Shown here: piece after piece, positions 1 to 64,000 of the stretch
How positions within the stretch are numbered: position 1 is the stretch's first letter
How the letters are laid out: each line of letters opens with the position of its first letter
Assembly (NCBI GenBank): GCA_039804105.1
Contig: JBDRZU010000001.1
Location: 1,218,602 to 1,282,601, forward strand
From: a candidate division WOR-3 bacterium
GTDB lineage: Bacteria > Hydrothermota > 32-111
Reading direction: 5' to 3'
DNA length: 64,000 nt
Position numbers and translations under genes: made by a program
The notes under the pieces: generated by a model
The model's input: only the letters and a program-made list of their open reading frames with translations
Database searches by the model: none
Told to the model about the DNA's origin: nothing

Positions 1-62
1 TTCATCCTGATTGAAAAGAGTACAGGAATAAAATAAAAGTATAAACACGATAGAAAAAATAA

Positions 63-2012
63 CTATAAAATTTTTACGATTTTCCATAAAATATCTTTAC
101 CTTTTAAAAAGTATATTCCATTGGAAAGATTCTCAAAAGAAACTTTTTTTGAAACACCTTTTTTAACAACTCTTCCACTCTTATCAAAAATATAGAACTC
201 TTCACCTGTCCAATTCAACTCTTTTTCTTTTAAAATCAGAGTTCTTTCCTTTTTAAATACATCGAATTTTTCTTCAGAAATCAAAAATCTCAGATATGAA
301 TCCTTTTCAACGACAAACTCGATCCTGTTGTCATATCTTATAACGGGTATTTCGATATCGTTCGAGAAAACTCTTATCCTTTCGCTTTGATCAGTGTATT
401 TTGTTATCTTTACTGCAGAATCGGTTTTTACTTTTATGCTTTTTGAATCGTCAAACACTAAAAACCTATCCTTACTCAAAAAAGCCATATCTCCATTGAA
501 TATGAAAGGTGAATCATCAAGAACATTTTTTAATCCAAAACTTTTAATCTGTTCAAAAGGTATTCCATTCTTTTTTCCATAAGTGATAATGTTGTATATG
601 CCACTTCTGTCAGTCGATATATCGATTGTAAAAATTTTTCCATCTGTTGTAAAATTCAGTTTTTCATCTTTAAGTAAACTTTTTAATTTGAAAGAATCTA
701 TGGTAACAGAATCGTTAACAATAAAGAAAGAAAATGTGATCAGATTCGAGAGAACAGAATAGTTTATACTCTTTGTTAAAATGTCCTGTTTGAAAATGTA
801 ATCAGGTTTAACATAACCATATCCATATTCAAGATCATATCCAGGTGATCCAAGATCTACTGAAGTTGAAATGAAAATATCGATGATCTCTTCAAGATTG
901 TATCCAAGAGAAAACATCAAAGCGAAAAGTGATGAGAGATGTGGTGTAGAAAACGATGTGCCCTCAAGGAAATAGAGATAAAAACTTGAAACAACGGGAA
1001 TTGAATCTGTCTGTTCGATCATGGGTGCAAGAATACCTCCATCGTAATCTCCATCTCCATTGTTGTCCTGATAAACAACACCACCAGGTGCAACGAAATC
1101 AAGATTCGTTCCATACTGTGAGTAATAAGTTCTTACAAAATTGTAATCAACTGCACCACAAGATATCGCTTCCTCAAAACCAGCAGGATAGGACAGCTGG
1201 GATACACCTTCATTTCCAGAAGCACAAACAACAGCAACTCCATTGTTTCTTGCGTTTATTATTGCCTGATGGAGAGGTGTCCATCCTGTTGAATCACCAG
1301 CTGGACCTCCAAGGGAAAGATTCAAGACCTTACAACCGTTGTTTACCCCATAATCTATAGCATCAACTATATCTGTTAAGTTACCCTGTCCATTATGATC
1401 TAGAACCCTTAAAACAAGCACTGTGGGAGATTGGACGATCCCGGCAGTTGCAAAATTGTTATCTATATGACTTCCTATAACAGATGTAACCGCGGTTCCA
1501 TGACCGTTCATATCGTTTGGGTGCGCTTCGTCATTAACAAAATCGTATGGAAGGATAAAATTGATGTTGTCGAAATCTGAAAATTTATGGTATTTCCCAT
1601 CACTTGAAGTCACATAAACCGCTTCGTTAGATGGTATCGTAAAATCTTCAAAAGCACAACCAGAATCGAGTATTCCGATTCTTACCCCACTTCCATCGAC
1701 TTTTGAATCAAGAATATACGAAAGGTTGTAATGGTCGGGATTCAAAGACCACTGGTAAGAAAAATATGTATCGTTTGGATTATAGAACGCTTTAACTTTT
1801 GGCTCTTTACAAACACTTATAGCATCTGGAAAAAGTTTTCTGGCTTCATCTATGTCTCCATCAAAAACAATGAATTTATACTTTTCGTTTACTTTGATTA
1901 AATTTTTAATTTCAAAACTTTTTGGAAGATTTTCAAATCTAACAAGTATTCTCTCTCCACTTAAAAATATAAAGAAAAAATAAATCAAAATGAAAATTTT
2001 AAAATTTTTCAT
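63..2012 (-). CDS. Secreted S8 subtilisin-family serine peptidase with T9SS-type C-terminal sorting domain
   Basis: 649-aa ORF. Catalytic triad motifs GILDSG (Asp), HGTAVTSV (His), GTSFSTPH (Ser). Hydrophobic N-terminal signal-like segment. C-terminus GIYFLKGKDILWKIVKIL resembles a T9SS CTD. Confidence 0.85.
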   Translation of the reverse strand: MKNFKIFILIYFFFIFLSGERILVRFENLPKSFEIKNLIKVNEKYKFIVFDGDIDEARKLFPDAISVCKEPKVKAFYNPNDTYFSYQWSLNPDHYNLSYILDSKVDGSGVRIGILDSGCAFEDFTIPSNEAVYVTSSDGKYHKFSDFDNINFILPYDFVNDEAHPNDMNGHGTAVTSVIGSHIDNNFATAGIVQSPTVLVLRVLDHNGQGNLTDIVDAIDYGVNNGCKVLNLSLGGPAGDSTGWTPLHQAIINARNNGVAVVCASGNEGVSQLSYPAGFEEAISCGAVDYNFVRTYYSQYGTNLDFVAPGGVVYQDNNGDGDYDGGILAPMIEQTDSIPVVSSFYLYFLEGTSFSTPHLSSLFALMFSLGYNLEEIIDIFISTSVDLGSPGYDLEYGYGYVKPDYIFKQDILTKSINYSVLSNLITFSFFIVNDSVTIDSFKLKSLLKDEKLNFTTDGKIFTIDISTDRSGIYNIITYGKKNGIPFEQIKSFGLKNVLDDSPFIFNGDMAFLSKDRFLVFDDSKSIKVKTDSAVKITKYTDQSERIRVFSNDIEIPVIRYDNRIEFVVEKDSYLRFLISEEKFDVFKKERTLILKEKELNWTGEEFYIFDKSGRVVKKGVSKKVSFENLSNGIYFLKGKDILWKIVKIL

Positions 2013-2057
2013 TGAGTGAGATTATAACATTTTAAAGTTAAAAATTCAACTTCTATT

Positions 2058-2261
2058 TTATTTTAAACAATTTTCACACTTTAAAAAACCTTCCTTTTCC
2101 GCCTGTTGTTGATTATCCGGCTCAAATCTCACTCCATTTCCTGAACTTATTATCTGATTAACCTTACAATCATGTTTTTCATTGTATAGATCATGGTAGA
2201 TTTTATTTTTCAAATCACCGAGAAATCTGAATCCAAAACGAGAATTTACACTTATAGCCAC
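2058..2261 (-). CDS. Small Ada-like metal-binding (zinc) protein
   Basis: 67-aa ORF with GTG start preceded by GGAGGG. Pattern IYH..(x)..C..I...N..F....AE..GF..C..C resembles the Ada metal-binding domain family. Confidence 0.4.
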   Translation of the reverse strand: MAISVNSRFGFRFLGDLKNKIYHDLYNEKHDCKVNQIISSGNGVRFEPDNQQQAEKEGFLKCENCLK

Positions 2262-2314
2262 TTTCCCTCCTTTTTAATTAATTTACAATAAAATAAAAGA
2301 AAAATCAATAGGTG

Positions 2315-2342
2315 TTGACTTTTTGATGATTTGGATTAAAAT
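2315..2342 (+). promoter_or_regulatory. sigma70-type promoter of the dtxR-feoABC operon
   Basis: TTGACT (2315-2320), 16-nt spacer, TAAAAT (2337-2342), about 30 nt upstream of the ATG at 2374. Confidence 0.55.
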
Positions 2343-2344
2343 AA

Positions 2345-2360
2345 GTTAGTAATAACTAAC
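2345..2360. promoter_or_regulatory. Inverted repeat GTTAGT-aata-ACTAAC, candidate DtxR-family operator
   Basis: Perfect 6-bp arms separated by 4 bp, lying directly after the -10 box. The TTAG/CTAA arms resemble iron-box half-sites of DtxR/IdeR regulators. Confidence 0.4.
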
Positions 2361-2373
2361 ATTGTGAGTTTAT

Positions 2374-2808
2374 ATGAACAAATTAACAAAAAGTCTGGAA
2401 GATTACATTGAAGCGATCTATGTTGTCAGCAGAGAAAAACATTTTTGTAGGGTAAAAGATATACAAAAGATTTTAAAAGTTTCGAAACCATCCATAGTGA
2501 ATGCGTTGAATGTGCTTAAAGAGAAAGAACTTATAGTTCAGGAAAAATATGGATACATAAATCTTACAAAGGAAGGAATGAAAAAGGCGAAAGATGTCTA
2601 TAAAAAACACAGGATAATCACAGAATTTGTTGAAAAAATATTTGAACTTGAAAACGATTCAGCACAGAAAATTGCATGTGAAATCGAGCACATCGTTGAC
2701 AGGAACATCTATGAAAGGATGGAAAAGATTTCAAAAAATTTTAACGAAAGAACAAAAAGAATTCTTTATGGAGAGAAAAATGAAACTGACAGATTTAAAG
2801 GAAGGTGA
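2374..2808 (+). CDS. DtxR-family metal-dependent transcriptional repressor
   Basis: 144-aa ORF. N-terminus MNKLTKSLEDYIEAIY and overall layout are typical of DtxR/MntR/IdeR HTH plus dimerisation domains. Lies directly upstream of feoAB. Confidence 0.85.
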   Translation: MNKLTKSLEDYIEAIYVVSREKHFCRVKDIQKILKVSKPSIVNALNVLKEKELIVQEKYGYINLTKEGMKKAKDVYKKHRIITEFVEKIFELENDSAQKIACEIEHIVDRNIYERMEKISKNFNERTKRILYGEKNETDRFKGR

Positions 2809-3001
2809 AAAAGCAAAAGTGTTATCACTTTATGGGGGATCAAATTTTGTATGTAAAATAAAAAACATGGGAATAACCGATCATTGTTTTGTTGAGGTTT
2901 TAAAAAATGATGGAAAGGGACCTCTGATCATAAAACAGGATGGTTCGAAGATAATCATTGGAAGAATGATGGCATCAAAAATCGAAGTTGAAAAATTATG
3001 A
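2768..3001 (+). CDS. feoA: FeoA ferrous iron transport protein A
   Basis: The ORF-track frame is 2627-3001. The likely start is the ATG at 2768 or 2780 (MERKMKLTDLKEGEKAKVLSL...). Small SH3-like FeoA pattern; 4-bp overlap with feoB. Confidence 0.8.
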   Translation: MERKMKLTDLKEGEKAKVLSLYGGSNFVCKIKNMGITDHCFVEVLKNDGKGPLIIKQDGSKIIIGRMMASKIEVEKL

Positions 3002-4965
3002 ACGAAAAAATAGTTGTTGTAGGACAACCAAATAGTGGAAAATCTTCCCTGTTTAATGCTCTAACCGGTCTTGATCAAACGGTTGGTAATTGGCCTGGAG
3101 TTACTGTAGAAAAAAAGGAAGGATTTTTATTTATAGATGGAGAGAGATATGAAGTTGTTGATCTACCTGGGCTTTATGGTTTAACGCCCACAAGTTTAGA
3201 TGAAAAGATCTCTCTTGATTTTTTACTGGAATCTTCACCTTCACTCATTGTAAACATTCTTGATGGATCAAATCTTGAAAGATCTTTGTTTTTATCTTTA
3301 CAACTCTTTTTTCTCGACATCCCGATAATATTTTTTGTAAACAAGATAGATGTTGCAAAAAGTAAAGGTATAAAAATTGATGAAGAAAAGTTAAAAGAGA
3401 TATTTTCATGTGATATAGTTTTTGGTTCAGTTAAAAATGGTGAGGGGATAGATGAGTTAAAAAGGGTTATAAAAAATAACATTCATAAAAAGATATGTGA
3501 AACAAAATATTTTAAAGTCAGTGATAAAATATATTCGTATATAGAAAAAATATCGGAAATCCTTATAAAATATAAAGAATTTGAACATCATCCCAAATTC
3601 TTTTCATTAAAAGTTATTGAGGATGATAAAAATTTTTCTCCATTTATTTGTAAAATACTTGATTCTGAGGATCTTTCAAAAATAAAGAAAAATGTTGAGG
3701 AACTCTATAAAGATTTTAAAAAAAAGGATTTTTTGACTCTTGACTGGTTTTATTCTTTAAGTAGAGGTATTACAGGAGAGGTTACAAAAAGAGAATTTTA
3801 TGATAAAAAAAGTTTAACAGAAGAAATAGATAATACGCTTTTAAACAGATTTTTTTCTATTCCGATTTTTTTGATTATCTTTCTTTTTATATTCTTTTTA
3901 ACATTCTTTTTCGGGGATATCTTTTCAAAGATTATCTCTTTTCTTTTTGAGACAATTTCAACATATCTATCGAAAGTTTTAGAAAAAGGTTTTATTCTAT
4001 CGTTTTTAACTGAAGGCATAATCGGTGGTCTGGGTTCTGTGATTACCCTGATCCCGTATATTTTTTTTATGTATTTTTTTCTTGGTTTTCTTGAGGATAC
4101 CGGTTATCTTGCAAGAGTTGTTTTCATTATGGATAGATTTATGCATAAGATAGGACTTCATGGAAAATCTTTTATATCCCTGATACTTGGTTTTGGATGT
4201 TCTGTTCCCGCAGTTCTTTCAACAAGAGTTCTTGATACTCCAAAAGACAGAATAAAAACTATACTCATTATACCTTTTATACCCTGTTCATCAAGGTTAA
4301 CTGTTCTGATATTCCTTGGAGCCATACTTTTTGGGAAATTTGATTTTCTAATAATTTTTATTCTGTTTTTGCTTTCAATAGTTTTTGCAATTTTTTCAGG
4401 TTTTATTTTTGATAGGTTCCTTTTGAAAGAAACGAGTGAAGGTCTTATAATGGAACTACCTGATTACCACCTTCCAACAATAAAAAATCTTTTGTTGAAC
4501 TCTTATTTCAAGGTAAAAGATTTTATTAAGAGAGCTGGAACATTGATTTTTTTGATAACTCTTATTATTTTTCTTCTCTCATATTTCCCTCAAAATGTTG
4601 ATGGAGGTTTTATAAAAATTGGAGGAGAAAAGATAACATTTTTATTTAGACCTCTTGGTTTTGATATGGAAAGAACTGTATCCCTCCTGACCGGATTTTT
4701 TGCAAAGGAATCTGTTGTTTCAACTCTTGGTGTTCTGTATAAAGGAGAACAATTGGAAAACATAATAAGCGCAAGATGGGGAAAGATAGATGGGTTTGTT
4801 TTCCTTTTATTTTTGATGATATATCTTCCCTGTATTGCAACAGCGATAGTTATAAAACAGGAAACAGGATCATACCTTTACCTTTCAGGTATCATTGTTT
4901 ACTCAGTTTTTTTTGCTTATATAATATCTTTTATAGCAAGATATCTTTTGATCGCGATATTTTGA
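2998..4965 (+). CDS. feoB: FeoB ferrous iron transporter (G-protein plus permease)
   Basis: 655 aa. N-terminal GTPase P-loop GQPNSGKSSLFNALTG, followed by a multi-pass membrane domain. Confidence 0.95.
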   Translation: MNEKIVVVGQPNSGKSSLFNALTGLDQTVGNWPGVTVEKKEGFLFIDGERYEVVDLPGLYGLTPTSLDEKISLDFLLESSPSLIVNILDGSNLERSLFLSLQLFFLDIPIIFFVNKIDVAKSKGIKIDEEKLKEIFSCDIVFGSVKNGEGIDELKRVIKNNIHKKICETKYFKVSDKIYSYIEKISEILIKYKEFEHHPKFFSLKVIEDDKNFSPFICKILDSEDLSKIKKNVEELYKDFKKKDFLTLDWFYSLSRGITGEVTKREFYDKKSLTEEIDNTLLNRFFSIPIFLIIFLFIFFLTFFFGDIFSKIISFLFETISTYLSKVLEKGFILSFLTEGIIGGLGSVITLIPYIFFMYFFLGFLEDTGYLARVVFIMDRFMHKIGLHGKSFISLILGFGCSVPAVLSTRVLDTPKDRIKTILIIPFIPCSSRLTVLIFLGAILFGKFDFLIIFILFLLSIVFAIFSGFIFDRFLLKETSEGLIMELPDYHLPTIKNLLLNSYFKVKDFIKRAGTLIFLITLIIFLLSYFPQNVDGGFIKIGGEKITFLFRPLGFDMERTVSLLTGFFAKESVVSTLGVLYKGEQLENIISARWGKIDGFVFLLFLMIYLPCIATAIVIKQETGSYLYLSGIIVYSVFFAYIISFIARYLLIAIF

Positions 4966-4969
4966 ATTT

Positions 4970-5164
4970 ATGATAGAGGAAATAATAAATTTCATTTTGA
5001 ACAATAGAGTTGTAACAAAAAAGGAGATAACAAAAAAATTTGACATAGATGAACATTTTCTGGATTATATTATAAGTTATGCAAATAAAAGGGGTTACAA
5101 AATAAAAAAAGAAAAAAATAAGATTTTTAAATGTTCATCCTGTCCATATAAAAAATTTTTTTAG
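4970..5164 (+). CDS. FeoC-like small winged-helix protein
   Basis: 64-aa ORF immediately after feoB. Helix-rich N-terminus and C-terminal CSSCP cysteines, as in FeoC-like proteins. Confidence 0.4.
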   Translation: MIEEIINFILNNRVVTKKEITKKFDIDEHFLDYIISYANKRGYKIKKEKNKIFKCSSCPYKKFF

Positions 5165-5253
5165 GACTTGACAATCCCTTTTTTAAAATTAAATTTATCT
5201 TGTCATATTTAGAGATATTTTCATTTTTAAATAAAATAAAAGGAGGTATATTT

Positions 5254-5541
5254 ATGGCAAAGGAGAGTAAAATCCAACCTATCAACGGAAAAGTCCTTAT
5301 TAAAAGGATTGAAGAAAAAGAGGTAAAAAAAGGTTCCATTATAATCCCCGACACAGCGAAAGAGAAACCACAACAGGGAGAGGTTATTGCTGCTTCTAAA
5401 AAACTTGATGGAAAAGATCCTGATGTTAAACCAGGAGATATCGTTCTTTTTGGAAAATATGCTGGAACAGATATTGAGGTTGATGGTGTTGAGTATGTTA
5501 TAATGGACTCAACAGATATTCTTGCAATCATAAACAAATAA
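5254..5541 (+). CDS. groES: Co-chaperonin GroES
   Basis: The ORF-track frame begins at 5200. The likely start is the ATG at 5254, preceded by AGGAGG (5241-5246). Sequence MAKESKIQPINGKVLIKR...IIIPDTAKEKPQQGEV is typical of GroES. Confidence 0.95.
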   Translation: MAKESKIQPINGKVLIKRIEEKEVKKGSIIIPDTAKEKPQQGEVIAASKKLDGKDPDVKPGDIVLFGKYAGTDIEVDGVEYVIMDSTDILAIINK

Positions 5542-7188
<1,647 letters not shown>

Positions 7189-7199
7189 TATGAAAAATT

Positions 7200-7223
7200 G
7201 ATGGCGGGTTTTTACCCGCCATC
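7200..7223 (+). terminator. GC stem-loop after groEL (possible terminator)
   Basis: GATGGCGGG-ttttta-CCCGCCATC is a perfect 9-bp stem 11 nt after the groEL stop. No T-run follows on the plus strand, so confidence is moderate. Confidence 0.45.
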
Positions 7224-7240
7224 GAAAAATGGAGTGAAAA

Positions 7241-7513
7241 ATGCCAAACTACGATTATAAATGCAAAAAGTGTGGACTTGTGTTCAACGTTTTTCACAAA
7301 ATGTCAGACAGACCTTCTGTTAAATGTCCTGAATGTGATTCGGTTTCAGAGAAAATTTTAAGTTATAATTCGAACATTATTTTTAAAGGTTCAGGGTTTT
7401 ATGTGAACGATTACAAAAAGAATAACTCAACAGGGAGTGGACAGAAAGAAGATAAAGAAAAATCGAAATGTTCTGGTGGAAACTGTTCTGGTTCCTGTTC
7501 TTCATGTAGTTGA
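7241..7513 (+). CDS. FmdB-family zinc-ribbon protein
   Basis: N-terminus MPNYDYKCKKCG...KCPECDS (CxxC...CxxC) plus a Cys/Gly/Ser-rich tail, typical of the FmdB putative regulatory family. Confidence 0.75.
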   Translation: MPNYDYKCKKCGLVFNVFHKMSDRPSVKCPECDSVSEKILSYNSNIIFKGSGFYVNDYKKNNSTGSGQKEDKEKSKCSGGNCSGSCSSCS

Positions 7514-9295
7514 TTAAATTTTTTTCAAAACAACTATAATATTTTCAATATCTGAAGGATCTATAAGTCCATATAGATCTTTTATCTTTTCAACTTCATA
7601 CTTTGAAAGGATCTCTTTTGCCTCTTTTGAGATTATCGGGGATGTCAACAATCTGTTTTTATCTTTTATCAACTTTTCACCATTCTCAAGGATTATTTTT
7701 GTTATCCTTTTATATTTTTCTATATATCCTCTGTACTTATTTTCTGAATATATGAAAATTAATGCTCTTTCAGAAAATTCGGGTAATAATTTTTTAAAAT
7801 CTTCATAAGGGAATGATGGATCCTTTAAAAACTCAAACTTTTTCTTTAAAATAAAATTCTCTTTATCATGATAAAGAAAATTTTTTAACTCTTCTGCTTC
7901 TTCAAAAAGTTTTTTGTATAGTTCAGATCTTCTGCCGTTAAACTTTATCTTTTCGACTATATCTTTCAATCTTACAAATGAGTTATCCTGTCTTAAAAAC
8001 AATCTATTTTCAGATCTTGAAGTGAACAACCTGTATGGCTCCGTTAGATCCTTTTTGATTATATCGTCTATCAAAACTCCAATGTATGAGTTAAACCTAT
8101 CAAAAACTATATTATCTTTTCCAAGAAAAGATAATGCAGCGTTTAAACCCGCTACATAACCCTGTGCTGCTGCTTCTTCATATCCACTTGTTCCGTTAAT
8201 CTGTCCAGCAAAAAAAAGACCTTTTATACCTTTATGTTCAAGAGTTGGTTTTATCTGTTTACTTTTCAATGCATCATATTCAATAGCATATCCTGGTTGA
8301 GTAAAAACACTTTTTTCAAGACCTTTTATACTCTGGATGTATTCATATTGAACATCAACAGGTAATGAAGAAGATGCACCGTTTACATAAACCAGTTCAC
8401 TTTCAACACCCATTGGTTCGATGAAGATCGTGTGTGAACTTCTATCTGAAAATTTTACAACTTTATCTTCCAGAGATGGACAATATCTTGGCCCTTTCCC
8501 TTCTATATTTCCAGAATAGAGTGCGGAAAGATGAAGATTTTCTTTAATCGTTTTGTGTGTATTCTCATTTGTTCTTGTGATATAACAGGAAATTTTGTTT
8601 TCTACTTTTTGGGTTAATATTGAAAAAGATCCTGTATTATCCTCTCCCTTCTGTTCCTCCATTTTTGAAAAGTCAACACTGTTTTTCTTCAATCTTGGAC
8701 TTGTTCCCGTTTTTAACCTTATCAGTTTTATTCCTGTATTTTTTAAAGATTCTGATAATTTTAAAGAACTTTTTTCAGAAAATCTTCCTCCGTTTATCTG
8801 TTCTTTTCCAATAAAAATTTTTCCACCAAGGAATGTTCCCGAACATATAATAACATAACCAGTTTTTATCATACCAGTTTTTTCAAGTTTAATCCCGGCA
8901 ACTTTATTTTCTTGAACAACTATCTCAACAACTTCATCCTCAACGATTGAAAGGTTTTTAAAATTTTCTAATATTTTTAACGCGTTTTTAGGATAGGTAT
9001 CAGAATCTATCTGTGCTCTTAACGACCAAACAGCGGGTCCCTTACTTGAGTTTAAAAGTTTAAAATGTATTCCCGATAGATCTGCAAGAAGAGGCATAGA
9101 ACCTGAAAGCACATCGAGTTCAAATACAAGATGGCTTTTTCCGATTCCACCGATTGATGGATTGCATGAAGGGAACCCGATTTTGTTTCTATCGAAAGTA
9201 ACCAGAAGTGTTTTAAGATTGAAATTACTTATTATTGTGGCTGCCTCTATACCGGCATGTCCACCACCAACAACAACGATATCGTATTGGGACAT
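7514..9295 (-). CDS. mnmG: tRNA uridine 5-carboxymethylaminomethyl modification enzyme MnmG (GidA)
   Basis: 593 aa. N-terminal FAD-binding motif YDIVVVGGGHAGIEAA and GidA-like sequence throughout. Confidence 0.95.
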   Translation of the reverse strand: MSQYDIVVVGGGHAGIEAATIISNFNLKTLLVTFDRNKIGFPSCNPSIGGIGKSHLVFELDVLSGSMPLLADLSGIHFKLLNSSKGPAVWSLRAQIDSDTYPKNALKILENFKNLSIVEDEVVEIVVQENKVAGIKLEKTGMIKTGYVIICSGTFLGGKIFIGKEQINGGRFSEKSSLKLSESLKNTGIKLIRLKTGTSPRLKKNSVDFSKMEEQKGEDNTGSFSILTQKVENKISCYITRTNENTHKTIKENLHLSALYSGNIEGKGPRYCPSLEDKVVKFSDRSSHTIFIEPMGVESELVYVNGASSSLPVDVQYEYIQSIKGLEKSVFTQPGYAIEYDALKSKQIKPTLEHKGIKGLFFAGQINGTSGYEEAAAQGYVAGLNAALSFLGKDNIVFDRFNSYIGVLIDDIIKKDLTEPYRLFTSRSENRLFLRQDNSFVRLKDIVEKIKFNGRRSELYKKLFEEAEELKNFLYHDKENFILKKKFEFLKDPSFPYEDFKKLLPEFSERALIFIYSENKYRGYIEKYKRITKIILENGEKLIKDKNRLLTSPIISKEAKEILSKYEVEKIKDLYGLIDPSDIENIIVVLKKI

Positions 9296-9298
9296 TAT

Positions 9299-9763
9299 TT
9301 AAACTGTTTCTTCCTCTTTGAAAATTCGGATAATATCTTTTGCTGTTTCAGCTTTAAGAATTTTTTCTCTGAAACTTTCCTTTCTGCATATTCTCGAAAT
9401 TCTTGCAAGGAGTTGAATGTATTTATTTTTATTCTCTTCATTCGATGCTATAAGAAAGAATATGTGTACCGGCTTTGAATCGAAAGATTTAAAATCGATC
9501 CCATCCCTTGATATACCAAACGCAAGAGCGAGTCCTGCCACTGTTTCAGTTCTTGCATGTGGTATCGCAATGTTGTGTCCAATACCTGTTGTTTCGATCG
9601 CTTCCCTTTCTTTCAGTTTTTCAACAAGCAGATTTTTATCCTCAACAAGGTTGTTGTCAACAAGTATCTGTGCAAGTTCAACCAAAACATCGTCTTTGGT
9701 TTTTGATTTCAAATCTGGTTTTATAAGTTTTTCATTTAAAAGGTTATATAAAAATTCCATCAA
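9299..9763 (-). CDS. ptsN: PTS EIIA-type nitrogen-regulatory protein (PtsN-like)
   Basis: 154 aa with the EIIA(Ntr/Fru) signature GIGHNIAIPHAR around the phosphorylatable His. Confidence 0.8.
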   Translation of the reverse strand: MMEFLYNLLNEKLIKPDLKSKTKDDVLVELAQILVDNNLVEDKNLLVEKLKEREAIETTGIGHNIAIPHARTETVAGLALAFGISRDGIDFKSFDSKPVHIFFLIASNEENKNKYIQLLARISRICRKESFREKILKAETAKDIIRIFKEEETV

Positions 9764-10542
9764 TCTTCCTCTTCTTTTTTAAAAATATTTTTTATTCTAT
9801 CAAAAAAACTGAAATTATTCAAGACCCTATTTTCTAAAAATTCTCCTACAACCACTTTTGAAGGATTTTCATAAAAAATTTTAATTGCGACATTTTTTCC
9901 AAAATTTTTTTCAATTACATTATAAGAGGATGATAGTATCGGTGGTCTTAAATCGATTGAATGTGCATCTGAAGAAATAAAATGAACAAGATTTTTTTTA
10001 AAAACTTTTAAAAACAGAGGAAAAACACTCTTATTTAAAGCATCATCCGTGTTAAACTGGAACAGAACTCCAAGATCTAAAAGTTCTTCAAGAAAAGAGA
10101 TGTTTGAAAAAATTTTTCTGTTCCTGAAAGGATGCACGATTATTGGGGTTATATCCATAGAGGTAAAATATTTTATTATTTCTTTATAATATAAAGGTAT
10201 ATCGAGAAAAGGAAATTCAAGAAGTATATATTTTCCCATTTCGTTTATGGTTAAAATATTTATATTTTCTTCATACTTTTTGATCAGGTCCTTATCGATT
10301 CTAACCTCAAACCCAAGATGTAGTTTTATATTGATATTTTCTTTTTCTGCTTTTTCTTTTAAGGTCTGGAAATTTTGTTTTGCCTGATCTGGTTCGTATC
10401 TGAATTCTTCTGCGATGTGTGGAGTTAAAACAATCTCTTTTATCCCATCATTTTGGGCAATTTTCAACATTTCCAGAGATGTTTCAAGATCTTTTGGTCC
10501 ATCATCTATTCCATAAAGTAAATGGTTATGAATATCGATCAT
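9760..10542 (-). CDS. PHP-family protein-tyrosine phosphatase (CpsB/YwqE-like)
   Basis: 260 aa. N-terminus MIDIHNHLLYGIDDGPKDLETSLEMLKIA matches the CpsB/CapC metal-dependent phosphatase pattern. Confidence 0.75.
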   Translation of the reverse strand: MIDIHNHLLYGIDDGPKDLETSLEMLKIAQNDGIKEIVLTPHIAEEFRYEPDQAKQNFQTLKEKAEKENINIKLHLGFEVRIDKDLIKKYEENINILTINEMGKYILLEFPFLDIPLYYKEIIKYFTSMDITPIIVHPFRNRKIFSNISFLEELLDLGVLFQFNTDDALNKSVFPLFLKVFKKNLVHFISSDAHSIDLRPPILSSSYNVIEKNFGKNVAIKIFYENPSKVVVGEFLENRVLNNFSFFDRIKNIFKKEEED

Positions 10543-10551
10543 ATAAATTGT

Positions 10552-10579
10552 ATTTTAACAAAAACCGATTTATTTTCAA
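10552..10579 (-). promoter_or_regulatory. sigma70-type promoter of the cpsB-ptsN-mnmG operon (near-leaderless)
   Basis: Minus strand reads TTGAAA (plus 10574-10579), 16-nt spacer ending TGT, TAAAAT (plus 10552-10557). The ATG at 10542 lies only 9 nt after the -10 box and has no Shine-Dalgarno sequence. Confidence 0.4.
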
Positions 10580-10591
10580 TAAAAATTTTTC

Positions 10592-10620
10592 TTGACAAAA
10601 AATAAAAAATTTTCTAAAAT
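10592..10620 (+). promoter_or_regulatory. sigma70-type promoter upstream of the LVIVD/T9SS cargo gene
   Basis: TTGACA (10592-10597), 17-nt spacer, TAAAAT (10615-10620). It is followed by AAGGAGG (10631-10637) and the ATG at 10643. Confidence 0.6.
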
Positions 10621-10642
10621 TCAAATATAAAAGGAGGTAAAT

Positions 10643-10690
10643 ATGAAGAAGAGAAGAGAAGAGAAGAGAAGAGATCTTTCTCAGTTGTAA
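10643..10690 (+). other. 15-codon ORF from the strong start site, out of frame with the downstream 1085-aa ORF
   Basis: ATG 10643 translates to MKKRREEKRRDLSQL then stop (10688-10690). The large ORF frame is open from 10647 onward in a different frame. Confidence 0.8.
10647..10674. repeat. Pentanucleotide simple-sequence repeat (AAGAG/GAGAA), about 5.6 units
   Basis: Hand count gives five perfect AAGAG units at 10649-10673 plus partial flanks, starting at codon 2 of the ATG at 10643. Confidence 0.9.
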
Positions 10691-10706
10691 AAAGTTTTCC
10701 ATTTTA

Positions 10707-13700
10707 TTGATTTTTCTTTTTATGCTCCATTCGTTAAATAACATTATTGCAGAAGAAAAAGCATCTGCTGATTCACTTAATATTTTTACCATTTCAACTG
10801 TTCCAATGTCTTTTGCGGAAGATGTATTTTTGTTGGATAATATATGTTTTGTTACAGATCAAACTGAAGTTTATGCAATTGATGTTTTAAACAAAGAAAA
10901 TCCTTTAATTTTAAACAAATTTATTGACTCAATATATTCCTATGCGGTATGTGGTTATAAAGGGACTTATGGAGAGTATAATGTTTTTGTAGGTTCTGCC
11001 GGGGATACAAAAAGAGGGCTTTTTTACTTACAATTTTTGAACAATGAATTTAATCTTAGATTAGGAGAGAGTTATTCTGCTGTAAGAGATTTGTTTTATG
11101 ATTCTCCATATCTATATGTAGCAGGGGATGATGGTTTTAGAATTTATTATGCTGATAATGGATTTTTTAGTTTAATCTCCTGTATAAATATTACCAATTT
11201 AAAAGGTATACACATAAAAGATACATTAGCATTTATGGTTTCTGATGTAGATTCTTTATTAAGGATTTTTAATATAGCAGACAGACAAAAACCAAAACTC
11301 ATTTCTAAATTAATTGTAGGAAAAGCCCCATGGGAGGTAAATGTAACAGGTAACTATGCTTTTGTTTTAGTAGAAGGGCAATTTGTTACAATAGATATAT
11401 CAAATCTTGTTAATCCTATAATTTTAAACAGATTTTCATTTTCTCATGGTCAGTCAGAAGGTAGGATTTTTATTGAAAATAATTATGTTTATATTGGTCA
11501 TGTGAATTATGGTATTGAAATTCTTGATATTACAAACCCAGCCGCCCCGACAATGGTAGGGTATTATTATTATCCATTGAAGTTTGGAATGGGAGCTCTT
11601 GGTGTAGTTGTGAAAAACAAAACTATCTATACAGGTTTTACAACCAATGGATTTAAAATTTTTCAATTTTGTCCCAATGGATTTTTATTTGATATGCAAT
11701 ATTCCAGTTGTGTTAATTATGAAATTTTAGATACAATAGAGATTTTATTAACAAAAGAAAACACCTCTTTACCTTTTAGGAATGCTGAGGTCTATCTAAC
11801 TGATTTTAAGGGGAATAAAATTACCGAATCGAAATATCCTGATGAAAATGGAAAAATTTATTTTGAAATGATAAAAAGTGATACTTTTCCTCTTTATATT
11901 GTAGCCAAAAATCTTATTACGATAGGTCAGATTGAACAGAATAAAGTTTATACAAACTACAAACGTTTTGCATCAATAGAAACTATGAGAGAAATTCCTG
12001 TTTTGAAAGAAGTGGACTATGCAATAAAAGTTTTAGAATATATAACCTATCCTCCAGAAACCTTAAAAACCAATACAAAGCCATCAATAGGGGCAAATGT
12101 AAAATGTTATGATGAAAAGGGAAAAATTTATTTTAATACTTTAACGGATAATAATGGGGATGTATCTTATTTGTTTAATTTAAAATCAAATTTACGTCTA
12201 TTTGTGGAAATTGATAAAACAGGTTTTGTAAAAGAAATCAGAGAGATAATGCCCTATATATGGAGTAAGAGTGGATATGGATTGGGATTAAACAACCAGA
12301 GGAAGGTTGTAAGGGAATTGAACAGTGATAGAATGCATATAGTGTATACGGATGGAGATAGTATTGTGTATGGATACAGTGATAATTTTGGAGGGATCTG
12401 GAATCTTGAGAAGATAGGAAAGGGGAAAAATCCTTCCCTTGTGAAGACGACAGAGGGTTTAATAGCGATGTGGAATAATGGGACGAACATAGAGTATGCT
12501 GTGAAGAGTTCACCATGGGGAGGATACAGTCAATATCCAATGTTATGGAGTTCAGAGCCGGTGTTATTTAGTAGTTGGGAGAGTGACAGGAAGATAGGTG
12601 GATATATAGGATACAGATATGAAGGGTTAAATAGAGGGGACTTGATAGTGGGCGTATGGAAAGATGAGGACATAGGTAACATTGAATTTGATACAGTATT
12701 TACATATACAGGCACAACAGATAGAGTGGTTCCAATGTTTTCACCTGTTGTGGTTCCTTATTATGATGTTGCAACATTGTCGGAGTCATATATGGCTGCA
12801 TGCATAGATACAGGCTGGCATCTTGTTGGGAGTAGGTGGAATGGTTCAATTTCAAACTGGAGTTATTTTGATTTTATCAGTCCAGTAAATCAGAAGGCAC
12901 AGAATCCATCAGGAGATTATGATAACAGGGTCACGATATTTATATGGGAGGTTGATAATGGAGATGGGACGACGGAGATCTGGAATTCGAAGTATGGTAG
13001 AGTTAGTTTTGGAAGAGGGGTAAACAGATATCCAGTAAGCAGGAATGTGGTGCAGTCATCATATATAAAGGATTATGATAAGATAATAGGATACAGGGCG
13101 GGATATTCAGATACGTTGACACCTGAGAGTTATGTGATATATGATGGAGATGATTCGATATATAGTATGGATGCTGTGTATAAGAAAGGGTTAATAGAGA
13201 CAAAGTTTTATTATTGCTGGTTTGAGGGTAGTAATGGGGAATACAGATTTAAATCGAAGGTGAGGAGTTACAGTCAAAATGTGTTGCCATATTCGAGTGG
13301 AGAACCGACAGATACGATAGATGGTGTGATAATAAGTCCATTGAGGGAGTATGTTAAGGGTAATTTTAAGATAGAGAGGATGGTGTATGAAGTGGGTGGA
13401 ATGAATAGAGAGATGAACTATCTGGTGAAGGTAAAGATAGAAGATAAAAATCCACATATACCAGAAGTTGTTCAGATAGATGGAGAGGTGTATGGAGTAA
13501 TTTATGGTGGTCCTGGAGAGAAGGTATTGGAGATAGTTGTTCCAAAAGAGAAATATGAAGGTGACAGAAAAATAGAGATCAGTATAGACAGGAAGAAGGG
13601 GGATAAAAACAGGGTAGCAAAGATAGAGGTATATGAATATGAAGAGGAAGTGGGAGTTATATCGATGGTGAAAGGAGGGATAAAAGCGGAAGGGAAAGAG

Positions 13701-13964
13701 ACAGTGGAAGAGAAATATGAAAGTATGATAAACAATATCAGGTATAATGAGGGTAATGGTCGAATAGAATATATGATGAATGGAGCGGGAGATGTGAAGA
13801 TAAGAGTTATGGATATAACAGGGCGAATAGTGGAAAAGAAGGAGATGGGGTATCAAGTTAAGGGAGAATATGGAATGGATATAAAGATAAAGAAAGGGAT
13901 ATATTTTGTTGTTATAGATGTTGGAGGTATAGAATATACAAAGAAGATAGTGAGAGTGAGATAG
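10707..13964 (+). CDS. Large secreted LVIVD-repeat protein with T9SS C-terminal sorting domain; 5' end apparently frame-disrupted by the pentanucleotide repeat
   Basis: 1085-aa ORF (TTG start in the ORF track). N-terminal half has LVIVD-like blades (YAFVLVEGQFVTIDISNLVNPII, YVYIGHVNYGIEILDITNPAAPTMVGYY). C-terminus GIYFVVIDVGGIEYTKKIVRVR is T9SS CTD-like. The proper signal peptide appears only if this ORF is joined to the ATG at 10643. Confidence 0.7.
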   Translation: MIFLFMLHSLNNIIAEEKASADSLNIFTISTVPMSFAEDVFLLDNICFVTDQTEVYAIDVLNKENPLILNKFIDSIYSYAVCGYKGTYGEYNVFVGSAGDTKRGLFYLQFLNNEFNLRLGESYSAVRDLFYDSPYLYVAGDDGFRIYYADNGFFSLISCINITNLKGIHIKDTLAFMVSDVDSLLRIFNIADRQKPKLISKLIVGKAPWEVNVTGNYAFVLVEGQFVTIDISNLVNPIILNRFSFSHGQSEGRIFIENNYVYIGHVNYGIEILDITNPAAPTMVGYYYYPLKFGMGALGVVVKNKTIYTGFTTNGFKIFQFCPNGFLFDMQYSSCVNYEILDTIEILLTKENTSLPFRNAEVYLTDFKGNKITESKYPDENGKIYFEMIKSDTFPLYIVAKNLITIGQIEQNKVYTNYKRFASIETMREIPVLKEVDYAIKVLEYITYPPETLKTNTKPSIGANVKCYDEKGKIYFNTLTDNNGDVSYLFNLKSNLRLFVEIDKTGFVKEIREIMPYIWSKSGYGLGLNNQRKVVRELNSDRMHIVYTDGDSIVYGYSDNFGGIWNLEKIGKGKNPSLVKTTEGLIAMWNNGTNIEYAVKSSPWGGYSQYPMLWSSEPVLFSSWESDRKIGGYIGYRYEGLNRGDLIVGVWKDEDIGNIEFDTVFTYTGTTDRVVPMFSPVVVPYYDVATLSESYMAACIDTGWHLVGSRWNGSISNWSYFDFISPVNQKAQNPSGDYDNRVTIFIWEVDNGDGTTEIWNSKYGRVSFGRGVNRYPVSRNVVQSSYIKDYDKIIGYRAGYSDTLTPESYVIYDGDDSIYSMDAVYKKGLIETKFYYCWFEGSNGEYRFKSKVRSYSQNVLPYSSGEPTDTIDGVIISPLREYVKGNFKIERMVYEVGGMNREMNYLVKVKIEDKNPHIPEVVQIDGEVYGVIYGGPGEKVLEIVVPKEKYEGDRKIEISIDRKKGDKNRVAKIEVYEYEEEVGVISMVKGGIKAEGKETVEEKYESMINNIRYNEGNGRIEYMMNGAGDVKIRVMDITGRIVEKKEMGYQVKGEYGMDIKIKKGIYFVVIDVGGIEYTKKIVRVR

Positions 13965-13985
13965 GGGTATTATACCCCTGTCTTT
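13963..13985 (+). terminator. Short GC hairpin plus T-stretch between two cargo genes (possible attenuator/terminator)
   Basis: AGGGGTA / TACCCCT stem overlapping the stop codon, followed by GTCTTTT. Confidence 0.35.
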
Positions 13986-14000
13986 TATAAGGTGGGAGAT

Positions 14001-16250
14001 ATGAAGAGTGTAATTGTTCTGGTGATAATGTTATTGATGATGATTGTTGTGTATGGTGATTTTGAGATGTTGACAACATTTCCACATGGCGCAATAATGC
14101 AACAACAAGGTTGGTTTTCGATAGGTAAATTTGATTTTAACAATAATGGAATAGAGGAGTTAATATTACATACGATACATTATAAATTGGGAGATGAATT
14201 TTACCCCTATCATCCTTTTTTTGAATACAGGAGAGAAGGGGGATACCATTTTGAAGAGGTCTACAGGATTGTTCGTCATGGAGTTCTACCCATTGGTATA
14301 GGGGATCTTGATAATGATGGTTTATATGAACTGATAGAGATGACAAGTATTTCAATATATATAATGGAACAGAAGAGCAGGGAAGAGTTTCCGGATACAA
14401 CGAAACAGGTCTTATGGTTGGCGGATACGACTTATTCATTTGGTCCATTGTATATAACGAACGAGTTGAAAGGGGATTCAATAGACAGATTGGTGTGGGT
14501 TGGTTTACCGGGTATAACCACAAGGACACGGAGTTATGGATGGGGGTATTTAGAGTATATTGGTGAAAACACACTTGAGTTGACACACACATTTGCTGAT
14601 ACAGTGCAGTTAAAAAATCCTATCAGTGTAGGAAATATAAATAATAATGGACTTATTGATATAATAATTGCAACCAACTTTTATGCTAGTAGTAAAATCT
14701 TATGGTATGAAGCAACCGATAAGACATGTGATTCATTTAATTTTAAAGATAGTATAAGGTTTAGTGTTTGGAATGATAATGATCCGCTGTTAAAAAAAAT
14801 GATTTTTACAAACGATATAAACAGGAATGGATATAATGAAATCTTGTTAGCAAATTCTTGGTATATGGATGGATTAACATTGTATCAATACTACAGGTAT
14901 TATCTTATTGAATACAATCCAGAGACGGATAAATTGGAGATAAAATGGACAACAGAATGTAGTTCACCGCCGAATCCAAATATAACGATATGGGCTAATG
15001 CGGATTTATTAAGTGCAGGTGTTGGATGTGATTGTGGAGATGTTGATGGAGATGGGCTGGAGGATATTTTGATAAATGGGGGAAGACATGTTGAAGTATG
15101 GAAGAATTATGGTGGTGATATATATGGGAAGATATATGAATGGACAGATAGCACATACCAGACATTGAGCAGCACTGTGAGGGCTTATGATTTTAATGGT
15201 AATGGGATAAAGGAGGTTATATTTTTGGGGCATGATTACTGGTGTCCACCGCCCTATCCGACAGAATATACACCGGATGAATATCAAAGGACATATGTAT
15301 TTGAATACAGGAGATTGCAGGTAGATGTTGACAACAATGCGTTACTTAGGGATGTAGACACACTGATATTGGGTAGCAGTGTAAATGGAGATACATTGTA
15401 TAAGGAGATAAAGTTTTGCAATGTTGGGTATGATACGATAAAACTGGATTCAATCGTGTTTGAGAGTGAGTGTTATGGTGTGAAAGGGAGTTTTCCTGAA
15501 CTGATATGGGTAGGAGAGAGCGCGGGGAAAGAGATCTGGTTTAAGGGGGATAGTGCTGGGAGATATCTTGATAGTGCATGGATATATGGGGATAGTAATA
15601 GGTATAAGTTAATGTTAAAAGGGGCATACAGATACAAAGTGGAGATAGATTCGATAGTTGCGAGTTATGTGAGTATATATGACAGGAATGTGGTAAGTAT
15701 ATATTTTAATGAGAAGACGACGATGCCAGAGATAACGAAGGATAATATAGATGAAGTGTTGAGGTTGAGCAGTGGACATAGCTGGAAAGATAAATTTGGG
15801 GAAATATATAATACGAAGTGGATAAGATATAATGGAAGAGATAAACTGGTGGTGCAATTGAGTGCTGGAGGTAATAGACCAACAGTGAGTATAGGTGATA
15901 GTGTGTATATTGATAATGGAGAGATAAGAGATGAATGGTTAAAAGAGAGAGTGGTGACATCTGGAGTGATAAGAGGGGAATTATATTTTAGTGGAATAGA
16001 TGAAGAAGAGATAAATAGAGATGGGTTGAATTTGACATACAAAGGAGGTGTTTTGTATTATAGTGTTGAAGAGGGAAAAATTTTTGAGATAGAGGTGTAT
16101 GATGTGATGGGTAGGGTGATAGCAAGAAGAGATGAGGGTAAAGGCAGAAAAGGCATAATAGATATGAATAGATATGGATGTGGAGTATATTTTGTGAGAA
16201 TGAGAAAGGGAGAAGATGTGATAACTAAAAAGATTGTGAAAATAAAATGA
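14001..16250 (+). CDS. Secreted FG-GAP/VCBS-like repeat protein with T9SS C-terminal sorting domain
   Basis: The ORF-track frame is 13992-16250. The likely start is the ATG at 14001 (MKSVIVLVIMLL signal). Repeated Ca-binding-like loops: DLDNDGLYE, NINNNGLIDIIIA, DINRNGYNEILLA, DVDGDGLEDILI, DFNGNGIKEVIF. C-terminus GVYFVRMRKGEDVITKKIVKIK. Confidence 0.7.
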   Translation: MKSVIVLVIMLLMMIVVYGDFEMLTTFPHGAIMQQQGWFSIGKFDFNNNGIEELILHTIHYKLGDEFYPYHPFFEYRREGGYHFEEVYRIVRHGVLPIGIGDLDNDGLYELIEMTSISIYIMEQKSREEFPDTTKQVLWLADTTYSFGPLYITNELKGDSIDRLVWVGLPGITTRTRSYGWGYLEYIGENTLELTHTFADTVQLKNPISVGNINNNGLIDIIIATNFYASSKILWYEATDKTCDSFNFKDSIRFSVWNDNDPLLKKMIFTNDINRNGYNEILLANSWYMDGLTLYQYYRYYLIEYNPETDKLEIKWTTECSSPPNPNITIWANADLLSAGVGCDCGDVDGDGLEDILINGGRHVEVWKNYGGDIYGKIYEWTDSTYQTLSSTVRAYDFNGNGIKEVIFLGHDYWCPPPYPTEYTPDEYQRTYVFEYRRLQVDVDNNALLRDVDTLILGSSVNGDTLYKEIKFCNVGYDTIKLDSIVFESECYGVKGSFPELIWVGESAGKEIWFKGDSAGRYLDSAWIYGDSNRYKLMLKGAYRYKVEIDSIVASYVSIYDRNVVSIYFNEKTTMPEITKDNIDEVLRLSSGHSWKDKFGEIYNTKWIRYNGRDKLVVQLSAGGNRPTVSIGDSVYIDNGEIRDEWLKERVVTSGVIRGELYFSGIDEEEINRDGLNLTYKGGVLYYSVEEGKIFEIEVYDVMGRVIARRDEGKGRKGIIDMNRYGCGVYFVRMRKGEDVITKKIVKIK

Positions 16251-16279
16251 AAAAGTTTTAAATAAAAAAAGGAGAGGGT

Positions 16280-18268
16280 ATGAAAAAAGTTTTGTTGTTT
16301 GCTTCAATACTGGGTTACTTTATGTATCTTTTTCCAGTGTTTGATTGTATTGAGATCAAAGAAAACAATACAGGTTATTATATTTCCAATCGTGGAAACA
16401 ATTTCCTTAACATTTATCCTATTAACAGAACTTTTTACTGGCCAGTCAATTATACTTCTGAAACTTATATGTTCGGTTCTGGGTTTGCTTTTGGAACAAT
16501 ATGTTTGAATGATACTCTCTATTCAACTGGAGATGATTTATCTCATCCCGGTATATCAGATTTTGTTCCAGGTGATGGATCTGATAACCCGGCACCTTAT
16601 GACGATCCATTTTTCAGAATATATAAAAGTTATGATATACATTATCCTGTTGATTCAACACTTTCTCTTGTTGATGTTTATTGTGTTTATAATGATCTGG
16701 ATAGTTCTTATAGATGGATTTCTTATTCATCACCTGTAAGAATAGTTGTTGAGCAACAATTGTATAATTTCAGAGCACCAAAAGTTGAAAATATGATTTT
16801 TATGAACTTTAAAATAAAAAATAAAAATACCGGTAATTTTGAAAAATCTTATTTCAGTTTTTGGGCTGATCCTGATATAGGAAGTGATTATTACAACGAA
16901 CTTTTAGGATTTGTTGAAGATGAGGATATAGTTTATCAGTTTCAACTTGAAGGTGAATCGGGATGGCATGATACTCCAGGTATCATTTCCTTTAAACTTT
17001 TGCAGGGTCCTATAGCAACAGAAACAGTTGATGTTTATCACGATGGAAGTAAAATCATTTTACCCTTTCAACCAATCTGTTTAACACAGTTCAGAAATGT
17101 TAATTATACAACCTATCCAGCAGATATCGAAAAGAGATATCTCTTATCAGCAGGTTATAAATTCTGGGAATTTGACTCATTGAATCCTGAGAATTCCTAT
17201 GAGCCATTTCCTCTCTGGACACAATCTCTTTCAGGTTACCCTGGCAAAAATCTGGACTCCACGAGTGCTGGAAATAAATCGTTAATTTTTTCTTCAGGTC
17301 CTTTCGATCTGAATGCGAACGATAGCATGAGTGTTTCGATGGTTGTTTATCTAACAAAATCTCCGGATAGCATTATTTCCCTTGGAAATTTAGCAAAATG
17401 GTGGTGGAAAAACAGAAATACAAAATATTTACAGTTTCTAACACCTTTGAATTTACAAAAAATTTCATCTCAAACTATCTTTTCATGGGTTGGGAATATA
17501 ACTTTTCCAAAATATTCTTTACATTTTTTAAACCTTTCAACAGGAGTATGGTATGATGTTAAAGATTTAACCACAAACTCCTATTTGTTTAACCCAGCAA
17601 CTTTTAACGATGCTGTTTATCTATGTGGTGTTGGAGGATACACTGATACAAGTTTTATTGGAGATAAAAATCATCTTTACATTCTTGTAGACAATGCTGG
17701 TAAAAATGGTCCTCCTTATATTTATTCTTATGAAAAAAGTTTAACTGATGATAGTATAATCACATTAAAATGGAAAACACTTGATCCTGATGACAATCTA
17801 TCGAACAGTTATATCTACTTTGTTTCATCAACGAACGATTCTGTTTACAAAAAGACATTTGAAAAGACGGATACGATCTTTTCTTTAAATCTTGTTCAAT
17901 CTTTACCAGAGGATAACTACAAAATAGTTTTGATTTCAGTTGATGATTCTCTTCTTTCCGATACATCAATTGTTTACCATGAATTCTTCTTGTCAGGAAT
18001 CGATTATGATAGAAAAATTGAAAACAAAAATATTTTCACATTCAAAGTTTTGCAGAAAAAAGATTTGATTGAACTTATCGTTGAAGGTAAAAAAGATGAT
18101 GTTGAAATTTCGTTGTATAACATTGAAGGAAGAAAGATGGAAAACATCTACTCCGGCTCTGTTGATGGAACATTCAGAATCACAAGAAAACTGAATTTGC
18201 CCTGCGGAATATATTTTATAAAAGAAAAAACAACACGCAAGATACAGCATATCTACCTGATAAAATAA
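16280..18268 (+). CDS. Secreted protein of unknown function with T9SS C-terminal sorting domain
   Basis: 662 aa. RBS GGAGAGGG, signal-like MKKVLLFASILGYFMYLF, C-terminus GIYFIKEKTTRKIQHIYLIK. Confidence 0.6.
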   Translation: MKKVLLFASILGYFMYLFPVFDCIEIKENNTGYYISNRGNNFLNIYPINRTFYWPVNYTSETYMFGSGFAFGTICLNDTLYSTGDDLSHPGISDFVPGDGSDNPAPYDDPFFRIYKSYDIHYPVDSTLSLVDVYCVYNDLDSSYRWISYSSPVRIVVEQQLYNFRAPKVENMIFMNFKIKNKNTGNFEKSYFSFWADPDIGSDYYNELLGFVEDEDIVYQFQLEGESGWHDTPGIISFKLLQGPIATETVDVYHDGSKIILPFQPICLTQFRNVNYTTYPADIEKRYLLSAGYKFWEFDSLNPENSYEPFPLWTQSLSGYPGKNLDSTSAGNKSLIFSSGPFDLNANDSMSVSMVVYLTKSPDSIISLGNLAKWWWKNRNTKYLQFLTPLNLQKISSQTIFSWVGNITFPKYSLHFLNLSTGVWYDVKDLTTNSYLFNPATFNDAVYLCGVGGYTDTSFIGDKNHLYILVDNAGKNGPPYIYSYEKSLTDDSIITLKWKTLDPDDNLSNSYIYFVSSTNDSVYKKTFEKTDTIFSLNLVQSLPEDNYKIVLISVDDSLLSDTSIVYHEFFLSGIDYDRKIENKNIFTFKVLQKKDLIELIVEGKKDDVEISLYNIEGRKMENIYSGSVDGTFRITRKLNLPCGIYFIKEKTTRKIQHIYLIK

Positions 18269-18273
18269 AGATC

Positions 18274-18297
18274 GGGGACGGTGCTTGACTTTTTGAC
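18274..18297 (-). repeat. Conserved intergenic motif, copy a (reverse orientation)
   Basis: Plus strand reads GGGGACGGTGCTTGACTTTTTGAC, 5 nt after the stop of the 16280-18268 gene and upstream of the rRNA promoters. Confidence 0.95.
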
Positions 18298-18328
18298 ATT
18301 TTAAGAATAAAAAAAATTTTATTTGCTC

Positions 18329-18356
18329 TTGACAGAAAAAATTTTTTGATTATAAT
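18329..18356 (+). promoter_or_regulatory. rRNA promoter P1 (consensus sigma70)
   Basis: TTGACA (18329-18334), 16-nt spacer, TATAAT (18351-18356), preceded by an A/T-rich UP-like tract. Confidence 0.7.
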
Positions 18357-18413
18357 GAAAAACACTGAAGGAACAACGCCCTTCAGGAAATTTCAAAAAA
18401 ATAAAAATTGCTC

Positions 18414-18441
18414 TTGACAAATTTAAAAAGTTTGATATAAT
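18414..18441 (+). promoter_or_regulatory. rRNA promoter P2 (consensus sigma70, extended -10)
   Basis: TTGACA (18414-18419), 16-nt spacer ending TGA, TATAAT (18436-18441). Shares the GCTCTTGACA context with P1. Confidence 0.7.
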
Positions 18442-19025
18442 TTTTATCCTTTTAAAATTTGATTGATCTTTGACATTTTGAATTTTGTGGAAAGGCATCT
18501 TATGGATTAAGATACTAAGAGTATGTGGGGAATGCCTTGGCACAGATAGGCGATGAAGGACGTAGCAGGCTGCGATAAGCCTCGGGGAGCCGCCAAGCGG
18601 GCTTAGATCCGAGGATCTCCGAATGGGGAAACCTTATACGGTAAACCCGTATAGTCCATGAATGAATACATAGTTCATGGTCGCCAACTCAGGGAAGTGA
18701 AACATCTCAGTACCTGAAGGAAAAGAAAACAAAAGTGATTCCCTAAGTAGTGGTGAGCGAAAGGGGAAGAGCCCAAACCGAGATGTATGTAAGGCTGCAA
18801 CCGTTGTACATCCGGTGTTGTGGGACCTGATAGACCGAGTGCAGTGAGGTCAAAAGGTTACAAATTGTTTGATTAGCAGAACTTGTCTGGAATGGCAGGC
18901 CATAGAAGGTGAAAGCCCGGTATGCAAAAATCAAACAACCTTTTTCAGGTATCCCAAGTACCACGGGACACGTGAAATCTTGTGGGAATCTGGGAGGACC
19001 ACCTCCTAAGGCTAAATACTCATCT

Positions 19026-19073
<48 letters not shown>

Positions 19074-19683
19074 TGGCGGGGAGTGAAATAGAATCTGAAA
19101 CCACATACTTACAATCAGTTGGAGGGCTACATTTCGGGCAACCGAAATATGCCTGACAGCGTACCTTTTGCATAATGGACCGGCGAGTTACTCTATGTTG
19201 CGAGGTTAAGTGAAAGTAATCACGGAACCGTAGCGAAAGCGAGTCCGAATAGGGCGTTTAGTAGCATGGAGTAGACCCGAAGCTGAACGAGCTATCCATG
19301 GCCAGAGTGAAGTCGGGGTAACACCCGATGGAGGCTCGAACTAGTAACCCTTTAAAAGGTTTTGGATGAGCTGTGGATGGGAGTGAAAGGCTTAACAAGT
19401 TCAGTGATAGCTGGTTCTCCCCGAAATAGCTTTAGGGCTAGCCTCGGATGGTCAGTATTGGGGGTAGAGCTCTGAAAAGGTTAGGGTGTCACAAGCATAC
19501 CGACCCTTATCAAACTACGAATCCTAATACTCAAAATCCGGGAGTCAGGCAGTGGGGGCTAAGCTTCATTGCCGAGAGGGAAACAACCCAGACCGTCAGT
19601 TAAGGTCCCAAAATATAGGCTAAGTGGTAAAGGATGTGAAATTACCCAGACAGCCAGGATGTTGGCTTAGAAGCAGCCATACA

Positions 19684-19717
<34 letters not shown>

Positions 19718-20497
19718 GTTTTGCGCCTAAAATTTAACGGGGCTTAAGCCTATTACCGAAACTGCGGAACAAGTTTTACTTGTTTGTAGGGGAGCGTTCT
19801 GTTGACGTTGAAGCGGTATCGCAAGGGGCCGTGGAGTTAACAGAAGTGAAAATGCCGGTATGAGTAGTGATAAAGCGGGCGAGAAACCCGCTCACCGAAA
19901 ATCCAAGGTTTCCTGGGGAAGGTTAATCCTCCCAGGGTTAGTCGGTGCCTAAGGTGAGGCCGAAAGGCGTAATCGATGGACAACAGGTTAATATTCCTGT
20001 ACCACCATTGTTTCGTTTGACTGAAGTGGGGGTGCAGAAGGGTAGACCTACCAGTTAGTGGATATACTGGGCCAAGCAGGTAGGAGGAAAGAGCAGGCAA
20101 ATCCACTCTTTCGTTAACTCCGAGATGTGATGGCGAGCTCATTAGAGCGAAGTGGTTAATCCCATGCTGACAAGAAAAGCCACGTAGGGAGAAACGATGG
20201 TGACCGTACCGTAAACCGACACAGGTGGATGAGGAGAGAATCCTAAGGTGCTCGAGTTATCTCTCGTCAAGGAACTCGGCAATTTACCCCCGTAACTTCG
20301 GGAAATGGGGGACCTGACTTGGTGAAGGATTTACTCCGTAAGCTAAGTTGGGTCGCAGAGAAATGGCTCATGCGACTGTTTATCAAAAACACAGGACTCT
20401 GCAAAGTCGTGAAGACGACGTATAGGGTCTGACACCTGCCCGGTGCCGGAAGGTTAAGGGAAGAGGTCAGGTCAAGCAATTGGCCAAAGCTTTGAAC

Positions 20498-21271
<774 letters not shown>

Positions 21272-21514
21272 TATGAGCAGTGTCTCGACGAGAGGCTCGA
21301 CGAACATTGTAGTGGCGGTGAAGATGCCGCCTACCCGCAATCGGACAAAAAGACCCCGTGAACCTTTACTGCACCTTGATATTGGGTTTTGGTGAGGTAT
21401 GTGTAGGATAGGTGGGAGGCTGTGAAGCCGGGGCGTCAGCTTCGGTGGAGCCAACGGTGAAATACCACCCTTATCTTATTGAAATTCTAACTTGCTCCTG
21501 TAAGCCAGGGCAAG

Positions 21515-21549
<35 letters not shown>

Positions 21550-21695
21550 TCCTCCTAAAAGGTAACGGAGGAGCACGAAGGTTCCCTCAATGCGGTTGGT
21601 AATCGCATGTAGAGCGCAAAGGTATAAGGGAGCTTAACTGTGAGATCGACGGATCGAGCAGGAACGAAAGTTGGTCTTAGTGATCCGGTGGTTCC

Positions 21696-21752
<57 letters not shown>

Positions 21753-21765
21753 TCCCCCAAGAGTC

Positions 21766-21838
<73 letters not shown>

Positions 21839-21859
21839 GGTCTGTTCGCCCATTAAAGT

Positions 21860-21902
<43 letters not shown>

Positions 21903-22242
21903 GTATCCATTGTGGGCGTATGAAATCTGAGGGTGTGCTGTCCCTAGTACGAAAGGACCGGGATGGGCAAACCTCCTGTGTACCAGTTGTCACGCCAGTG
22001 GCAGCGCTGGGTAGCAGTGTTTGTTCAGGATAACCGCTGAAAGCATCTAAGCGGGAAACCTACCCCAAGATAAGATTTCACTCCAGGTTTTCCTGGCGAA
22101 GGCTCCTGGGAGACTACCAGGTTGATAGGCTGCAAGTGTAAGTGCGGTAACGCATTCAGCTGAGCAGTACTAATAGGCCGAGAGTCTTAATCCTTAAGTT
22201 GTCTTTCTACAAATTCAAATGTCTTTAAATGTTATATAAATT

Positions 22243-22350
<108 letters not shown>

Positions 22351-22428
22351 GCTGCCGGCTTTTTTATTTTTTATATCCATTTTTATTAAATCAATACCCA
22401 AAATTTTATGTAAATAAGGAGAATATGA

Positions 22429-22902
22429 ATGTCACCATTAAAATATGAAGCATTTTTTATTACTCCAGAAAATTTTCTTGTTCCTGTACAGAGAAATCAT
22501 ATAGATGTGATCTGTGACCATCCTGAAATTTTTGGGTTTACTTTTGAGTATGTAAAAAATATTTTTCAAAAATATAATGAACCTTTAAAAAGCGAATTTC
22601 AGGCAAGAAAAGAACTTTTGAAAGAAATATTCGAAAAAGGTTATATCAGATTAAGATTTAAAGTAAAGCAGGATTGTTATTGGGAAATAGAACTTTTGAG
22701 TATAGATTGTGAAAAACAGAAAGAACAGATAGTTGCCTGGGCAAAAAAAATGATCTCTGATAAAAATTTTGGTGCTGATATAAACACTCCTGTTAGGGTT
22801 ATTGGGAATGAAAAATGTTGGAATGAGTTTGAAAATCTTACATTGTTTGAACTTTCCAGACAGGAAAGTAGAATGGAATTGAAAATTTTGGATATTTCTT
22901 GA
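22429..22902 (+). CDS. Hypothetical protein
   Basis: 157-aa ORF with AAGGAG upstream. I recognise no family. Confidence 0.5.
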   Translation: MSPLKYEAFFITPENFLVPVQRNHIDVICDHPEIFGFTFEYVKNIFQKYNEPLKSEFQARKELLKEIFEKGYIRLRFKVKQDCYWEIELLSIDCEKQKEQIVAWAKKMISDKNFGADINTPVRVIGNEKCWNEFENLTLFELSRQESRMELKILDIS

Positions 22903-22938
22903 TCTGGAAAATTTTCTTATACTTTTAAAGTTTTCACA

Positions 22939-24129
22939 TTATCTTTTTGTTTTCATAATAAAAATTATAGAAAATAAACTACCTGAAAGAGATGTTAAAA
23001 TTGTAATTCCTCTGGAATTTATTCTTAAATTTGAAAAGATTACAACTGCGAAAATAAAAAAGGTAAAAAAGACAAAAAATAATAAAATTTTTAAATATCT
23101 AAAATTTAAAAATTTATCTGAAAAATGTAAAGGGATCAGAGAAGAAACAAGAAAAACAAAAAAAACATAATTTACAATAGTCAAAACAAATCTAAATTTT
23201 TCATAAAAGTTTATATTGTTTTCTGTAATTAAATAGAAGGAATGATACCCTGAGAAAGATGCCCAGAATTCAGGAATCAAACTTAATAAATATTGAAATT
23301 TTTTGTTTAGATTTAATGATTTTGAATCTAAAAGAATATTGCTTCCATAACTCAAAAATTCAATTTTTTTGTTACAACTTAAATCATTCAATAATTGTTC
23401 CATATTTTTGATATCTTCTAATTTTTCAAACTCATAAGAATGAATATTAACTACAATCATTACATTTTTTAATCTCACATTAAAATTTTTTTGAAAAATT
23501 TCCTTCACTTCTTTTATCGTTGTAGTAAGAGGAAGATATTTAATATCTGAATTGATAGAAAAACCTCTGATTCCCGCAGATATAGTTTTAAAACCTGTCT
23601 TCTCCATAGCAATGATCGTATTTGAATCATATCCATTCCATGGGGGAATAAAAATTTGAATTTTCCTTTCAGTTATAGATTCTAAAAAAATTTTCCCTTC
23701 ATTTAACATTTTAATTTGTGTATCAAGAGGCAAATAGTTAAATTCATATTTAAATCTTCTATCAAAAGAATTATTTTTATGTGTATGTCCATGTAAAGCA
23801 AAAGTGAAAAAATCTACATTTTTGTATTCTGAAATCAAACTTATTTTTTTCTGATTGATTGGTTCAATTCTATTATTTTCGTCCATTGTGAAAGGAACTA
23901 CTCCGACTATAAGAGGAATGGAAAGTTTTGAAAAAGTTTCAAATACTTTTTCTTCAACTCTTATATTGGAGTTATCGGAATAGTCATCCATTCTAAACAC
24001 AAGATTTATCTTTTTATTGTTATTGGATGTGTTTATAAGAAATACCTGAATTAGAATCGAAAAAAACAATATTATAATAAAAACTTTTTTTAAAAAGAAA
24101 TTTGACATTTTTTGATCATTTAACCTCAA
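22939..24129 (-). CDS. Polysaccharide-deacetylase-like (DUF2334-type) protein with C-terminal membrane segments
   Basis: 396 aa. N-terminal TM, FRMDDYSDN and HGHTH motifs resembling DUF2334/deacetylase folds, and a hydrophobic C-terminal third. Confidence 0.45.
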   Translation of the reverse strand: MRLNDQKMSNFFLKKVFIIILFFSILIQVFLINTSNNNKKINLVFRMDDYSDNSNIRVEEKVFETFSKLSIPLIVGVVPFTMDENNRIEPINQKKISLISEYKNVDFFTFALHGHTHKNNSFDRRFKYEFNYLPLDTQIKMLNEGKIFLESITERKIQIFIPPWNGYDSNTIIAMEKTGFKTISAGIRGFSINSDIKYLPLTTTIKEVKEIFQKNFNVRLKNVMIVVNIHSYEFEKLEDIKNMEQLLNDLSCNKKIEFLSYGSNILLDSKSLNLNKKFQYLLSLIPEFWASFSGYHSFYLITENNINFYEKFRFVLTIVNYVFFVFLVSSLIPLHFSDKFLNFRYLKILLFFVFFTFFIFAVVIFSNLRINSRGITILTSLSGSLFSIIFIMKTKR

Positions 24130-24175
24130 TTTTTATGAACTTAAGTTTTTATAAGATCTACAATTTGACAAAAAT

Positions 24176-24199
24176 GTCAAAAAGTCAAGCACCGTCCCC
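24176..24199 (+). repeat. Conserved intergenic motif, copy b (forward)
   Basis: GTCAAAAAGTCAAGCACCGTCCCC. Its reverse complement encodes the last residues (GDGA) and the TGA stop of the 24185-24769 minus-strand gene. Confidence 0.95.
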
Positions 24200-24769
24200 A
24201 TTATTGAATTTTCTGTCGAGGAGGAGGAGGAAGGTGTCGAAGACAGAGTCGTTAAAGTTGTCGTTTGTGATTCTTAATCGTTTACCTGAAAAAATTGTGA
24301 TCTGTGAAAACAGGTACCTGTTTGCTTTTCCCCCAAGTAGAATGTTTACTATCTTTCTATTGATTTTTTCAAATCTGTCTATACCTGTTATTTCACTATA
24401 AGGGATAAACTCTTCTTTTAAATTTTTACCTCTTTTTAAGAAGATACCTTTATCTGTTAAAAAAACAACTCTTATACCCTTCGTTTCCCAGACGATTTGA
24501 TCGATTATCATATAGATCACAAAAATTATAAAAATTACTGTGAGTGCGTGTTTTGTATACAACAATCTTATTTTCATCAGATTAAAGATGAAAAATCCAG
24601 CAATTATTGTTACAACAACCTTTACAAAAAGTTGCATCGGCAGAGAATCTGATCCCATCGCAAAAAAAGCACCTTCTGGAACATTATCTGTTAATACAGA
24701 TCTTTTTCTACCTGAATAGTTATTTTCGTCTTTCAGTATATAACCGTTATTATCAGTAAAGATTATCAT
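24185..24769 (-). CDS. Membrane protein with bacterial PH-like (DUF304-type) C-terminal domain
   Basis: 194 aa. Two central TM helices followed by a beta-rich segment (IRVVFLTDKGIFLKRGK...ITGIDRFE), typical of bPH domains. Confidence 0.4.
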   Translation of the reverse strand: MIIFTDNNGYILKDENNYSGRKRSVLTDNVPEGAFFAMGSDSLPMQLFVKVVVTIIAGFFIFNLMKIRLLYTKHALTVIFIIFVIYMIIDQIVWETKGIRVVFLTDKGIFLKRGKNLKEEFIPYSEITGIDRFEKINRKIVNILLGGKANRYLFSQITIFSGKRLRITNDNFNDSVFDTFLLLLDRKFNNGDGA

Positions 24770-24787
24770 AAATAAATTTGTTTTTCA

Positions 24788-25654
24788 TCATAAAAATTTA
24801 TAAGTCAGGCCTATTCCTAAAATCTCCTTCATTCTTACTTTGCTGTCGATTTCTTTGTCGTAAAGCACCAAAAAGTTAAAGTTTACTGAAATGTATTGAT
24901 ATATTTTAACATTCACGATATTATCAAATGAAACATCTACCATTTTCCAGTAATCCTGCTGAGGTGTTCCAACAAGTTCATCCGCTTTTGAATTAAATAG
25001 TGCTTTATAAAGGTTTAATTTGAAAGTGTAATTTGCATACTCCTTTAAAGGAACAAATCCTTCTGTCACGAACTCAAAACCACCATCGACTCTTGTGTCA
25101 ATACCTCTTGAAAGAGTTATACTATCTTTTATAGCATTTCGGTTGATACTCTGTTTAAAAGCACCACCAAATCTTGATGAGATTTCCAATTTTTCCTTTT
25201 TGTATAATACTCTTGCAACACCAAGTCCTTCTGTGAATTTTAAGGGATTTATAAAACATGTTTTTAAAGTATCTGATTCATCAATAAATTGGGATTCCAT
25301 CCTCACAGAAACGAATGGATCAACAAGAAAGTTCAACAAGAATCTTTCTACAGATTCAATATCTATTATATCGGATGACTTGAAGAAATCACTCCATACA
25401 GTATCAATTTTTGTTGAACTCTGTCCAAACGAAAGTTTTACTTTGTTGGTGCTGTTTAAAAAAGTGTAGATATCTTTTGAGAATAAACCATTTCCATTTG
25501 CAGTCCAGTTAAGATTTGATGATTCTTTTCCGTCCCAATTATCGGAGTAATTATTAAAACTTAATATTAAAGAACCATCAAAAGATTTTTGCCATCCCTG
25601 AGAAAACAACATTAACGAAAAGGCTAAGATCAAAATTATAAAAAATTTTTTCAT
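24788..25654 (-). CDS. Putative outer-membrane beta-barrel protein (DUF3078-like)
   Basis: 288 aa. Signal peptide MKKFFIILILAFSLMLFSQ, alternating beta-strand pattern, C-terminal GLTYKFL. Confidence 0.45.
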   Translation of the reverse strand: MKKFFIILILAFSLMLFSQGWQKSFDGSLILSFNNYSDNWDGKESSNLNWTANGNGLFSKDIYTFLNSTNKVKLSFGQSSTKIDTVWSDFFKSSDIIDIESVERFLLNFLVDPFVSVRMESQFIDESDTLKTCFINPLKFTEGLGVARVLYKKEKLEISSRFGGAFKQSINRNAIKDSITLSRGIDTRVDGGFEFVTEGFVPLKEYANYTFKLNLYKALFNSKADELVGTPQQDYWKMVDVSFDNIVNVKIYQYISVNFNFLVLYDKEIDSKVRMKEILGIGLTYKFL

Positions 25655-25668
25655 TTTTTCTCCTAATT

Positions 25669-26103
25669 TTATTTTAATTCAGATGTGCAGTTTGGACATC
25701 TTGTTGCTTTGATGTTGATCTGAGAGAAGCAATACGGACATTCCTTTGTTGATACAGGTTTTGGTTCCTCTTTTTTTCTGTTGAGTTTGTTTATCTGTTT
25801 TATCAAAAGGAACATTACAAGAGAAACTATAACAAAATCTATCAAAACGTTTATGAAAACTCCATAATTTAAGGTTGCTGCACCAGCTGCTTTTGCCTCC
25901 TGTAAAGATTTATATCCTTTTCCGGAAAGGTCTATAAAAAGATTTGAAAAATCAACTTTTCCAAGTAAAAGCCCAAGAGGTGGCATCAGAATATCGTTTA
26001 CAAGGGATGTAATTATTTTTCCAAAAGCGGATCCAAGAATAATACCAACTGCAAGATCGAGCATGTTTCCTTTTAAAGCAAACTCTTTGAACTCTTTGAA
26101 CAT
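25669..26103 (-). CDS. mscL: Large-conductance mechanosensitive channel MscL with C-terminal zinc-ribbon extension
   Basis: N-terminus [44 protein letters not shown] is canonical MscL. The tail is CPYC...RCPNC. Confidence 0.9.
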
Positions 26104-26120
26104 TTTTCCCTCCTTACAAT

Positions 26121-26501
26121 TTAAAAGTAAATGATGATATTGTTATTTTCATCGATTTTATAATTTTTAAAATAGTTCTGGTTTTCCTTCAAAAAACTTT
26201 TTACACTTTCAAAAAGAACAGGTTCTTCAAGAGAATGTTTTCCTTTACCACATATCAGTTTTAGTTTTTTTAAATTTTCTTTTTTTGCTGATTTCAATAT
26301 TATTAAAACCTTTTCCAGAGCTTCATTTTTTGTATATTTATGTAGATCAACAGTTTTTGTTTTTCTATCATAATTATAATTTTCATCTTTATTTTTTACA
26401 GGATATCTGTTTAAAAGTTCCTCAAACTTTTTATAATTTTTTTCTTCTCCCATGAACTCGATTATACCTGGTTTCACTTTTTTTTCAACAAATTTTGCCA
26501 T
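26121..26501 (-). CDS. Smr-domain protein
   Basis: 126 aa. [15 protein letters not shown]...LICGKGKHS matches the Smr (MutS2 C-terminal) domain pattern. Confidence 0.65.
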
Positions 26502-27547
26502 TCTGCTAACTTTTGTTTGAAGAGTTCTTCATCGGGTGAGAGTTCAACAGCCTTTTTTTCTGCCTCGATCGCTTTTTTGATATTTTTCATCCTGAAATAT
26601 ATCTCTCCAAGAGTGTCCCATATATTTGCATCATCATTTTTCAAACCTATCGCTTTTTTTGCGTATTCAAGCGCCTTTTCAAGTTTAAAATTATTTATAG
26701 CCATTTCCCATGCAACAGAGTTGAACATATCAGCACTTTGAGGATATTTTTCCAAAATTTTGGATACCCTTTTAAAACTCTCCTCTGCTTTTTGTTCTTT
26801 TTTCTCTTTCAAAGCATCTATCGTTATTCTTATGTATGAACTCACAAGAAATGTTTCCTCATTTAAGTAGTATAATCTTTCAAGTTCTTCAATTGGTTTT
26901 TCACTGTCATCAACTCTTATATCTATCATTCGATCATCGAATCCAGAGTACCCTCCATTTTTTGAAACAACGAGAAGTGCGGCACTCTGCATGCCTCTGC
27001 TATCACCACCCGCTTTTTGACCCGCCTTCAATGCCTCAATCAGTTTAATGGCAAGTGTGCCAGAACTGTTTTCAAAAGCAAAAGCCATACTTTTTAAAAC
27101 ATCTTCTGATGCGAGGATATTCCCCTGAACTGTAAAATTTTTTCCAACTATATGACCGGCATAATATGAACAGTTTTTTCCTGTATAAGCGTAAGCGTTT
27201 CCGTATTTATCGACAACTCCTATCTGTCTATATGCAGAATCAGGATCATCTTTGATCAAAAGTTCTATCACCTCTTTTGCACTATAACCTTCAGAAAAGA
27301 GTTTTATCGCTTTTTCTTTGAAAGTCGTATTTCCCCATGCCTGTGTTGCAATAGCACCGTAATATGCTTTTGCCTGAGGGACAACTGCTCCAACAGCGAA
27401 AAATTTTGACTGAACAGCAACACCCCATTCTTCCATCAAACTATCGTATGCAACGATAGAAAAAGTAGCAATATTTTGTGTTCTATCAAAAGCAAACAGG
27501 AGAAAAAAGATAAAAATAATGATCAAAACAAAAGAAATTTTTCTCAT
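26474..27547 (-). CDS. DUF1028 (Ntn-hydrolase-like) protein with C-terminal TPR repeats
   Basis: 357 aa. The signal peptide is followed by TFSIVAYD...WGVAVQSKFFAVGAVVPQAKA, typical of DUF1028. The C-terminal third is TPR-like. Confidence 0.6.
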   Translation of the reverse strand: MRKISFVLIIIFIFFLLFAFDRTQNIATFSIVAYDSLMEEWGVAVQSKFFAVGAVVPQAKAYYGAIATQAWGNTTFKEKAIKLFSEGYSAKEVIELLIKDDPDSAYRQIGVVDKYGNAYAYTGKNCSYYAGHIVGKNFTVQGNILASEDVLKSMAFAFENSSGTLAIKLIEALKAGQKAGGDSRGMQSAALLVVSKNGGYSGFDDRMIDIRVDDSEKPIEELERLYYLNEETFLVSSYIRITIDALKEKKEQKAEESFKRVSKILEKYPQSADMFNSVAWEMAINNFKLEKALEYAKKAIGLKNDDANIWDTLGEIYFRMKNIKKAIEAEKKAVELSPDEELFKQKLAEWQNLLKKK

Positions 27548-28443
27548 ATCTCCTCCAGAATATTTTTTTTGATCCAGAAAATTATATCATCATAAACTTC
27601 GTATCTGTTGGTTTCATTTAAAAGTTCATGTCTTCTGTTTTCGTAAAATTTTATTGAAACATTTTTCAGTCCAGATTTCTTGTAAAGATTAAAACTTTCA
27701 AGAACCCCTTTTCCAAAATTTCCAACAGGATCATCTTTCCCCGAGATAAAAAGTACTGGAAGGTTTTTATCCGTTTTCTTAATATTTTCGAATTTACTCA
27801 ATCTGAAGTACCCCAGAATCATGTCAAGAAAAAATGCTGATGAAACCGGGACTCCACAGTATGGATCATTTTTATAATCTAATACTTTTTCTTTATCTGA
27901 ACTTAACCATGAAAACATTTTTTCCTCATCATTAAAACGAAGGTTGTAAGAACCAAATTGCAGATAAAACAAAGTTTTACTTAAATGTTTTTTACCAAAA
28001 AAAGATGTTTCAAAAAGCGATATTACGAGTGCAACGATCTCATTGATAAAAGGTTTACCGTTAGCACCCGATAGAATGAGCCCATCAATACCTTTATACT
28101 TTTGAACATATCTCCTTGCAAGCATAGATCCCATACTATGACCTAAAAGTACAACCTTTTTTGATCGATTCTCTTTTCGTATTATACCGTTCAAAAGAAA
28201 AATATCATCAACGAGTTTTTCCCATACTTTGAGATTGTCATAGCATCCAGTTACACCGTTTATACTGTTTTCTCCAAAACCATAATGATCGTTGATGTAA
28301 ACTGCAAAATTGTTTTTTATAAGATAGTCGATAAATTCATAATATCTTCTTTTGTGCTCAACGAGTCCATGTGATATCTGGATGACAACATCATAACCTT
28401 TTTCAGGGATAAATTTTTCATAAAGTAAATTTTTTATTTTCAT
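27544..28443 (-). CDS. Alpha/beta hydrolase (lysophospholipase/monoacylglycerol-lipase-like)
   Basis: 299 aa with nucleophile elbow GHSMGS and the overall layout of hydrolase family 4/6. Confidence 0.75.
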   Translation of the reverse strand: MKIKNLLYEKFIPEKGYDVVIQISHGLVEHKRRYYEFIDYLIKNNFAVYINDHYGFGENSINGVTGCYDNLKVWEKLVDDIFLLNGIIRKENRSKKVVLLGHSMGSMLARRYVQKYKGIDGLILSGANGKPFINEIVALVISLFETSFFGKKHLSKTLFYLQFGSYNLRFNDEEKMFSWLSSDKEKVLDYKNDPYCGVPVSSAFFLDMILGYFRLSKFENIKKTDKNLPVLFISGKDDPVGNFGKGVLESFNLYKKSGLKNVSIKFYENRRHELLNETNRYEVYDDIIFWIKKNILEEI

Positions 28444-28500
28444 TTTCTTAATTATAATCTGTGAAATTTTTTTTTCAACAAATCAAAAGATTACAAAATT

Positions 28501-28544
28501 TTAACATCAAATTAACATTTTCTTAACATTTTCAAATTACATTA
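28501..28544 (+). repeat. Three to four direct TTAACAT repeats at an 11-bp period in a divergent promoter region
   Basis: TTAACAT at 28501, 28512 and 28523, plus degenerate ATTACAT at about 28536. Lies between the divergent genes 27544-28443(-) and 28572-29333(+). Confidence 0.6.
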
Positions 28545-28571
28545 AGATAAATTAGATAAAAAGGAGAAAAA

Positions 28572-29333
28572 ATGAAATTGTGTCATATATCGGATTTCCA
28601 TTTTTCATCGAACTATTTGGTAAAATATGGCGAAAAAGTTCTCTACTATCTGGACAAGATTAGACCCGATTTTGTTGTTATCACTGGAGATCTAACAGAC
28701 AATGGTTACTATGAAGAGTTTCTCGATGCAAAAAAGTATATAGATAAAATAAGCTGTGAAAATGTTTTGACTGTTATGGGAAACCATGATGCAAGAAATG
28801 GTGGTTATGAAATTTTTGAGGAAATTTTTAAGACAAGATACCCTGTTGTGGAGAGTAGAAATTTGATAATACTTGGAATCGATTCATCTGAACCAGATAT
28901 CGATGAAGGGCATATCGGTAGAGCAAACTATTCTTACATTGAAGAGAAACTAAAAAAAGAGAAAAATTGTAAAATAATCGCTTTACATCATCACCTGATA
29001 CCGATACCAAAGACCGGAAGGGAGAGACATATCCCTGTTGATAGTGGGGATTTCTTGAAACTTATCGATGATCTTCAAGTCGATATTGTTCTTTCGGGAC
29101 ATAAACATAACCAGTGGATCTGGAGGTTAAACAATACGATATTTGTCACATGTGGAACATCAACTTCAAAAAAACTGAAAGGAAAAGGTTATCAGAGTTT
29201 TAATCTAATAGAAGTCGAAAAAGAGTTTATTTCAATAGATGAAATAAATCTTACAAACGATGAGAAAAGATCTATAAGTTACAACAGAAAAAATAAAGTT
29301 GATTACCTTTATATCAAATATAAAGTGTTTTAA
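28572..29333 (+). CDS. Calcineurin-like metallophosphoesterase
   Basis: 253 aa with motifs DFH, GDLTDNG, GNHD, HHH and GHKH in canonical order. Confidence 0.8.
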   Translation: MKLCHISDFHFSSNYLVKYGEKVLYYLDKIRPDFVVITGDLTDNGYYEEFLDAKKYIDKISCENVLTVMGNHDARNGGYEIFEEIFKTRYPVVESRNLIILGIDSSEPDIDEGHIGRANYSYIEEKLKKEKNCKIIALHHHLIPIPKTGRERHIPVDSGDFLKLIDDLQVDIVLSGHKHNQWIWRLNNTIFVTCGTSTSKKLKGKGYQSFNLIEVEKEFISIDEINLTNDEKRSISYNRKNKVDYLYIKYKVF

Positions 29334-29371
29334 ATTGACATAGTTTTAAAATCCTCTATCATATCCTTTAT

Positions 29372-30235
29372 ATGAAATTGATAGAAGACAAAGTTTTTTT
29401 TGCAGATCTGATGCTTTTGTTTACAACTTTGATGTGGGGCTTAACTTTTGTTACAGTAAAAGATGGGACAAAATATTCCTCTTTTTCGGTTTTTATCTTT
29501 GTAAGATTTTTTGTATCATCTATTCTTATTTTTCCCTTTACAATCAAAAAATTAAAATCTTTAAGTTCTAAAAATATTTTTGATGGATTTGTTCTTGGCG
29601 TTTTTGTTTTCCTTGGTTTTTTACTTCAAACTGCAGGTCTTAAATACACAACACCTTCAAGATCAGCATTCATTACTGGGTTATCCGTTATTATAGTCCC
29701 ATTTCTTTCATTTTTCTTTTTTAAGAAAAAAGTTTCGCTTACAATTTTTTTCGCTCTGTTATTATCAGTTACAGGACTTCTTTTCATGTTTAATCCTTCT
29801 TTTTCAACAGGAATCAACAGAGGAGATGTTTATACATTTTTCTGTGCTTTTGTTTTCGCTTTTGTTATAATATTTGTTCAAATATTCAACAAAAGGAATG
29901 ACAGTTTTTTACTTGTTTTTATACAATTTCTGACGGTTTCGTTTTTTTCTTTGATTTTTATATTTCTTGACGATTTTTATATTTCTTTTAATAAAAATTT
30001 TTTTGTTGGTATGTTTTATACTTCAGTATTCGCAACATTTCTTGCACTCTTGATACAAAATAGATTTCAAAAGGATACAGATGAAATAAGAGCAGGGATA
30101 ATCTATACACTTGAACCTGTTTTTGCTTCAATTTTTTCATATTTTATATTCAAAGAGCACTTTACAATAGGATTTTTAATCGGGAGTTTCTTGATTTTTT
30201 CTGGATTTTTGATTTCAAAAATTTTTGTCAAATAA
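29372..30235 (+). CDS. EamA/DMT-family transporter
   Basis: 287 aa with about 10 TM segments and two-fold EamA-like organisation. Confidence 0.65.
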   Translation: MKLIEDKVFFADLMLLFTTLMWGLTFVTVKDGTKYSSFSVFIFVRFFVSSILIFPFTIKKLKSLSSKNIFDGFVLGVFVFLGFLLQTAGLKYTTPSRSAFITGLSVIIVPFLSFFFFKKKVSLTIFFALLLSVTGLLFMFNPSFSTGINRGDVYTFFCAFVFAFVIIFVQIFNKRNDSFLLVFIQFLTVSFFSLIFIFLDDFYISFNKNFFVGMFYTSVFATFLALLIQNRFQKDTDEIRAGIIYTLEPVFASIFSYFIFKEHFTIGFLIGSFLIFSGFLISKIFVK

Positions 30236-30308
30236 TTGCCAGCTTATTGATTTTTACAAAAAATAATATACAATAAATAAGTTTTAATAATTTTTAGGAG
30301 GTTTTTAA

Positions 30309-31421
30309 ATGGTGAAAGTTCCTTTTCTTGATCTTAAAATTCAATATCATTCGATAAAGAATGAAGTTGACAAAAAACTTGTTGAAGTTTGTGAAAACAC
30401 CGCTTTTTCTATGGGTCCTTTTGTTGAAGAGTTTGAAAAAAACTTTGCTGAATATTTAGGTGTAAAACATTTTGTTGCCACAAGTACGGGAACGAGTGCT
30501 CTACATTCTGCACTTCTGGCTTTTGGAATAGGTAATGGTGATGAGGTTCTTGTTCCAGTTAACACTTTCACAGCGACAGCTGAAGCGGTTGTTATGGTTG
30601 GTGCAAAACCTGTTTTTGTTGACAACGATCCTTTGACATACAATATGGATATATCAAAAATAGAAAAACTTATAACCCATAAGACAAGAGCAATAATTCC
30701 TGTTCATCTTTATGGTCAACCGATAGATATGGAAAAGATAGTTGAAATCGCATCTAAACACAATCTTATCGTAATTGAAGATTGTGCACAGGCACATGGA
30801 GCAAAATTTAAGGGAAAAATGGTTGGAACTTTTGGACATGCTGCATGTTTTTCTTTTTACCCTGGAAAAAATCTTGGATCCTATGGTGAAGGTGGAGGAG
30901 TAGCAACAAATTCAGATGAGGTTGCTGAAAAGATAGATAAAATCAGAAACCATGGATCGAAGATAAAATATGTGCATGAATTTGTTGGATATAACTACCA
31001 TATGCATGGTTTTCAGGGTGCTGTTTTAACTATCAAATTGAAATACCTTGATGGCTGGAACAAAAAAAGAAGGGAGATTGCGGAGAAATATACTCAAAAA
31101 CTTAAAGAGATAAAAGATCTTGCATTGCCCTATGTTCAAAAGGAATGTGAACATGTTTTTCATCTTTATGTTATAAGAACAAGTTATAGAGAAGAATTGA
31201 AACAGTTTTTGAACGATAATGGAGTTGGAACAAATATACATTATCCATATCCATTACATCTTCAGGAATCATACAAGTTTCTCGGATACAAACAGGGAGA
31301 TTTTCCTGTTGCTGAAGATTATGCACCGAAACTTCTTTCTTTGCCAATGTTCCCCGAGATGACGGATGAACAGATCGATTATGTGGTTGAAAAGATAAAA
31401 GAATTTTACAGAGGAAAATAG
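30309..31421 (+). CDS. DegT/DnrJ/EryC1/StrS-family PLP-dependent sugar aminotransferase
   Basis: 370 aa. The family-typical N-terminus (VPFLDLKIQY) and the FYPGKNLG region containing the PLP lysine match the DegT family. Confidence 0.9.
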   Translation: MVKVPFLDLKIQYHSIKNEVDKKLVEVCENTAFSMGPFVEEFEKNFAEYLGVKHFVATSTGTSALHSALLAFGIGNGDEVLVPVNTFTATAEAVVMVGAKPVFVDNDPLTYNMDISKIEKLITHKTRAIIPVHLYGQPIDMEKIVEIASKHNLIVIEDCAQAHGAKFKGKMVGTFGHAACFSFYPGKNLGSYGEGGGVATNSDEVAEKIDKIRNHGSKIKYVHEFVGYNYHMHGFQGAVLTIKLKYLDGWNKKRREIAEKYTQKLKEIKDLALPYVQKECEHVFHLYVIRTSYREELKQFLNDNGVGTNIHYPYPLHLQESYKFLGYKQGDFPVAEDYAPKLLSLPMFPEMTDEQIDYVVEKIKEFYRGK

Positions 31422-32411
31422 ATGAAAACAGTTGCTGTGGTTGGTTATGGTTATTGGGGACCGAATCTTTTGAGAGTTCTCGATTCTTTAAAAAAGACGA
31501 AAGTAAAGTATGTCTGTGATCTGAATGAAAGAAGGTTACATGAAGCAAAAGAGAAATATCCAAACTATATCTATACAACGAATGTTGAAAACATATTTAA
31601 CGATAAAGAAGTCGATGGAATAATAATAGCAACTCCAATAGAATCACATTATACTCTTGCAAAAAAAGGTTTTGAGAGCGGAAAAGATGTTTTTGTTGAA
31701 AAACCTCTCACAGGTTCTTCAAAAGAATCTCTTGAACTGGTGGAGTTGAGTAAAAAACATGGAAAGATTCTGATGGTTGGACATACGTTCGTATATTCTC
31801 CGCCAGTAAGAAAGATGAAAAGTTTGATCGATTCTGGAGAGCTTGGAGAAATATATTTTATGACAAGTTCAAGAGTCAACCTTGGGTTACACAGAAAATC
31901 GATTTCAGTTGTTTGGGATCTTGCACCACACGATCTTTCGATAATCTTTTATTGTCTTGGAGAGTTTCCAACATTTATCGATGCTATAGGTAGAGATTCG
32001 ATAATAAAAGGAATTCCCGATGTATCCTTCATAAATTTAAAGTTTCCTTCAAACATAGTTGCCAATATTGAACTATCATGGCTTGCTCCAACAAAGATGA
32101 GAAGGACAGTTGTTGTTGGTTCAAAAAAGATGCTTGTTTACGATGATGGTGAACCAAATGAAAAAGTGAGAGTTTACGATAAAGGTATAGAGATAAAAGA
32201 GCCAGAATCGTTTGGAGAGTATCAATTGACATATAGAACAGGTGATATGTATGTTCCAAGGATTGAGAATGTTGAACCGTTGAAACTGGAAATGGAAGAG
32301 TTCATCGATTGTATGGAAACAAGAAACAAACCTCTTTCCGATGGAGAGTTTGGTTTGAAGATTGTCGAAACCATAGAAAAGGCGGATAAGATTCTTTATG
32401 AATCTCTATGA
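31422..32411 (+). CDS. Gfo/Idh/MocA-family NAD(P)-dependent oxidoreductase
   Basis: 329 aa. Rossmann N-terminus VAVVGYGYWG and an EKP motif (VFVEKPL). Confidence 0.85.
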   Translation: MKTVAVVGYGYWGPNLLRVLDSLKKTKVKYVCDLNERRLHEAKEKYPNYIYTTNVENIFNDKEVDGIIIATPIESHYTLAKKGFESGKDVFVEKPLTGSSKESLELVELSKKHGKILMVGHTFVYSPPVRKMKSLIDSGELGEIYFMTSSRVNLGLHRKSISVVWDLAPHDLSIIFYCLGEFPTFIDAIGRDSIIKGIPDVSFINLKFPSNIVANIELSWLAPTKMRRTVVVGSKKMLVYDDGEPNEKVRVYDKGIEIKEPESFGEYQLTYRTGDMYVPRIENVEPLKLEMEEFIDCMETRNKPLSDGEFGLKIVETIEKADKILYESL

Positions 32412-33808
32412 TAGTGAAAAGTTCAAAGATTGAAAAAACCATAATAATTTTTACAGATATTTTAATAATTCTTCTTTCCTATCTTTTTGCTTTATGGTTT
32501 CGAATGCATTCAGGCCTTTTCCCAAGTTCAACTCCAATAACATTGACTTTTCAACATCTTTTAACTCTGTTTGGAGTCACATTTTTTCAGATTTATATTT
32601 TTTACGAAAAAGGTTTATATTCTGAAAAAAATTTTTTAAGAAGAGTAAAACAGATTCCCATAATAATTCAATCCGCTCTTATAACGATCATTTTTCTACT
32701 CTTTTTCTCCTACCTTACAAAAGGAAATCCTTTTCTTGAAAGAAGATCTGTTATCGTTGTTGCTTTTATCGTTGAGATTTTTCTTTTGATACTCTTCCGT
32801 CTTGTGATATTCAGAAATTTTTTTCATACACTTTTAAAAAAAGGTATAGGAAGAGAAAATATTTTGATCGTTGGAAACAGAGATATTGCGGAAAGATTAG
32901 AACTCGCTTTATATGATTTTGATAGGTTCAGATTTGTTATAAAAGGAAAAATTTCGGAAAATATCACAGTTGAAAATATCCAGAAAATTCTTGAACAGAA
33001 AGATATAGATACAGTTTTTTTAATCGAAGAAGGTATAGAAAAAAATGTTCTCGTAAATCTTATAGCACTCTGTAAGAATAACAATCTTCAGGTCTTTTTA
33101 CTTTCGAATATGTTTGATCTTGCAGTTTCAAATGTTGATATGACAACATTTGAAGGGATCCCGGTAATTGAGTTGACTCAGAAAAATAAATTTTTCAATC
33201 TCTTTTTGAAAAGAACCGTTGATATCATAGTTTCATTTTTACTTCTTTTGATTCTTTCGCCTTTATTTCTGATAATCGGTATCATAATTAAGATAGATTC
33301 GGAAGGACCAGTGTTCTTTTTGCAGGAAAGAGTTGGAAAAAATGGTAAAAAATTTAAAATGTTCAAATTCAGAACAATGTATAAAGACAACGATCAAAAC
33401 CTTCATAAAGAGTATGTTACAAAACTCATAAAAGAGGGCAAAAGGGATGACTCTGGATTATATAAGATAAAAAATGATCCAAGGATAACAAAAATTGGAA
33501 AATTTTTAAGAGAGTTTTCACTCGATGAGTTTCCACAGTTGATAAATGTTTTAAAAGGTGATATGTCTCTTGTTGGTCCAAGGCCTCCAATTGAGTATGA
33601 AGTTGAACATTATGATGAATGGCATAAAAGAAGGTTATCCGTAAAACCTGGAATGACAGGTATGTGGCAGGTATCTGGTAGAAACAGAATAGGTTTTGAA
33701 GATATGGTTTTACTTGATATTTACTATGTTGAAAATTTCAATCTCTGGCTTGATATAATTATACTTTTGAAAACTATACCGGCGATCATTAAAAGGGAAG
33801 GGGAATGA
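32408..33808 (+). CDS. Polyprenyl-phosphate sugar phosphotransferase (WbaP/exopolysaccharide initiating transferase family)
   Basis: 466 aa. N-terminal TM helices and a C-terminal bacterial sugar transferase domain (RPLFLQERVG-like region, LDEFPQLINVLKGDMSLVGPRP). Confidence 0.9.
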   Translation: MIVKSSKIEKTIIIFTDILIILLSYLFALWFRMHSGLFPSSTPITLTFQHLLTLFGVTFFQIYIFYEKGLYSEKNFLRRVKQIPIIIQSALITIIFLLFFSYLTKGNPFLERRSVIVVAFIVEIFLLILFRLVIFRNFFHTLLKKGIGRENILIVGNRDIAERLELALYDFDRFRFVIKGKISENITVENIQKILEQKDIDTVFLIEEGIEKNVLVNLIALCKNNNLQVFLLSNMFDLAVSNVDMTTFEGIPVIELTQKNKFFNLFLKRTVDIIVSFLLLLILSPLFLIIGIIIKIDSEGPVFFLQERVGKNGKKFKMFKFRTMYKDNDQNLHKEYVTKLIKEGKRDDSGLYKIKNDPRITKIGKFLREFSLDEFPQLINVLKGDMSLVGPRPPIEYEVEHYDEWHKRRLSVKPGMTGMWQVSGRNRIGFEDMVLLDIYYVENFNLWLDIIILLKTIPAIIKREGE

Positions 33809-34557
33809 ATCCCATTTTGAGTGTTAAAAATCTGAAAAAAGTTTATGGAAAATTTTTGCTTGATAACATATCTTTTGATATTTTTGAAAAAGAGATGGTT
33901 GGTTTTCTTGGTCCAAATGGATCCGGTAAAACCACCACGATAAAACTTATAATGAACAGTGTTCAAAAGGATGGTGGAGAGATAATCTTTGATGGGAAAA
34001 AAATAGAAAAGGATGATGTTGTTTTTAGAAAAAATATTGGATATATGCCTGAAAGTGGAACTCCTTATGAATTTCTGACTGGAAGGGAGTATATCGATTT
34101 TATTCTTGGAGTATTCAAGGTGAAAAAAGATGAAAATAAAATTGATGAACTTTTTAAAATCTTCAATCTGAAAGAAGAAAAAAAGAAAATAGGAAAATAT
34201 TCGAAAGGAATGAAACAGAAACTCCTCTTCATATCCGCAATAATTCACAATCCAAAACTTTTGATACTCGATGAACCATTCAACGCTGTTGAGCCACAGA
34301 CCGCATTTTTGATGAAAAATATATTGAACAGGTTGAAAAGTGAAGGAACCTCAATACTTTTTTCAACTCATACTCTTGAAATTGTTGAAAAATTGTCCGA
34401 TAAAGTGATTCTTTTGAATGATGGAAGAAAAGTTGGAGAGGGTGAGATCGGGCAGATAAAACAGGAAGGGGGAGTTGAAGAGTTCTTTAACAGGTTGGTG
34501 GATTCTTCTGAAAATGATGATAATTTAAAAAAGATAATCGAAATTATCAAAGAATGA
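33805..34557 (+). CDS. ABC transporter ATP-binding protein
   Basis: 250 aa. Walker A GPNGSGKTT, signature-like YSKGMKQK, Walker B LLILDEP. Confidence 0.9.
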   Translation: MNPILSVKNLKKVYGKFLLDNISFDIFEKEMVGFLGPNGSGKTTTIKLIMNSVQKDGGEIIFDGKKIEKDDVVFRKNIGYMPESGTPYEFLTGREYIDFILGVFKVKKDENKIDELFKIFNLKEEKKKIGKYSKGMKQKLLFISAIIHNPKLLILDEPFNAVEPQTAFLMKNILNRLKSEGTSILFSTHTLEIVEKLSDKVILLNDGRKVGEGEIGQIKQEGGVEEFFNRLVDSSENDDNLKKIIEIIKE

Positions 34558-36095
34558 TCAAAACGATAATTCCAGTTGTTTTTAAAGAATATTTTAGAAC
34601 GGATAACACAAAACGAATTTTTCAATTTATATTTTTTATAATAGTTCCAGTACTTCTTTTTCTATCCTTAACTTTAACAAATGCGTCTACATTCTCAAAT
34701 AAGGAAAGTGTTCTTCTTTCAATAGATTTTTTAATAACTATTCTTGTGATCTCTTTTTCTCTTCTCTACTTCTCCGATCCAGAAGATAAAATCTTTGAAG
34801 ATTATCCTGTTAACTATTTGCCTGTAAAAAAGTTTTATATCTTCATGGTTATCTTTATTTTTCTTTTTGTTTTTCTGCTGTTAACATTTTATCTAACTTT
34901 TATTTCTGTCTCTTTCCTTTTATCTTTGATCAAAATAAATGGAAACAAAATTTTTTCGTTAACAGATATTCTGTCTTTTCTCTTTCCATCTTTCCTCTCT
35001 TTACCTTTCAACTTATTGTTTTCAATTGTTTTAGGTGGATTTATAGGTCTTATGGTTAAAAAAATATCGGAAGTTTTTGAAGGAAGTTTTAAAAAATTTA
35101 TACTTTTTCTTTCATACTTTCTGATACTTCTTCTTTTTAGAAAATATTTTTCTTTTGTTTATTCTTTCATTCAAAAAAGTGATACTAAAAATTTTTGGTT
35201 TTTATTTTCTGTTATTGGTATTTCTTCAAATATTCTCCTTTTGATTTTGAAACTGAGTAGTTTTTTCCATTCTATTTTTTCGATTCTAATATTTGTTGGA
35301 TTATTTTCTATTTTCAGATTTATATCTTCGAAGGAATTTCTGTTACCTTTTCAAAAAGACATAGAATTTGATCTAAAAACAAGAGGATTCTATAATATTT
35401 CATCAGTTTTTCTCCTTATTTTCAAAAGAACTTTTACATTTTTAACAACGGTATTTTTTTCAAATTGGATCATGTTTCTCATTTTGAGTAGGATCTTTCC
35501 ACAGAAGTTATTCTTTATTACATTTTTAACTTTGGTTCTATATATTTATCTTTTTGTCTTTTTTGACAGGATTCTTCCATCGAGAGATGAAAATTACATA
35601 TCAATACTTGAAACTATTCCTGTTGGATATCAAAAATTTGAAGGAGTGGTTTATTTTTTCTACTATCTGTTTGCTGTTTTTCCAGTTATTTTAACCAGTG
35701 TTGTTTCGCTTTTAAACACAAACTTTTTCTTAAAATTTCATTTTATAAAAACTTTTGACTTCTATCTGTTTTTAATTTTCTTTCCGATCACAATGTCAGC
35801 GGTATTTCCTTTCTATTATTCTTTTTTTCCAAATTTTCTCTCGGAAAACAGAAAAGGTAAAAAACTCACAAAAGGTAGTTTACTTTTTGTTTTTATAATC
35901 TCTTATTTTTTACTTTCAACAGTTACATCAATTATCTCTGCTTATTATTCATCACCTGAATTGAGAATGTTTGTTAACAATCTTTTCTGGAAAAAAGGTT
36001 ATTTTGTTGGAAAAACGATTTTTTATTTTTTGATTTTGTTCTCAACATTTGTTCATTTGAAATCTTTTGTTAAGATTTTAAAATCTTTCAGGTAA
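34554..36095 (+). CDS. Multi-pass membrane protein, putative permease partner of the ABC ATPase
   Basis: 513 aa, highly hydrophobic with more than 10 predicted TM stretches. 4-bp overlap with the ATPase gene. Confidence 0.55.
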   Translation: MIKTIIPVVFKEYFRTDNTKRIFQFIFFIIVPVLLFLSLTLTNASTFSNKESVLLSIDFLITILVISFSLLYFSDPEDKIFEDYPVNYLPVKKFYIFMVIFIFLFVFLLLTFYLTFISVSFLLSLIKINGNKIFSLTDILSFLFPSFLSLPFNLLFSIVLGGFIGLMVKKISEVFEGSFKKFILFLSYFLILLLFRKYFSFVYSFIQKSDTKNFWFLFSVIGISSNILLLILKLSSFFHSIFSILIFVGLFSIFRFISSKEFLLPFQKDIEFDLKTRGFYNISSVFLLIFKRTFTFLTTVFFSNWIMFLILSRIFPQKLFFITFLTLVLYIYLFVFFDRILPSRDENYISILETIPVGYQKFEGVVYFFYYLFAVFPVILTSVVSLLNTNFFLKFHFIKTFDFYLFLIFFPITMSAVFPFYYSFFPNFLSENRKGKKLTKGSLLFVFIISYFLLSTVTSIISAYYSSPELRMFVNNLFWKKGYFVGKTIFYFLILFSTFVHLKSFVKILKSFR

Positions 36096-36154
36096 TATTT
36101 GATTTTTTTCGTAAATTTCTTATAATCTTATTATCTTAAAAGTAGGAGGAAAAA

Positions 36155-36880
36155 ATGCTTTTAGGTGTTAATATAGATCATGTTGCCACATTAAGGGAAG
36201 CGAGAAAATCTTTTGAGCCAGATATAATGACAGCAGCCATACTTGCACAACTTGGTGGTGCTGATGGAATAACGGTTCATTTGAGACAGGATCGAAGACA
36301 CATACAGGAAGAGGATATAGTTGTTTTAAAAAGTGGAATCTCTGTTCCCTTAAATGTCGAAATATCTCTTGATGATTCCATAGTAGAATTTATAAGAACT
36401 ATAAGGCCTGAGAAAGTATGTCTTGTGCCTGAAAATCCAGAAGAGATAACAACTGAAGGTGGATTGAATCTTCTTTCAAAAAGTGTTTATGAAAAGACAA
36501 AAAAAGTTGTAAAAAGGTTACATTCAAGAGATATTGAGGTTTCCATATTTATTGAACCTGATTTGAAAATGGTAGATCTTGCAAAAAATATTGGTGCTGA
36601 TGCTGTTGAACTAAATACGAAAGCATACTCAGAATGTGAAAATCTCAAACAGATTGAAAAAGAGTTTGAAAGGTTAGCAGAATGTGCAAACTATGCGGTT
36701 TATGAGAAAAAATTGATAGTGAATGCAGGGCATGGTTTAAATTATGAAAATGTTTCACCAATAGTTGAAATCGAAGAGATAAATGAATTGAATATAGGGC
36801 ACTCAATAGTAGCGAAATCAGTTTTTTATGGAATTGAAAAAGCGGTCAAAATGATGAGGGATCTAATTGAAAAAAGATAA
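36155..36880 (+). CDS. pdxJ: Pyridoxine 5'-phosphate synthase PdxJ
   Basis: 241 aa. N-terminus LGVNIDHVATLREAR and GHGLNY motifs are canonical PdxJ. Confidence 0.95.
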   Translation: MLLGVNIDHVATLREARKSFEPDIMTAAILAQLGGADGITVHLRQDRRHIQEEDIVVLKSGISVPLNVEISLDDSIVEFIRTIRPEKVCLVPENPEEITTEGGLNLLSKSVYEKTKKVVKRLHSRDIEVSIFIEPDLKMVDLAKNIGADAVELNTKAYSECENLKQIEKEFERLAECANYAVYEKKLIVNAGHGLNYENVSPIVEIEEINELNIGHSIVAKSVFYGIEKAVKMMRDLIEKR

Positions 36881-38216
36881 ATTTTTCTTTAACTTAATTT
36901 TTCTTTTTTTGTTTTTTTTAATTTCCTGTAAAAAAAATTATCTTGAAAAAGAGATAGAAAAGAAAACAGAAAAACCCCAGGAGAAATATTCATATTTTGC
37001 TGTTACTGAAAAAAATTTTAGAATTTATGATGAAAATTTTAACTTAAAAAAAGATTTTTCTTTTCAAATACCAATAGTTGATTTTTCAGAATTCAAAGAA
37101 AAAGTATATGTGGTGACTCAGGATCAGAAGGTTATTCTTTTTAACAGAAAAACCTTCTCCCAGGATTATCTGTTCTCATTTATTCAAAGTCCTACACTTT
37201 ATAAAATATTTTCAACAGAAAGAGGATTTTTTTATATATCGAAAAATAGATTGTTATATAAGGAAAAAAATAAAGAGGAAACGATAATTTCCGTTGATAC
37301 AAATTTTGTAAACATTTTCAAAAATCCATTTCAAAATTTTTTATACCTTGTTGACGAAAAGGGTTTTTTGTATTCGATAGATTCTTCAAAAAGGATTTTG
37401 AAAAGAAGGTTGTTTGTTGGAACCATCCTTGAAATAAAATTTGAAAAATATGGAACACGACTCATCGTTGTTTCCCCGAGGTCAACATTAATACTTGATT
37501 ATGAGACATTGAATATCATAGAAGAGATAAAAGATTATTTCACGAATTGTTTCACTTTTGATAAAAATCCGGAATTTTTCCTCTATTCTTCTGCTGATGG
37601 AAGATTGTTTATGTATAACGGAATAGATTATTCTCCAGAAGAAAAAATCGATGTAAAAGATAAAAATAGTGATATAAAGAGTTTCAACGATTCGATACTT
37701 GTTATACATTCGAAAACAAGAAACACTTTTGATATTTTTATTAAAGGGAAAAGGATCAAAAAATTTCAACTGGACATGGATCAAAAAGTTGAAATGGCTG
37801 ATTTGCTTGTTGATAAAAATATTTATCTTGTAAATGATTCTTCCCTTTTAGTTTACAACATGTTTACAGATAGTTTTAAAACCTTTTCTGTTAAAGAAAA
37901 AATAAAAAAACTTGAAGTGATCTCAGAAGATTTTGAAGAAAAGATTGAAGAAAAAAAGAGAACAGAACTTTATACGATCCAGATATATTCTCTTTCAAAT
38001 GAAATTTCAGCAAAGAGTGAGATTGAAAGGTTGAAAGCAAAAAATCCAAAGGATACTGTTTTTGTAAAAGATACAACGATCCTTGATAAAAAGATATATA
38101 GGGTTTATCTTGGTATCTTCGACAATATGGATGATGCTTCGATAAAAAGGGATGAACTCATAAAAATAGGTTATGGAAGAGATATTGTGATCAAAAAGAT
38201 AAAAGTAAATGATTGA
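36867..38216 (+). CDS. Lipoprotein with C-terminal SPOR (peptidoglycan-binding) domain
   Basis: 449 aa. Lipobox-like FFLISC. C-terminal YTIQIYSLSNE...YRVYLGIFDNMDDA matches the SPOR pattern. Confidence 0.65.
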   Translation: MKKDKFFFNLIFLFLFFLISCKKNYLEKEIEKKTEKPQEKYSYFAVTEKNFRIYDENFNLKKDFSFQIPIVDFSEFKEKVYVVTQDQKVILFNRKTFSQDYLFSFIQSPTLYKIFSTERGFFYISKNRLLYKEKNKEETIISVDTNFVNIFKNPFQNFLYLVDEKGFLYSIDSSKRILKRRLFVGTILEIKFEKYGTRLIVVSPRSTLILDYETLNIIEEIKDYFTNCFTFDKNPEFFLYSSADGRLFMYNGIDYSPEEKIDVKDKNSDIKSFNDSILVIHSKTRNTFDIFIKGKRIKKFQLDMDQKVEMADLLVDKNIYLVNDSSLLVYNMFTDSFKTFSVKEKIKKLEVISEDFEEKIEEKKRTELYTIQIYSLSNEISAKSEIERLKAKNPKDTVFVKDTTILDKKIYRVYLGIFDNMDDASIKRDELIKIGYGRDIVIKKIKVND

Positions 38217-39438
38217 ACCGAAACTTTTCAAAAACCTTTACAACCTTGAACACAGACCTGTTAAAACATACAAATTTGATCTGAAAAATTTCAAAAATTT
38301 TTTAAAAGAGTTTTCTTCCCCTGAAAATAAGATTGGGAAAATAGTTCATGTTGCTGGAACAAATGGAAAAGGAAGTGTTGTAGGGATAATTTCTCAAATT
38401 TTAATCGAAAGTTCATATAGAGTTGGGATATATACTTCACCACATTTAAAATATGTGAACGAAAGGATCAAGATAAATAACAGGATGATTTCGGATAAAG
38501 ATTTTAGAAAATATGAAAAAGTGATATATGAAAAAATTAAAAATAAAGGTAAAGATTATAGAACATTTTTTGAAGCTATAACAACACTTGCTTTTCTCTA
38601 TTTTCAGGAGAAAAAAGTTGACTATTCTGTTATAGAGGTTGGACTTGGGGGAAGGTTGGATTCAACAAATGTGGTTGAAAAATCTATCTCGGTTATTACA
38701 AAAATTGATTATGATCATACACACCTTTTGGGTGATACTATCGAAAAGATTGCTTATGAGAAAGGTGGAATAATTAAAAAAAATAGTGTTGTTTTTACAT
38801 TTCAACAGAACAAAAGTATTCTTGATGTTTTAAAAAGTATTGCTCATAAAAGAAAAAGTAAACTTATTGTCGTTGATGCGACCGATTATATAAGAAAAAC
38901 CGACGGTTTTGTGTACAAGAACGAATTCTTTAAATTTCAATATCCTTACTCATATCAGATAGAAAACGCGATTCTCTCTTTAAATGTTGCAAAATTTCTT
39001 GGTGTTGATGAAAAGAACATCAAAAAGGGAGTTGAGAATTTTAGAATCGAAGGGAGAGGTGAAATCGTCAGTAAAAATCCTTTTGTTATAGTTGATGGAA
39101 GTCATAATCCTGCGGCTGTTGAAAGAACTCTAAGTGAGTTAAAATATTTGTATCCGGGGAAAAAAATAAATACGATCTCAGTTTTTATGGTTGATAAGGA
39201 TTATAAAAAATCTATAGAGATTTTAAAAAAATATGCTTCAAAAGTTTTTTTAACAGAGATAAAATTTTTTAGATGTGCAAAAATAAAGGATTATGAAAAC
39301 ATAGATGGTGTGAATCTTTTTAAAAGACCTGAAGAAGCTTTTGAAAATGCTCTGGAAAAAGATAGTATCATACTTTTTATCGGTTCATTCTATTTGATTG
39401 AGAAAGCAAAAAGGATTTTAAAAAGTTATGGACTCTAA
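38209..39438 (+). CDS. folC: Folylpolyglutamate synthase / dihydrofolate synthase FolC
   Basis: 409 aa. P-loop VHVAGTNGKGSV and Mur-ligase-like layout. Confidence 0.9.
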   Translation: MIEPKLFKNLYNLEHRPVKTYKFDLKNFKNFLKEFSSPENKIGKIVHVAGTNGKGSVVGIISQILIESSYRVGIYTSPHLKYVNERIKINNRMISDKDFRKYEKVIYEKIKNKGKDYRTFFEAITTLAFLYFQEKKVDYSVIEVGLGGRLDSTNVVEKSISVITKIDYDHTHLLGDTIEKIAYEKGGIIKKNSVVFTFQQNKSILDVLKSIAHKRKSKLIVVDATDYIRKTDGFVYKNEFFKFQYPYSYQIENAILSLNVAKFLGVDEKNIKKGVENFRIEGRGEIVSKNPFVIVDGSHNPAAVERTLSELKYLYPGKKINTISVFMVDKDYKKSIEILKKYASKVFLTEIKFFRCAKIKDYENIDGVNLFKRPEEAFENALEKDSIILFIGSFYLIEKAKRILKSYGL

Positions 39439-39655
39439 TTTAAAACTTCTTGTTGAATTAGATAACAAAATTGAGGCAGAGATAGTAAAATCTCTACTTG
39501 AAAGTAATGGAATAAATGTTTTTCTTTCAACGGATGATGCTTATGGATACTATCCATCCTTCGATTTGGAAAGAAAAATAAAACTTTTTGTTTTAGAAAA
39601 GGATTATGATGAGGCAAAAAATATTATCACAAAATATAATGAAACTGAAGAATGA
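39428..39655 (+). CDS. DUF2007-like small protein
   Basis: 75 aa. The pattern ...EAEIVKSLLESNGINVFL... is typical of the putative signal-transducing DUF2007 fold. Confidence 0.45.
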   Translation: MDSNLKLLVELDNKIEAEIVKSLLESNGINVFLSTDDAYGYYPSFDLERKIKLFVLEKDYDEAKNIITKYNETEE

Positions 39656-40697
39656 GTTTTTAATTTTTTTGTTTTTATTTTTTTCAGTTTCCTGTTCAAA
39701 AATTCCCAAAGATGATCTTTTTAAAGAATACCTTTATATAAAAACACATAAAGATTTTAAAAATACAACAATAAACGAGAAGATACAAGAGGATATATCT
39801 TTGGTTTTAAAAAATCACAAAGTTCCCTATGGGGTCGTAATAATTTCTGATGCAAGAGATGGAAGAATTCTTGCTATAGATGAATATTCTCAAAGAGGAT
39901 ATGATTTTGGAAAATATATAAATAAACCACTCCAGGCCGCATCGATATTTAAAATAGTAACTTTTTTTGCTTCATTGAATTCCAATGTTTATAATAGCAA
40001 AGATACGATCAAGTATTACGATAGAATGTATTCAGAACTAAGAAACTACCTTGCGAAAAGAAAGAGCATAAGAATATATAACAAAACAACAGTCAAAGAA
40101 GCTATGGCGTTTTCAAACAATTCTGCTTTTGCTGAGATATCTTTAAAATTGAAAAAAGAAAGAATAATCGATTCGGCTGAACGATTGTTTTTTACTAATG
40201 ATAAAATAAAGGGAATAAACACCGGATATATTGAAATACCGAAGGATTCGAACTCACTTATAAAACTTGCATCAGGTCTTGACTATTCCTATATGTCACC
40301 TCTTCATGCTCTTCTAATAATAATGGCTATTGGTAATTCTGGGAAACTTGTTTTGCCCTATATAAACAAAAAAGATGGAAAAAAGACCATAAATGTTATG
40401 AATAATTATCTTGCAAACGAGATTTTAAATTCATTGTCTTTAACTACAAAAATTGGAACAGCGAGAAAGCAGTTTTCAAAAAATATTGACATTGCATCAA
40501 AAACTTATGCAAAAACTGGCTCGCTTTATGCTAACGATCCAGATGGTTATTATAACTGGTTTGTTGGAATATATGATGGAAGGAAAAGCAGATACGGTAT
40601 AGTAGTTCTTACTGTAAACGATCCTCAGTGGTCTGTTAAAGCCAACTATATAGCGTTTAAGGCGATAGAGTTTATAAGGAAATATGAGGAAAATTGA
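39606..40697 (+). CDS. Penicillin-binding-protein-like transpeptidase / serine beta-lactamase-fold lipoprotein
   Basis: 363 aa with SxxK (ASIFK), SxN (FSNNS) and KTG (AKTGS) motifs in order, plus a lipobox-like FSVSC. The start may be an internal Met. Confidence 0.7.
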   Translation: MMRQKILSQNIMKLKNEFLIFLFLFFSVSCSKIPKDDLFKEYLYIKTHKDFKNTTINEKIQEDISLVLKNHKVPYGVVIISDARDGRILAIDEYSQRGYDFGKYINKPLQAASIFKIVTFFASLNSNVYNSKDTIKYYDRMYSELRNYLAKRKSIRIYNKTTVKEAMAFSNNSAFAEISLKLKKERIIDSAERLFFTNDKIKGINTGYIEIPKDSNSLIKLASGLDYSYMSPLHALLIIMAIGNSGKLVLPYINKKDGKKTINVMNNYLANEILNSLSLTTKIGTARKQFSKNIDIASKTYAKTGSLYANDPDGYYNWFVGIYDGRKSRYGIVVLTVNDPQWSVKANYIAFKAIEFIRKYEEN

Positions 40698-42129
40698 TTT
40701 TTCTTCTTTAAACCTAAAAAAATTTTTGAACGATGAAATTGTTGATCTTTTGCCTTCAAGAATAGAAAAAGTTTATTTTCAAAAATTTCTTGAAGAAAGA
40801 TTTTTGACTTTTGAAACAGAGAAATTTAACTTAACTTTTCTCTGTAACAAAAATTTTTCCTTTCTGATGAAAGATAAAGTTGATGGAGAAAAGTTAAAAA
40901 TAAATTTTTCAGAACCTTTGAAAAATTTCTGTAAAGGTGTTAAAATAAAAAAAGTTGTTCAATATGGATTTGAAAGAATAATGACTCTTGAACTCTCCAA
41001 TGGAAAAAAGATTATTTTCAATCTTATTCCCTCAAAATTCAACATAATTATCACAGATGAAAGTTTTAAAATTTTAAACCTTTACTCTTTTCCCAAAAAC
41101 AAAGAGGGGGAACTTGTATATAAAATAGGAGATGAATTCAAAATTGAAGTACAAAACGATTATCTTTCCTATATTGATAACAGAACAAAAAAATTTTTAT
41201 CTGAGAAGAATTTAGATATAGAAACGATTTTAAAAATGGAGAACTATCTTCTTGAAAACAAAGGAAAGTTTACTATTTTGCCTTTTGTTGATGAAGGATT
41301 TGTTGTTTTAAAAAAGAGTTTTTTGATAACCGATCTTGTGAAGGAATATCTATCCTATGAAGAGGAAAGTTTAAAAAAGAAAGCAAAAGATGTGATTTTA
41401 AATCAGATTGAAAAAGAGATAGAGAATATAAAAGAAAAACTCAGTGGTAATGAAGAAGAAAAATTAAACCTCTTGTTAAATGAGTTAAATGAAAAGATAG
41501 AAACATTGAAAACGAATATTACAAATATAAAGGGAACAGGTATATTTGAGGCAGCATCCGTTTTTAACCAGAACAAAAAAATAGAGATTTTTATAGAGAA
41601 AAATCCTTTTTATACTCTTGATAAACTTTATAAAAAGGTGAAAGATGTAAGAAATGATCTTGAAAAGATTGAACTTTACAAACAAAATCTTTTAAAAAAA
41701 TTAAATGAACTTGAACAGAAAAAGGAAAATTTAGATAAAATACCTTTGAAAATAAAAAAAGAGAAAGAAGAAAAAAGGATAGGAAAAATTTTTTATTCTC
41801 CAAATGGATTTATGGTTATATGTGGAAGAAACAGTGAAGAGAATGACATTATAACTTTAAAGATAGCATCAAAAGAGGATCTTTTTTTTCATGCAAGAGA
41901 AGCTAAAGGTGCTCATGTGATTTTGAAAAAAGGTGGTAAAGAGCCAAAAAAAGAGGATATTTACTATGCTGCTTCGATTGCAGCATACAATTCAAAAGGA
42001 AAACATTCCAGAATTGTTCCAGTTTCATATACTGAAAGAAGATATGTTACAAAAAGGAAGAATAGTCCAAAAGGAGAGGTTGTTCTTTTACGGGAAGAGG
42101 TAATTTTTGTTGAACCAAAAGAAAGATAA
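40684..42129 (+). CDS. NFACT-family protein (FbpA/RqcH-like) with DUF814 RNA-binding domain
   Basis: 481 aa. Central coiled coil and C-terminal FFHAREAKGAHVILK, typical of NFACT-R/DUF814. Confidence 0.7.
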   Translation: MRKIDFSSLNLKKFLNDEIVDLLPSRIEKVYFQKFLEERFLTFETEKFNLTFLCNKNFSFLMKDKVDGEKLKINFSEPLKNFCKGVKIKKVVQYGFERIMTLELSNGKKIIFNLIPSKFNIIITDESFKILNLYSFPKNKEGELVYKIGDEFKIEVQNDYLSYIDNRTKKFLSEKNLDIETILKMENYLLENKGKFTILPFVDEGFVVLKKSFLITDLVKEYLSYEEESLKKKAKDVILNQIEKEIENIKEKLSGNEEEKLNLLLNELNEKIETLKTNITNIKGTGIFEAASVFNQNKKIEIFIEKNPFYTLDKLYKKVKDVRNDLEKIELYKQNLLKKLNELEQKKENLDKIPLKIKKEKEEKRIGKIFYSPNGFMVICGRNSEENDIITLKIASKEDLFFHAREAKGAHVILKKGGKEPKKEDIYYAASIAAYNSKGKHSRIVPVSYTERRYVTKRKNSPKGEVVLLREEVIFVEPKER

Positions 42130-42182
42130 TTGAATTAAACAGAAAAATAAGTTAAAATTTATATTATAAATCGGAGGTTTTT

Positions 42183-43928
42183 ATGAAAGAGTTGTTATCT
42201 GGAAACGAGGCGGTTGCAAGAGGTGCTTTTGAAGGTGGAGTTCATTTTGCAACAGCATATCCTGGAACCCCATCAACAGAAATATTAGAAAATATGGCAA
42301 AATATAAAGAAGTCCATTCACAATGGTCTGTTAACGAAAAAACGGCACTTGAAACAGCAATAGGTGCTTCATTCGGCGGGATGAGATCTATTGTTGCGAT
42401 GAAACATGTTGGACTCAATGTTGCTGCCGATCCTTTATTTTCTGTTGGATATATTGGAGCGAAAGGTGGTCTTGTTATAGTGAGTGCAGATGACCCGGGG
42501 ATGCATTCTTCACAGAACGAGCAGGACAACAGGAATTATGCAAGATCGGCAAAGATTCCAATGCTTGAACCATCAGATTCTCAGGAAGCAAAAGATTTTA
42601 CGAAAATGGCTTTCGTTATCAGTGAAGAGTTTGATACTCCCGTTTTGCTCAGGTTAACAACGAGAATTTCACATTCAAAAAGTGTTGTTAAACTTGGAGA
42701 TAGAGAGGTTGTTCCTGTTAAAGGATATGAAAAGGATATAAAAAAGAACCTTATTCTTCCTGCACATGCAAGATTGCTTCACAAAAAGGTTGAGGAAAGG
42801 TTCAAAAAGTTGAAAGAACTTTCAAATGATTTTAAGTTTAATTTTATCGAATATAAAGATAAAAAAGTTGGAATAATAACATCTGGAATATCATACCAGT
42901 ACGCAAAAGAAGCGATGCCTGATGCTTCATTTCTAAAAATATCTTTAACATGGCCTTTACCTGAGGAGTTGATAAAAGAGTTTGCCAAAAATGTTCAAGT
43001 GTTATATGTTGTTGAAGAGAATGATCCCTTCCTTGAAACTGAGATAAAAGCGATGGGGATTGATGTTGTTGGAAAAGAGTTGATACCGGAAGTTGGGGAA
43101 CTCAATCCCTATATAGTAAAAGTTTCTCTTGGTGTAATTAAACCTTATACTCCAAAGAATGTTGAAGTTAAAGCACCACCAAGACCACCAGCACTCTGTC
43201 CTGGTTGTCCGCACACATCAGTTTTTTATGCGATAAACAAGAATAAACTTATCGCAACAGGTGATATTGGTTGCTATACACTTGGAGCACTTCCACCTCT
43301 TAATGCTATGGATACATGTGTTGATATGGGTGCATCTATAACAAACGCTATAGGTCTTGAATATGCTTTGAAAAAGGCAAATGATAACAGAAAGATTGTT
43401 GCAGTTATCGGTGATTCAACATTTTATCATTCAGGGATCACAGGTCTTATCGATATGATATATAATGGGTCCAAAGGAACAGTGATAATTCTTGATAATT
43501 CAATAACCGCAATGACAGGACACCAGGATAATCCAGGCACAGGAAAAACATTGATGGGAGAAGAAGCGCCAATAGTTGATATTGAAAAACTTGTGAGAGG
43601 TCTTGGAGTAAAAAATGTAAAGGTTATAGATACATATAACCTTGAAGAGGTCATGAAAACGATCAAAGAGGAAAGCGAAAAGGATGAACTTTCAGTTATA
43701 ATAGCAAAAAGACCATGTATGCTTTTACCTGACATGAAGAAGAAAAAGTTTGATAAATACGAGGTTGACCAGACAAAGTGCACCGGCTGTCAGATGTGCG
43801 TAAAGATTGGTTGTCCAGCAATATCTTTTGATAAAAAAGAAAAGAAAGCTAAAATCAATTATGATCTCTGTGTTGGTTGTTCACTATGTTTTCAGGTTTG
43901 CAAATTCAACGCTATCAAAAAAGTGTAA
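42183..43928 (+). CDS. iorA: Indolepyruvate:ferredoxin oxidoreductase alpha subunit
   Basis: 581 aa. TPP-binding GDIGCYT region and a C-terminal double 4Fe-4S ferredoxin motif (CTGCQMCVKIGCPA, CVGCSLCFQVC). Confidence 0.9.
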   Translation: MKELLSGNEAVARGAFEGGVHFATAYPGTPSTEILENMAKYKEVHSQWSVNEKTALETAIGASFGGMRSIVAMKHVGLNVAADPLFSVGYIGAKGGLVIVSADDPGMHSSQNEQDNRNYARSAKIPMLEPSDSQEAKDFTKMAFVISEEFDTPVLLRLTTRISHSKSVVKLGDREVVPVKGYEKDIKKNLILPAHARLLHKKVEERFKKLKELSNDFKFNFIEYKDKKVGIITSGISYQYAKEAMPDASFLKISLTWPLPEELIKEFAKNVQVLYVVEENDPFLETEIKAMGIDVVGKELIPEVGELNPYIVKVSLGVIKPYTPKNVEVKAPPRPPALCPGCPHTSVFYAINKNKLIATGDIGCYTLGALPPLNAMDTCVDMGASITNAIGLEYALKKANDNRKIVAVIGDSTFYHSGITGLIDMIYNGSKGTVIILDNSITAMTGHQDNPGTGKTLMGEEAPIVDIEKLVRGLGVKNVKVIDTYNLEEVMKTIKEESEKDELSVIIAKRPCMLLPDMKKKKFDKYEVDQTKCTGCQMCVKIGCPAISFDKKEKKAKINYDLCVGCSLCFQVCKFNAIKKV

Positions 43929-43937
43929 GGAGTTATT

Positions 43938-44522
43938 ATGGAAAATAAAAGAATAATAATCGCAGGTGTAGGTGGACAGGGAATACTGCTCGCTTCCGAT
44001 CTGTTGTCTGATGCTGCAATGAGAGCGGGTTTTGATGCAAAAAAATCTGAAGTTCATGGTATGAGCCAGAGAGGTGGAGATGTTGTGAGTCATATAGTTT
44101 TTGGTGAAAAGGTTTATTCTCCTCTGATCTCTTTTAACGAAGCGGATGTGATACTCTCCTTTGAACAGATCGAAGCGCTAAGAAACATAGATTTTTTGAA
44201 AGACGATGGAGTTATGATAATAAACACAACAAAAATATTGCCACTGCCGGTTGCTGCTGGACTTATGGATTATCCAGAGGATCCAATTGGAGAGGTGAAA
44301 AAATTTATCAAGAAAACCTATGTTGTTGATGCTGAAAAAATCGCAAAAGAGATAGGGAACATTAAGGTGATGAACGTGGTTCTTCTCGGTTTCCTTGCAA
44401 AGAACATAAAAGAGATTGAAAAAAAATATTGGGAAGAATCTTTGAAGGAAAGATTACCAGAAAAAGTTTTTGATATAAATTTACAGGCATTCAATAGAGG
44501 ATACAACTTAGAAGAGAAATGA
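43938..44522 (+). CDS. iorB: Indolepyruvate:ferredoxin oxidoreductase beta subunit
   Basis: 194 aa. GVGGQGILLAS motif. Lies immediately downstream of iorA. Confidence 0.85.
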   Translation: MENKRIIIAGVGGQGILLASDLLSDAAMRAGFDAKKSEVHGMSQRGGDVVSHIVFGEKVYSPLISFNEADVILSFEQIEALRNIDFLKDDGVMIINTTKILPLPVAAGLMDYPEDPIGEVKKFIKKTYVVDAEKIAKEIGNIKVMNVVLLGFLAKNIKEIEKKYWEESLKERLPEKVFDINLQAFNRGYNLEEK

Positions 44523-45730
44523 AAATAATCTATGGTGTTGCTGGTCATGGAAATGGACATATAACAAGAAGCACCTATGTGATAAATTTTCTTGAACAGC
44601 ATGGCTGTAAGGTGAAAATCCTTACCTATGGGCAGGGTATAAAATATTTAAACATTGTAAAAAAAGATGCTGACTTTCATGATATTTCAGGATTCGATAT
44701 AGTTTACAAAGATGGTGTTGTAAGAAATTACAGAACATTTTATGAATTTTTGAAAAAACTCCCTTTAAACACGACAAAACAATTCATATATTTTTTCAGA
44801 ATGCTTTATCAGTATAAACCTGATCTTGTGATTTCTGATTTTGAACCTTTTTCCCAGATATTTGCAAAAACAGTTGGAATACCACTTATCAATATTGACA
44901 ACAACATTACCGTTAACATTTTAAAAGAGATACCCGACAAAACATCCTTTACAGAAAAATATTTTACACAACTTGTGATAAACCTTTTTGAAAGAAAAGC
45001 AAACTACCATTTCATTCTATCATTCGCTGATAAATTTATAGAACTTCCAAAAGAATCAAAATATAAAATAATTGTTGTTCCACCGATTATAAGAAAAGAG
45101 GTTATAGAAGCAGCGAAAGAAAAAGAGGAGGGAGATTTTATCTTAATATATCAAACATCAACAAGTATGATTGAACAGATAAATAAAATCGTCTGGACTT
45201 TTCCAGATGTTAATTTCGTTTCATTCGGTTTAGATCTTGAGGATAGTAAAAATTTAAAGAAGGAGAACTTTTCCAAAGATGGATTTTTAAAAGCGTTATC
45301 CAAATGTAAAGGAGTTATAACAAACGGTGGTTTTTCTTTGATCACTGAAGCGATTTATTTAAAAAAGCCAATCTTTACGGTTCCAATCAAAGGACAGTAT
45401 GAACAGAGGGTAAACAGTTTTCTCGTTGAGAAAATGGGATATGGACTTTCATCTTTGAATTTTTCAATAGATGATTTTAAAAAGTTTTTAAATAATCTTG
45501 ATGATTACAAAAAAAATCTTGAGAACTATAAACAGGATGAAAACAGGGTCTTCGAATCAAAACTTTTAAAAATAATTTCCAGAATAGAACCTGGATCTTT
45601 GAACCGATTCTATGAGACAATATTTATAACTGTGATTCCAGTGATCCAGTTAAACCTGTTAAAATTTTTCTTTGCGAAAATTTTTCCGATTTACAAAAAG
45701 CAGATCAGAAGGTTAAGAAATTTAATTTAA
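44519..45730 (+). CDS. Glycosyltransferase (MJ1255/TIGR00661-like, GT28 C-terminal type)
   Basis: 403 aa. N-terminus IIYGVAGHGNGHITRS is characteristic of this GT-B family. Confidence 0.7.
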   Translation: MKIIYGVAGHGNGHITRSTYVINFLEQHGCKVKILTYGQGIKYLNIVKKDADFHDISGFDIVYKDGVVRNYRTFYEFLKKLPLNTTKQFIYFFRMLYQYKPDLVISDFEPFSQIFAKTVGIPLINIDNNITVNILKEIPDKTSFTEKYFTQLVINLFERKANYHFILSFADKFIELPKESKYKIIVVPPIIRKEVIEAAKEKEEGDFILIYQTSTSMIEQINKIVWTFPDVNFVSFGLDLEDSKNLKKENFSKDGFLKALSKCKGVITNGGFSLITEAIYLKKPIFTVPIKGQYEQRVNSFLVEKMGYGLSSLNFSIDDFKKFLNNLDDYKKNLENYKQDENRVFESKLLKIISRIEPGSLNRFYETIFITVIPVIQLNLLKFFFAKIFPIYKKQIRRLRNLI

Positions 45731-46110
45731 TCTCTCAACAAATCTTTCAACTTTTCAATTTTTTTGTTATACCAGAAAATTGCGTTTTCATAATCTCCAA
45801 GCATCTCGTAGACCTTTGCTATTTCATCTTCTGTGTATTCTATTATTTTTTCACTTTTCTTTTCATCATCTTTATTTTTTATTCTATCAAGAATTTTTTT
45901 CACTTCATCCGTTGCAAAATTTTTTTCTAAAAGTGAAAAACATAAATCTTTTGCTCTTCTGTAAAGACCAAGACCTTCGAATGCAATTATTTTGTAGAAT
46001 GTTATACCGGGATCATTGTTTTCTTTTTCGAGTTCCTCCAGTATCTCGAGTGCTTCTTTGAAGAGTCCCTGTTGCAAATAGATTTTTGCAGCAGTTAATG
46101 TTTTGAACAT
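45727..46110 (-). CDS. TPR-repeat protein
   Basis: 127 aa, helical, with TPR-like repeats (AKIYLQQGLFKEALEILEEL...). Confidence 0.55.
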   Translation of the reverse strand: MFKTLTAAKIYLQQGLFKEALEILEELEKENNDPGITFYKIIAFEGLGLYRRAKDLCFSLLEKNFATDEVKKILDRIKNKDDEKKSEKIIEYTEDEIAKVYEMLGDYENAIFWYNKKIEKLKDLLRD

Positions 46111-46112
46111 TA

Positions 46113-46325
46113 TTATATTTCTCTCTGTTGTTCTTCTGTTCCGTTATAACAATAGGAATGAAATTTGTATTTTTTTTCAATGTGATGTTTACATTTTATA
46201 CATAAACATTTTTCTGGATTTATATTTTCAAATATGTTAAAAAACTCTTCACAGAAAAACTTTGAATTTGAATCCTTTTTGAAATTTGCACATTTAACGC
46301 ATAAACACTCTTGTTTTTTATTCAT
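46113..46325 (-). CDS. Small cysteine-rich protein with internal CxCxKC duplication
   Basis: 70 aa. ECLCVKC...FFC and KCLCIKC...SYC form two similar Cys clusters, a possible double zinc knuckle. Confidence 0.45.
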   Translation of the reverse strand: MNKKQECLCVKCANFKKDSNSKFFCEEFFNIFENINPEKCLCIKCKHHIEKKYKFHSYCYNGTEEQQREI

Positions 46326-46394
46326 AAATGAACTCCTTTTTAAAATTATAAAATCTAATAAAAAAAATACAATATAAAAAAATAAAAAAAACTC

Positions 46395-46422
46395 TTGAAA
46401 AAAAATTTTTTTGTGATATAAA
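46395..46422 (+). promoter_or_regulatory. sigma70-type extended -10 promoter of the small Lys-rich peptide gene
   Basis: TTGAAA (46395-46400), 16-nt spacer ending TGA, TATAAA (46417-46422). Confidence 0.55.
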
Positions 46423-46455
46423 TTTTTTAGAAACCTTTAACAAGTAGGAGGGACA

Positions 46456-46521
46456 ATGCCAGCAAAGAAAACTGCAAAGAAGCCAGCGAAAAAGGCAGCA
46501 AAAAAGACAACAAAGAAGTAA
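46456..46521 (+). CDS. 21-aa lysine/alanine-rich basic peptide (MPAKKTAKKPAKKAAKKTTKK), absent from the ORF track
   Basis: Hand translation. AGGAGGG RBS (46446-46452), own promoter upstream and a strong intrinsic terminator downstream. Confidence 0.6.
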   Translation: MPAKKTAKKPAKKAAKKTTKK

Positions 46522-46536
46522 GCAGCGGGAAAGAGT

Positions 46537-46567
46537 AGAGCCGGTCGATGACCGGCTCTTTTTTTTG
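46537..46567 (+). terminator. Rho-independent terminator
   Basis: AGAGCCGGTC-gat-GACCGGCTCT is a perfect 10-bp GC-rich stem followed by T8. Confidence 0.85.
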
Positions 46568-46579
46568 AGGGAGGTTTTT

Positions 46580-47608
46580 GTGAAAGAGATTGTTGTTCTT
46601 CATAACAAAAAAAGAATTGAAAAATTTTTCGGAAAAAATTCTTTAACAAAAATTCAGGATACTCTTGTTTCGCTTCTTGATAATCTTACTTTTATAGATG
46701 TTGAAGATGGAAATGAAAGGAAAGTGAAAAAGTATATTTTTGAAGAGTTGAAGGATTCTATACTGATTGTAATTGGAAACGATAATCTTTTTCCCTTTCA
46801 CAGAATAAAATCTCCAATAGATGATGGAGATGGAATGATCTTAACTGACAATTTTTTTGTTTGTGATGATAAAGATTTGCTTCTACCTGAAATCGAAATC
46901 ACAAGAGTTCCAAATTCGATGGATGAAAAGATAGATTCGTTCCTAACAAAAATTGAAAAAATTTTTTCAACGAAAAACATTAGAGTTTGTGAGAAAAATG
47001 GAATAACTGCTGAAATTTGGAAAAAAGCATCATTTGAAGTTTTTAATAAAATAAAAGGTCAGGGAGAGATTTTGATTTCACCACCTTTTGAAGTTTCTCA
47101 AAAGTACGAGTTTAAAAATTTTTCCGGTTCATTTTATTTTAACCTACATGGAAGCGATCAACTTCCTGGATGGTATGGACAGAGAGCAAGAAACTCTGAT
47201 TATAAAGAGGAATATCCTTTAGCACTACTTCCAAAAAGTTTAGAAAGTGGAATTAAAAATTCTTTTTTCTTTTCTGAAGCGTGTTTTGGTGGTTATGTTT
47301 ACAACAAGAAAGAAAAAGATTCTATTGTTTTATCAGCGTTAAAAAATTCATTTTTGTTCTGTGCATGTTCGACAGCAACCGCTTATGGACCACTCTATCC
47401 CCCTTCAAGTGAGGCGGATCTTTTAGCAAAATTATTTTTTGAAAATCTACAAAGAGGTCAGAGATCATCACTTGCTTTCTTAAATGCTAAGAAAGATTTT
47501 ATCCGATTGAATATTGAAAAAAATAAATATCTTGATGATGATGATAAAAAAACGATAATCGAATTTACTCTCTATGGTAATCCTTTAGTGGAGGTCTCTT
47601 ATGAATAA
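46580..47608 (+). CDS. Hypothetical protein with a possible clan-CD (caspase/gingipain-like) His-Cys dyad
   Basis: The ORF-track frame begins at 46565. The likely start is the GTG at 46580, after GGGAGG. NLHGS and SEACFGG resemble the H-G / A-C catalytic motifs of clan CD cysteine peptidases. This is inference only. Confidence 0.35.
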   Translation: MKEIVVLHNKKRIEKFFGKNSLTKIQDTLVSLLDNLTFIDVEDGNERKVKKYIFEELKDSILIVIGNDNLFPFHRIKSPIDDGDGMILTDNFFVCDDKDLLLPEIEITRVPNSMDEKIDSFLTKIEKIFSTKNIRVCEKNGITAEIWKKASFEVFNKIKGQGEILISPPFEVSQKYEFKNFSGSFYFNLHGSDQLPGWYGQRARNSDYKEEYPLALLPKSLESGIKNSFFFSEACFGGYVYNKKEKDSIVLSALKNSFLFCACSTATAYGPLYPPSSEADLLAKLFFENLQRGQRSSLAFLNAKKDFIRLNIEKNKYLDDDDKKTIIEFTLYGNPLVEVSYE

Positions 47609-47861
47609 GAAAGAGTTAAAAAATATTGTTAATGAATATGTTGAGAAAAACTATAAAGAATTTTTTGAACTGAAACCAAAAATAAAAGAGATTGATACAG
47701 ATATAGAATCTTTTCAAAAGAGATTGAAAATAAAAGCAAAACCTGTAAAACAGAAACTCTATTCGTTTGTCTATGTTAAGGATGAGAAGCCATTCAAGAA
47801 AATATTAAAACTAACTGTTGATGAGAATGGATCAATAATAAAAGTGGTAGCAAGCAGATAA
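47601..47861 (+). CDS. Hypothetical small protein, coupled to the preceding gene
   Basis: 86-aa ORF overlapping the upstream gene by 8 nt. No family recognised. Confidence 0.45.
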   Translation: MNKKELKNIVNEYVEKNYKEFFELKPKIKEIDTDIESFQKRLKIKAKPVKQKLYSFVYVKDEKPFKKILKLTVDENGSIIKVVASR

Positions 47862-47970
47862 AGATTTTGCAAATTTTAATACCTTTTTTAATAAGATCTA
47901 AAAATTATTATTTTTTTGTATTATGAATATATCTTCTATCTTATTAATTTTTTATATGTTGCAAAAAAAA

Positions 47971-47994
47971 GTCAAAAAGTCAAGCACCGTCCCC
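47971..47994 (+). repeat. Conserved intergenic motif, copy c (forward)
   Basis: GTCAAAAAGTCAAGCACCGTCCCC, preceded by TTTTTTATATGTTGCAAAAAAAA. That upstream flank is shared with copy d. Confidence 0.95.
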
Positions 47995-48094
47995 AAATTT
48001 AAAAAAAATTTTATTGTAAAATTTTTTGATTATCCATTTTGCTCGATTTTTAATTATGTAGAGTTAATAATTGGTATGAAAAGAAATTTGTCAG

Positions 48095-48122
48095 TTGACT
48101 CAATTGAATAGCGAGTTATAAT
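48095..48122 (+). promoter_or_regulatory. sigma70-type promoter of the two-gene cassette (near-leaderless)
   Basis: TTGACT (48095-48100), 16-nt spacer, TATAAT (48117-48122). The ATG at 48132 is 9 nt after the -10 box and has no Shine-Dalgarno sequence. Confidence 0.55.
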
Positions 48123-48131
48123 ATTTAAATT

Positions 48132-48329
48132 ATGATAAAAAACAAAGAAAAATTCTTTAAATTTGAAAAAAAATTAATTAAAAAAACAAAATATAATGTA
48201 AAAAAAAATTTTGAAATTTTTGAAACACTAAAAAGATACTATATTTTATTAGGGAGAAAACAATCGAATAAAGTAAATAGCATTGAACCAAAAATCAGAA
48301 TCGCCAGAGTATTAAATGAAAAAAAATAA
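48132..48329 (+). CDS. Small basic hypothetical protein (possible partner of the downstream nucleotidyltransferase-fold protein)
   Basis: 65-aa ORF overlapping the next gene by 14 nt. Confidence 0.4.
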   Translation: MIKNKEKFFKFEKKLIKKTKYNVKKNFEIFETLKRYYILLGRKQSNKVNSIEPKIRIARVLNEKK

Positions 48330-48873
48330 AAATCTCCTCTCCAGAATTGGAAAAGCACTCGATAAATTCGGAATAGATTATATGGTTATTGGTGGACAAG
48401 CGGTATTGTTATATGGAGAACCTCGTTTTACAAGAGATATTGATATTGTTATAGGAATTACCCCATCAAAAAAAGAAAAAATATTTGATTTGGTTAAAGA
48501 ATTGAAATTAAAAATTATAGTAAAAAATCCAGAGAAGTTTATAAAAGAAACCTATGTTTTACCTTGTGAATCTTCTTTAGATGTTATGAGAGTTGATTTT
48601 ATTTTTTCAGATTCCGAGTTTGAAAAGAATGCTTTAAAAAGGGTAAGAGTAAAAAAAATTGATGATTGCAAAGTAAAATTTGCTTCTATTGAAGACATTA
48701 TAATTTTAAAAATAGTTGCTGGCAGAGAAAGGGATCTTGAAGATGTTTACAACATTTTGTTAAAAAATAAAACAGTTGATTACAATTATATTTATAAATC
48801 TTTGAAGTTTTTTGAAACTATATTAAATACAGATTTATCATCAATTTTTAAAAATATCGTCTCCCGTACTTAA
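48316..48873 (+). CDS. Nucleotidyltransferase-fold protein (minimal NTase-like)
   Basis: 185 aa. VIGGQAVLLYGEPRFTRDIDIVI resembles the G-x-A...G..R.T.D.D core of small NTase-fold families found in toxin-antitoxin-like pairs. Confidence 0.5.
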   Translation: MKKNKNLLSRIGKALDKFGIDYMVIGGQAVLLYGEPRFTRDIDIVIGITPSKKEKIFDLVKELKLKIIVKNPEKFIKETYVLPCESSLDVMRVDFIFSDSEFEKNALKRVRVKKIDDCKVKFASIEDIIILKIVAGRERDLEDVYNILLKNKTVDYNYIYKSLKFFETILNTDLSSIFKNIVSRT

Positions 48874-48967
48874 TACTCATAATTTTATATTTTCCTAAGA
48901 AATAATGAAGTATTTTTCTTTAATAAATTACATAAAAAAATTTATTTTTTTATATGTTGCAAAAAAA

Positions 48968-48990
48968 GTCAAAAAGTCAAGCACCGTCCC
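48968..48990 (+). repeat. Conserved intergenic motif, copy d (forward)
   Basis: GTCAAAAAGTCAAGCACCGTCCC followed by T, with the same upstream flank as copy c. Confidence 0.95.
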
Positions 48991-49011
48991 TAAAAATTTA
49001 ACAAGCACCTT

Positions 49012-49073
49012 TCCTGAAAATTTAAATAATCGGTAGGCGCAACCTTCAGGTTGCGCAAATTCTGTATGCTAAA
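49012..49073 (+). ncRNA. GC-rich nested stem-loop followed by a T-run (terminator or small structured RNA)
   Basis: The outer stem GGTAGGC (49012-49018) / GCCTACC (49060-49066) encloses the hairpin GCAACC-ttca-GGTTGC (49019-49034). ATTTTTTGTTTTTT follows. The element is conspicuous in AT-rich intergenic DNA. Confidence 0.35.
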
Positions 49074-49331
49074 GCCTGAGCCTACCATTTTTTGTTTTTT
49101 ATAGATTTTTACAAACAAGAATTCAAATCTAAAAAATTTCCAAATGTCATATTCTTCTTAGTGATTATGAATTATTATTGGTTAATTTTTTTAAGAAATA
49201 ATTGTTTTGAGTGATTTTAAATAAGAGTGAAGTGAAAACTGGTGAAAAAAAGAGTTATTTTTGTTAATAATGTGAAGTTAGAAGAGGAATTGAAGAATAA
49301 AAACTAGCAATAAAATATAGAGATAAGGGTA

Positions 49332-49360
49332 TTGACATAAAAGAAAGAAGTTGCTAATAT
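49332..49360 (+). promoter_or_regulatory. sigma70-type promoter of the 1258-aa LVIVD gene
   Basis: TTGACA (49332-49337), 17-nt spacer, TAATAT (49355-49360). This implies a purine-rich leader of about 130 nt. Confidence 0.5.
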
Positions 49361-49494
49361 AAATTTAAATAGTTGACATTAAATAGAAAGGGGAAATAGA
49401 AATAATAGAAGGGAAGAATTTTGGATAGTAGATATATAGAGAGAAGTGGAAAGATGGATAGAGAGAAAAAGGATAAAAATAAATGGGGGGTTAG

Positions 49495-52400
49495 ATGAAA
49501 AGAGTGGTGCTGTTTTTTGTTTTAATTTTTGTTGGAGTGATGATATTTGCAATTGAGAGTGGGAAACTGAATGGAGATTATTTGATGATGAGTGAGAGTG
49601 AAGATGAGGGCACATGGGGAGATATACCGAAGTGGGCAACAGATAGTTTGAATGTTAGGGGAATAGGAAGGGTACCATATTTTGGAGATGCTTATGATGT
49701 ATTTATTGTTGACACATTTGCGTATGTTTGTATGGGGAAAAACCTTGTAATACTCAATATTTCAAACAAAACAAACCCACAACTAATAGGTTATATTGAT
49801 TTGCCTAACACAGCAAATGGTGTCTATGTCTCAGGCAGTTATGCATATGTTGTTGATTATGATTATGGCTTACGAATAATCAACATAAGTAATCCTTCAA
49901 GTCCAACAGAAGTAGGCTATTATGATACACCTGGGTATGCATATGGTGTCTATGTCTCAGGCAGTTATGCATATGTTGCTGATTATGATTATGGCTTACG
50001 AATAATCAACATAAGTAATCCTTCAAGTCCAAAAGAAGTAGGATATTATGATACACCTGGGTATGCATATGGGGTTTATGTCTCAGGCAGTTATGCATAT
50101 GTTGCTGATGGAAGTTCTGGCTTACGAATAATTGACATAAGTAATCCTTCAAGTCCAACAGAAGTGGGCTATTATGATACACCTGGGATTGCATATGATG
50201 TCTATGTATCAGGTAGTTATGCATATGTTGCTGATGGAAGTTCTGGCTTACGAATAATTGACATAAGTAATCCTTCAAATCCAACAGAAGTGGGATATTA
50301 TGATACAGCTGGGGGTGCATATGGGGTTTATGTCTCAGGCAGTTATGCATATGTTGCTGATGAAGATTATGGCTTACGAATAATCAACATAGGAAACCCT
50401 TCAAGTCCAACAGAAGTGGGATATTATAATACACCTGGGGATGCATGGGATGTTTATGTATCAGGCAGTTATGCATATGTTGCTGATGAAGATTATGGCT
50501 TACGAATAATCAACATAAGTAATCCTTCAAGTCCAACACAAGTAGGATATTATGATACACCTGGGTGGGCATTAGGGGTTTATGTATCAGGCAGTTATGC
50601 ATATCTTGCTGATTGGGATTATGGCTTACGAATAATCAACATAAGTAACCCATCTAGTCCAACAGAAGTAGGATATTATAATACACCTGGGTATGCATGG
50701 GATGTTTATGTCTCAGGCAGTTATGCATATGTTGCTGATGAAGATTATGGCTTACGAATAATCAACATAAGTAATCCTTCAAGTCCAACAGAAGTAGGCT
50801 ATTATGATACACCTGGGTGGGCATTAGGGGTTTATGTATCAGGCAGTTATGCATATGTTGCTGATGAAGATTATGGCTTACGAATAATCAACATAAGTAA
50901 TCCTTCAAGTCCAACGAGTGTAGGCTATTATGATACACCAGGGTATGCATATGATGTTTATGTCTCAGGCAGTTATGCATATGTTGCTGATGATTATGAC
51001 TTACGAATAATTGATATAAGTAACCCTTCAAGTCCAACAGAAGTAGGCTATTATGATACACCTGGGTATGCATGTGGGGTCTATGTCTCAGGCAGTTATG
51101 CATATGTTGCTGATTATGATTATGGCTTACGAATAATCAATATAAGTAACCCAACAAGTCCAACAGAAGTAGGCTATTATGATACACCTGGGTATGCATG
51201 TGGGGTCTATGTCTCAGGCAGTTATGCATATGTTGCTGATGAAGATTATGGCTTACGAATAATCAATATAAGTAATCCAACAAATCCAACAGAAGTAGGA
51301 TATTATAATACACCTGGGAGTGCATTAGGGGTTTATGTATCAAACAGTTATATATATCTTGCTGATGGAAATAGTGGTTTTTACATTTTACAAAATTTGT
51401 TATTAGATACAATACCTCCTTCAGCATTTAACTTAATATCTCCAAGTGGTAATATAACAGATAATACCCCGACATATACATGGAATAAGTCGTATGATAC
51501 TAATTTTAAGGAATATAGGTTATATGTTAATGGAAGTTTAAAATCAACTACAACAGATACTACATATACAGAGCCAACACCGATATCAGATGGACAGTAT
51601 ATATGGTATGTAACGGCGGTTGATAGTGCAGGCAATGTAAGACAATCAAGCCAAGTTGATACATTCATACTTGATGTAACAAAACCACCAATACCAATAT
51701 TGGTAAGTCCTGGAAATAACAGCATAAGTTCCACTAACACAATCCATTTTACATGGAGGAGTGTTGTAGACAACTATAGTGGGATAAAGAGGTATGAATT
51801 GATGTATGATGAAGATTCATTGTTTGGAAGTCCAGTGATACAGAGCGTTACAGATACGACATATACAGCAGTGTTATCAGAGGGCAGGTACTATTGGAAA
51901 GTAAGGGCAGTAGATAATTTTGATAATGTAGGGGATTGGAGTTTGAGGTGGAGTTTTGAGTATGATGGGACAGCGCCTGTGGCACCTGTTTTGATAAGTC
52001 CGAAGTGGGGCGTGGAGGTAGAGGATTCGTTAGTGTTATTTGATTGGGGGGTATTGGTAAAGGGGATAACGATAGGTATTAAGGAAAGGGAAGTGGAGAA
52101 GGAGAAGGATGGGCTAAAGGGTACGAAGGTGTATTATGAGATAGAGGTGGATACGAGCAGGAGTTTTGGTAGTGTGCTATATAGAGACACTGTGGATGTA
52201 GATAGTGTAAGAGTGAAGATAGTGAGAGATGATGTATATTATTGGAGAGTGAGGGGTTACGATGAGGCGGGGAATGTTGGTAGTTGGGGGATTGATTCAT
52301 TTGAGTTAGATATAAAGATACCAGTATTGAGTTTGAGCAAAAAGGTATATGAATTTGGAGATTTGGACACAAACAGAGTGTATAATTGGAGAGATTTATA

Positions 52401-53271
52401 TATAAAAAATATTGGAGATGCGACATTAACAGTAGATTCAGTGAAATATAGTGATACTAAATTTTTTGCTGATACAACATACATATATCCTCTTACAATA
52501 AATCCTGGAGATAGTGTTAGATATGGGACAAAGGCATTTTCATTGGATACAGGAGTAGTAGAAGGTAACTTGAGGGTGTATACGAGTATATACAGTGTGA
52601 AAGCGGATACAGTGATATTGAGAGCGCATTTTGGGAAGCCATTGAGGATAGATTCAGCGATAGCATTTGATGGAAGTGTATATGGAGGTGGGATAGATGA
52701 AGATGATTATGTGGTGTTATATTTTAATCAATCTACGAATGGATATAATATAAGTTCATTAAACATAGACGATGTATTGAGATTATCGAATGGACACAAA
52801 TGGACAGATGGAATTGGTATGATTGATACAGCATATTGGGATCCATCGAAAACGACATTAATGGTACAACTAAGTACAACGATAACACCACCGACTATAA
52901 GTGTAGGAGATACAATATATCCTGACTCTATGAGTATAATAGGAACGTTGAACTCATTTAGATGTCATTATCCAATGGTGATAAGAGGGTCATTTGTATC
53001 GGGGTTAGAAGGGAAAGATATACTTGGAGTGAAGGGAGAGGAATACAAGACATATTTAGAGGTAAAACGAAATGAGATAATTTATAGTTTTAAGAATGAG
53101 GAGAATGAATTTGTGATATATGATATTTTAGGGAAGGTTATGTATAAAGAGAGATTTGTGAAGAGAGGATTACACAGATATAGTATAAAGAATATAGCAA
53201 CTGGGATATATTTTGTGAAGATGAGGGATAAAGACAAAGAGATAAACAAGAAGATAGTGATAATGAAGTGA
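49495..53271 (+). CDS. Giant secreted LVIVD-repeat beta-propeller protein with Ig-like modules and T9SS C-terminal sorting domain
   Basis: 1258 aa. Signal peptide, then about 14 LVIVD blades (consensus VYVSGSYAYVADxDYGLRIINISNPSSPTEVGYYDTPG). Three modules of about 90 aa follow (YYWKVRAVDNFDNVG type), then a C-terminal module shared with the 14001-16250 gene, and finally GIYFVKMRDKDKEINKKIVIMK. Confidence 0.85.
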   Translation: MKRVVLFFVLIFVGVMIFAIESGKLNGDYLMMSESEDEGTWGDIPKWATDSLNVRGIGRVPYFGDAYDVFIVDTFAYVCMGKNLVILNISNKTNPQLIGYIDLPNTANGVYVSGSYAYVVDYDYGLRIINISNPSSPTEVGYYDTPGYAYGVYVSGSYAYVADYDYGLRIINISNPSSPKEVGYYDTPGYAYGVYVSGSYAYVADGSSGLRIIDISNPSSPTEVGYYDTPGIAYDVYVSGSYAYVADGSSGLRIIDISNPSNPTEVGYYDTAGGAYGVYVSGSYAYVADEDYGLRIINIGNPSSPTEVGYYNTPGDAWDVYVSGSYAYVADEDYGLRIINISNPSSPTQVGYYDTPGWALGVYVSGSYAYLADWDYGLRIINISNPSSPTEVGYYNTPGYAWDVYVSGSYAYVADEDYGLRIINISNPSSPTEVGYYDTPGWALGVYVSGSYAYVADEDYGLRIINISNPSSPTSVGYYDTPGYAYDVYVSGSYAYVADDYDLRIIDISNPSSPTEVGYYDTPGYACGVYVSGSYAYVADYDYGLRIINISNPTSPTEVGYYDTPGYACGVYVSGSYAYVADEDYGLRIINISNPTNPTEVGYYNTPGSALGVYVSNSYIYLADGNSGFYILQNLLLDTIPPSAFNLISPSGNITDNTPTYTWNKSYDTNFKEYRLYVNGSLKSTTTDTTYTEPTPISDGQYIWYVTAVDSAGNVRQSSQVDTFILDVTKPPIPILVSPGNNSISSTNTIHFTWRSVVDNYSGIKRYELMYDEDSLFGSPVIQSVTDTTYTAVLSEGRYYWKVRAVDNFDNVGDWSLRWSFEYDGTAPVAPVLISPKWGVEVEDSLVLFDWGVLVKGITIGIKEREVEKEKDGLKGTKVYYEIEVDTSRSFGSVLYRDTVDVDSVRVKIVRDDVYYWRVRGYDEAGNVGSWGIDSFELDIKIPVLSLSKKVYEFGDLDTNRVYNWRDLYIKNIGDATLTVDSVKYSDTKFFADTTYIYPLTINPGDSVRYGTKAFSLDTGVVEGNLRVYTSIYSVKADTVILRAHFGKPLRIDSAIAFDGSVYGGGIDEDDYVVLYFNQSTNGYNISSLNIDDVLRLSNGHKWTDGIGMIDTAYWDPSKTTLMVQLSTTITPPTISVGDTIYPDSMSIIGTLNSFRCHYPMVIRGSFVSGLEGKDILGVKGEEYKTYLEVKRNEIIYSFKNEENEFVIYDILGKVMYKERFVKRGLHRYSIKNIATGIYFVKMRDKDKEINKKIVIMK
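49684..51395 (+). repeat. In-frame tandem repeat array, 132-bp period (one 129-bp unit), 13 near-identical units plus 1 degenerate unit
   Basis: Long identical DNA stretches recur every 132 bp, for example GGCAGTTATGCATATGTTGCTGAT and GGCTTACGAATAATCAACATAAGTAATCCTTCAAGTCCAACAGAAGT. Confidence 0.9.
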
Positions 53272-53280
53272 TAACAAGAG

Positions 53281-53307
53281 GGGTGTTAAAAACACCCCTT
53301 TTTTAAG
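53281..53307 (+). terminator. Rho-independent terminator of the LVIVD gene
   Basis: AGGGGTGT-taaaa-ACACCCCT followed by TTTTTT, 10 nt after the stop codon. Confidence 0.85.
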
Positions 53308-53379
53308 ATTTTTCTTTTGTTTCCTAAAAACTAAGACTCCTTTATTGATGAACAGAGTCAAATGTTCACATTCAAAAAA

Positions 53380-53403
53380 GTCAAAAAGTCAAGCACCGTC
53401 CCC
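53380..53403 (+). repeat. Conserved intergenic motif, copy e (forward)
   Basis: GTCAAAAAGTCAAGCACCGTCCCC preceded by an A6 tract. Confidence 0.95.
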
Positions 53404-53417
53404 AAATGAAAAAATGA

Positions 53418-53446
53418 TTGAAAATTTTTTAATTTTTTGGTAAAAT
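53418..53446 (+). promoter_or_regulatory. sigma70-type extended -10 promoter, candidate promoter of the defence operon
   Basis: TTGAAA (53418-53423), 17-nt spacer ending TGG, TAAAAT (53441-53446). Motif copy f would then lie in the 5' leader of about 190 nt. Confidence 0.45.
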
Positions 53447-53577
53447 CAAAAAAATTTTGATGAGGGTTGATGGGGAAAATTTTAAAAAAGTGTAGAAATT
53501 CCTTGTATTTAACAAATATTATTATTGAAATTCTTTTTTACTGTTTTTCAAAAAATTTGTTTCTATTTTTGAAAAAA

Positions 53578-53601
53578 GTCAAAAAGTCAAGCACCGTCCC
53601 C
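53578..53601 (+). repeat. Conserved intergenic motif, copy f (forward)
   Basis: GTCAAAAAGTCAAGCACCGTCCCC, ending 43 nt upstream of the ATG at 53645. Confidence 0.95.
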
Positions 53602-53644
53602 AAATTTAGTAACTTTTAAAATAAAGTGAGTTAGGAGAAGGAGT

Positions 53645-56600
53645 ATGAAAAATTTTATTACAAATAGTGGTGCGGAGAATCTCGAAAAAAGATTATCTGA
53701 ACTTATCATAAGCAGTGAGGAGTTAAAGTTTCTTGTTGGGTTTTTCTATTTTTCGGGATTGAAGGAACTTTATAATTCTCTTGTGAAAAATCAAAATGTA
53801 AATTTAAAAGTTCTTGTAGGACTCAATGTTGATAAGTTGAACGAAGAGATTATTGAATTTGCTGATCTTGAAGATAGGAAGGGATCTTGTTCTGGTGAAG
53901 AAATTTACAGTAAATTTCTGGTATCTTTGAAAAAGTCTATAAATAGTGAAAAGTTTGATAACAAAGAGTTTTATGAGCAGGTGAAATTTTTTATTGAACT
54001 TATAAAAAACGGAAATCTAAAGATCAGAAAAACAACAAAACCTAACCATTCAAAACTTTACATTTTTAAACTCAACAATTTACAGGTCGGAAGAAAAACT
54101 CTGTTTATTACTGGAAGCAGTAATCTGACAGGTTCTGGACTTTTAACACAGGAAGAGTTCAACATCGAAGTTTCTGATTATGGTTTCAAAGAGGCAGAAA
54201 AATACTTTGATGATTTATGGGATAAAGCGATTCCAATAACTGAAAATACTGTTAATAAAAATAGAATGTTAAAAATTCTTGAAAAAGAAACTTTTATAAA
54301 AGAGATAACACCTTTTGAAGCGTATCTTCTGGTTTTAAAATTCTATCTTGATTCATTTGAAATGAAGAATATTGGAAAATCTCTTGTTAGAATTATGGAA
54401 AAAAATAATTATACACCATACAAGTATCAACTTGATGCTATACAACAGGCAATTTCAATAATTGAAAAAAATAATGGTGTGATTCTTGCCGATGTTGTTG
54501 GTCTTGGAAAAAGTGTCATAGCATCTTTAATAGCAAGAGAACTCAACAAAAGGGGAGTTATAATCTGTCCACCTGCTCTTATGGGTGATAGTCGTTTGAA
54601 AAACACTGGCTGGTATATGTATAGGGAACAATTTGAACTATACGATTGGGATGTCTGGTCTATTGGAGATATTGAAAAACTTGAAAAATTTCTAAAAAAT
54701 AAACAGGATATAGAGGTTGTGATAATTGACGAAGCACACAGGTTTCGAAATCAGGATACGAAAGGATATGAGTGTTTAAAAAATATTTGCAGAGGGAGAA
54801 ATGTTATACTTTTAACTGCAACTCCTTTCAACAACAGACCTGAAGACATTTTATCACTTTTAAAACTTTTTGTTATTCCCAAAAAATCATCGATTACACT
54901 TGAAAACAATCTTGTTGAAAGATTCAGAAAATTCAAAAGTGTTTTTGAGGATCTTGCTTTGATAAAGAAAAATTATAAATCAACAGATAATAAAAAAAGA
55001 AAGAAAGCACTTGATACCTATAAATCACTTTTCGGGAAAGAGTTTTCAGGTGAAGAATCATTAAAAGATGTTAAAAAGCGTGCTCAATACCTTTCAAAAC
55101 AGATTAGAGATGTTATTGAACCAGTTGTGATAAGAAGGAATAGGTTGGATTTACAAAATAATCCATTATATAAAGATGAGATAAAACACCTTTCAAAAGT
55201 TGCTGATCCACAGGAATGGTTTTATGAGTTAACAAAAGAACAATCTGAATTTTACGATTCAATAGTTGAACATTATTTTGCTGATCCTGATGATGGTGGA
55301 GAGTTTAAAGGAGCGATATATAGACCTTTTGAATACGAAAAGGGAAAAGCAACAATAAAAGAACTCGAAAAGTTGTCTGATAAAGAAAATTTTGAATATA
55401 ACCAGCAAAAGAACCTGTGTGATTTTATGAGAAGATTGCTTGTTAAAAGGTTTGAAAGTTCGTTTGGTTCATTTGAACAGAGTTTGAAAAATTTTAAAGA
55501 GACAACCGAGACAGTTAAAAGTTTTATTGATAAAACTGGAAAATATATTCTTGATAGGGATTTGCTTGAACGGATTTATGAGATGGATATAGAAGATATA
55601 GAGGAGAGATTGAAAGAGTATGCTGAAACTATGAAAAGAAAGAATTATCCAAAATATTATAAGGTCTATGATATTAACAAGTTTCAAGATAAAGAAAAAT
55701 TTCTTGCAGATATAGATAACGATTTAAAAATCTTTGATGAGATACTTTCAAAACTGAAAAAGTTGAAACTTACAGAAAACTTTGATCCCAAAACGAAATG
55801 CCTCATCGAAAATTTAAAAAAACAGTTAAAAAAAGATGAAAAAAGAAAAATTGTAATTTTCTCAGAATATGTTGATACAGTAAAATATTTGCAACCAGCA
55901 CTTGAAAAAGTTTTTAAAGGAAGAGTTCTTTCTGTTCCGGGATTGTTGAATCAGACAAAGGAACATGAAATTTACGCAAACTTTGATGCATCGTTTGAAA
56001 AACAGAAAGATGATTATGATATTTTGTTAACATCTGATAAACTTTCTGAGGGGTTTAATCTCAATAGAGCAGGAATGATTATCAACTATGATATACCATG
56101 GAATCCTGTGAGAGTTATTCAAAGGGTTGGAAGAATCAATCGTATAAGTAAAAAAGTGTTTGATGAACTTTATATCGTGAACTTCTTTCCAACAGAAACT
56201 GGAGCAGACATTGTTAAATCAAGAGAGATCGCATCACATAAAATGTTTTTGATACACAACACCCTTGGAGAGGACTCAAAGATTTTTGATATTGATGAAA
56301 CACCTCAACCGTCAAAACTTTATGATAAGATAAATCAGAATCCTGAAAATATTGAACACGAAAGTTTTTATACAAAAGTTTTAAAAGAATTTTCTGAAAT
56401 CAAAAACAAATATCCTGAACTTCTTGAATCATTAAAAGATTTTCCAACAAGAGTCAAAGTTGCGAAAAAAGCGAAAGAGGATGAATTGATAGTTGTGATA
56501 AAAAAGGGAAGATTGTTTATAAATTCAATCAAAGATTTTGAAAATCCTGAACAGATGACTTTTGAAGAGGCATTTGAAAAGATCAAGTGTTCTCCAAATG

Positions 56601-57001
56601 AAAAATCGATTGAACTCAGTGAAAAATTTTGGGAAAAATACGATAAGATAAAAAATTTTAAAGAAACAGAAAAACCACTGCCAGAAAAAAGCAATGAACA
56701 GCAAGCGATAAATGTGTTAAAAAAACTAAAATCAAATCAAAATGACAAAATACTTGAATATCATAGTTTTATAAAAATGTTGCTTGAAGATATTGTTGAC
56801 TATGGAACATTATCATCTTACACCTTACGCAGAATAGCGAACCTTGAAACTGATGAGTCAAAAATCGAAAAGACGATAGAAGAATTGAAAAAACTCAAAG
56901 ATGAACTTGGAGAAAATTATCTTGAATATGAAAAGAAAAAGTATATTGAAGAGAGTAAAGAAATAATTGTTGCGATAGAAAATAGAAAAATAACAACCTA
57001 A
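53645..57001 (+). CDS. PLD-family (HKD) nuclease domain fused to an SNF2-family helicase/translocase
   Basis: 1118 aa. The N-terminal PLD motif is NHSKLYIF...ITGSSNLT. SNF2 motifs: I ADVVGLGKSVIA, II VIIDEAHRFRN, III LLTATPFNN, VI QRVGRINRIS. RBS AGGAGAAGGAG. Confidence 0.85.
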   Translation: MKNFITNSGAENLEKRLSELIISSEELKFLVGFFYFSGLKELYNSLVKNQNVNLKVLVGLNVDKLNEEIIEFADLEDRKGSCSGEEIYSKFLVSLKKSINSEKFDNKEFYEQVKFFIELIKNGNLKIRKTTKPNHSKLYIFKLNNLQVGRKTLFITGSSNLTGSGLLTQEEFNIEVSDYGFKEAEKYFDDLWDKAIPITENTVNKNRMLKILEKETFIKEITPFEAYLLVLKFYLDSFEMKNIGKSLVRIMEKNNYTPYKYQLDAIQQAISIIEKNNGVILADVVGLGKSVIASLIARELNKRGVIICPPALMGDSRLKNTGWYMYREQFELYDWDVWSIGDIEKLEKFLKNKQDIEVVIIDEAHRFRNQDTKGYECLKNICRGRNVILLTATPFNNRPEDILSLLKLFVIPKKSSITLENNLVERFRKFKSVFEDLALIKKNYKSTDNKKRKKALDTYKSLFGKEFSGEESLKDVKKRAQYLSKQIRDVIEPVVIRRNRLDLQNNPLYKDEIKHLSKVADPQEWFYELTKEQSEFYDSIVEHYFADPDDGGEFKGAIYRPFEYEKGKATIKELEKLSDKENFEYNQQKNLCDFMRRLLVKRFESSFGSFEQSLKNFKETTETVKSFIDKTGKYILDRDLLERIYEMDIEDIEERLKEYAETMKRKNYPKYYKVYDINKFQDKEKFLADIDNDLKIFDEILSKLKKLKLTENFDPKTKCLIENLKKQLKKDEKRKIVIFSEYVDTVKYLQPALEKVFKGRVLSVPGLLNQTKEHEIYANFDASFEKQKDDYDILLTSDKLSEGFNLNRAGMIINYDIPWNPVRVIQRVGRINRISKKVFDELYIVNFFPTETGADIVKSREIASHKMFLIHNTLGEDSKIFDIDETPQPSKLYDKINQNPENIEHESFYTKVLKEFSEIKNKYPELLESLKDFPTRVKVAKKAKEDELIVVIKKGRLFINSIKDFENPEQMTFEEAFEKIKCSPNEKSIELSEKFWEKYDKIKNFKETEKPLPEKSNEQQAINVLKKLKSNQNDKILEYHSFIKMLLEDIVDYGTLSSYTLRRIANLETDESKIEKTIEELKKLKDELGENYLEYEKKKYIEESKEIIVAIENRKITT

Positions 57002-57095
57002 AAATGAAAAGTGTGATTTATTAAACTTTGAGGTGTTAATTTTTACACTTCAAAAAATTTTGATGGGAAGGTAAAAAATTAAAAAAGGAATATAA

Positions 57096-60000
57096 ATGGG
57101 AGAAAAAGAAATTTTAAAAAAGATAATAGAAGATTTTGACCTTGAAAAGTTTGAAACATTTTTTCGCAGAAAAAATGATAGATTAAGATTTGATAGAGAA
57201 ACTTTAAGCAATTATGGTAATCAAAATTTTACTGATGGATTGAAATTTGCTGAAGGTGAACTTGATGATGGAGAGTTTATCGTTTGTGCCTATAAAATCC
57301 AAAAGAACCTATCAGAAAGAAGTAGTAAAAAAGAGCAGTATGAAATCGGTAAAAAGATATTAAAAAATTATCAGAAGGATGCTGGAATATTCATTTTTTA
57401 TGATAAAGAAAAAAATTTCAGATTCAGTTTAATCTATCCGATTTATTATGGAAGAAAAAGAGATTGGAGTAATTTTAAGAGATTCACTTATTTTGTAAGT
57501 AAACAGGAAACAAACAAAACATTTTTAACACAAATAGGTGAAGGTGATTTTTCAAGTATTGAAAAGATTAAATATGCGTTTTCAGTTGAAAAAGTTACAA
57601 AAGAATTTTATCAGGAAATTGCTTATTGGTATTTCTGGGCTTTGAAAGAATCAAAGTTTCCCGAAGATGCTGAAATTGAAAAAAATGGAAGAAACATAGC
57701 GCTTATCCGTCTTATTACACGATTGATTTTTATCTGGTTTATGAGACAGAAGGGAATAATCAAAAGGGAACTTTTTGATAAAAAGTTTTTAGAAACAATT
57801 TTAAAAGATTTCTCTCCAGAAGAAAGCACATTTTATCCTGCAATCCTTCAAAATCTCTTTTTTGCAACATTGAACACTCCAGTTGAGGATCGAAAATTCC
57901 GCAGAGAGGAAAGACATAAAGGATATTTGAATAAGGATTATATGAACCATTCTTATTATAGACATCATTCGCTTTTTAAAGATTCAGACAAAATGATAGA
58001 ACTTTTTAATGATATTCCATTTTTAAATGGAGGACTTTTTGAATGTCTTGATAAAAGAAAGGATGATGAATCAAACGATACAGGAAAAGAGATAAGAATA
58101 GATGGATTTTCAGATAATCCCAAAAAACAGCCCATTGTTCCAAACTTTTTATTCTTCTCAGATGAAAAAGAGGTTGATTTGAATAAGGACTTTGGAACAA
58201 AAGATAAAAGATACAAAGTAAGAGGAATAATCAATATTTTAAATTCCTACAATTTTACTATAGATGAGAATACTCCAATTGATGAGGAAGTCGCACTTGA
58301 CCCTGAACTTTTAGGTAGAGTGTTTGAAAATCTACTTGCAAGTTATAACCCTGAAACTTCAACAACAGCAAGAAAAGCAACAGGAAGTTATTACACTCCT
58401 CGTGAAATTGTTGATTTTATGGTGAAAGAGTCGTTGAAAGAGTATTTTAAAACAAAGATTGAAAATATTGATGAGGAAAAACTTGAAAAAGTTTTTCAAT
58501 ACGATGATTCTGAAAATCCTTTTGATGAGAAAACAACCAAAGAACTTATAAATGCAATAAATAACCTAAAACTTCTTGATCCTGCTGTTGGATCAGGAGC
58601 ATTTCCGATGGGTGCTTTACACCAACTTGTGAATATTTTACATAAGTTGGATCCCCATAATAAAAGATGGAAAGAGGAACAAATAAAAGCGGTTGATTAT
58701 ATAACAGATCCAAAAATAAAGCAGGAAATGATTAATAAAATTGAAGAAAATTTTTCTCTGAACGAACTTGATTATGGAAGGAAACTTTATCTCATACAGA
58801 ATTGTATTTATGGAGTTGATATACAGCCGATTGCAATACAGATAGCAAAGTTAAGATGCTTTATCTCACTTCTTGTTGATGAGAATGTTGACAAAAACAA
58901 AAAAAATTTTGGTATAGAGCCACTTCCTAACCTTGAAACAAAGTTTGTGGTAACAGATAGTTTAAAAAAATTAAAAGTGGAAACAGTTCTTAGATCAAAC
59001 GATATAGTGCAAACAGAAATAGATCTTACAGAGATAAGGAACCGATATTTTATTTCATCAGATATAAGAGAAAAAAATAAACTCAAAAAGAAGGATAGTG
59101 AATTAAGGAAAAAACTTGCAGAAAATTTTTTGAAATTTGGTAATTTATCGAAAACTGATTCAGAAAAAATTGCCTCATGGAATCCATACAATACAGATAA
59201 ACCTGCAGACTGGTTTGATCCTGAATTTATGTTTGGAATAAGAGATGGTTTTGATATTGTTATTGGAAATCCTCCTTACATTCAATTACAAAAGGATAGT
59301 GGAAAACTTGCTGAAGAATATCAAAGTTATAAATATGAAACTTTTGCACGGACTGGAGATATTTATACTTTGTTTTATGAAAGAGGAATTGATTTACTAC
59401 AAGACAATGGATTGCTCTGTTATATAACTTCAAACAAATGGATGAGATCTGGCTATGGAGAAAAATTGAGATGCTATTTCACTCAGTATAATCCACTTCT
59501 TCTTATTGATTTGGGACCAGGAGTTTTTGAACATGCGACTGTTGATACAAACATTTTACTTTTACAGAAAAAAGAAAGCAAAAGGTATGATTATAAATTG
59601 AAGGGACTAATACTTCAAAAAACTGATAAACTATCGATAGAACAACAAATTAAAGAAAACAGCACAAAGATTAAAAAACTAACAAAAGAAGCGTGGTTTA
59701 TTGGATCAAGTGCAGAGCAAAAGTTAAAAGAAAAAATTGAACATATTGGAAAACCTTTAAAATTATGGGATGTGAAAATTTATTATGGCATCAAGACAGG
59801 GCTCAATGAAGCGTTTATTATTACAACTGAAAAGAGAGAAGAGATCCTTGCAAATTGTAAAGATAAAGAAGAAAGAAAACGAACCGAAGCGATAATAAAA
59901 CCGATTCTCCGTGGTAGAGACATCAGTCGCTACTACTACGAATGGGCAGGATTGTGGGTGATAGGAACTTTTCCTGCTTTGAATTTGAATATAGAAGAAT

Positions 60001-60575
60001 ATCCTGCTTTAAAAAAATATTTTCTTGATAATTTTGATATTCGTCGATTAGAACAATCAGGGAAAAAATATCCTCATCTTGGTATTGATGCTCGTAAAAA
60101 AACAGATAATAAATGGTTTGAAACGCAAGATCAAATTGCCTACTACCCTGAGTTCGAAAAAGAGAAGGTGGTGTGGACTGCTGTAAACAGTAAATATAGC
60201 TTTACCATATTACCCCCTGGATTTTATTTTAATAATTCTATTTTTATGATAACTGGTTGTAACGCTAAATTATGGTGTGCAATATTTAATTCAAAACTTA
60301 TTAGAAAATATATGCAATTTTTATTTGCCTCTGAAGAAAATTATACCTACGCTTCAAAAGAAAATGTAGAAAAAATCCCTATTCCCATTATAACTAATGA
60401 AAATGAAAGTATTGTTAAACAGATAGAAAATTTAGTAGATAAAATTCTTATCGCTAAAAAACAATGTCCTCAAAGTGATATAAAAAGTGATATAAAAAAT
60501 TGGGAGCAAGAAATAGATCAGCTTGTGTATAAATTATATAAATTAAACAAGGAGGAAATATGTTTAGTAAATTAA
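57096..60575 (+). CDS. Eco57I/type IIG-like gamma-class N6-adenine DNA methyltransferase with C-terminal target-recognition domain
   Basis: 1159 aa. Motif I is LDPAVGSGAFP, followed by motif IV VIGNPPYIQ (gamma order). The C-terminal region is TaqI/Eco57I-like (YYGIKTGLNEAFII). I could not identify a nuclease motif in the N-terminal region of about 250 aa. Confidence 0.8.
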   Translation: MGEKEILKKIIEDFDLEKFETFFRRKNDRLRFDRETLSNYGNQNFTDGLKFAEGELDDGEFIVCAYKIQKNLSERSSKKEQYEIGKKILKNYQKDAGIFIFYDKEKNFRFSLIYPIYYGRKRDWSNFKRFTYFVSKQETNKTFLTQIGEGDFSSIEKIKYAFSVEKVTKEFYQEIAYWYFWALKESKFPEDAEIEKNGRNIALIRLITRLIFIWFMRQKGIIKRELFDKKFLETILKDFSPEESTFYPAILQNLFFATLNTPVEDRKFRREERHKGYLNKDYMNHSYYRHHSLFKDSDKMIELFNDIPFLNGGLFECLDKRKDDESNDTGKEIRIDGFSDNPKKQPIVPNFLFFSDEKEVDLNKDFGTKDKRYKVRGIINILNSYNFTIDENTPIDEEVALDPELLGRVFENLLASYNPETSTTARKATGSYYTPREIVDFMVKESLKEYFKTKIENIDEEKLEKVFQYDDSENPFDEKTTKELINAINNLKLLDPAVGSGAFPMGALHQLVNILHKLDPHNKRWKEEQIKAVDYITDPKIKQEMINKIEENFSLNELDYGRKLYLIQNCIYGVDIQPIAIQIAKLRCFISLLVDENVDKNKKNFGIEPLPNLETKFVVTDSLKKLKVETVLRSNDIVQTEIDLTEIRNRYFISSDIREKNKLKKKDSELRKKLAENFLKFGNLSKTDSEKIASWNPYNTDKPADWFDPEFMFGIRDGFDIVIGNPPYIQLQKDSGKLAEEYQSYKYETFARTGDIYTLFYERGIDLLQDNGLLCYITSNKWMRSGYGEKLRCYFTQYNPLLLIDLGPGVFEHATVDTNILLLQKKESKRYDYKLKGLILQKTDKLSIEQQIKENSTKIKKLTKEAWFIGSSAEQKLKEKIEHIGKPLKLWDVKIYYGIKTGLNEAFIITTEKREEILANCKDKEERKRTEAIIKPILRGRDISRYYYEWAGLWVIGTFPALNLNIEEYPALKKYFLDNFDIRRLEQSGKKYPHLGIDARKKTDNKWFETQDQIAYYPEFEKEKVVWTAVNSKYSFTILPPGFYFNNSIFMITGCNAKLWCAIFNSKLIRKYMQFLFASEENYTYASKENVEKIPIPIITNENESIVKQIENLVDKILIAKKQCPQSDIKSDIKNWEQEIDQLVYKLYKLNKEEICLVN

Positions 60576-61069
60576 TTCAATCAATTTTAGTGCTAACTTC
60601 AATAGCACCTGTTTTGCTAACTTTTTGGTTCAAAAACTTTAGTAAAGATTGGAAACCATTTTCTGGTTTTATTTATTTATTTTTTTCATTTCTTTTGATT
60701 ATTTTGCTTGTTATAATAATTAAAATCGCAAAAAGCAAACTTGAAGTTAAAGAAATTTCTATCAATGAAATTTCTAATGCTGATAATGAAAGTGTTATAT
60801 TTATCTTTACATATCTTATTCCTTTATTAAATATAGATGAACCTTTGGTTTTATTTTTATTAGGTCTAACTTTTGTTATTGTATCAACAACTAATATTTA
60901 TCATTTTAATCCATTTCTTGGTTTGTTGGGTTATCATCAATATAAGATGAAATTACAAGAAGGAATGAGTTTTATTTTGATAACAAAAAAAACATTATAT
61001 AATACAAAACAAATAAAAAAAGTAGTACAATTAACCAATTATATTTTGTTAGAAAGGGAGGAATTATGA
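60560..61069 (+). CDS. Four-TM membrane protein, KwaA-like candidate
   Basis: 169 aa with four hydrophobic helices and a cytosolic tail of about 45 aa. The start overlaps the methyltransferase gene by 16 nt, and the end overlaps the next gene by 4 nt. Confidence 0.35.
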   Translation: MFSKLIQSILVLTSIAPVLLTFWFKNFSKDWKPFSGFIYLFFSFLLIILLVIIIKIAKSKLEVKEISINEISNADNESVIFIFTYLIPLLNIDEPLVLFLLGLTFVIVSTTNIYHFNPFLGLLGYHQYKMKLQEGMSFILITKKTLYNTKQIKKVVQLTNYILLEREEL

Positions 61070-61917
61070 ATGTTTATGCAGTTTTAAGAGACTCTGATTC
61101 AAATGGTAGCTGCATTATTAAAAGTATTAGTTTAACCCAAAAGTTACAAAAAGAACTGACGGGTTACATTCCTTTTAAAAGTTATGAAGATGAAAACATA
61201 AAGCAAATTAGATTTTCAGGAGAGTATAAACCAGATGAACAAGAAGTACTTTATATTAACAAATTTTACAATCCTTTTAAAGAGTTTGACTCAATTACTG
61301 ATACATTAAATAAAAGTGATATTGATAATATTAAATTTTTAGCTTTTGTAGATAGTCAAAAAATTGCATATCAATCTTTTGACAGTAGAAAAATAATAAC
61401 ACCTGAAAAGTGGTTTTTAATATATTCCGATAATACCTATTCTAAAATAGATAAGAAAGGGTTAATAATAGATTCCAGAATCGATGCATTATATTTGAAA
61501 AAGGAAGAGAAATTATTATTTTTTTCTTATCGCAATGCAATAAAAATATTTGATTTAGGAAAATATTATCGAGAAGCAACCGAAGACGAGTTAAATTTGT
61601 TTACAAAAGAAGAAATTTTTATATTTAATGAAGGTTTTGATAAAAATCTATTAAGCTCAAAAATGCGAAAAAAAATTTTTATGATACAAAAAAATGAGAT
61701 CTTAACAAAAATTAAAAATAATTTTAACCAAGTAGTAAATTATGCTAAAAAATTAAACGTTGATGAAATGTTTGACAAAAACAATAAAAAAATCATTTTT
61801 CCAAAAGAAAAGAAAAATATAGAAAAATTATTAAATTTTTTGAATGAGGATTTATACGAATCTCCTATTAGTGGTTTAATATACGAGACAAATTCAAAAA
61901 AATTGGTAACTGAATAG
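61066..61917 (+). CDS. DUF4868-like protein, KwaB-like candidate
   Basis: 283 aa. Size, position after a 4-TM protein, and sequence features (FSGEYKPDEQEVLYI, KIFDLGKYYREATEDELNLF) fit my recollection of the DUF4868/KwaB family. Not verified by any search. Confidence 0.4.
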   Translation: MNVYAVLRDSDSNGSCIIKSISLTQKLQKELTGYIPFKSYEDENIKQIRFSGEYKPDEQEVLYINKFYNPFKEFDSITDTLNKSDIDNIKFLAFVDSQKIAYQSFDSRKIITPEKWFLIYSDNTYSKIDKKGLIIDSRIDALYLKKEEKLLFFSYRNAIKIFDLGKYYREATEDELNLFTKEEIFIFNEGFDKNLLSSKMRKKIFMIQKNEILTKIKNNFNQVVNYAKKLNVDEMFDKNNKKIIFPKEKKNIEKLLNFLNEDLYESPISGLIYETNSKKLVTE

Positions 61918-62094
61918 ATTTATTAATTGAACTTTTTTTAACTAAGAAACAACTTTTAACTTTACGATCTATACTTGATTTTATTGAAGTGATATTTTTA
62001 ATTAAAGTTGGCTTATGTTGTTAAAAATTGCTTTGTTGGTTTAGAAAAAAGGATAAAGTTGTTTAAAAGTATAAAGATAAAAAGTAAACTATTA

Positions 62095-62994
62095 TTAATT
62101 TTTAGTACTTGACAAAATATAGTAGATTGAACTTACTTGATTCACGTATGATTCATCTGGATTATATCCATAAAAAATTAATTCAATGTTGTTAAGATCG
62201 ATTTTTTTATATAGATCAATTAAAATTTTTAATCCTTCTTTTAAACTTTCTTCATCACTTAAAGGTTTAATCGATTTTACTTGCATAATACCAGTAGTTC
62301 TTGATTTTTTGCTAAAAAAGAAAAACTTATTTTCTAAAATTCTTATAAATTTTGGCCTATTAAAATTTTCATATATCATAATTGAGAGAATAATGTTTTT
62401 TAAGTTAGGATCTTCAATTTCATTTAAAATTTTAGAAAAATTTTTCTTTAATTTTTGTGCCATTTTGATGATGTAATTTTTTTTTACGTAATCATCCCTT
62501 TGGGAAGTAGAATAATTTTTGTAATTAAAAATACTATAAATATATAAAATTATCAATAACCATAATTCATTTGAAAGTGATTTAATATCAGGAATAATTA
62601 GGTTTTTATTTTTCAGAAGTTTAAAATATGTTATTAAAGAAAATAAAATTATTAAAATGTCGTTTAGTATTTCTTTTTTCCAATTCGTTAAGTAAACTCT
62701 ATCGAAAAAAAATTTATAAAAAATTCTTAATAGTATATAAAAAACAGAGACAAAATAAATGTTTTCTATTAAAAAATTAAAATTTAATACATAAAAAAAA
62801 GCAGATATTATAAACAAAAAAATTGAAGGACCTAAAATTTTATAGACAAAATTAAAAGCAGGAGAGTAAAATTGATCATTTTCAAAATTTAAAGGTTCAT
62901 AACCATAAAAAGAGGATTTTTTTCCAAAAAAATTTATAAAAAAGAACAATATAAAAGAAAAAATTAAATGAAAAACAATTTTAATAATTACCAT
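62095..62994 (-). CDS. Membrane protein of unknown function (N-terminal TM bundle, soluble C-terminal domain)
   Basis: 299 aa with 4-5 TM helices. The C-terminal IYENFNRP...TTGIMQV faintly resembles lytic-transglycosylase motifs, with low certainty. Confidence 0.4.
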   Translation of the reverse strand: MVIIKIVFHLIFSFILFFFINFFGKKSSFYGYEPLNFENDQFYSPAFNFVYKILGPSIFLFIISAFFYVLNFNFLIENIYFVSVFYILLRIFYKFFFDRVYLTNWKKEILNDILIILFSLITYFKLLKNKNLIIPDIKSLSNELWLLIILYIYSIFNYKNYSTSQRDDYVKKNYIIKMAQKLKKNFSKILNEIEDPNLKNIILSIMIYENFNRPKFIRILENKFFFFSKKSRTTGIMQVKSIKPLSDEESLKEGLKILIDLYKKIDLNNIELIFYGYNPDESYVNQVSSIYYILSSTKN

Positions 62995-63108
62995 ATTAAA
63001 AATTTTAATAGATTTTTTTTAAAGTTCAAGATACTGATTAAAAATATTATTATAAGGAAGGTTTTTGAAAAAATATGTGATATCTTTCATTTTAGTTGTT
63101 AACTTTCA

Positions 63109-63131
63109 GGGACGGTGCTTGACTTTTTGAC
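63109..63131 (-). repeat. Conserved intergenic motif, copy g (reverse orientation)
   Basis: Plus strand reads GGGACGGTGCTTGACTTTTTGAC, 114 nt upstream of the 62095-62994 minus-strand gene start. Confidence 0.95.
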
Positions 63132-63370
63132 ATTTTTGGGGTAATGCTGAAAAAATAATAACTTAAAGGAAATAGGAGATAACTGAAAATTATTGTTTTG
63201 TCAGATTAAAATATCTGACATGCTTTATGAAAAACTTTATCAATTATTTCAGAAACGAGAGGTATTTTTTTAGATTAATTTGTTTTGATTTATACTAAAA
63301 TAAATTTTTAAGAACAAAATTTTTTATTTTATTAATTGACAAAATAAAAATTCTAATTAAATTATCACTA

Positions 63371-63793
63371 ATGAATTTTATTAATTTAATTAAAATTCAA
63401 AAAAATAACATAGAAATCATTTTACCCCTTGTTTTTGAAAAAAATAAAATTGAATTAAAAGAGAAATTCCAATCTATCTTGGAAACAGAGAATTTTAATG
63501 TTTTTTGGATTAAAGAAATATTTAAAAACTACAGGGAATTAAAAGTTTTTTTAGAAGAAAAAAATTACAACTTTAAAACAGAAATAAGTATAAATTTTAA
63601 GAAAACAGAGTTTAAAAATAGAACTTATTTTGTAACAATATACAGGACAAGTTTGGTAGGTTTTTCTTCTTTTAATTTTGAAGGGTTTTTGTTAAATGTT
63701 GGAGAAAATTATGATATTGTTAAATGGCTTATAAAATGTAATAAACCTTTCAAAAGAAGGAGGGAGCAAAATGGTTTTTTCCAAAAGATGTAA
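63371..63793 (+). CDS. Hypothetical protein
   Basis: 140-aa ORF, no family recognised. The next gene's AGGAGGGAG RBS is embedded in its 3' end. Confidence 0.4.
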   Translation: MNFINLIKIQKNNIEIILPLVFEKNKIELKEKFQSILETENFNVFWIKEIFKNYRELKVFLEEKNYNFKTEISINFKKTEFKNRTYFVTIYRTSLVGFSSFNFEGFLLNVGENYDIVKWLIKCNKPFKRRREQNGFFQKM

Positions 63794-64000
63794 AAATTTA
63801 ATTGGTTTAAGAAACCTGGAATTAGAATTTAATGAAACAATCAGGAATAGAATTTATAAGCTAATGGAAAAATTTAATTTAAGTCTAGAAAGAGTTACAG
63901 AAAGTAATTATAATTATGTAATTTATTGTTTTGATGAATTAGTTGAAAATATTAAATACACTTATGGTATTATTGAAAATAATATTGATATAAAAAATAT
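63771..64000 (+). CDS. Partial CDS (3' end beyond window), AbiJ N-terminal-domain-like candidate
   Basis: Hand translation from the ATG at 63771, after AGGAGGGAG: MVFSKRCKNLIGLRNLELEFNETIRNRIYKLM.... The FSKR...(I)RNR(I/L) pattern resembles AbiJ-NTD-type abortive-infection N-termini. The frame is open to the window end. Confidence 0.3.
   Translation, partial: MVFSKRCKNLIGLRNLELEFNETIRNRIYKLMEKFNLSLERVTESNYNYVIYCFDELVENIKYTYGIIENNIDIKN

Follow-up and report, generated by a model that had tools for sequence, protein, structure and literature searches.

An AAGAG repeat as a candidate translational on/off switch for a T9SS cargo gene in an uncultivated WOR-3 bacterium

How is a surface protein of about 1100 residues made when the only start codon with a Shine-Dalgarno sequence before it reads into a stop after 15 codons? 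This question is raised by a locus in a 64 kb stretch of DNA (hereafter the window) of a candidate division WOR-3 bacterium, a lineage that is uncultivated and known only from MAGs. The initial annotation of this DNA had described a strong start site that a pentanucleotide repeat separates from the reading frame of a large T9SS cargo gene, and had proposed slipped-strand on/off switching, with a sequencing or assembly error as the alternative. Here, we compare the locus with that of a second MAG of the same species (L001; GCA_039804125.1) and with the ortholog locus of another species (L002), and weigh the switch against four other readings. In our judgement the AAGAG locus is probably a slipped-strand contingency locus that acts on translation and of which the present alleles are OFF.

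The start region and its reading frames

The features of the locus are collected in Table 1. The promoter hexamers and their spacing, the AAGGAGG ribosome-binding site, the ATG at 10643, the run of about 5.6 AAGAG copies, the premature end of the ATG frame and the large frame that opens at 10647 with no good start had all been placed correctly by the initial annotation. Promoter-like matches in this AT-rich region (37) are not enriched over shuffled sequences (35.8), so the promoter call rests not on the scan but on conservation, both hexamers and the 17-nt spacing being the same in L002. The Shine-Dalgarno sequence is, with 8 nt, the longest anti-SD match among the gene starts of the window, where matches of at least 4 nt are found for 22 of 33 genes. 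The divergent phosphatase gene on the other side of the control region is syntenic in all assemblies. An Rfam search of the locus gave no match to an RNA family, which leaves a riboswitch or leader RNA reading without support.

Table 1. Features at the AAGAG locus of the WOR-3 window (window coordinates)
Feature	Position	Strand	Basis or remark
CpsB/CapC-like PHP phosphatase gene, divergent; bounds the 100-nt control region	9760..10542	-	Pfam PF19567, 178 bits
Sigma-70-type promoter, TTGACA (10592-10597), 17-nt spacer, TAAAAT (10615-10620)	10592..10620	+	11/12 match
Shine-Dalgarno AAGGAGGT, 4 nt 5' of ATG	10631..10638	+	anti-SD match; AAGGAGG kept in L002
ATG, predicted true translation start of the preprotein	10643..10645	+	sole start with a Shine-Dalgarno before it
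Abortive 15-codon frame from ATG, MKKRREEKRRDLSQL, stop TAA at 10688-10690	10643..10690	+	present OFF register
Perfect (AAGAG)n simple sequence repeat, 28 nt, 5.6 copies, 100% matches	10647..10674	+	period-5 run
Large ORF, LVIVD-repeat protein with T9SS type A C-terminal sorting domain	10647..13964	+	1105 codons open; annotated as 1080 aa from ATG 10722
Rest of predicted signal peptide in the large-ORF frame: IFLSCKK (n-region), FSILLIFLFML (h-region), HSLNNIIA (c-region), cleavage before EE	10674..10751	+	hydrophobicity and cleavage-motif inspection
FG-GAP protein with T9SS C-terminal domain (CTD)	14001-16250	+	36-nt gap after cargo gene; CTD above cut-off
Unknown protein with signal peptide	16280-18268	+	29-nt gap after FG-GAP gene

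Read from the start codon, the sequence is ATGAAG followed by five full AAGAG units at 10649-10673, and the tract is far beyond chance. No other perfect pentanucleotide repeat with at least three copies occurs within the 64 kb window; in 100 order-1 Markov simulations, the longest run of period 5 reached 19 nt (mean 13.9), and a 15-mer scan gave 4 matches against 0.40 expected. The published cut-off for candidate phase-variable simple sequence repeats, used in PhasomeIt, is at least five units for pentanucleotides (PMC6321876); the window has 5.6 copies, L001 8.6 and L002 5.8, all of them perfect.

In every frame the repeat translates as (KRREE)n, and in none does it contain a stop codon. In the large-ORF frame, a TGA (10644-10646) overlaps the ATG, after which the frame is open to 13964, with TTG 10707 and ATG 10722 as the only candidate starts. 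Frame analysis in both species places the tract between the start codon and the ORF body, where changes in unit number toggle the frame and every third count gives a full-length ORF. For the window, simulated tracts of 3, 6, 9 or 12 units give ORFs of 1103-1118 aa and all other counts from 2 to 12 give 10-30 aa; the earlier prediction that one unit gained or two units lost would fuse the frames thus holds for the simulated 6- and 3-unit tracts.

The cargo protein is 100% identical to a database entry (P0001) named T9SS type A sorting domain-containing protein of a candidate division WOR-3 bacterium at NCBI. Chance would leave 1105 codons open with a probability of about 4e-43 at the local base composition (31% GC; stop probability 0.085 per codon). 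Searches with Pfam and NCBIfam found on it only LVIVD (48 bits) and the T9SS CTD, and no homology to the Opa beta-barrel; the CTD scored 29.0 bits with TIGR04183 (cut-off 23; residues 1041-1102, about nt 13767-13952) and 21.8 bits with PF18962, which is under the gathering score of 27. A PDB sequence search returned no relative, and the protein has only two homologs. The order of the cargo gene and the two genes downstream is syntenic in L001 and L002, and a search of the + strand between them gave no terminator-like site; the two genes may be co-transcribed with the cargo gene and be hit by polarity in an OFF state. Three other ORFs of the window bear the CTD (14001-16250 and 49495-53271 above the cut-off, 63-2012 under the Pfam gathering score), which suggests that T9SS is in use. 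Among the annotated ORFs of the 64 kb window, no T9SS machinery genes (PorV/SprA/PorU and others) were identified.

Predicted signal peptide and proposed switch

Before it reaches the T9SS, a cargo protein has to be taken across the inner membrane by Sec. The other T9SS-CTD genes of the window begin with a Shine-Dalgarno and an ATG that lead directly into MK(K/R/S) and a hydrophobic signal peptide, so the cargo of this organism can be taken to use the usual Sec-then-T9SS route. For the product that fuses the ATG at 10643 to the large frame, the maximum Kyte-Doolittle window of 11 residues is 3.06, compared with 2.3-3.5 for the signal peptides of neighbouring T9SS cargo proteins. The products of the annotated starts reach 1.6-1.9 and have no signal peptide by hydrophobicity. 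The equivalent stretch of L002 reads LFPQCK-LLFLFFLFLIS-QMFNSFVFA, with cleavage predicted before EV, and in both species the h-region lies 3' of the tract and 5' of the annotated ATG, in the large-ORF frame, which offers no start codon there. Judged from these sequences, the predicted signal peptide appears reachable in both species only through the ATG that stands 5' of the repeat. A lipoprotein reading of the conserved cysteine (IFLSC in the window, LFPQC in L002) was rejected; no hydrophobic stretch stands before the cysteine, and the h-region comes after it.

Under the proposed model, the T9SS-secreted LVIVD-repeat surface protein (about 1100 aa) would start at ATG 10643 and be read through the (AAGAG)n, which would add a charged (KRREE)n extension to the n-region of the signal peptide. 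Slipped-strand mispairing at replication would add or remove units and, because the unit is 5 nt long, each gain or loss would shift the frame and bring the ATG into or out of the frame of the preprotein. In the window species, tracts of 3, 6, 9 or 12 units would be ON and those of other counts OFF; in the species of L002, tracts of 4 or 7 units would be ON. In the OFF state, ribosomes would stop after 15 codons (window) or 20 codons (L001) and no exportable protein would result. One unit gained by slippage would yield a preprotein of which the h-region is normal and the cleavage motif ends in Ala (IIA before EE). We infer slippage as the mutational mechanism, as well as its reversibility and a switching rate; phage, grazers or surface attachment may be the selective agent, and expression of the two downstream genes would be lowered by polarity in the OFF state.

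Tract length and conservation

The initial annotation had pointed to repeat number as the property to compare between samples. Over 15,243 nt, the window and L001 differ by one mismatch, a synonymous SNP at window position 9350, and one gap of 15 nt. This sole indel corresponds to three AAGAG units (5 in the window, 8 in L001), and the proteins of each MAG have accessions of their own. The comparison within the species comprises these two complete alleles. The 8-unit allele is also OFF, with a short frame of 20 codons, and as the two alleles lie three units apart the short ATG frame is unchanged between them; a difference that keeps this frame is equally expected if the short frame itself mattered. 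A third dataset that bears on length is the Logan assembly (k=31) of a further sample, SRR27730023: one of its contigs breaks off within the tract, by which point it has at least 30 nt of perfect repeat, more than in the window allele.

In L002, the ortholog has 58% amino acid identity, synteny is kept and the upstream genes share 82% nucleotide identity. L002 retains TTGACA-17-TAAAAT, AAGGAGG, the ATG and, after it, 29 nt of perfect AAGAG repeat (5 units). Directly 3' of the tract, the sequence diverges from that of the window, and the tail of the short frame after the repeat reads GYFLNVNFYFYSFYF before its stop. The locus is out of frame here as well, in a different register: fusion of the frames needs a +1 shift in the window species and a -1 shift in L002. 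With a dN/dS of 0.26 over 1085 codons (dS about 1.3), the large ORF is, on this codon comparison, under purifying selection.

The error that had been put forward alongside the switch, a tract that is in frame in the organism and of which the length was mis-assembled, could draw on the break of the k=31 Logan contig within the tract and on small-k assembly steps, which can collapse repeats. However, tracts of 28-43 nt fit within an ordinary read, the two assemblies differ by exactly 15 nt, or three whole units, against one SNP in 15.2 kb elsewhere, and the independent assembly of another species contains a perfect tract that is out of frame too and, at 29 nt, is shorter than k=31, so that it should assemble unambiguously. 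A discrepancy of precisely three units, and a tract that another species has as well, make an artefact very unlikely.

None of the three complete alleles (5 and 8 units in the window species, 5 units in L002) is in frame and no ON allele is on record, as would also be seen if an unstable repeat had broken the frame of a gene that is now becoming a pseudogene, with no adaptive switching. A search of a collection of 5.8 billion proteins found no longer in-frame protein; with the fused N-terminus as query it returned only a 90-aa partial copy (P0025) from a third WOR-3 MAG, with no ON allele and no other proteins led by (KRREE)n. Since all three alleles would be OFF by chance with P of about 0.3 and the sample is small, this absence is weak evidence. 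Decay is difficult to reconcile with an ORF that is intact over about 1100 codons in two species in DNA of 31% GC, with the low dN/dS at this dS, and with a perfect tract, promoter, Shine-Dalgarno and ATG kept across species despite diverged flanks. The frameshift is moreover not an inherited lesion, since the register of the break differs between the two species. We regard decay of the gene as unlikely.

It might also be asked whether the short ATG frame is a regulatory uORF that encodes a leader peptide, the large protein being produced constitutively from TTG 10707 or ATG 10722 through re-initiation and the tract only tuning the leader. In the window, 17 nt separate the leader stop from TTG 10707 and 32 nt separate it from ATG 10722, the leader stop of L002 lies 9 nt before its annotated ATG, ATG 10722 is the start picked by annotation pipelines, and the two alleles of the window species share the short frame. 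On the other side, neither start is preceded by a Shine-Dalgarno, and the products of both would lack the n-region and the full h-region (1.6-1.9 versus 3.06). The register differs in L002, and the short peptide that follows the repeat is not conserved there, which counts against a functional leader, while the overlapping large-ORF frame is conserved in character. A constitutive protein behind a leader therefore seems to us very improbable. Relatives that share one out-of-frame arrangement and are translated from the TTG or ATG would have spoken against a switch; L002 has a different register, and nothing supported initiation at these codons.

The OFF alleles might, finally, give the full-length protein by programmed recoding, either by ribosomal frameshifting or because transcription slips on the purine repeat. 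A repetitive purine tract behind a strong Shine-Dalgarno could in principle favour slippage, and OFF is the commoner state among similar loci with at least five copies (11 OFF versus 2 ON among the matches listed). This ratio is nevertheless not significantly different from a random 2:1 (binomial P about 0.14), the tract contains neither an X XXY YYZ heptamer nor a long homopolymer, and one programmed event could not serve both species because they need opposite shifts. Recoding appears extremely improbable. The reading as a slipped-strand switch, in turn, finds support in the 5 and 8 units within one species, in the retention of the tract in L002 and in a signal peptide that comes into frame only via the repeat.

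Similar repeats in other bacteria and their significance

The mechanism of slipped-strand switching is textbook knowledge, of which the WOR-3 locus is a new instance. The closest likeness is to the opa genes of Neisseria, in which a pentanucleotide repeat is likewise found within the 5' region that encodes the signal peptide of a surface protein, and the opa unit, CTCTT, is the reverse complement of AAGAG, so that both loci carry the same repeat duplex. In opa, the purine strand is not the coding one: the coding strand is the pyrimidine strand and specifies hydrophobic residues, which sit in the h-region, whereas in WOR-3 the purine strand is coding and specifies charged (KRREE)n. The copy number of the (CTCTT)n sets the ATG of opa in or out of the frame of the mature protein and changes by slipped-strand events (PMC13183285). 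The proteins themselves are not homologous, Opa being a small outer-membrane beta-barrel and the WOR-3 protein an LVIVD/T9SS cargo of 1100 aa. Unlike the multigene opa family of a host-restricted pathogen, a single locus was seen in 64 kb of an uncultivated environmental WOR-3 bacterium.

Intragenic 5-nt units, present in about 3-12 copies, of strain-variable length and acting by frameshift ON/OFF, are likewise found in hsdM of Haemophilus influenzae, where (GACGA)4 switches at a high rate (PMC2651432). Low-copy (CACAG)n units in a type III restriction-modification gene of Mannheimia (Pasteurella) haemolytica are similar in their frameshift ON/OFF and strain-variable length (reference 49 in PMC6321876). 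In contrast to the WOR-3 locus, hsdM and the (CACAG)n locus switch restriction-modification enzymes, and their tracts lie outside a signal peptide.

Scans for a Shine-Dalgarno and ATG followed by at least three AAGAG units gave 55 loci in GTDB representative genomes and at least 120 in JGI metagenomes; the WOR-3 locus was not found among the GTDB and JGI matches listed (blastn, tblastn). The layout of Shine-Dalgarno, ATG, (AAGAG)n and a signal peptide or lipobox recurs in Brachyspira, Myxococcota and Acidobacteriota (Terriglobia), in ON and OFF states. These loci are alike in having a Shine-Dalgarno, an ATG, 0-8 nt, 5 to 13 copies of AAGAG and an h-region. Most have a lipobox cysteine. The loci encode lipoproteins, not T9SS cargo, and their products are unrelated, mostly short orphans with no Pfam family. 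A literature search found no description of AAGAG phase-variable lipoproteins in these groups, and no direct precedent for T9SS in WOR-3 or for T9SS cargo with switching by simple sequence repeats.

More speculatively, (AAGAG)n could be a switch cassette for exported proteins that was recruited convergently across phyla and that, in WOR-3, makes a surface module of three genes phase-variable, a possibility that we hold to be rather doubtful. Such a cassette would work because the frames read contain no stop, because a charged extension of the n-region would be tolerated and then cleaved off, and because a polypurine mirror repeat is especially prone to slippage. If this were true, the OFF state would also silence by polarity the two downstream WOR-3 genes, one with a T9SS sorting domain and one with a signal peptide only, and a switch of three genes in an uncultivated lineage with small genomes would speak for strong selection by phages or partners.

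To our knowledge, slipped-strand phase variation has been documented almost entirely in host-adapted pathogens. The logic of such a switch now has comparative support in an uncultivated candidate phylum, where it would act on T9SS cargo. MAG annotations of genes of this kind would be wrong, with the start codon misplaced and the signal peptide lost. That the AAGAG module is met before the signal peptides of several phyla suggests a simple sequence signature with which to search for contingency loci beyond the pathogens, and the surface heterogeneity of environmental bacterial populations would be readable from metagenomic reads at such tracts.

Start signals and reading frames of the target gene

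All the start signals that the initial annotation had described upstream of the LVIVD-repeat T9SS cargo gene were found: promoter, Shine-Dalgarno sequence (SD), ATG and AAGAG tract (see table). The promoter scan alone says little, with 37 matches in this 31.5% GC DNA against 35.8 expected. The SD is the longest match among the window genes (n = 33), 22 of which have a match of at least 4 nt, and no SD precedes TTG 10707 or ATG 10722. With the start codon included, the tract reads ATG AAG (AAGAG)x5 ATC; it encodes KRREE in all three frames and stop codons in none. No other perfect pentanucleotide repeat in the 64 kb reaches three copies, and the tract far exceeds the longest period-5 runs of 100 composition-matched simulations (up to 19 nt, mean 13.9). 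As had been claimed, the frame of the upstream ATG is short, giving MKKRREEKRRDLSQL, and the large frame is open directly after the TGA that overlaps this ATG. The large frame has two possible starts, TTG 10707 and ATG 10722, and no others. When unit changes were simulated, the window species had an ORF of 1103-1118 aa at 3, 6, 9 or 12 units, and L002, the homologous locus of another species (Logan SRR28822788), had one of 1116-1126 aa at 4, 7 or 10 units, while the remaining counts among 2-12 gave only 10-35 aa. Adding one unit or removing two (6 or 3 units) thus joins the frames in silico, as proposed.

Coordinates of features in the window
Feature	Position (strand)	Details
Sigma-70-type promoter	TTGACA 10592-10597, TAAAAT 10615-10620	17-nt spacer; 11/12 match (promoter scan)
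SD AAGGAGGT	10631-10638	8 nt
ATG upstream of tract	10643	
TGA closing large-ORF frame	10644-10646	
AAGAG repeat	10647-10674	Tandem Repeats Finder: period 5, 5.6 copies, 100% matches
Large ORF	10647-13964	
TAA ending frame of ATG 10643	10688-10690	
23S rRNA gene	18505-22194	3690 nt vs 2925-nt model
LAGLIDADG homing endonuclease ORF	20613-21185	PF00961, 73 bits
5S rRNA	22244-22360	
Second large T9SS cargo	49495-53271	1258 aa, 13 LVIVD repeats
Tandem 126-nt copies	49813-51367	12 copies, 68-84% identity
Defence-type island (putative)	48316-48873, 53645-60575	
26-nt motif	18275-18300 (-), 24173-24198 (+), 47968-47993 (+), 48965-48990 (+), 53377-53402 (+), 53575-53600 (+), 63109-63134 (-)	0-1 mismatch

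In other window genes bearing a C-terminal T9SS sorting domain (CTD), an SD-ATG directly opens a classic signal peptide (MKSVIVLVIMLL..., MKRVVLFFVLIF...). In the target gene a putative peptide of this kind exists only in the large-ORF frame, 5' of the annotated start (...CKK-FSILLIFLFML-HSLNNIIA/EE, predicted cleavage site marked by a slash). The fused product would carry the canonical signal peptide proposed earlier, with an Ala-ending cleavage motif and a maximum 11-residue hydrophobicity of 3.06 in the h-region, against 1.6-1.9 from the annotated starts. T9SS cargo has to pass the inner membrane via Sec first, and therefore the annotated products would not be secretable. Automatic annotation puts the start 3' of the repeat in every assembly (window 10722, MEO0234584.1 / MEO0297700.1; L002 6001), which strips the signal peptide from the gene.

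The cargo protein and its surroundings

The large ORF is 100% identical to the NCBI entry 'MAG: T9SS type A sorting domain-containing protein [candidate division WOR-3 bacterium]' (1080 aa, annotated from ATG 10722), which occurs under two accessions, on one contig of 266 kb and one of 1.39 Mb. The protein contains LVIVD repeats (Pfam, 48 bits) and, at its C-terminus, a T9SS type A sorting domain (TIGR04183, 29 bits, cut-off 23), the Pfam version of which stays under the gathering score; a PDB sequence search returned no relative. The gene is the first of three on the same strand, with gaps of 36 and 29 nt; the second gene also encodes a CTD. Common housekeeping genes surround the group (feoB, groES/EL, mnmG, a cpsB-like phosphatase, 23S/5S rRNA).

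In the second large T9SS cargo gene, the LVIVD repeats are encoded by the tandem 126-nt copies, a possible substrate for repeat-number variation through recombination. The 26-nt motif AA[A/T]GTCAAAAAGTCAAGCACCGTCCC occurs seven times against 0 expected from shuffles, is mostly intergenic (one copy, 24173-24198, overlaps the end of ORF 24185-24769), contains TTGACT twice in its reverse complement, and may represent a dispersed element of a regulatory, promoter-like or REP-like kind. Copies of it flank what looks like a defence-type island, encoding an AbiEii/DUF6036-like nucleotidyltransferase, a PLD-nuclease/SNF2-helicase fusion (1118 aa) and an Eco57I/MmeI-like methylase with a TaqI_C specificity domain (1159 aa). 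The length of the 23S gene and the LAGLIDADG ORF inside it indicate an intron. The 5S gene follows, and the 16S gene appears unlinked, since none lies upstream of the 23S gene in the window.

Allelic variation and the proposed switch

The homologous locus of the same-species MAG GCA_039804125.1 (L001) aligns with window positions 4737-19964 over 15,243 nt with one synonymous mismatch (9350) and one gap, a 15-nt difference that corresponds to three more AAGAG units in L001. Repeat number, which had been suggested for comparison among samples, thus differs (8.6 vs 5.6 copies); both alleles have the same OFF frame. A Logan contig of SRR27730023 with an identical neighbouring gene ends inside the tract after at least 30 nt of perfect repeat, exceeding the 28 nt of the window, and its break at just this point would fit a tract of at least 36 nt causing a k-mer cycle at the Logan setting of k=31. 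Two observations make the sequencing or assembly error considered earlier unlikely: the alleles differ by exactly three units within otherwise identical DNA, and a short tract is also present in the independent assembly of the second species.

In that species, L002 has the gene order of the window, with upstream genes at 82% nucleotide identity and an ortholog of the target protein at 58% amino acid identity. Both loci have TTGACA-17-TAAAAT, AAGGAGG and the ATG, and the AAGAG run of L002 is perfect (29 nt), while the DNA directly 3' of it has diverged. The ATG frame of L002 is also abortive (25 codons), in the other register than in the window, and 5' of the annotated ATG its large-ORF frame again has an h-region, with a cleavage motif that ends in Ala (LFPQCK-LLFLFFLFLIS-QMFNSFVFA/EV). 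Purifying selection acts on the large ORF (dN/dS 0.26, dN 0.33, dS ~1.3, 1085 aligned codons), and frames of ~1100 codons are intact in both species (chance of so long an open frame ~4e-43). This selection, the differing registers and the conserved tract and start signals contradict a decaying pseudogene. A regulatory leader peptide with re-initiation downstream fails, as the downstream starts lack an SD, their product lacks a signal peptide, and the tail of the short peptide after the repeat is not conserved. Programmed recoding, by which OFF alleles would yield the protein, would need opposite shift directions in the window species and L002. The switch reading is weakest in that none of the three alleles seen (window, L001, L002) is ON, the chance of which is ~0.3, and in that the window and L001 share one OFF frame.

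The tract-length difference, the cross-species tract and the frame logic support the earlier reading of a slipped-strand on/off switch of a surface protein, and we consider this candidate quite likely to be a genuine simple sequence repeat (SSR) phase-variation locus. In such a translational contingency switch, slippage on (AAGAG)n would add or remove units, and at each third value the strongly initiated ATG would be linked with the signal peptide and mature protein. Because the tract encodes KRREE in all three frames without a stop codon, it would in frame merely extend the charged n-region, which export removes. The window and L001 would represent the OFF state, which probably affects the two downstream genes by polarity through 3.3 kb of untranslated mRNA. 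We infer slippage, reversibility and rate by analogy with similar tracts; the PhasomeIt cut-off for pentanucleotide SSRs is at least 5 units (PMC6321876), and H. influenzae hsdM, with (GACGA)4, has a high switching rate (PMC2651432).

Among known systems, Neisseria opa comes closest: the copy number of its unit CTCTT, which is AAGAG read on the opposite strand, sets whether the ATG is in frame with the mature protein (PMC13183285). The WOR-3 locus would act like opa, yet its protein lies outside the Opa family in domain and PDB searches. It differs from opa in having the purine strand as its coding strand, which places the repeat in the n-region, in encoding a T9SS substrate, and in belonging to an uncultivated environmental lineage. 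In one literature collection, by which novelty is not proven, no papers were found that join T9SS cargo to SSR switching or treat AAGAG tracts in this role.

Recurrence of the module in other phyla

Scans for SD-ATG-(AAGAG)3 or more yielded 55 loci in GTDB representative genomes and at least 120 in JGI metagenomes. Among the loci listed, 5'-terminal loci with at least 5 copies, L001 and L002 included, comprise 11 OFF and 2 ON, not significantly different from a random 2:1 (binomial P ~0.14). In most of these an h-region opens the long frame directly after the tract, often followed by a lipobox Cys. Pfam assigned no family to the proteins of L007, L012, L016, L027, L041, L043, L046 and L049, with one weak sub-threshold match (L012).

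Brachyspira catarrhinii Z12 (L012, L027, L049) and a Brachyspira sp. MAG (L006, L035, L043) have several such loci per genome, with 6-13 copies; L006 and L035 run past contig ends. In at least the other four the tract precedes paralogous small lipoproteins (...LLSLILFFSISC/KSNE; consensus ...LSFKLFIxLLSxILxFSISC/KSNE) in mixed ON and OFF registers. From sequence these look like an SSR-switched lipoprotein family, of which no description was found in the literature searched. In Myxococcota (L007 and L046, one MAG; ...VAGLVGC/DG), Myxococcales (L016) and Terriglobia (L041), free-living soil or aquatic phyla, 6-9 copies separate the start codon from a lipobox-type signal peptide.

Judged by its architecture, the WOR-3 locus is one instance of a recurrent module. 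The switch mechanism is textbook; the lineage and secretion system are new, as is the recurrence across phyla. Misplaced starts are a systematic mis-annotation to be expected for OFF-phase contingency genes in MAGs, and the distribution of the module suggests that SSR contingency loci outside pathogens are more common than usually assumed.

Follow-up and report, generated by a model that had tools for sequence, protein, structure and literature searches.

RAYT- and TIRYT-type transposases are common and are usually encoded by single-copy genes. Discussion of their repeats has mostly cast them as miniature selfish DNA or as signals at the RNA level, and we know of no agreed role for the enzymes themselves. 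In Neisseria, short dispersed repeats border interchangeable modules between conserved genes, as described for dRS3, the intergenic mosaic elements and the "minimal mobile elements." The dRS3 repeat is a CGTC-tagged palindrome without a dedicated transposase, and the exchange of modules is ascribed to transformation and homologous recombination.

Closest to the locus studied here are the TIRtrons of Di Nocera, De Gregorio and Rocco (2013; PMC3733652). A TIRtron as described there is a RAYT-like gene, encoding a TIR-associated tyrosine transposase (TIRYT), located between long nonpalindromic terminal inverted repeats (TIRs) that also occur as a dispersed family and some of which begin with GGGGWSAS; dRS3 is named in that paper as well. 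The REP/REPIN-RAYT systems (PMC3116915, PMC3337134, and PMC5581495) combine a single-copy Y1 transposase gene with tens of copies of a short intergenic repeat, a 20- to 40-nt imperfect palindrome with an unpaired GTAG or CGTC tag. Members of the IS200/IS605 family (IS608 and ISDra2), which move by single-strand "peel and paste," have asymmetric ends with subterminal hairpins and no inverted repeats, and integron arrays (IntI, attI, and attC) consist of sites in one orientation that separate single genes or small modules.

Here, we describe a repeat family in a candidate division WOR-3 bacterium with a genome of 1.81 Mb (G000). The window analyzed is a stretch of 64,000 nt from its contig JBDRZU010000001.1 (positions 1,218,602 to 1,282,601), in which direct repeats had been noticed around a two-gene nucleotidyltransferase (NTase) cassette; window positions are given as plain numbers and contig positions with the prefix C1. 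Comparisons were made with the genomes G001 to G004, G007, and G019, and the synteny comparisons rest on metagenome-assembled genomes. The closest relative is G001 (∼89% identity), whose three large contigs were aligned with G000; its small repeat-centered contigs match G000 loci from a 272-kb region missing from the G001 assembly and were used for flank comparison only.

Results

The repeat pair and the enclosed NTase module

Direct reading bore out that two same-strand repeat copies, c and d, are nearly identical beyond a 23-nt core and differ there by a single A. Copy c (47948-47993, +; TTTTTTATATGTTGCAAAAAAAAGTCAAAAAGTCAAGCACCGTCCC) is made up of a 22-nt extension common to c and d only, an A-run, and the core at 47971-47993. 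Copy d (48946-48990, +) is the same string, extension included, minus one A, with its core at 48968-48990. As had also been read from the letters, the core starts are spaced by 997 nt and the two sequences diverge immediately after ...CCGTCCC, where c continues with CAAATTT and d with TAAAAATTT. A repeat search of the window grouped c and d as one repeat family (D3). In formal local alignment, the 22-nt 5′ extension of c and d scored 17.5, against a median of 7.5 and a 95th percentile of 12 for 780 copy pairs. The extension, which had been noticed from the letters, is real but not unique, because several other copy pairs have even longer common 5′ extensions. The repeat search also returned, as family D6, an imperfect tandem duplication of the repeat's 3′ half with its flank (48978-49025, +), in which CAAGCACCGTCCCTAAAAATTTAA is followed by CAAGCACCTTTCCTGAAAATTTAA; a perfect 22-nt counterpart of this duplication at copy d is found 3′ of the copy at C1:1067688.

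Between c and d lies one compact unit, with the same three parts that had been predicted. A sigma-70-type promoter match (TTGACT-16-TATAAT; 48095-48122, +), a consensus match only that agrees at 11 of 12 positions, ends 9 nt 5′ of the ATG of a 65-aa open reading frame (48132-48329, +). This ORF, which has no family match, overlaps by 14 nt the start of a 185-aa ORF with a nucleotidyltransferase fold of the DUF6036/DUF2204/AbiEii type (48316-48873, +). Its Pfam match to DUF6036 (E value of 2.9e-10) is stronger than that to AbiEii (28.5 bits at a cutoff of 22.5); DUF2204 was also matched.

The 185-aa protein has 592 homologues, the best with 60% identity, and in the homologous modules from metagenomes a 69- to 73-aa ORF overlaps the NTase gene in the same manner. 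Metagenomes preserve this pairing of small ORF and NTase as one unit, which sometimes lies within type III-B CRISPR loci, and it therefore looks like a self-contained toxin-antitoxin-like or defense-like pair. The NTase fold, the small upstream partner overlapping the NTase gene, and the defense contexts are all features of AbiEii/DUF6036 two-gene modules, and the 65-aa ORF is probably the antitoxin-like partner gene of the NTase. In the AbiE type IV toxin-antitoxin system the antitoxin AbiEi is a transcriptional regulator, whereas the 65-aa partner matches no family.

Searches of assembled genomes and metagenome contigs returned no empty site, second location, or circular junction of the NTase module; the idea that the cassette also sits at other copies of the motif thus found no example. 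Among metagenome contigs, there were also no close relatives of the module and no matches to the c/d subfamily string. Two diverged NTase paralogues (31 to 34% identity, with in-frame stops), one each in G000 and G001, are located ∼200 nt downstream of repeat copies.

The repeat family

The 23-nt core GTCAAAAAGTCAAGCACCGTCCC has seven exact matches in the window compared to none in 100 shuffles, which rules out an origin of the repeats by chance or low complexity. Genome-wide, there are 40 copies, 38 of them exact. Aligned copies gave the family consensus ttacAAAAAATGTCAAAAAGTCAAGCACCGTCCCC(g/a)A and a repeat length of ∼30 to 37 nt, and outside the repeat the flanks are unrelated, except in subfamilies that have more 5′ sequence in common. 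One sub-variant, AAAAAAGTCA, is common to copies c to f.

Every one of the 40 copies is intergenic or clips the final codons of a gene, and copies are found between codirectional, divergent, and convergent genes. Twenty-six of the 40 are oriented as the next gene; the other 14 point toward a convergent gene's 3′ end, in many cases 7 to 34 nt from its stop codon or overlapping the stop. A −35/−10 match is frequent 20 to 100 nt downstream of the copies, at a distance that varies. By eye, the strands of the copies along the contig show no obvious two-arm pattern.

The window has five further copies. Copy a (18275-18297, −) lies 7 nt past the stop of a 662-aa gene and ∼210 nt before the 23S rRNA gene. 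Copy b (24176-24198, +) overlaps the stop codon of one minus-strand gene (24185-24769) and is positioned 47 nt before the start of another (22939-24129). Both are conserved in G001, on its contigs C4 (a) and C20 (b). Copy e (53380-53402, +) is downstream of a 1,258-aa LVIVD/type IX secretion gene, copy f (53578-53600, +) is 45 nt before a four-gene defense operon, and copy g (63109-63131, −) is the first of six minus-strand copies that continue past the window end to C1:1290787.

Several identities of the repeat were considered and rejected. The Rfam scan reported the 23S and 5S rRNA genes only and no tRNA gene was found, which rules out a known RNA family or tRNA fragment. Neither strand of the repeat forms a stem (folding z-scores of 0.16 to 0.59), and a hairpin or REP-like fold was thus ruled out. 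An integron or Xer site was ruled out by the absence of a nearby integrase and of dyad symmetry, and a simple promoter or operator by the orientations of the copies and their positions at gene 3′ ends. The pattern GGGG...TAAG had raised a Tn3-type 38-bp inverted repeat, which was dropped because the flanked gene encodes a Y1 transposase. In viral contigs, the repeat had no match.

The Y1 transposase gene flanked by the repeat

The gene in question encodes an IS200-like Y1 (HUH) transposase of 305 aa and is located at C1:1070311-1071225, ∼147 kb before the window. Inverted repeat copies flank it at C1:1070315 (−) and C1:1071277 (+), and the transposase ORF runs into the repeat, which supplies the codons for its final residues. 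In Pfam, the ORF matches Y1_Tnp (PF01797) with an E value of 3.5e-12, and it is the sole Y1_Tnp gene in the genome. It also matches NCBIfam REP_Tyr_transpos (E value of 2.9e-16) at 59.7 bits, below the family cutoff of 80. Nine orthologues show no variation in the HUH motif (NHxH) or the catalytic tyrosine (of YTLLNP). When the PDB was searched with a profile, 4ER8, the TnpA-REP (RAYT) of Escherichia coli, came first and ISDra2 TnpA next, both as weak matches (E value of ∼0.05), and a single-sequence search of the PDB with the transposase found nothing.

In G002, G003, G019, and G007, the transposase orthologues (65 to 66% identity in G002 and G003) have repeat variants of their own at the same flanking positions. 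These variants are GTCACACTGTCAAGCACCGTCCCC in G002 and G003, where that of G002 starts with GTCACACTGTC, GTCAAAATGTCAAACCCCGTCCCC in G019, and TTCAACCTCCGTCCC in G007. The congener G004 was found to have neither a repeat copy nor a transposase homologue. Since a G002 copy at the position of copy c (see below) carries the variant of G002, the family evolves in concert with the transposase. The one IS200-like Y1 transposase gene of G000 has this repeat as its terminal inverted repeat and forms with it a TIRtron/TIRYT unit; the dispersed family is linked to the transposase and covaries with it.

The core was also found well outside these genomes. In a scan of one genome per species, it matched more than 110 contigs, with hosts that include WOR-3, TA06, Stahlbacteria, Aminicenantes, Bipolaricaulota, Cloacimonadota, Elusimicrobia, and Thermodesulfovibrionales; the few isolated matches, e.g., in Mycolicibacterium, were as many as chance would give. 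Transposase homologues with 40 to 58% identity adjoin the repeat in other phyla, and the patchy distribution across phyla follows the transposase. In the GTDB loci (110 matching stretches), neighboring copies were paired as (−,+) in 24 cases, as (+,−) in none, and directly in 10. The (−,+) pairs are either 25 to 242 nt apart, resembling miniature elements, or ∼940 nt apart around a transposase homologue, and short inverted doublets of 73 to 290 nt, similar to miniature transposons, are the prevailing form in other genomes. Both dimers and clusters of the repeat were seen. Where copies in other phyla are paired on the same strand, what they enclose is a single gene or a small unit of two genes.

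Repeat copies as junctions

We compared the surroundings of the copies between G000 and G001, which has 34 to 35 copies. The 13 copies with a clear G001 orthologue have unchanged 23-nt cores (299 of 299 positions), and the surrounding 100 to 120 nt are ∼82% identical; the core is frozen between species that are ∼11% apart. Thirteen copies are collinear with G001 on both sides, and most copies are therefore not active junctions on this time scale. At ∼10 of the 27 assessable copies, homology is lost 0 to 13 nt after GTCCCC. For 6 of the 40 copies, a long blastn HSP with G001 ends no more than 15 nt away; the mean for random intergenic sites is 0.8, and none of 5,000 random sets reached six. According to our reading of the alignment, most large indels between G000 and G001 are without a repeat. 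Small, low-coverage, repeat-centered contigs of G001 were considered as recombinant junctions; they are orthologues of G000 loci and were not counted as evidence of population heterogeneity.

The cleanest case is a locus with an occupied and an empty form. In G000, two direct copies at C1:261183 and C1:263692 surround a 2.5-kb segment with the gene for a 722-aa LVIVD protein that has a type IX secretion sorting domain, and at G001:C1:297030 the same two flanks surround a single copy and no insert. This difference could be a deletion in G001 instead of an insertion in G000. The empty site that had been proposed as a check was found at this locus, but not at c/d.

The variable island

Copy c is the left-border copy of a variable island of 24.4 kb (C1:1266463-1290916), of which positions 47869-64000 lie in the window and which is bordered by genes for an 86-aa protein and a 256-aa membrane protein. 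G002, G003, and G004 are syntenic with G000 up to and including the 86-aa gene; synteny ends at 47868, ∼80 nt before c, and restarts at the 256-aa gene (C1:1290917). In G004 the whole island is absent and the two border genes are separated by 51 nt, compared to 24.4 kb in G000, and different islands occupy the same place in G002 (10.9 kb) and G003 (6.5 kb). Each of these islands is bounded on the left by a repeat or the relic of one and on the right by a repeat, and the 3′ ends face the interior; at the position of c, G002 has a copy 64 nt after the 86-aa gene and G003 a truncated relic.

The island of G000 contains 10 repeat copies, namely c, d, e, and f on the plus strand followed by six on the minus strand, and that of G001 has nine same-strand copies. 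Its genes include the NTase pair, the LVIVD protein, a restriction-modification/Kiwa operon, an AbiJ-like gene, a DUF2130 gene, and AAA_14-DUF4143 ATPases. To the right of the island, collinearity of the core flank with G001 extends to 10 nt beyond the border repeat. Modules common to the two islands, i.e., M-391aa-M (90.6% identity), a 188- plus 135-aa pair, and a fragment of a 407-aa gene, occur in a different order with the edges of homology at repeats, and homology with G001 stops exactly at copy g. No integrase is encoded near the island; the two PF00589 tyrosine recombinases of the genome are at C1:656 kb and C1:1329 kb.

Taken together, these data show that repeat copies are sites of structural change and that modules with their own promoters lie between same-strand copies. 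Relatives differ in the presence, absence, or order of whole modules, with breaks at the repeats.

Discussion

TIRYT and RAYT repeats are already known, and what we add, with partial support, is that copies of such a repeat delimit exchangeable modules in a defense island, of which the NTase module would be one. We think it probable that gene modules, the NTase pair among them, are exchanged by recombination between the end-repeats of the Y1 transposase. The NTase pair would then be one module that enters or leaves via a crossover between two repeat copies: recombination between a resident copy and the single copy on a circle would place direct repeats on both sides of the module. The original prediction of cassette insertion at the repeats is in this respect upheld for the family, whose copies behave as junctions, but not for the NTase module, for which neither an empty site nor a circle was found.

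Two candidate catalysts may be considered, the Y1 transposase, which would cut and rejoin single-stranded copies, and ordinary RecA-type homologous recombination over the 30 to 46 identical bases. Catalysis by the transposase is not supported by the repeat, since it has no hairpin while the characterized Y1 transposases recognize hairpins, and this speaks against an IS608-like reaction of the textbook kind. An active, repeat-specific process is favored by the exclusive (−,+) pairing, by the arrays of same-strand copies, and by the concerted evolution of repeat and enzyme, and the 22-nt extension of c and d together with the sub-variant of c to f points to local copying. A bolder version, to which we give little credence, is that the Y1 transposase uses its own 30- to 37-nt end-repeat as a general recombination site, excising any stretch between same-strand copies as a circle and inserting it at another copy. 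This would amount to integron-like capture by a domesticated IS200-type enzyme that assembles islands of defense and surface-protein genes in WOR-3 and the other repeat-bearing phyla.

The main rival to module exchange holds that only the repeats move, so that c and d would be independent insertions of miniature repeats beside a resident NTase module, accumulating in a tolerant island. Repeats of the REP/REPIN type are held to be nonautonomous mobile DNA (PMC3116915 and PMC3733652), and the predominance of miniature-transposon-like inverted doublets in other genomes, the presence of copies in all types of intergenic space, convergent ones included, and the 13 copies that are stable on both sides are all in line with this. 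What differs between G000 and G001 at C1:261183/263692, however, is not a repeat but the 2.5 kb between two copies. Homology blocks also stop at repeats at ∼10 loci and the order of modules differs, and the c/d extension and the c-to-f sub-variant fit local copying with the module better than independent arrivals. We therefore consider it unlikely that movement of the repeats alone accounts for the pattern.

It is still less probable that the repeat is a cis-regulatory site of the host, such as an operator, an activator site, or part of a promoter, with c and d controlling two neighboring transcription units. The excess of copies oriented as the next gene, the frequent −35/−10 matches downstream, the frozen core, and a TTGACT on the reverse strand of the repeat would suit such a site. 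Against it, more than a third of the copies face the 3′ end of a convergent gene, often next to or across its stop codon, and the next promoter match follows at no constant distance. A regulator site also requires far fewer than 30 invariant bases, and inverted copies flank a transposase gene with which they covary and which their patchy, cross-phylum distribution tracks. The strict attachment-site reading, in which c and d are the duplicated site of one integrase-driven, integron-like or integrative cassette that carries the NTase pair alone, would suit 45/46-nt direct repeats (one extra A) around a self-contained unit with its own promoter and an array of copies in one orientation, but it is largely refuted and most improbable, as c and d are only 2 of 40 copies genome-wide, belong to a family tied to a Y1 transposase whose ends the repeat forms rather than being private to the cassette, have no attC-like palindrome, and lie in an island with no integrase in or near it and with both tyrosine recombinases distant.

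Exchange between Y1-transposase end-repeats, the reading we prefer, can be set beside the known systems. The arrangement in G000 is that of the published TIRtron/TIRYT, a relative of REP/RAYT (PMC3733652). The published account has an IS200-type Y1 gene of the RAYT-like kind, in which, as here, the HUH motif and the catalytic tyrosine are present; long, nonhairpin terminal inverted repeats, with an overlap between one of them and the gene's 3′ end; and a moderately abundant dispersed TIR found as singles, dimers, and clusters. The outer end of the repeat, GGGGACGG, matches the GGGGWSAS motif given there at 7 of 8 positions. Unlike those TIRtrons, the present family is found in WOR-3/TA06, with near-identical cores in several other phyla, and its copies are mostly singles in same-strand arrays. 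The copies also coincide with the gain, loss, and reordering of modules, which we did not find reported in the passages of PMC3733652 consulted.

With REP/REPIN-RAYT systems (PMC3116915, PMC3337134, and PMC5581495) the family shares the single-copy Y1 transposase, the inverted copies of a short intergenic repeat, its copy number in the tens, the covariation of repeat and transposase between lineages, and the occurrence of inverted doublets. It differs in that the repeat is unstructured and has no unpaired GTAG tag: a CGTC is present within CCGTCCC, although not beside a stem as a REP tag would be. Also unlike those systems, the transposase does not reach the NCBIfam RAYT cutoff, and the distribution is patchy and crosses phyla instead of being strictly vertical.

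IS200/IS605 elements belong to the same catalytic family (PF01797), and excision of a circle followed by insertion beside a fixed short sequence would yield the geometry seen here. They differ in the structure of their ends and have no cargo modules between repeated solo ends. As in integrons, single genes or small modules are set apart by sites in one orientation; toxin-antitoxin-like and defense genes are found among the modules, and the content varies between close relatives. Unlike in integrons, no IntI adjoins the array, the sites are identical in sequence and unstructured in contrast to attC, the modules have their own promoters, and further sites are scattered over the chromosome. The resemblance to Neisseria dRS3 lies in short dispersed repeats at the borders of interchangeable gene modules.

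For annotation, the family accounts for seven otherwise puzzling copies of a motif in the window. Beyond this, repeats with a frozen core mark the exact edges where whole modules come and go, among them a toxin-antitoxin-like pair, restriction-modification and Kiwa genes, an Abi-type gene, and secreted LVIVD proteins. If the transposase does the joining, this would be a second route, beside integrons, to cassette arrays and would give a function to domesticated transposases. If host recombination does the joining, a 30-base repeat can still organize a defense island in a poorly known phylum.

Modules bounded by the repeat

Proteins carrying both LVIVD repeats and a type IX secretion sorting domain recur as modules bounded by copies of the intergenic repeat, namely a 1258-aa protein in the window (49495-53271) and proteins of 722 aa and 809 aa encoded on contig C1 of the source genome (C1:261268-263436 and C1:1286637-1289066, respectively). 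The 3′ ends of the LVIVD genes (~280 nt) and the repeat together form a longer repeat that is common to at least three loci. Beyond the window end, the island that carries the nucleotidyltransferase (NTase) gene holds two paralogous AAA_14-DUF4143 ATPase modules with 87.6% nucleotide identity, each starting at a repeat copy (C1:1285234-1286409 and C1:1289578-1290705). Other genes of this island encode AbiJ_NTD4/Abi_C and DUF2130 proteins. The closest homologues of the NTase, found on metagenome contigs (loci L147-L150), lie inside type III-B (Cmr) CRISPR-Cas loci. In these loci, Csx1 genes adjoin the NTase homologues, and each has a small overlapping ORF upstream, as the NTase gene in the window does. 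The interval between copies e and f (window 53403-53577; 174 nt) contains a promoter-like match only and no ORF, and it looks like a module slot that was emptied or never filled.

The repeat as coding sequence

One reading frame of the repeat encodes ...KKSSTVP, and in this frame the repeat supplies the C-terminus of the transposase. On the opposite strand, the gene at window 24185-24769 takes its stop codon from the repeat (24185-24198). The repeat also gives rise to small spurious ORFs (window 47923-48111 and 48905-49036).

Assembly ends and the comparison with the closest relative

An inverted doublet of the repeat, ~290 nt in length, is present in several copies, one of them at C1:1386958-1387243. 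Contigs C1 and C2 of the source assembly both terminate within this doublet, which is therefore the cause of the assembly break. A 272-kb stretch (C1:1018471-1290777) that includes the whole window and 21 of the 40 repeat copies of the genome is without a counterpart in the large contigs of G001, the closest relative. Its counterpart there consists only of contigs of 0.5-1 kb, of low coverage and each centered on a copy of the repeat; the gap probably arose through faulty binning or reassembly of this metagenome-assembled genome.

Copies around the rRNA genes and partial duplications of the repeat

Copies a (-) and b (+) (window 18275-24198) face outward, like the ends of the transposase unit, and each is also kept in G001. 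The 5.9 kb between them holds the 23S and 5S rRNA genes and two protein genes; the window has no 16S gene upstream of the 23S gene. Because the 23S gene (18505-22194) measures 3690 nt versus 2925 nt for the Rfam model and contains a LAGLIDADG homing endonuclease ORF (20613-21185; Pfam E 4.2e-20), it probably carries an intron. The outward-facing pair around the rRNA genes may be there by chance or may be arranged like the ends of a composite element.

The 3′ half of the repeat and 9-11 nt of flank are duplicated in tandem at two sites, imperfectly after copy d (window 48978-49025; 24 nt) and perfectly after the copy at C1:1067688 (22 nt). These duplications could be traces of cut-and-repair or of slippage inside the repeat.

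Follow-up and report, generated by a model that had tools for sequence, protein, structure and literature searches.

The locus described here raises the question of whether a restriction-modification (R-M)-like gene pair and a Kiwa-like pair that share one operon form a single composite defence system or two systems placed end to end. Kiwa (KwaA/KwaB) was reportedly described by Doron in 2018. The window (the whole stretch of 64,000 nt of candidate division WOR-3 DNA that was analysed) was best read, with a probability of about 0.6, as carrying a two-gene R-M-like system (module 1, 53645–60575) followed by a recombination-mobile Kiwa cassette (module 2, 60560–61917), which would be co-expressed as a second defence layer.

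Genes and layout of the operon

Four tightly packed + strand reading frames were found at 53645–61917, exactly where an earlier note on this DNA had put them; its coordinates, gene lengths, two overlaps and domain calls for a co-oriented operon were all confirmed. Gene 1 (53645–57001, + strand, 1118 aa), the predicted restriction subunit, is a PLD(HKD)-SNF2 fusion, with Pfam matches to PLDc_2, SNF2-rel_dom and Helicase_C and a further match of the PLD domain to RE_NgoFVII. The PLD(HKD) domain (approximately residues 30–203) precedes an SNF2-type ATPase/translocase (approximately residues 258–845) and a C-terminal region without a characterised domain. More than 5770 homologues were found, and the catalytic motifs are intact, H135/K137, GSSN157-160, GLGK286-289 and DEAH362-365 being invariant in 17 homologues.

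Gene 2 (57096–60575, + strand, 1159 aa) encodes an Eco57I/PglX/DrmMI-type gamma N6-adenine methyltransferase matched by Pfam Eco57I, N6_Mtase and TaqI_C. The protein consists of an N-terminal alpha/beta domain, a helical region, the methyltransferase core, a TaqI_C-type TRD (residues 935–1096) and a conserved C-terminal helical tail; DPAxGSG495-501 (motif I) and NPPY725-728 were invariant in 42 homologues. As the earlier note had described, no nuclease motif was recognised: residues 1–190 gave no Pfam domain and, in the homologue alignment, no conserved D...(D/E)xK motif. Invariant residues in this region are R109, R129, T142, F162 and S163.

Gene 3 (kwaA, 60560–61069, + strand, 169 aa) starts 16 nt inside gene 2, and gene 4 (kwaB, 61066–61917, + strand, 283 aa) overlaps kwaA by 4 nt. 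PADLOC KwaA was matched at 4.3e-46 (residues 1–167 on profile positions 1–171 of 173), whereas the NCBIfam KwaA model scored 54 bits, short of its cut-off of 100; about four hydrophobic segments were seen in the hydropathy profile. PADLOC KwaB was matched by gene 4 over its full length (7e-54), and the AF2 model of the protein (pLDDT 79) gave significant Foldseek matches in the PDB only to 9mtn KwaB (TM 0.56–0.59; about 11% identity). Neither protein was matched in a Pfam search. The calls of a four-TM protein, a DUF4868-like partner and hence a Kiwa-like pair were thus borne out by PADLOC, hydropathy and the KwaB fold match. As in Kiwa, the first gene encodes a small multi-pass membrane protein and the second, which overlaps it, a protein of the DUF4868 fold, both with full-length PADLOC matches; the differences are that the window proteins are very divergent in sequence and that kwaA, which is not in a free-standing operon, begins inside an Eco57I-type methyltransferase gene.

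Genes 1 and 2 are separated by 94 nt in the window, whereas a 4-nt overlap is found at this junction in most relatives. The spacer contains a weak terminator-like hairpin (57027–57054, + strand), which counts against co-transcription of the four genes. GC content is 0.30 in genes 1 and 2, against 0.22–0.23 in kwaAB. The Shine-Dalgarno sequence of kwaA (AAGGAGG, 60549–60555, + strand) lies within codons of the methyltransferase tail (…NKEEI…), 4 nt upstream of the ATG. All four genes are probably co-transcribed, with translation of kwaA coupled to that of the methyltransferase.

The operon had also been described as lying between inverted copies of a conserved motif. This is literally so, with + strand copies upstream at 53385–53407 (AAAGTCAAGCACCGTCCCCAAAT) and 53583–53605 and the nearest downstream copy inverted at 63104–63126 (− strand). 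The arrangement is not operon-specific, because the downstream copy sits 1.2 kb beyond kwaB and past another ORF. The distal upstream copy is part of a 37-nt direct repeat with 53569–53605, the proximal one ends 40 nt before the start codon of gene 1, and the downstream one precedes the start of a converging ORF (62095–62994, − strand) by about 110 nt. In the window, GTCAAAAAGTCAAGCACCGTCCC occurs in 7 copies versus 0 expected. The motif also occurs upstream of gene 1 in relative L001 and, in matching relative orientation, at the downstream contig end of relative L115. The copies are a window-wide repeat and not terminal repeats of the operon.

The Kiwa pair and the 3' end of the methyltransferase gene

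A gene 2-like gene lies beside gene 1 on the same strand in 67 of 80 GTDB loci, usually with a 4-nt overlap. Kiwa was present in 1 of these 80 gene 1-anchored loci, so 66 of the 67 paired loci lack it; the P0004 loci likewise have the pair and no Kiwa. The two-gene form with fused PLD shows 50–69% identity over its full length across phyla. Judged by these comparisons, genes 1 and 2 are a self-standing two-gene module in many phyla, predicted to act as an ATP-dependent R-M-like system. No biochemical study of any member of the family was found in the literature searched.

From the Kiwa side, kwaA directly follows the end of an Eco57I-type methyltransferase gene in 13–14 of the 15 loci of this lineage that could be assessed (window, L073, L088, L090, L092, L095, L096, L098, L100, L106, L108, L109 and L110; weakly L097), with constant order and orientation and a spacing of −16 to +108 nt. 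The earlier note had read translational coupling from the overlaps; both are present in the window, but what is kept in relatives is the tight spacing and not the overlap. PLD-SNF2 was also present in 7 of the 8 loci with enough sequence. The constant neighbour of Kiwa is the methyltransferase 3' end and not the nuclease, because L110 has the methyltransferase and Kiwa without PLD-SNF2. In L094, Kiwa is kept alone, with orphan methyltransferase tails on both sides. The Kiwa-side sample is small (about 15 distinct loci), since word-based searches returned few homologues; its sources are unassigned metagenome contigs and MAGs that carry the labels WOR-3, Brachyspira and Thermaurantimonas. More distant Kiwa pairs were found at R-M operons, as hsdS-kwaAB-hsdR (L116), hsdMSR-kwaAB (L120) and a RE_endonuc protein followed by kwaAB (L118). 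No account of the Kiwa-methyltransferase link was found in the literature searched.

Other genes occupy the same place in relatives: L114 (gene 2 74% identical) has SIR2-HerA 14 nt past the methyltransferase gene, L115 (gene 2 82% identical) has an AAA_15 ATPase at a distance of 16 nt, and elsewhere OLD-TOPRIM, GmrSD, caspase, Abi_2, DUF3800, DUF4062, RAMP or YagJ is present. The site immediately 3' of the methyltransferase is thus a variable cargo slot for unrelated defence genes, in which this Kiwa lineage is almost always found.

L073 and L109 have KwaA and KwaB proteins 97% and 100% identical, but only 31% and 54% identity in genes 1 and 2. Their common DNA, a 3.2-kb segment of 93% identity on otherwise unrelated backbones, comprises the 3' third of the methyltransferase gene and kwaAB; it begins about 500 codons before the methyltransferase stop codon and ends in an orphan methyltransferase tail. 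Orphan tails lie beside Kiwa in L073, L090, L095, L099 and L100; none was found downstream of kwaB in the window. Because the L073/L109 segment sits on unrelated backbones and orphan tails accompany several cassettes, the Kiwa cassette probably moves by recombination in conserved methyltransferase sequence. In the window, gene 2 matches its closest full-length relative, L115, at 89.5% DNA identity over 57073–59963 only; the N part is 90% identical to L115, and the C part, a mosaic 3' segment (residues 957–1159, 59964–60575, + strand, GC 0.275 versus 0.30 before it), has its best match in L114 (76%). The evidence that a methyltransferase segment travels with Kiwa therefore comes from relatives and not from the window, whose C part is closest to a methyltransferase that bears SIR2-HerA.

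The persistence of the link could instead mean that the four proteins are one integrated system, in which membrane KwaA senses the entry of DNA, KwaB captures that DNA and hands it to or licenses PLD-SNF2, and the methyltransferase protects self; PLD-SNF2 would then fill the helicase-nuclease role that RecBCD has beside Kiwa in E. coli. The link has been re-formed on unrelated gene 1/gene 2 backbones (L073 and L109, and L088, where KwaA/KwaB are 70/56% and genes 1/2 are 33/29% identical), the genes are tightly spaced or overlapping with the kwaA Shine-Dalgarno sequence inside the methyltransferase gene, and distant Kiwa pairs also lie in or beside R-M operons. KwaB of E. coli Kiwa is described as interacting functionally with RecBCD and Gam, yet that system works alone (PMC11785009). 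We consider integration unlikely: Kiwa is missing from nearly all paired loci, its slot is shared with many unrelated defence genes, L110 lacks PLD-SNF2 and L094 has Kiwa alone, and recombination footprints account for the linkage without functional dependence. Of the two options that the earlier note had offered, a minimal ATP-dependent R-M variant to which Kiwa has been appended fits best, given the pair standing alone and the varied slot; a single obligate composite is less likely. The near-obligate Kiwa-methyltransferase link in this lineage would fit functional dependence too.

Relation to known systems

Gene 2 might be a self-contained Type IIG/IIL enzyme that combines nuclease, methylase and TRD in a single chain, in which case gene 1 would be an independent PLD-helicase restriction enzyme resembling Type IV. 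PADLOC REase_MTase_IIG (PDLC03596) was matched by gene 2 at 1e-172, Foldseek aligned 1066 columns to MmeI (5hr4) and also returned DrdV, and residues 1–135 were modelled as a confident alpha/beta domain. The missing nuclease signature in residues 1–190 makes this improbable, as does the sequence profile, by which the closest solved full-length relatives are nuclease-less PglX/BrxX and not MmeI; genes 1 and 2 look like subunits of one system because of their recurrent co-orientation and typical overlap. As in Type III and Type ISP R-M (Res/Mod; LlaGI/LlaBIII) and in NgoAVII/CglI, a helicase-nuclease subunit accompanies a TRD-bearing methyltransferase, and Foldseek aligned gene 2 with LlaBIII. 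NgoAVII and CglI are ATP-dependent PLD enzymes. Unlike that group of systems, the locus has an SNF2-type motor, not a Rad25/HsdR-like one, a PLD nuclease, not PD-(D/E)xK or Mrr, and a 1159-aa PglX-like methyltransferase.

Chance adjacency in a defence island, with no recurrent tie between the pairs, is very improbable: defence genes do cluster generally and Kiwa is rare beside gene 1, but nearly every assessable locus of this Kiwa lineage has an Eco57I-type methyltransferase within 108 nt, with order and orientation unchanged, across MAGs of several phyla and unassigned metagenome contigs. The R-M/Kiwa link is recurrent, since relatives in several phyla keep Kiwa at the methyltransferase 3' end, which contradicts the fortuitous neighbourhood that the earlier note had allowed for.

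The resemblance of the SNF2, PLD and Eco57I-type components to class 1 DISARM parts was recovered, the best named matches being DrmD (PADLOC 1e-36; 158 bits in NCBIfam against an equivalog cut-off of 610) and 'HKD+Snf2' (8.6e-30) for gene 1 and DrmMI (7e-32, far under its cut-off) for gene 2, with HmaA (8e-26) confined to the C-terminal half of the helicase. Profile searches found no core genes of DISARM (DrmA/B), BREX or Hma/BR, in agreement with the reported lack of DrmA/DrmB and BREX genes. Class 1 DISARM (DrmD, DrmMI, DrmA, DrmB and the PLD protein DrmC) and the related ARMADA resemble the locus in joining an SNF2 helicase and a PLD nuclease to an N6-adenine methylase of Eco57I type; the locus differs in having no DrmA/YprA helicase or DrmB DUF1998 protein and in the fusion of PLD to the SNF2 N-terminus. 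Hma/Type-2 'BREX-related' systems, for which an R-M-like mode of action was proposed, likewise have an HKD nuclease N-terminal to a Swi2/Snf2 helicase and an N6-methyltransferase (PMC12839542), but the DUF499 AAA+ ATPase at their centre and the DUF3780 gene are absent here. Decay from class 1 DISARM (or ARMADA/Hma) by loss of DrmA/DrmB (or the DUF499 ATPase) is hardly credible despite these matches, which cover the helicase core only, since DUF1998, DUF499, DUF3780 and PglZ were not found nearby in the window or relatives and the fused-PLD two-gene form recurs across phyla as a stable architecture, not a remnant.

Variable co-oriented cargo placed tightly in or after an R-M-like operon recalls 'embedded' defence genes (bioRxiv 10.1101/2024.01.29.577857) and BREX/BR auxiliary effectors (PMC12839542). 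Neither Kiwa cargo nor a PLD-SNF2/methyltransferase host was found in the texts of these two papers; unlike their genes, the cargo here travels with the 3' part of the methyltransferase gene that encodes specificity. Kiwa neighbourhoods co-localise with prophages, plasmids and genomic islands (PMC11785009), and a term search of that paper turned up no link of Kiwa to a methyltransferase or helicase.

Predicted mode of action

In the preferred reading of an R-M-like system with a mobile Kiwa cassette, gene 2, which bears the TRD, would mark host DNA with N6-methyladenine, and PLD(HKD)-SNF2 would translocate on unmarked DNA and cut it. Each gene 1 protein has one HKD motif, so two copies would have to meet to make one active site. 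On the model of E. coli Kiwa (PMC11785009), membrane KwaA may sense disturbance at DNA entry, after which KwaB would bind the incoming DNA and block replication and late transcription. The two modules would thus complement each other as layers of defence against the same incoming DNA, neither needing the other.

The gene 1-gene 2 pair

The four ORFs of the operon lie on the + strand, at 53645-57001 (gene 1, a PLD(HKD)-SNF2 protein of 1118 aa), 57096-60575 (gene 2, an Eco57I/PglX-type N6-adenine methyltransferase of 1159 aa), 60560-61069 (gene 3, kwaA, 169 aa) and 61066-61917 (gene 4, kwaB, 283 aa); the ORFs, strand and both overlaps claimed in the earlier note were exactly reproduced. Genes 1 and 2 are separated by a 94-nt spacer, gene 2 and kwaA overlap by 16 nt, and kwaA and kwaB by 4 nt. 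A strong Shine-Dalgarno sequence (AAGGAGG) is found 4 nt 5' of the kwaA ATG, within the tail codons of the methyltransferase gene. The GC content is 0.30 over gene 1 and the greater part of gene 2, 0.275 at the 3' end of gene 2 and lower still, 0.22-0.23, in kwaAB.

PLDc_2, SNF2-rel_dom and Helicase_C domains were detected in gene 1 with Pfam, in agreement with the PLD-SNF2 fusion first read from the sequence. The HKD motif (H135, K137, GSSN157-160), the Walker A motif (GLGK289) and the DEAH box (362-365) showed no variation among 17 aligned homologues. The homologues number more than 5000 and span many phyla; the best 120 listed, nearly all full length and labelled with many phyla, were 60-69% identical to gene 1 (89% in one case), and remoter members of the family go down to about 30% identity. 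For gene 2, the Pfam domains Eco57I, N6_Mtase and TaqI_C were those expected of the Eco57I-like methyltransferase with a target-recognition domain (TRD) that had been proposed. Motif I (DPAxGSG) and NPPY725-728 were invariant in 42 homologues, and the structural model (pLDDT 79) was aligned with CamA, BseCI, PglX/BrxX, MmeI, LlaBIII and DrdV. When gene 2 was checked for the traits of Type IIG/IIL enzymes, the methyltransferase and TRD were found, preceded by a confidently modelled alpha/beta domain (the first 190 residues) with no Pfam nuclease match and no conserved D...(D/E)xK motif, as anticipated from the sequence; the only recognisable nuclease is therefore the PLD domain of gene 1.

The gene 1 alignment was searched against one genome per GTDB species, and 80 loci were retained. 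Local HMM searches placed a gene-2-like methyltransferase beside gene 1, in the same orientation, in 67 of these, and most of the unpaired loci were interrupted by contig ends. The commonest junction in relatives is a 4-nt overlap. In the window, the two genes are co-oriented neighbours, both full length, with intact HKD, Walker A, DEAH and NPPY motifs. The PADLOC candidate model for such a pair carries the sole description 'HKD+Snf2', and neither a name nor an experiment for the two-gene module was found in the literature searched.

Among described architectures, class 1 DISARM, ARMADA and the Hma/'Type-2 BREX-related' systems come nearest. Membership of class 1 DISARM was rejected, the DrmA helicase and DrmB (DUF1998) being absent, like the BREX genes and as the earlier note had claimed, from the operon, 14 kb upstream and 2 kb downstream; none was found either in the relatives examined with 10-kb flanks. 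Gene 1 scored 158 bits against an NCBIfam DISARM_DrmD cut-off of 610, and no DrmMI-level match was found for gene 2. DrmC of class 1 DISARM is a separate PLD gene, whereas in the window the PLD and SNF2 domains share one chain. BREX was likewise rejected: of its components, a PglX-like methyltransferase core alone was seen (61 bits; cut-off 900), and the neighbouring ORFs gave no match to the PglZ phosphatase or BrxC ATPase. In Hma/'Type-2 BREX-related' systems, an HKD-SNF2 helicase and N6-methylase accompany a core of DUF499 ATPase and DUF3780 (PMC12839542); membership was rejected, as neither a DUF499 AAA+ ATPase nor a DUF3780 gene is present in the window or its relatives. The gene-1-anchored loci whose genes were listed contained none of DrmA/DrmB, PglZ/BrxC or the DUF499 ATPase. 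Because the core genes of DISARM, BREX and Hma are absent and the NCBIfam scores lie far under the cut-offs, the pair is a self-standing two-gene form, distinct from DISARM, ARMADA and Hma.

The Kiwa pair and its genomic company

Genes 3 and 4 are a Kiwa pair, with KwaA encoded directly upstream of a KwaB of DUF4868 fold. End-to-end PADLOC matches (KwaA, 4.3e-46; KwaB, 7e-54; both full length) upheld the view of a 4-TM protein followed by a DUF4868-like protein as Kiwa-like, and about four hydrophobic stretches are present in KwaA. Since KwaA scored 54 bits against an NCBIfam KwaA cut-off of 100, it is a divergent member. The only significant PDB matches of the KwaB AlphaFold model (pLDDT 79) were to the KwaB crystal structure 9mtn (E 3e-6, TM 0.56-0.59), which was recovered by the fold search alone; the KwaB profile gave no match to PDB sequences. 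Neither protein had a direct match in the Pfam copy used, and close KwaB homologues carry a precomputed PF16162 assignment. Among the related loci compared with the window (L-numbers), kwaB is split into two ORFs in L110 (9965-10827) and kwaA is frameshifted in L097 (601-1169), which may be decay or assembly errors; recurrent KwaB splits have been reported (PMC11785009).

Seen from gene 1, Kiwa occurs in one of the 80 loci, a Brachyspira MAG (L073) whose four genes and their order match those of the window. The Kiwa side was sampled from the contigs of 21 KwaB homologues (the closest, 40-57% identical), 16 metagenome loci and L073, using local HMMs. The word-based KwaB search and metagenome scan gave a small yield (these 21 proteins and 16 loci) with many short contigs, and a viral scan recovered distant Kiwa only. 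Divergent methyltransferases (e.g. that of L100) were overlooked by tblastn with gene 2 of the window and were recovered by the local HMMs.

With these HMMs, an Eco57I-type methyltransferase was found directly 5' of kwaA in the window, L073, L088, L090, L092, L095, L096, L098, L100, L106, L108, L109 and L110, and weakly in L097; across loci having both, the distance from the methyltransferase end to kwaA is -16 to +108 nt. L094, with Kiwa and no methyltransferase, is the exception within this lineage, and the methyltransferase is likewise absent from the more distant L113 (KwaB 32% identical). Of the eight loci with sufficient sequence, seven have a PLD-SNF2 gene farther upstream of kwaA; it is absent from L110, where the methyltransferase has DUF7149/DUF7814 N-terminal domains. 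Some of these loci are in MAGs labelled WOR-3, Brachyspira or Thermaurantimonas, and others in metagenome contigs with no assignment. The earlier note had conceded that its reading would fall if the two pairs were only fortuitously adjacent; given this recurrence across MAGs and contigs, the neighbourhoods of the relatives speak against chance.

More distant Kiwa pairs, in a sample too small for generalising, hint at a place in or beside R-M operons too. In L116 (Bartonella sp. HY406 plasmid NZ_CP104897), kwaA and a DUF4868 gene (8339-9717) separate hsdS from hsdR in a type I R-M operon, with the kwaB stop overlapping the hsdR start; kwaA is missing from the PLSDB gene table of that record. 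The gene order in L120 is hsdM-hsdS-hsdR-kwaAB-mcrBC, and in L118 kwaAB is directly 3' of a gene for a RE_endonuc-domain protein. In L117 and L119, Kiwa was found in prophage contexts. The neighbourhood analysis in the Kiwa mechanism paper dealt with mobile elements only and left a methyltransferase or helicase link unmentioned (PMC11785009). Kiwa linked to PLD-SNF2 or Eco57I-type methyltransferases was undescribed in the literature searched (BREX-related systems, embedded defence genes, modularity and ARMADA included).

Cargo turnover and proposed recombination at the methyltransferase

The position 3' of the methyltransferase is a high-turnover cargo slot. Among the gene-1-anchored loci, the gene that first follows in the same orientation differs nearly every time: it encodes an OLD-type ATPase-TOPRIM protein, other AAA_15/21 ATPases, SIR2, GmrSD, caspase, Abi_2, DUF3800, DUF4062, RAMP, HAD phosphatase, IS200-like transposase or YagJ proteins, or one of several proteins with no family match. 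The closest relatives of gene 2 are without Kiwa; an AAA_15 ABC ATPase gene starts 16 nt past the methyltransferase in L115 (gene 2 82% identical), and genes for SIR2 and a HerA-like ATPase 14 nt past it in L114 (74% identical). Extra genes were also observed between genes 1 and 2, namely two RHH-PIN toxin-antitoxin pairs in L114 (6482-7994) and a YhcG/DUF1016 nuclease gene in L095 (3985-5180); this junction therefore takes cargo as well. Several gene-2-type methyltransferases are fused to, or followed by, an IS200-like Y1 transposase (PF01797) domain (gene 2 homologues P0180, P0204, P0242, P0245, P0248 and P0252; L085 12881-13525; L100 2835-3497), and these domains may help to make the 3' region mobile.

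Between L073 and L109, KwaA is 97% and KwaB 100% identical, against only 31% for gene 1 and 54% for gene 2. The two loci have one common 3.2-kb DNA segment (93% identity), which starts about 500 codons before the methyltransferase stop, takes in kwaA and kwaB and finishes with a short orphan methyltransferase C-terminal tail. Identities are similarly uneven in L088 (KwaA/KwaB, 70/56%; genes 1/2, 33/29%) and L095 (gene 1, 29%; gene 2, 57%). Orphan methyltransferase C-terminal tails (consensus '…IVDKILAAKK…EREIDRLVYELYDLxEEEI…') were found beside Kiwa in L073 (12847-13086), L090 (8484-8591), L095 (9910-10044), L099 (2973-3134) and, in two copies, L100 (2685-2832, 4136-4276), and on both sides of the lone Kiwa of L094 (8359-8439, 9901-9936). 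They resemble traces left by recombination into methyltransferase genes already in place.

The DNA similarity between the window and L115 (89.5%) ends at 59963, 612 nt short of the gene 2 stop, and the best match of the last 203 residues of gene 2 is another methyltransferase, linked to SIR2-HerA. Co-inheritance of the C-terminal 200 aa with Kiwa is thus unsupported for the window, and no orphan tail was found there 3' of kwaB. The simplest account is that recombination between the conserved methyltransferase core and tail swaps the specificity region and the trailing cargo together.

The 23-nt invariant motif GTCAAAAAGTCAAGCACCGTCCC is present in seven copies in the window (0 expected), at 18270-18292(-), 24181-24203(+), 47976-47998(+), 48973-48995(+), 53385-53407(+), 53583-53605(+) and 63104-63126(-), and was also found in L001 and L115, two related contigs. 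The 23S-5S genes are enclosed by a pair of copies, and so are an AbiEii/DUF6036-like ORF and the segment comprising the defence operon and the ORF at 62095-62994. The operon is thus bracketed as the earlier note described, though with one extra ORF enclosed and with the motif recurring window-wide. Terminal inverted repeats of an operon-specific mobile element were rejected as a role, given the seven window-wide copies, some beside rRNA or other genes; a regulatory site or REP-like repeat are candidate roles. The AbiEii-like ORF (48316-48873(+)), a DUF6036/DUF2204/AbiEii-like nucleotidyltransferase, lies between two direct copies. An Rfam scan of the window returned rRNAs only. The 23S rRNA gene (18505-22194) exceeds the Rfam model in length by about 765 nt; an ORF within it (20613-21185) encodes a LAGLIDADG homing endonuclease (Pfam 4e-20), suggestive of an intron-like insertion. 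Shortly past kwaB, two ORFs within a very AT-rich stretch (GC about 0.19), at 62095-62994(-) (299 aa) and 63371-63793(+) (140 aa), had no Pfam or PADLOC match, nor the former an NCBIfam match; they could be further island cargo.

Proposed working and significance

Judged from domains and motifs, the methyltransferase would mark host sites with m6A via its TaqI_C-type recognition domain, and PLD-SNF2 would travel on unmarked DNA using ATP and cut it; with one HKD per chain, two copies would be needed together. By analogy with E. coli Kiwa, KwaA may sense membrane disturbance at DNA entry, and KwaB would then bind the incoming DNA and stall replication and late transcription (PMC11785009). A membrane supercomplex sensing phage or plasmid entry, a DNA-binding KwaB and protection are known for E. 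coli Kiwa only (PMC11785009).

The two modules are probably co-expressed but autonomous defence layers (probability about 0.6), a reading supported by the separate distributions of the gene 1-gene 2 pair and Kiwa and by the cargo slot. True integration of the four components is unlikely. KwaA and KwaB would then capture DNA at the membrane as it enters and deliver it to the PLD-SNF2 nuclease-translocase, KwaB feeding DNA to PLD-SNF2 in place of RecBCD, with the methyltransferase marking self. Were this so, the position of Kiwa after specificity genes (the Eco57I-type TRD; hsdS in Bartonella) would reflect function beyond hitch-hiking, and the Kiwa lineage would be a dedicated R-M partner, joining entry sensing to sequence-marked restriction.

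The observation in the earlier note is confirmed and its interpretation partly supported: the locus is a novel variant assembled from known kinds of parts. Its main interest is an uncharacterised two-gene R-M-like hub, the cargo slot of this hub and a recurrent, recombination-mediated Kiwa link. The PLD-SNF2/methyltransferase module, which is very widespread, appears to represent a still unnamed type of ATP-dependent restriction-modification. The slot, alternating known and unfamiliar genes, provides a guilt-by-position list for defence gene discovery. A Kiwa lineage tied to, and moving with, the 3' specificity part of the methyltransferase offers a route for cassettes spreading alongside specificity swaps, and the locus is a clear case for asking if entry sensing at the membrane and restriction work together on one and the same invading DNA.
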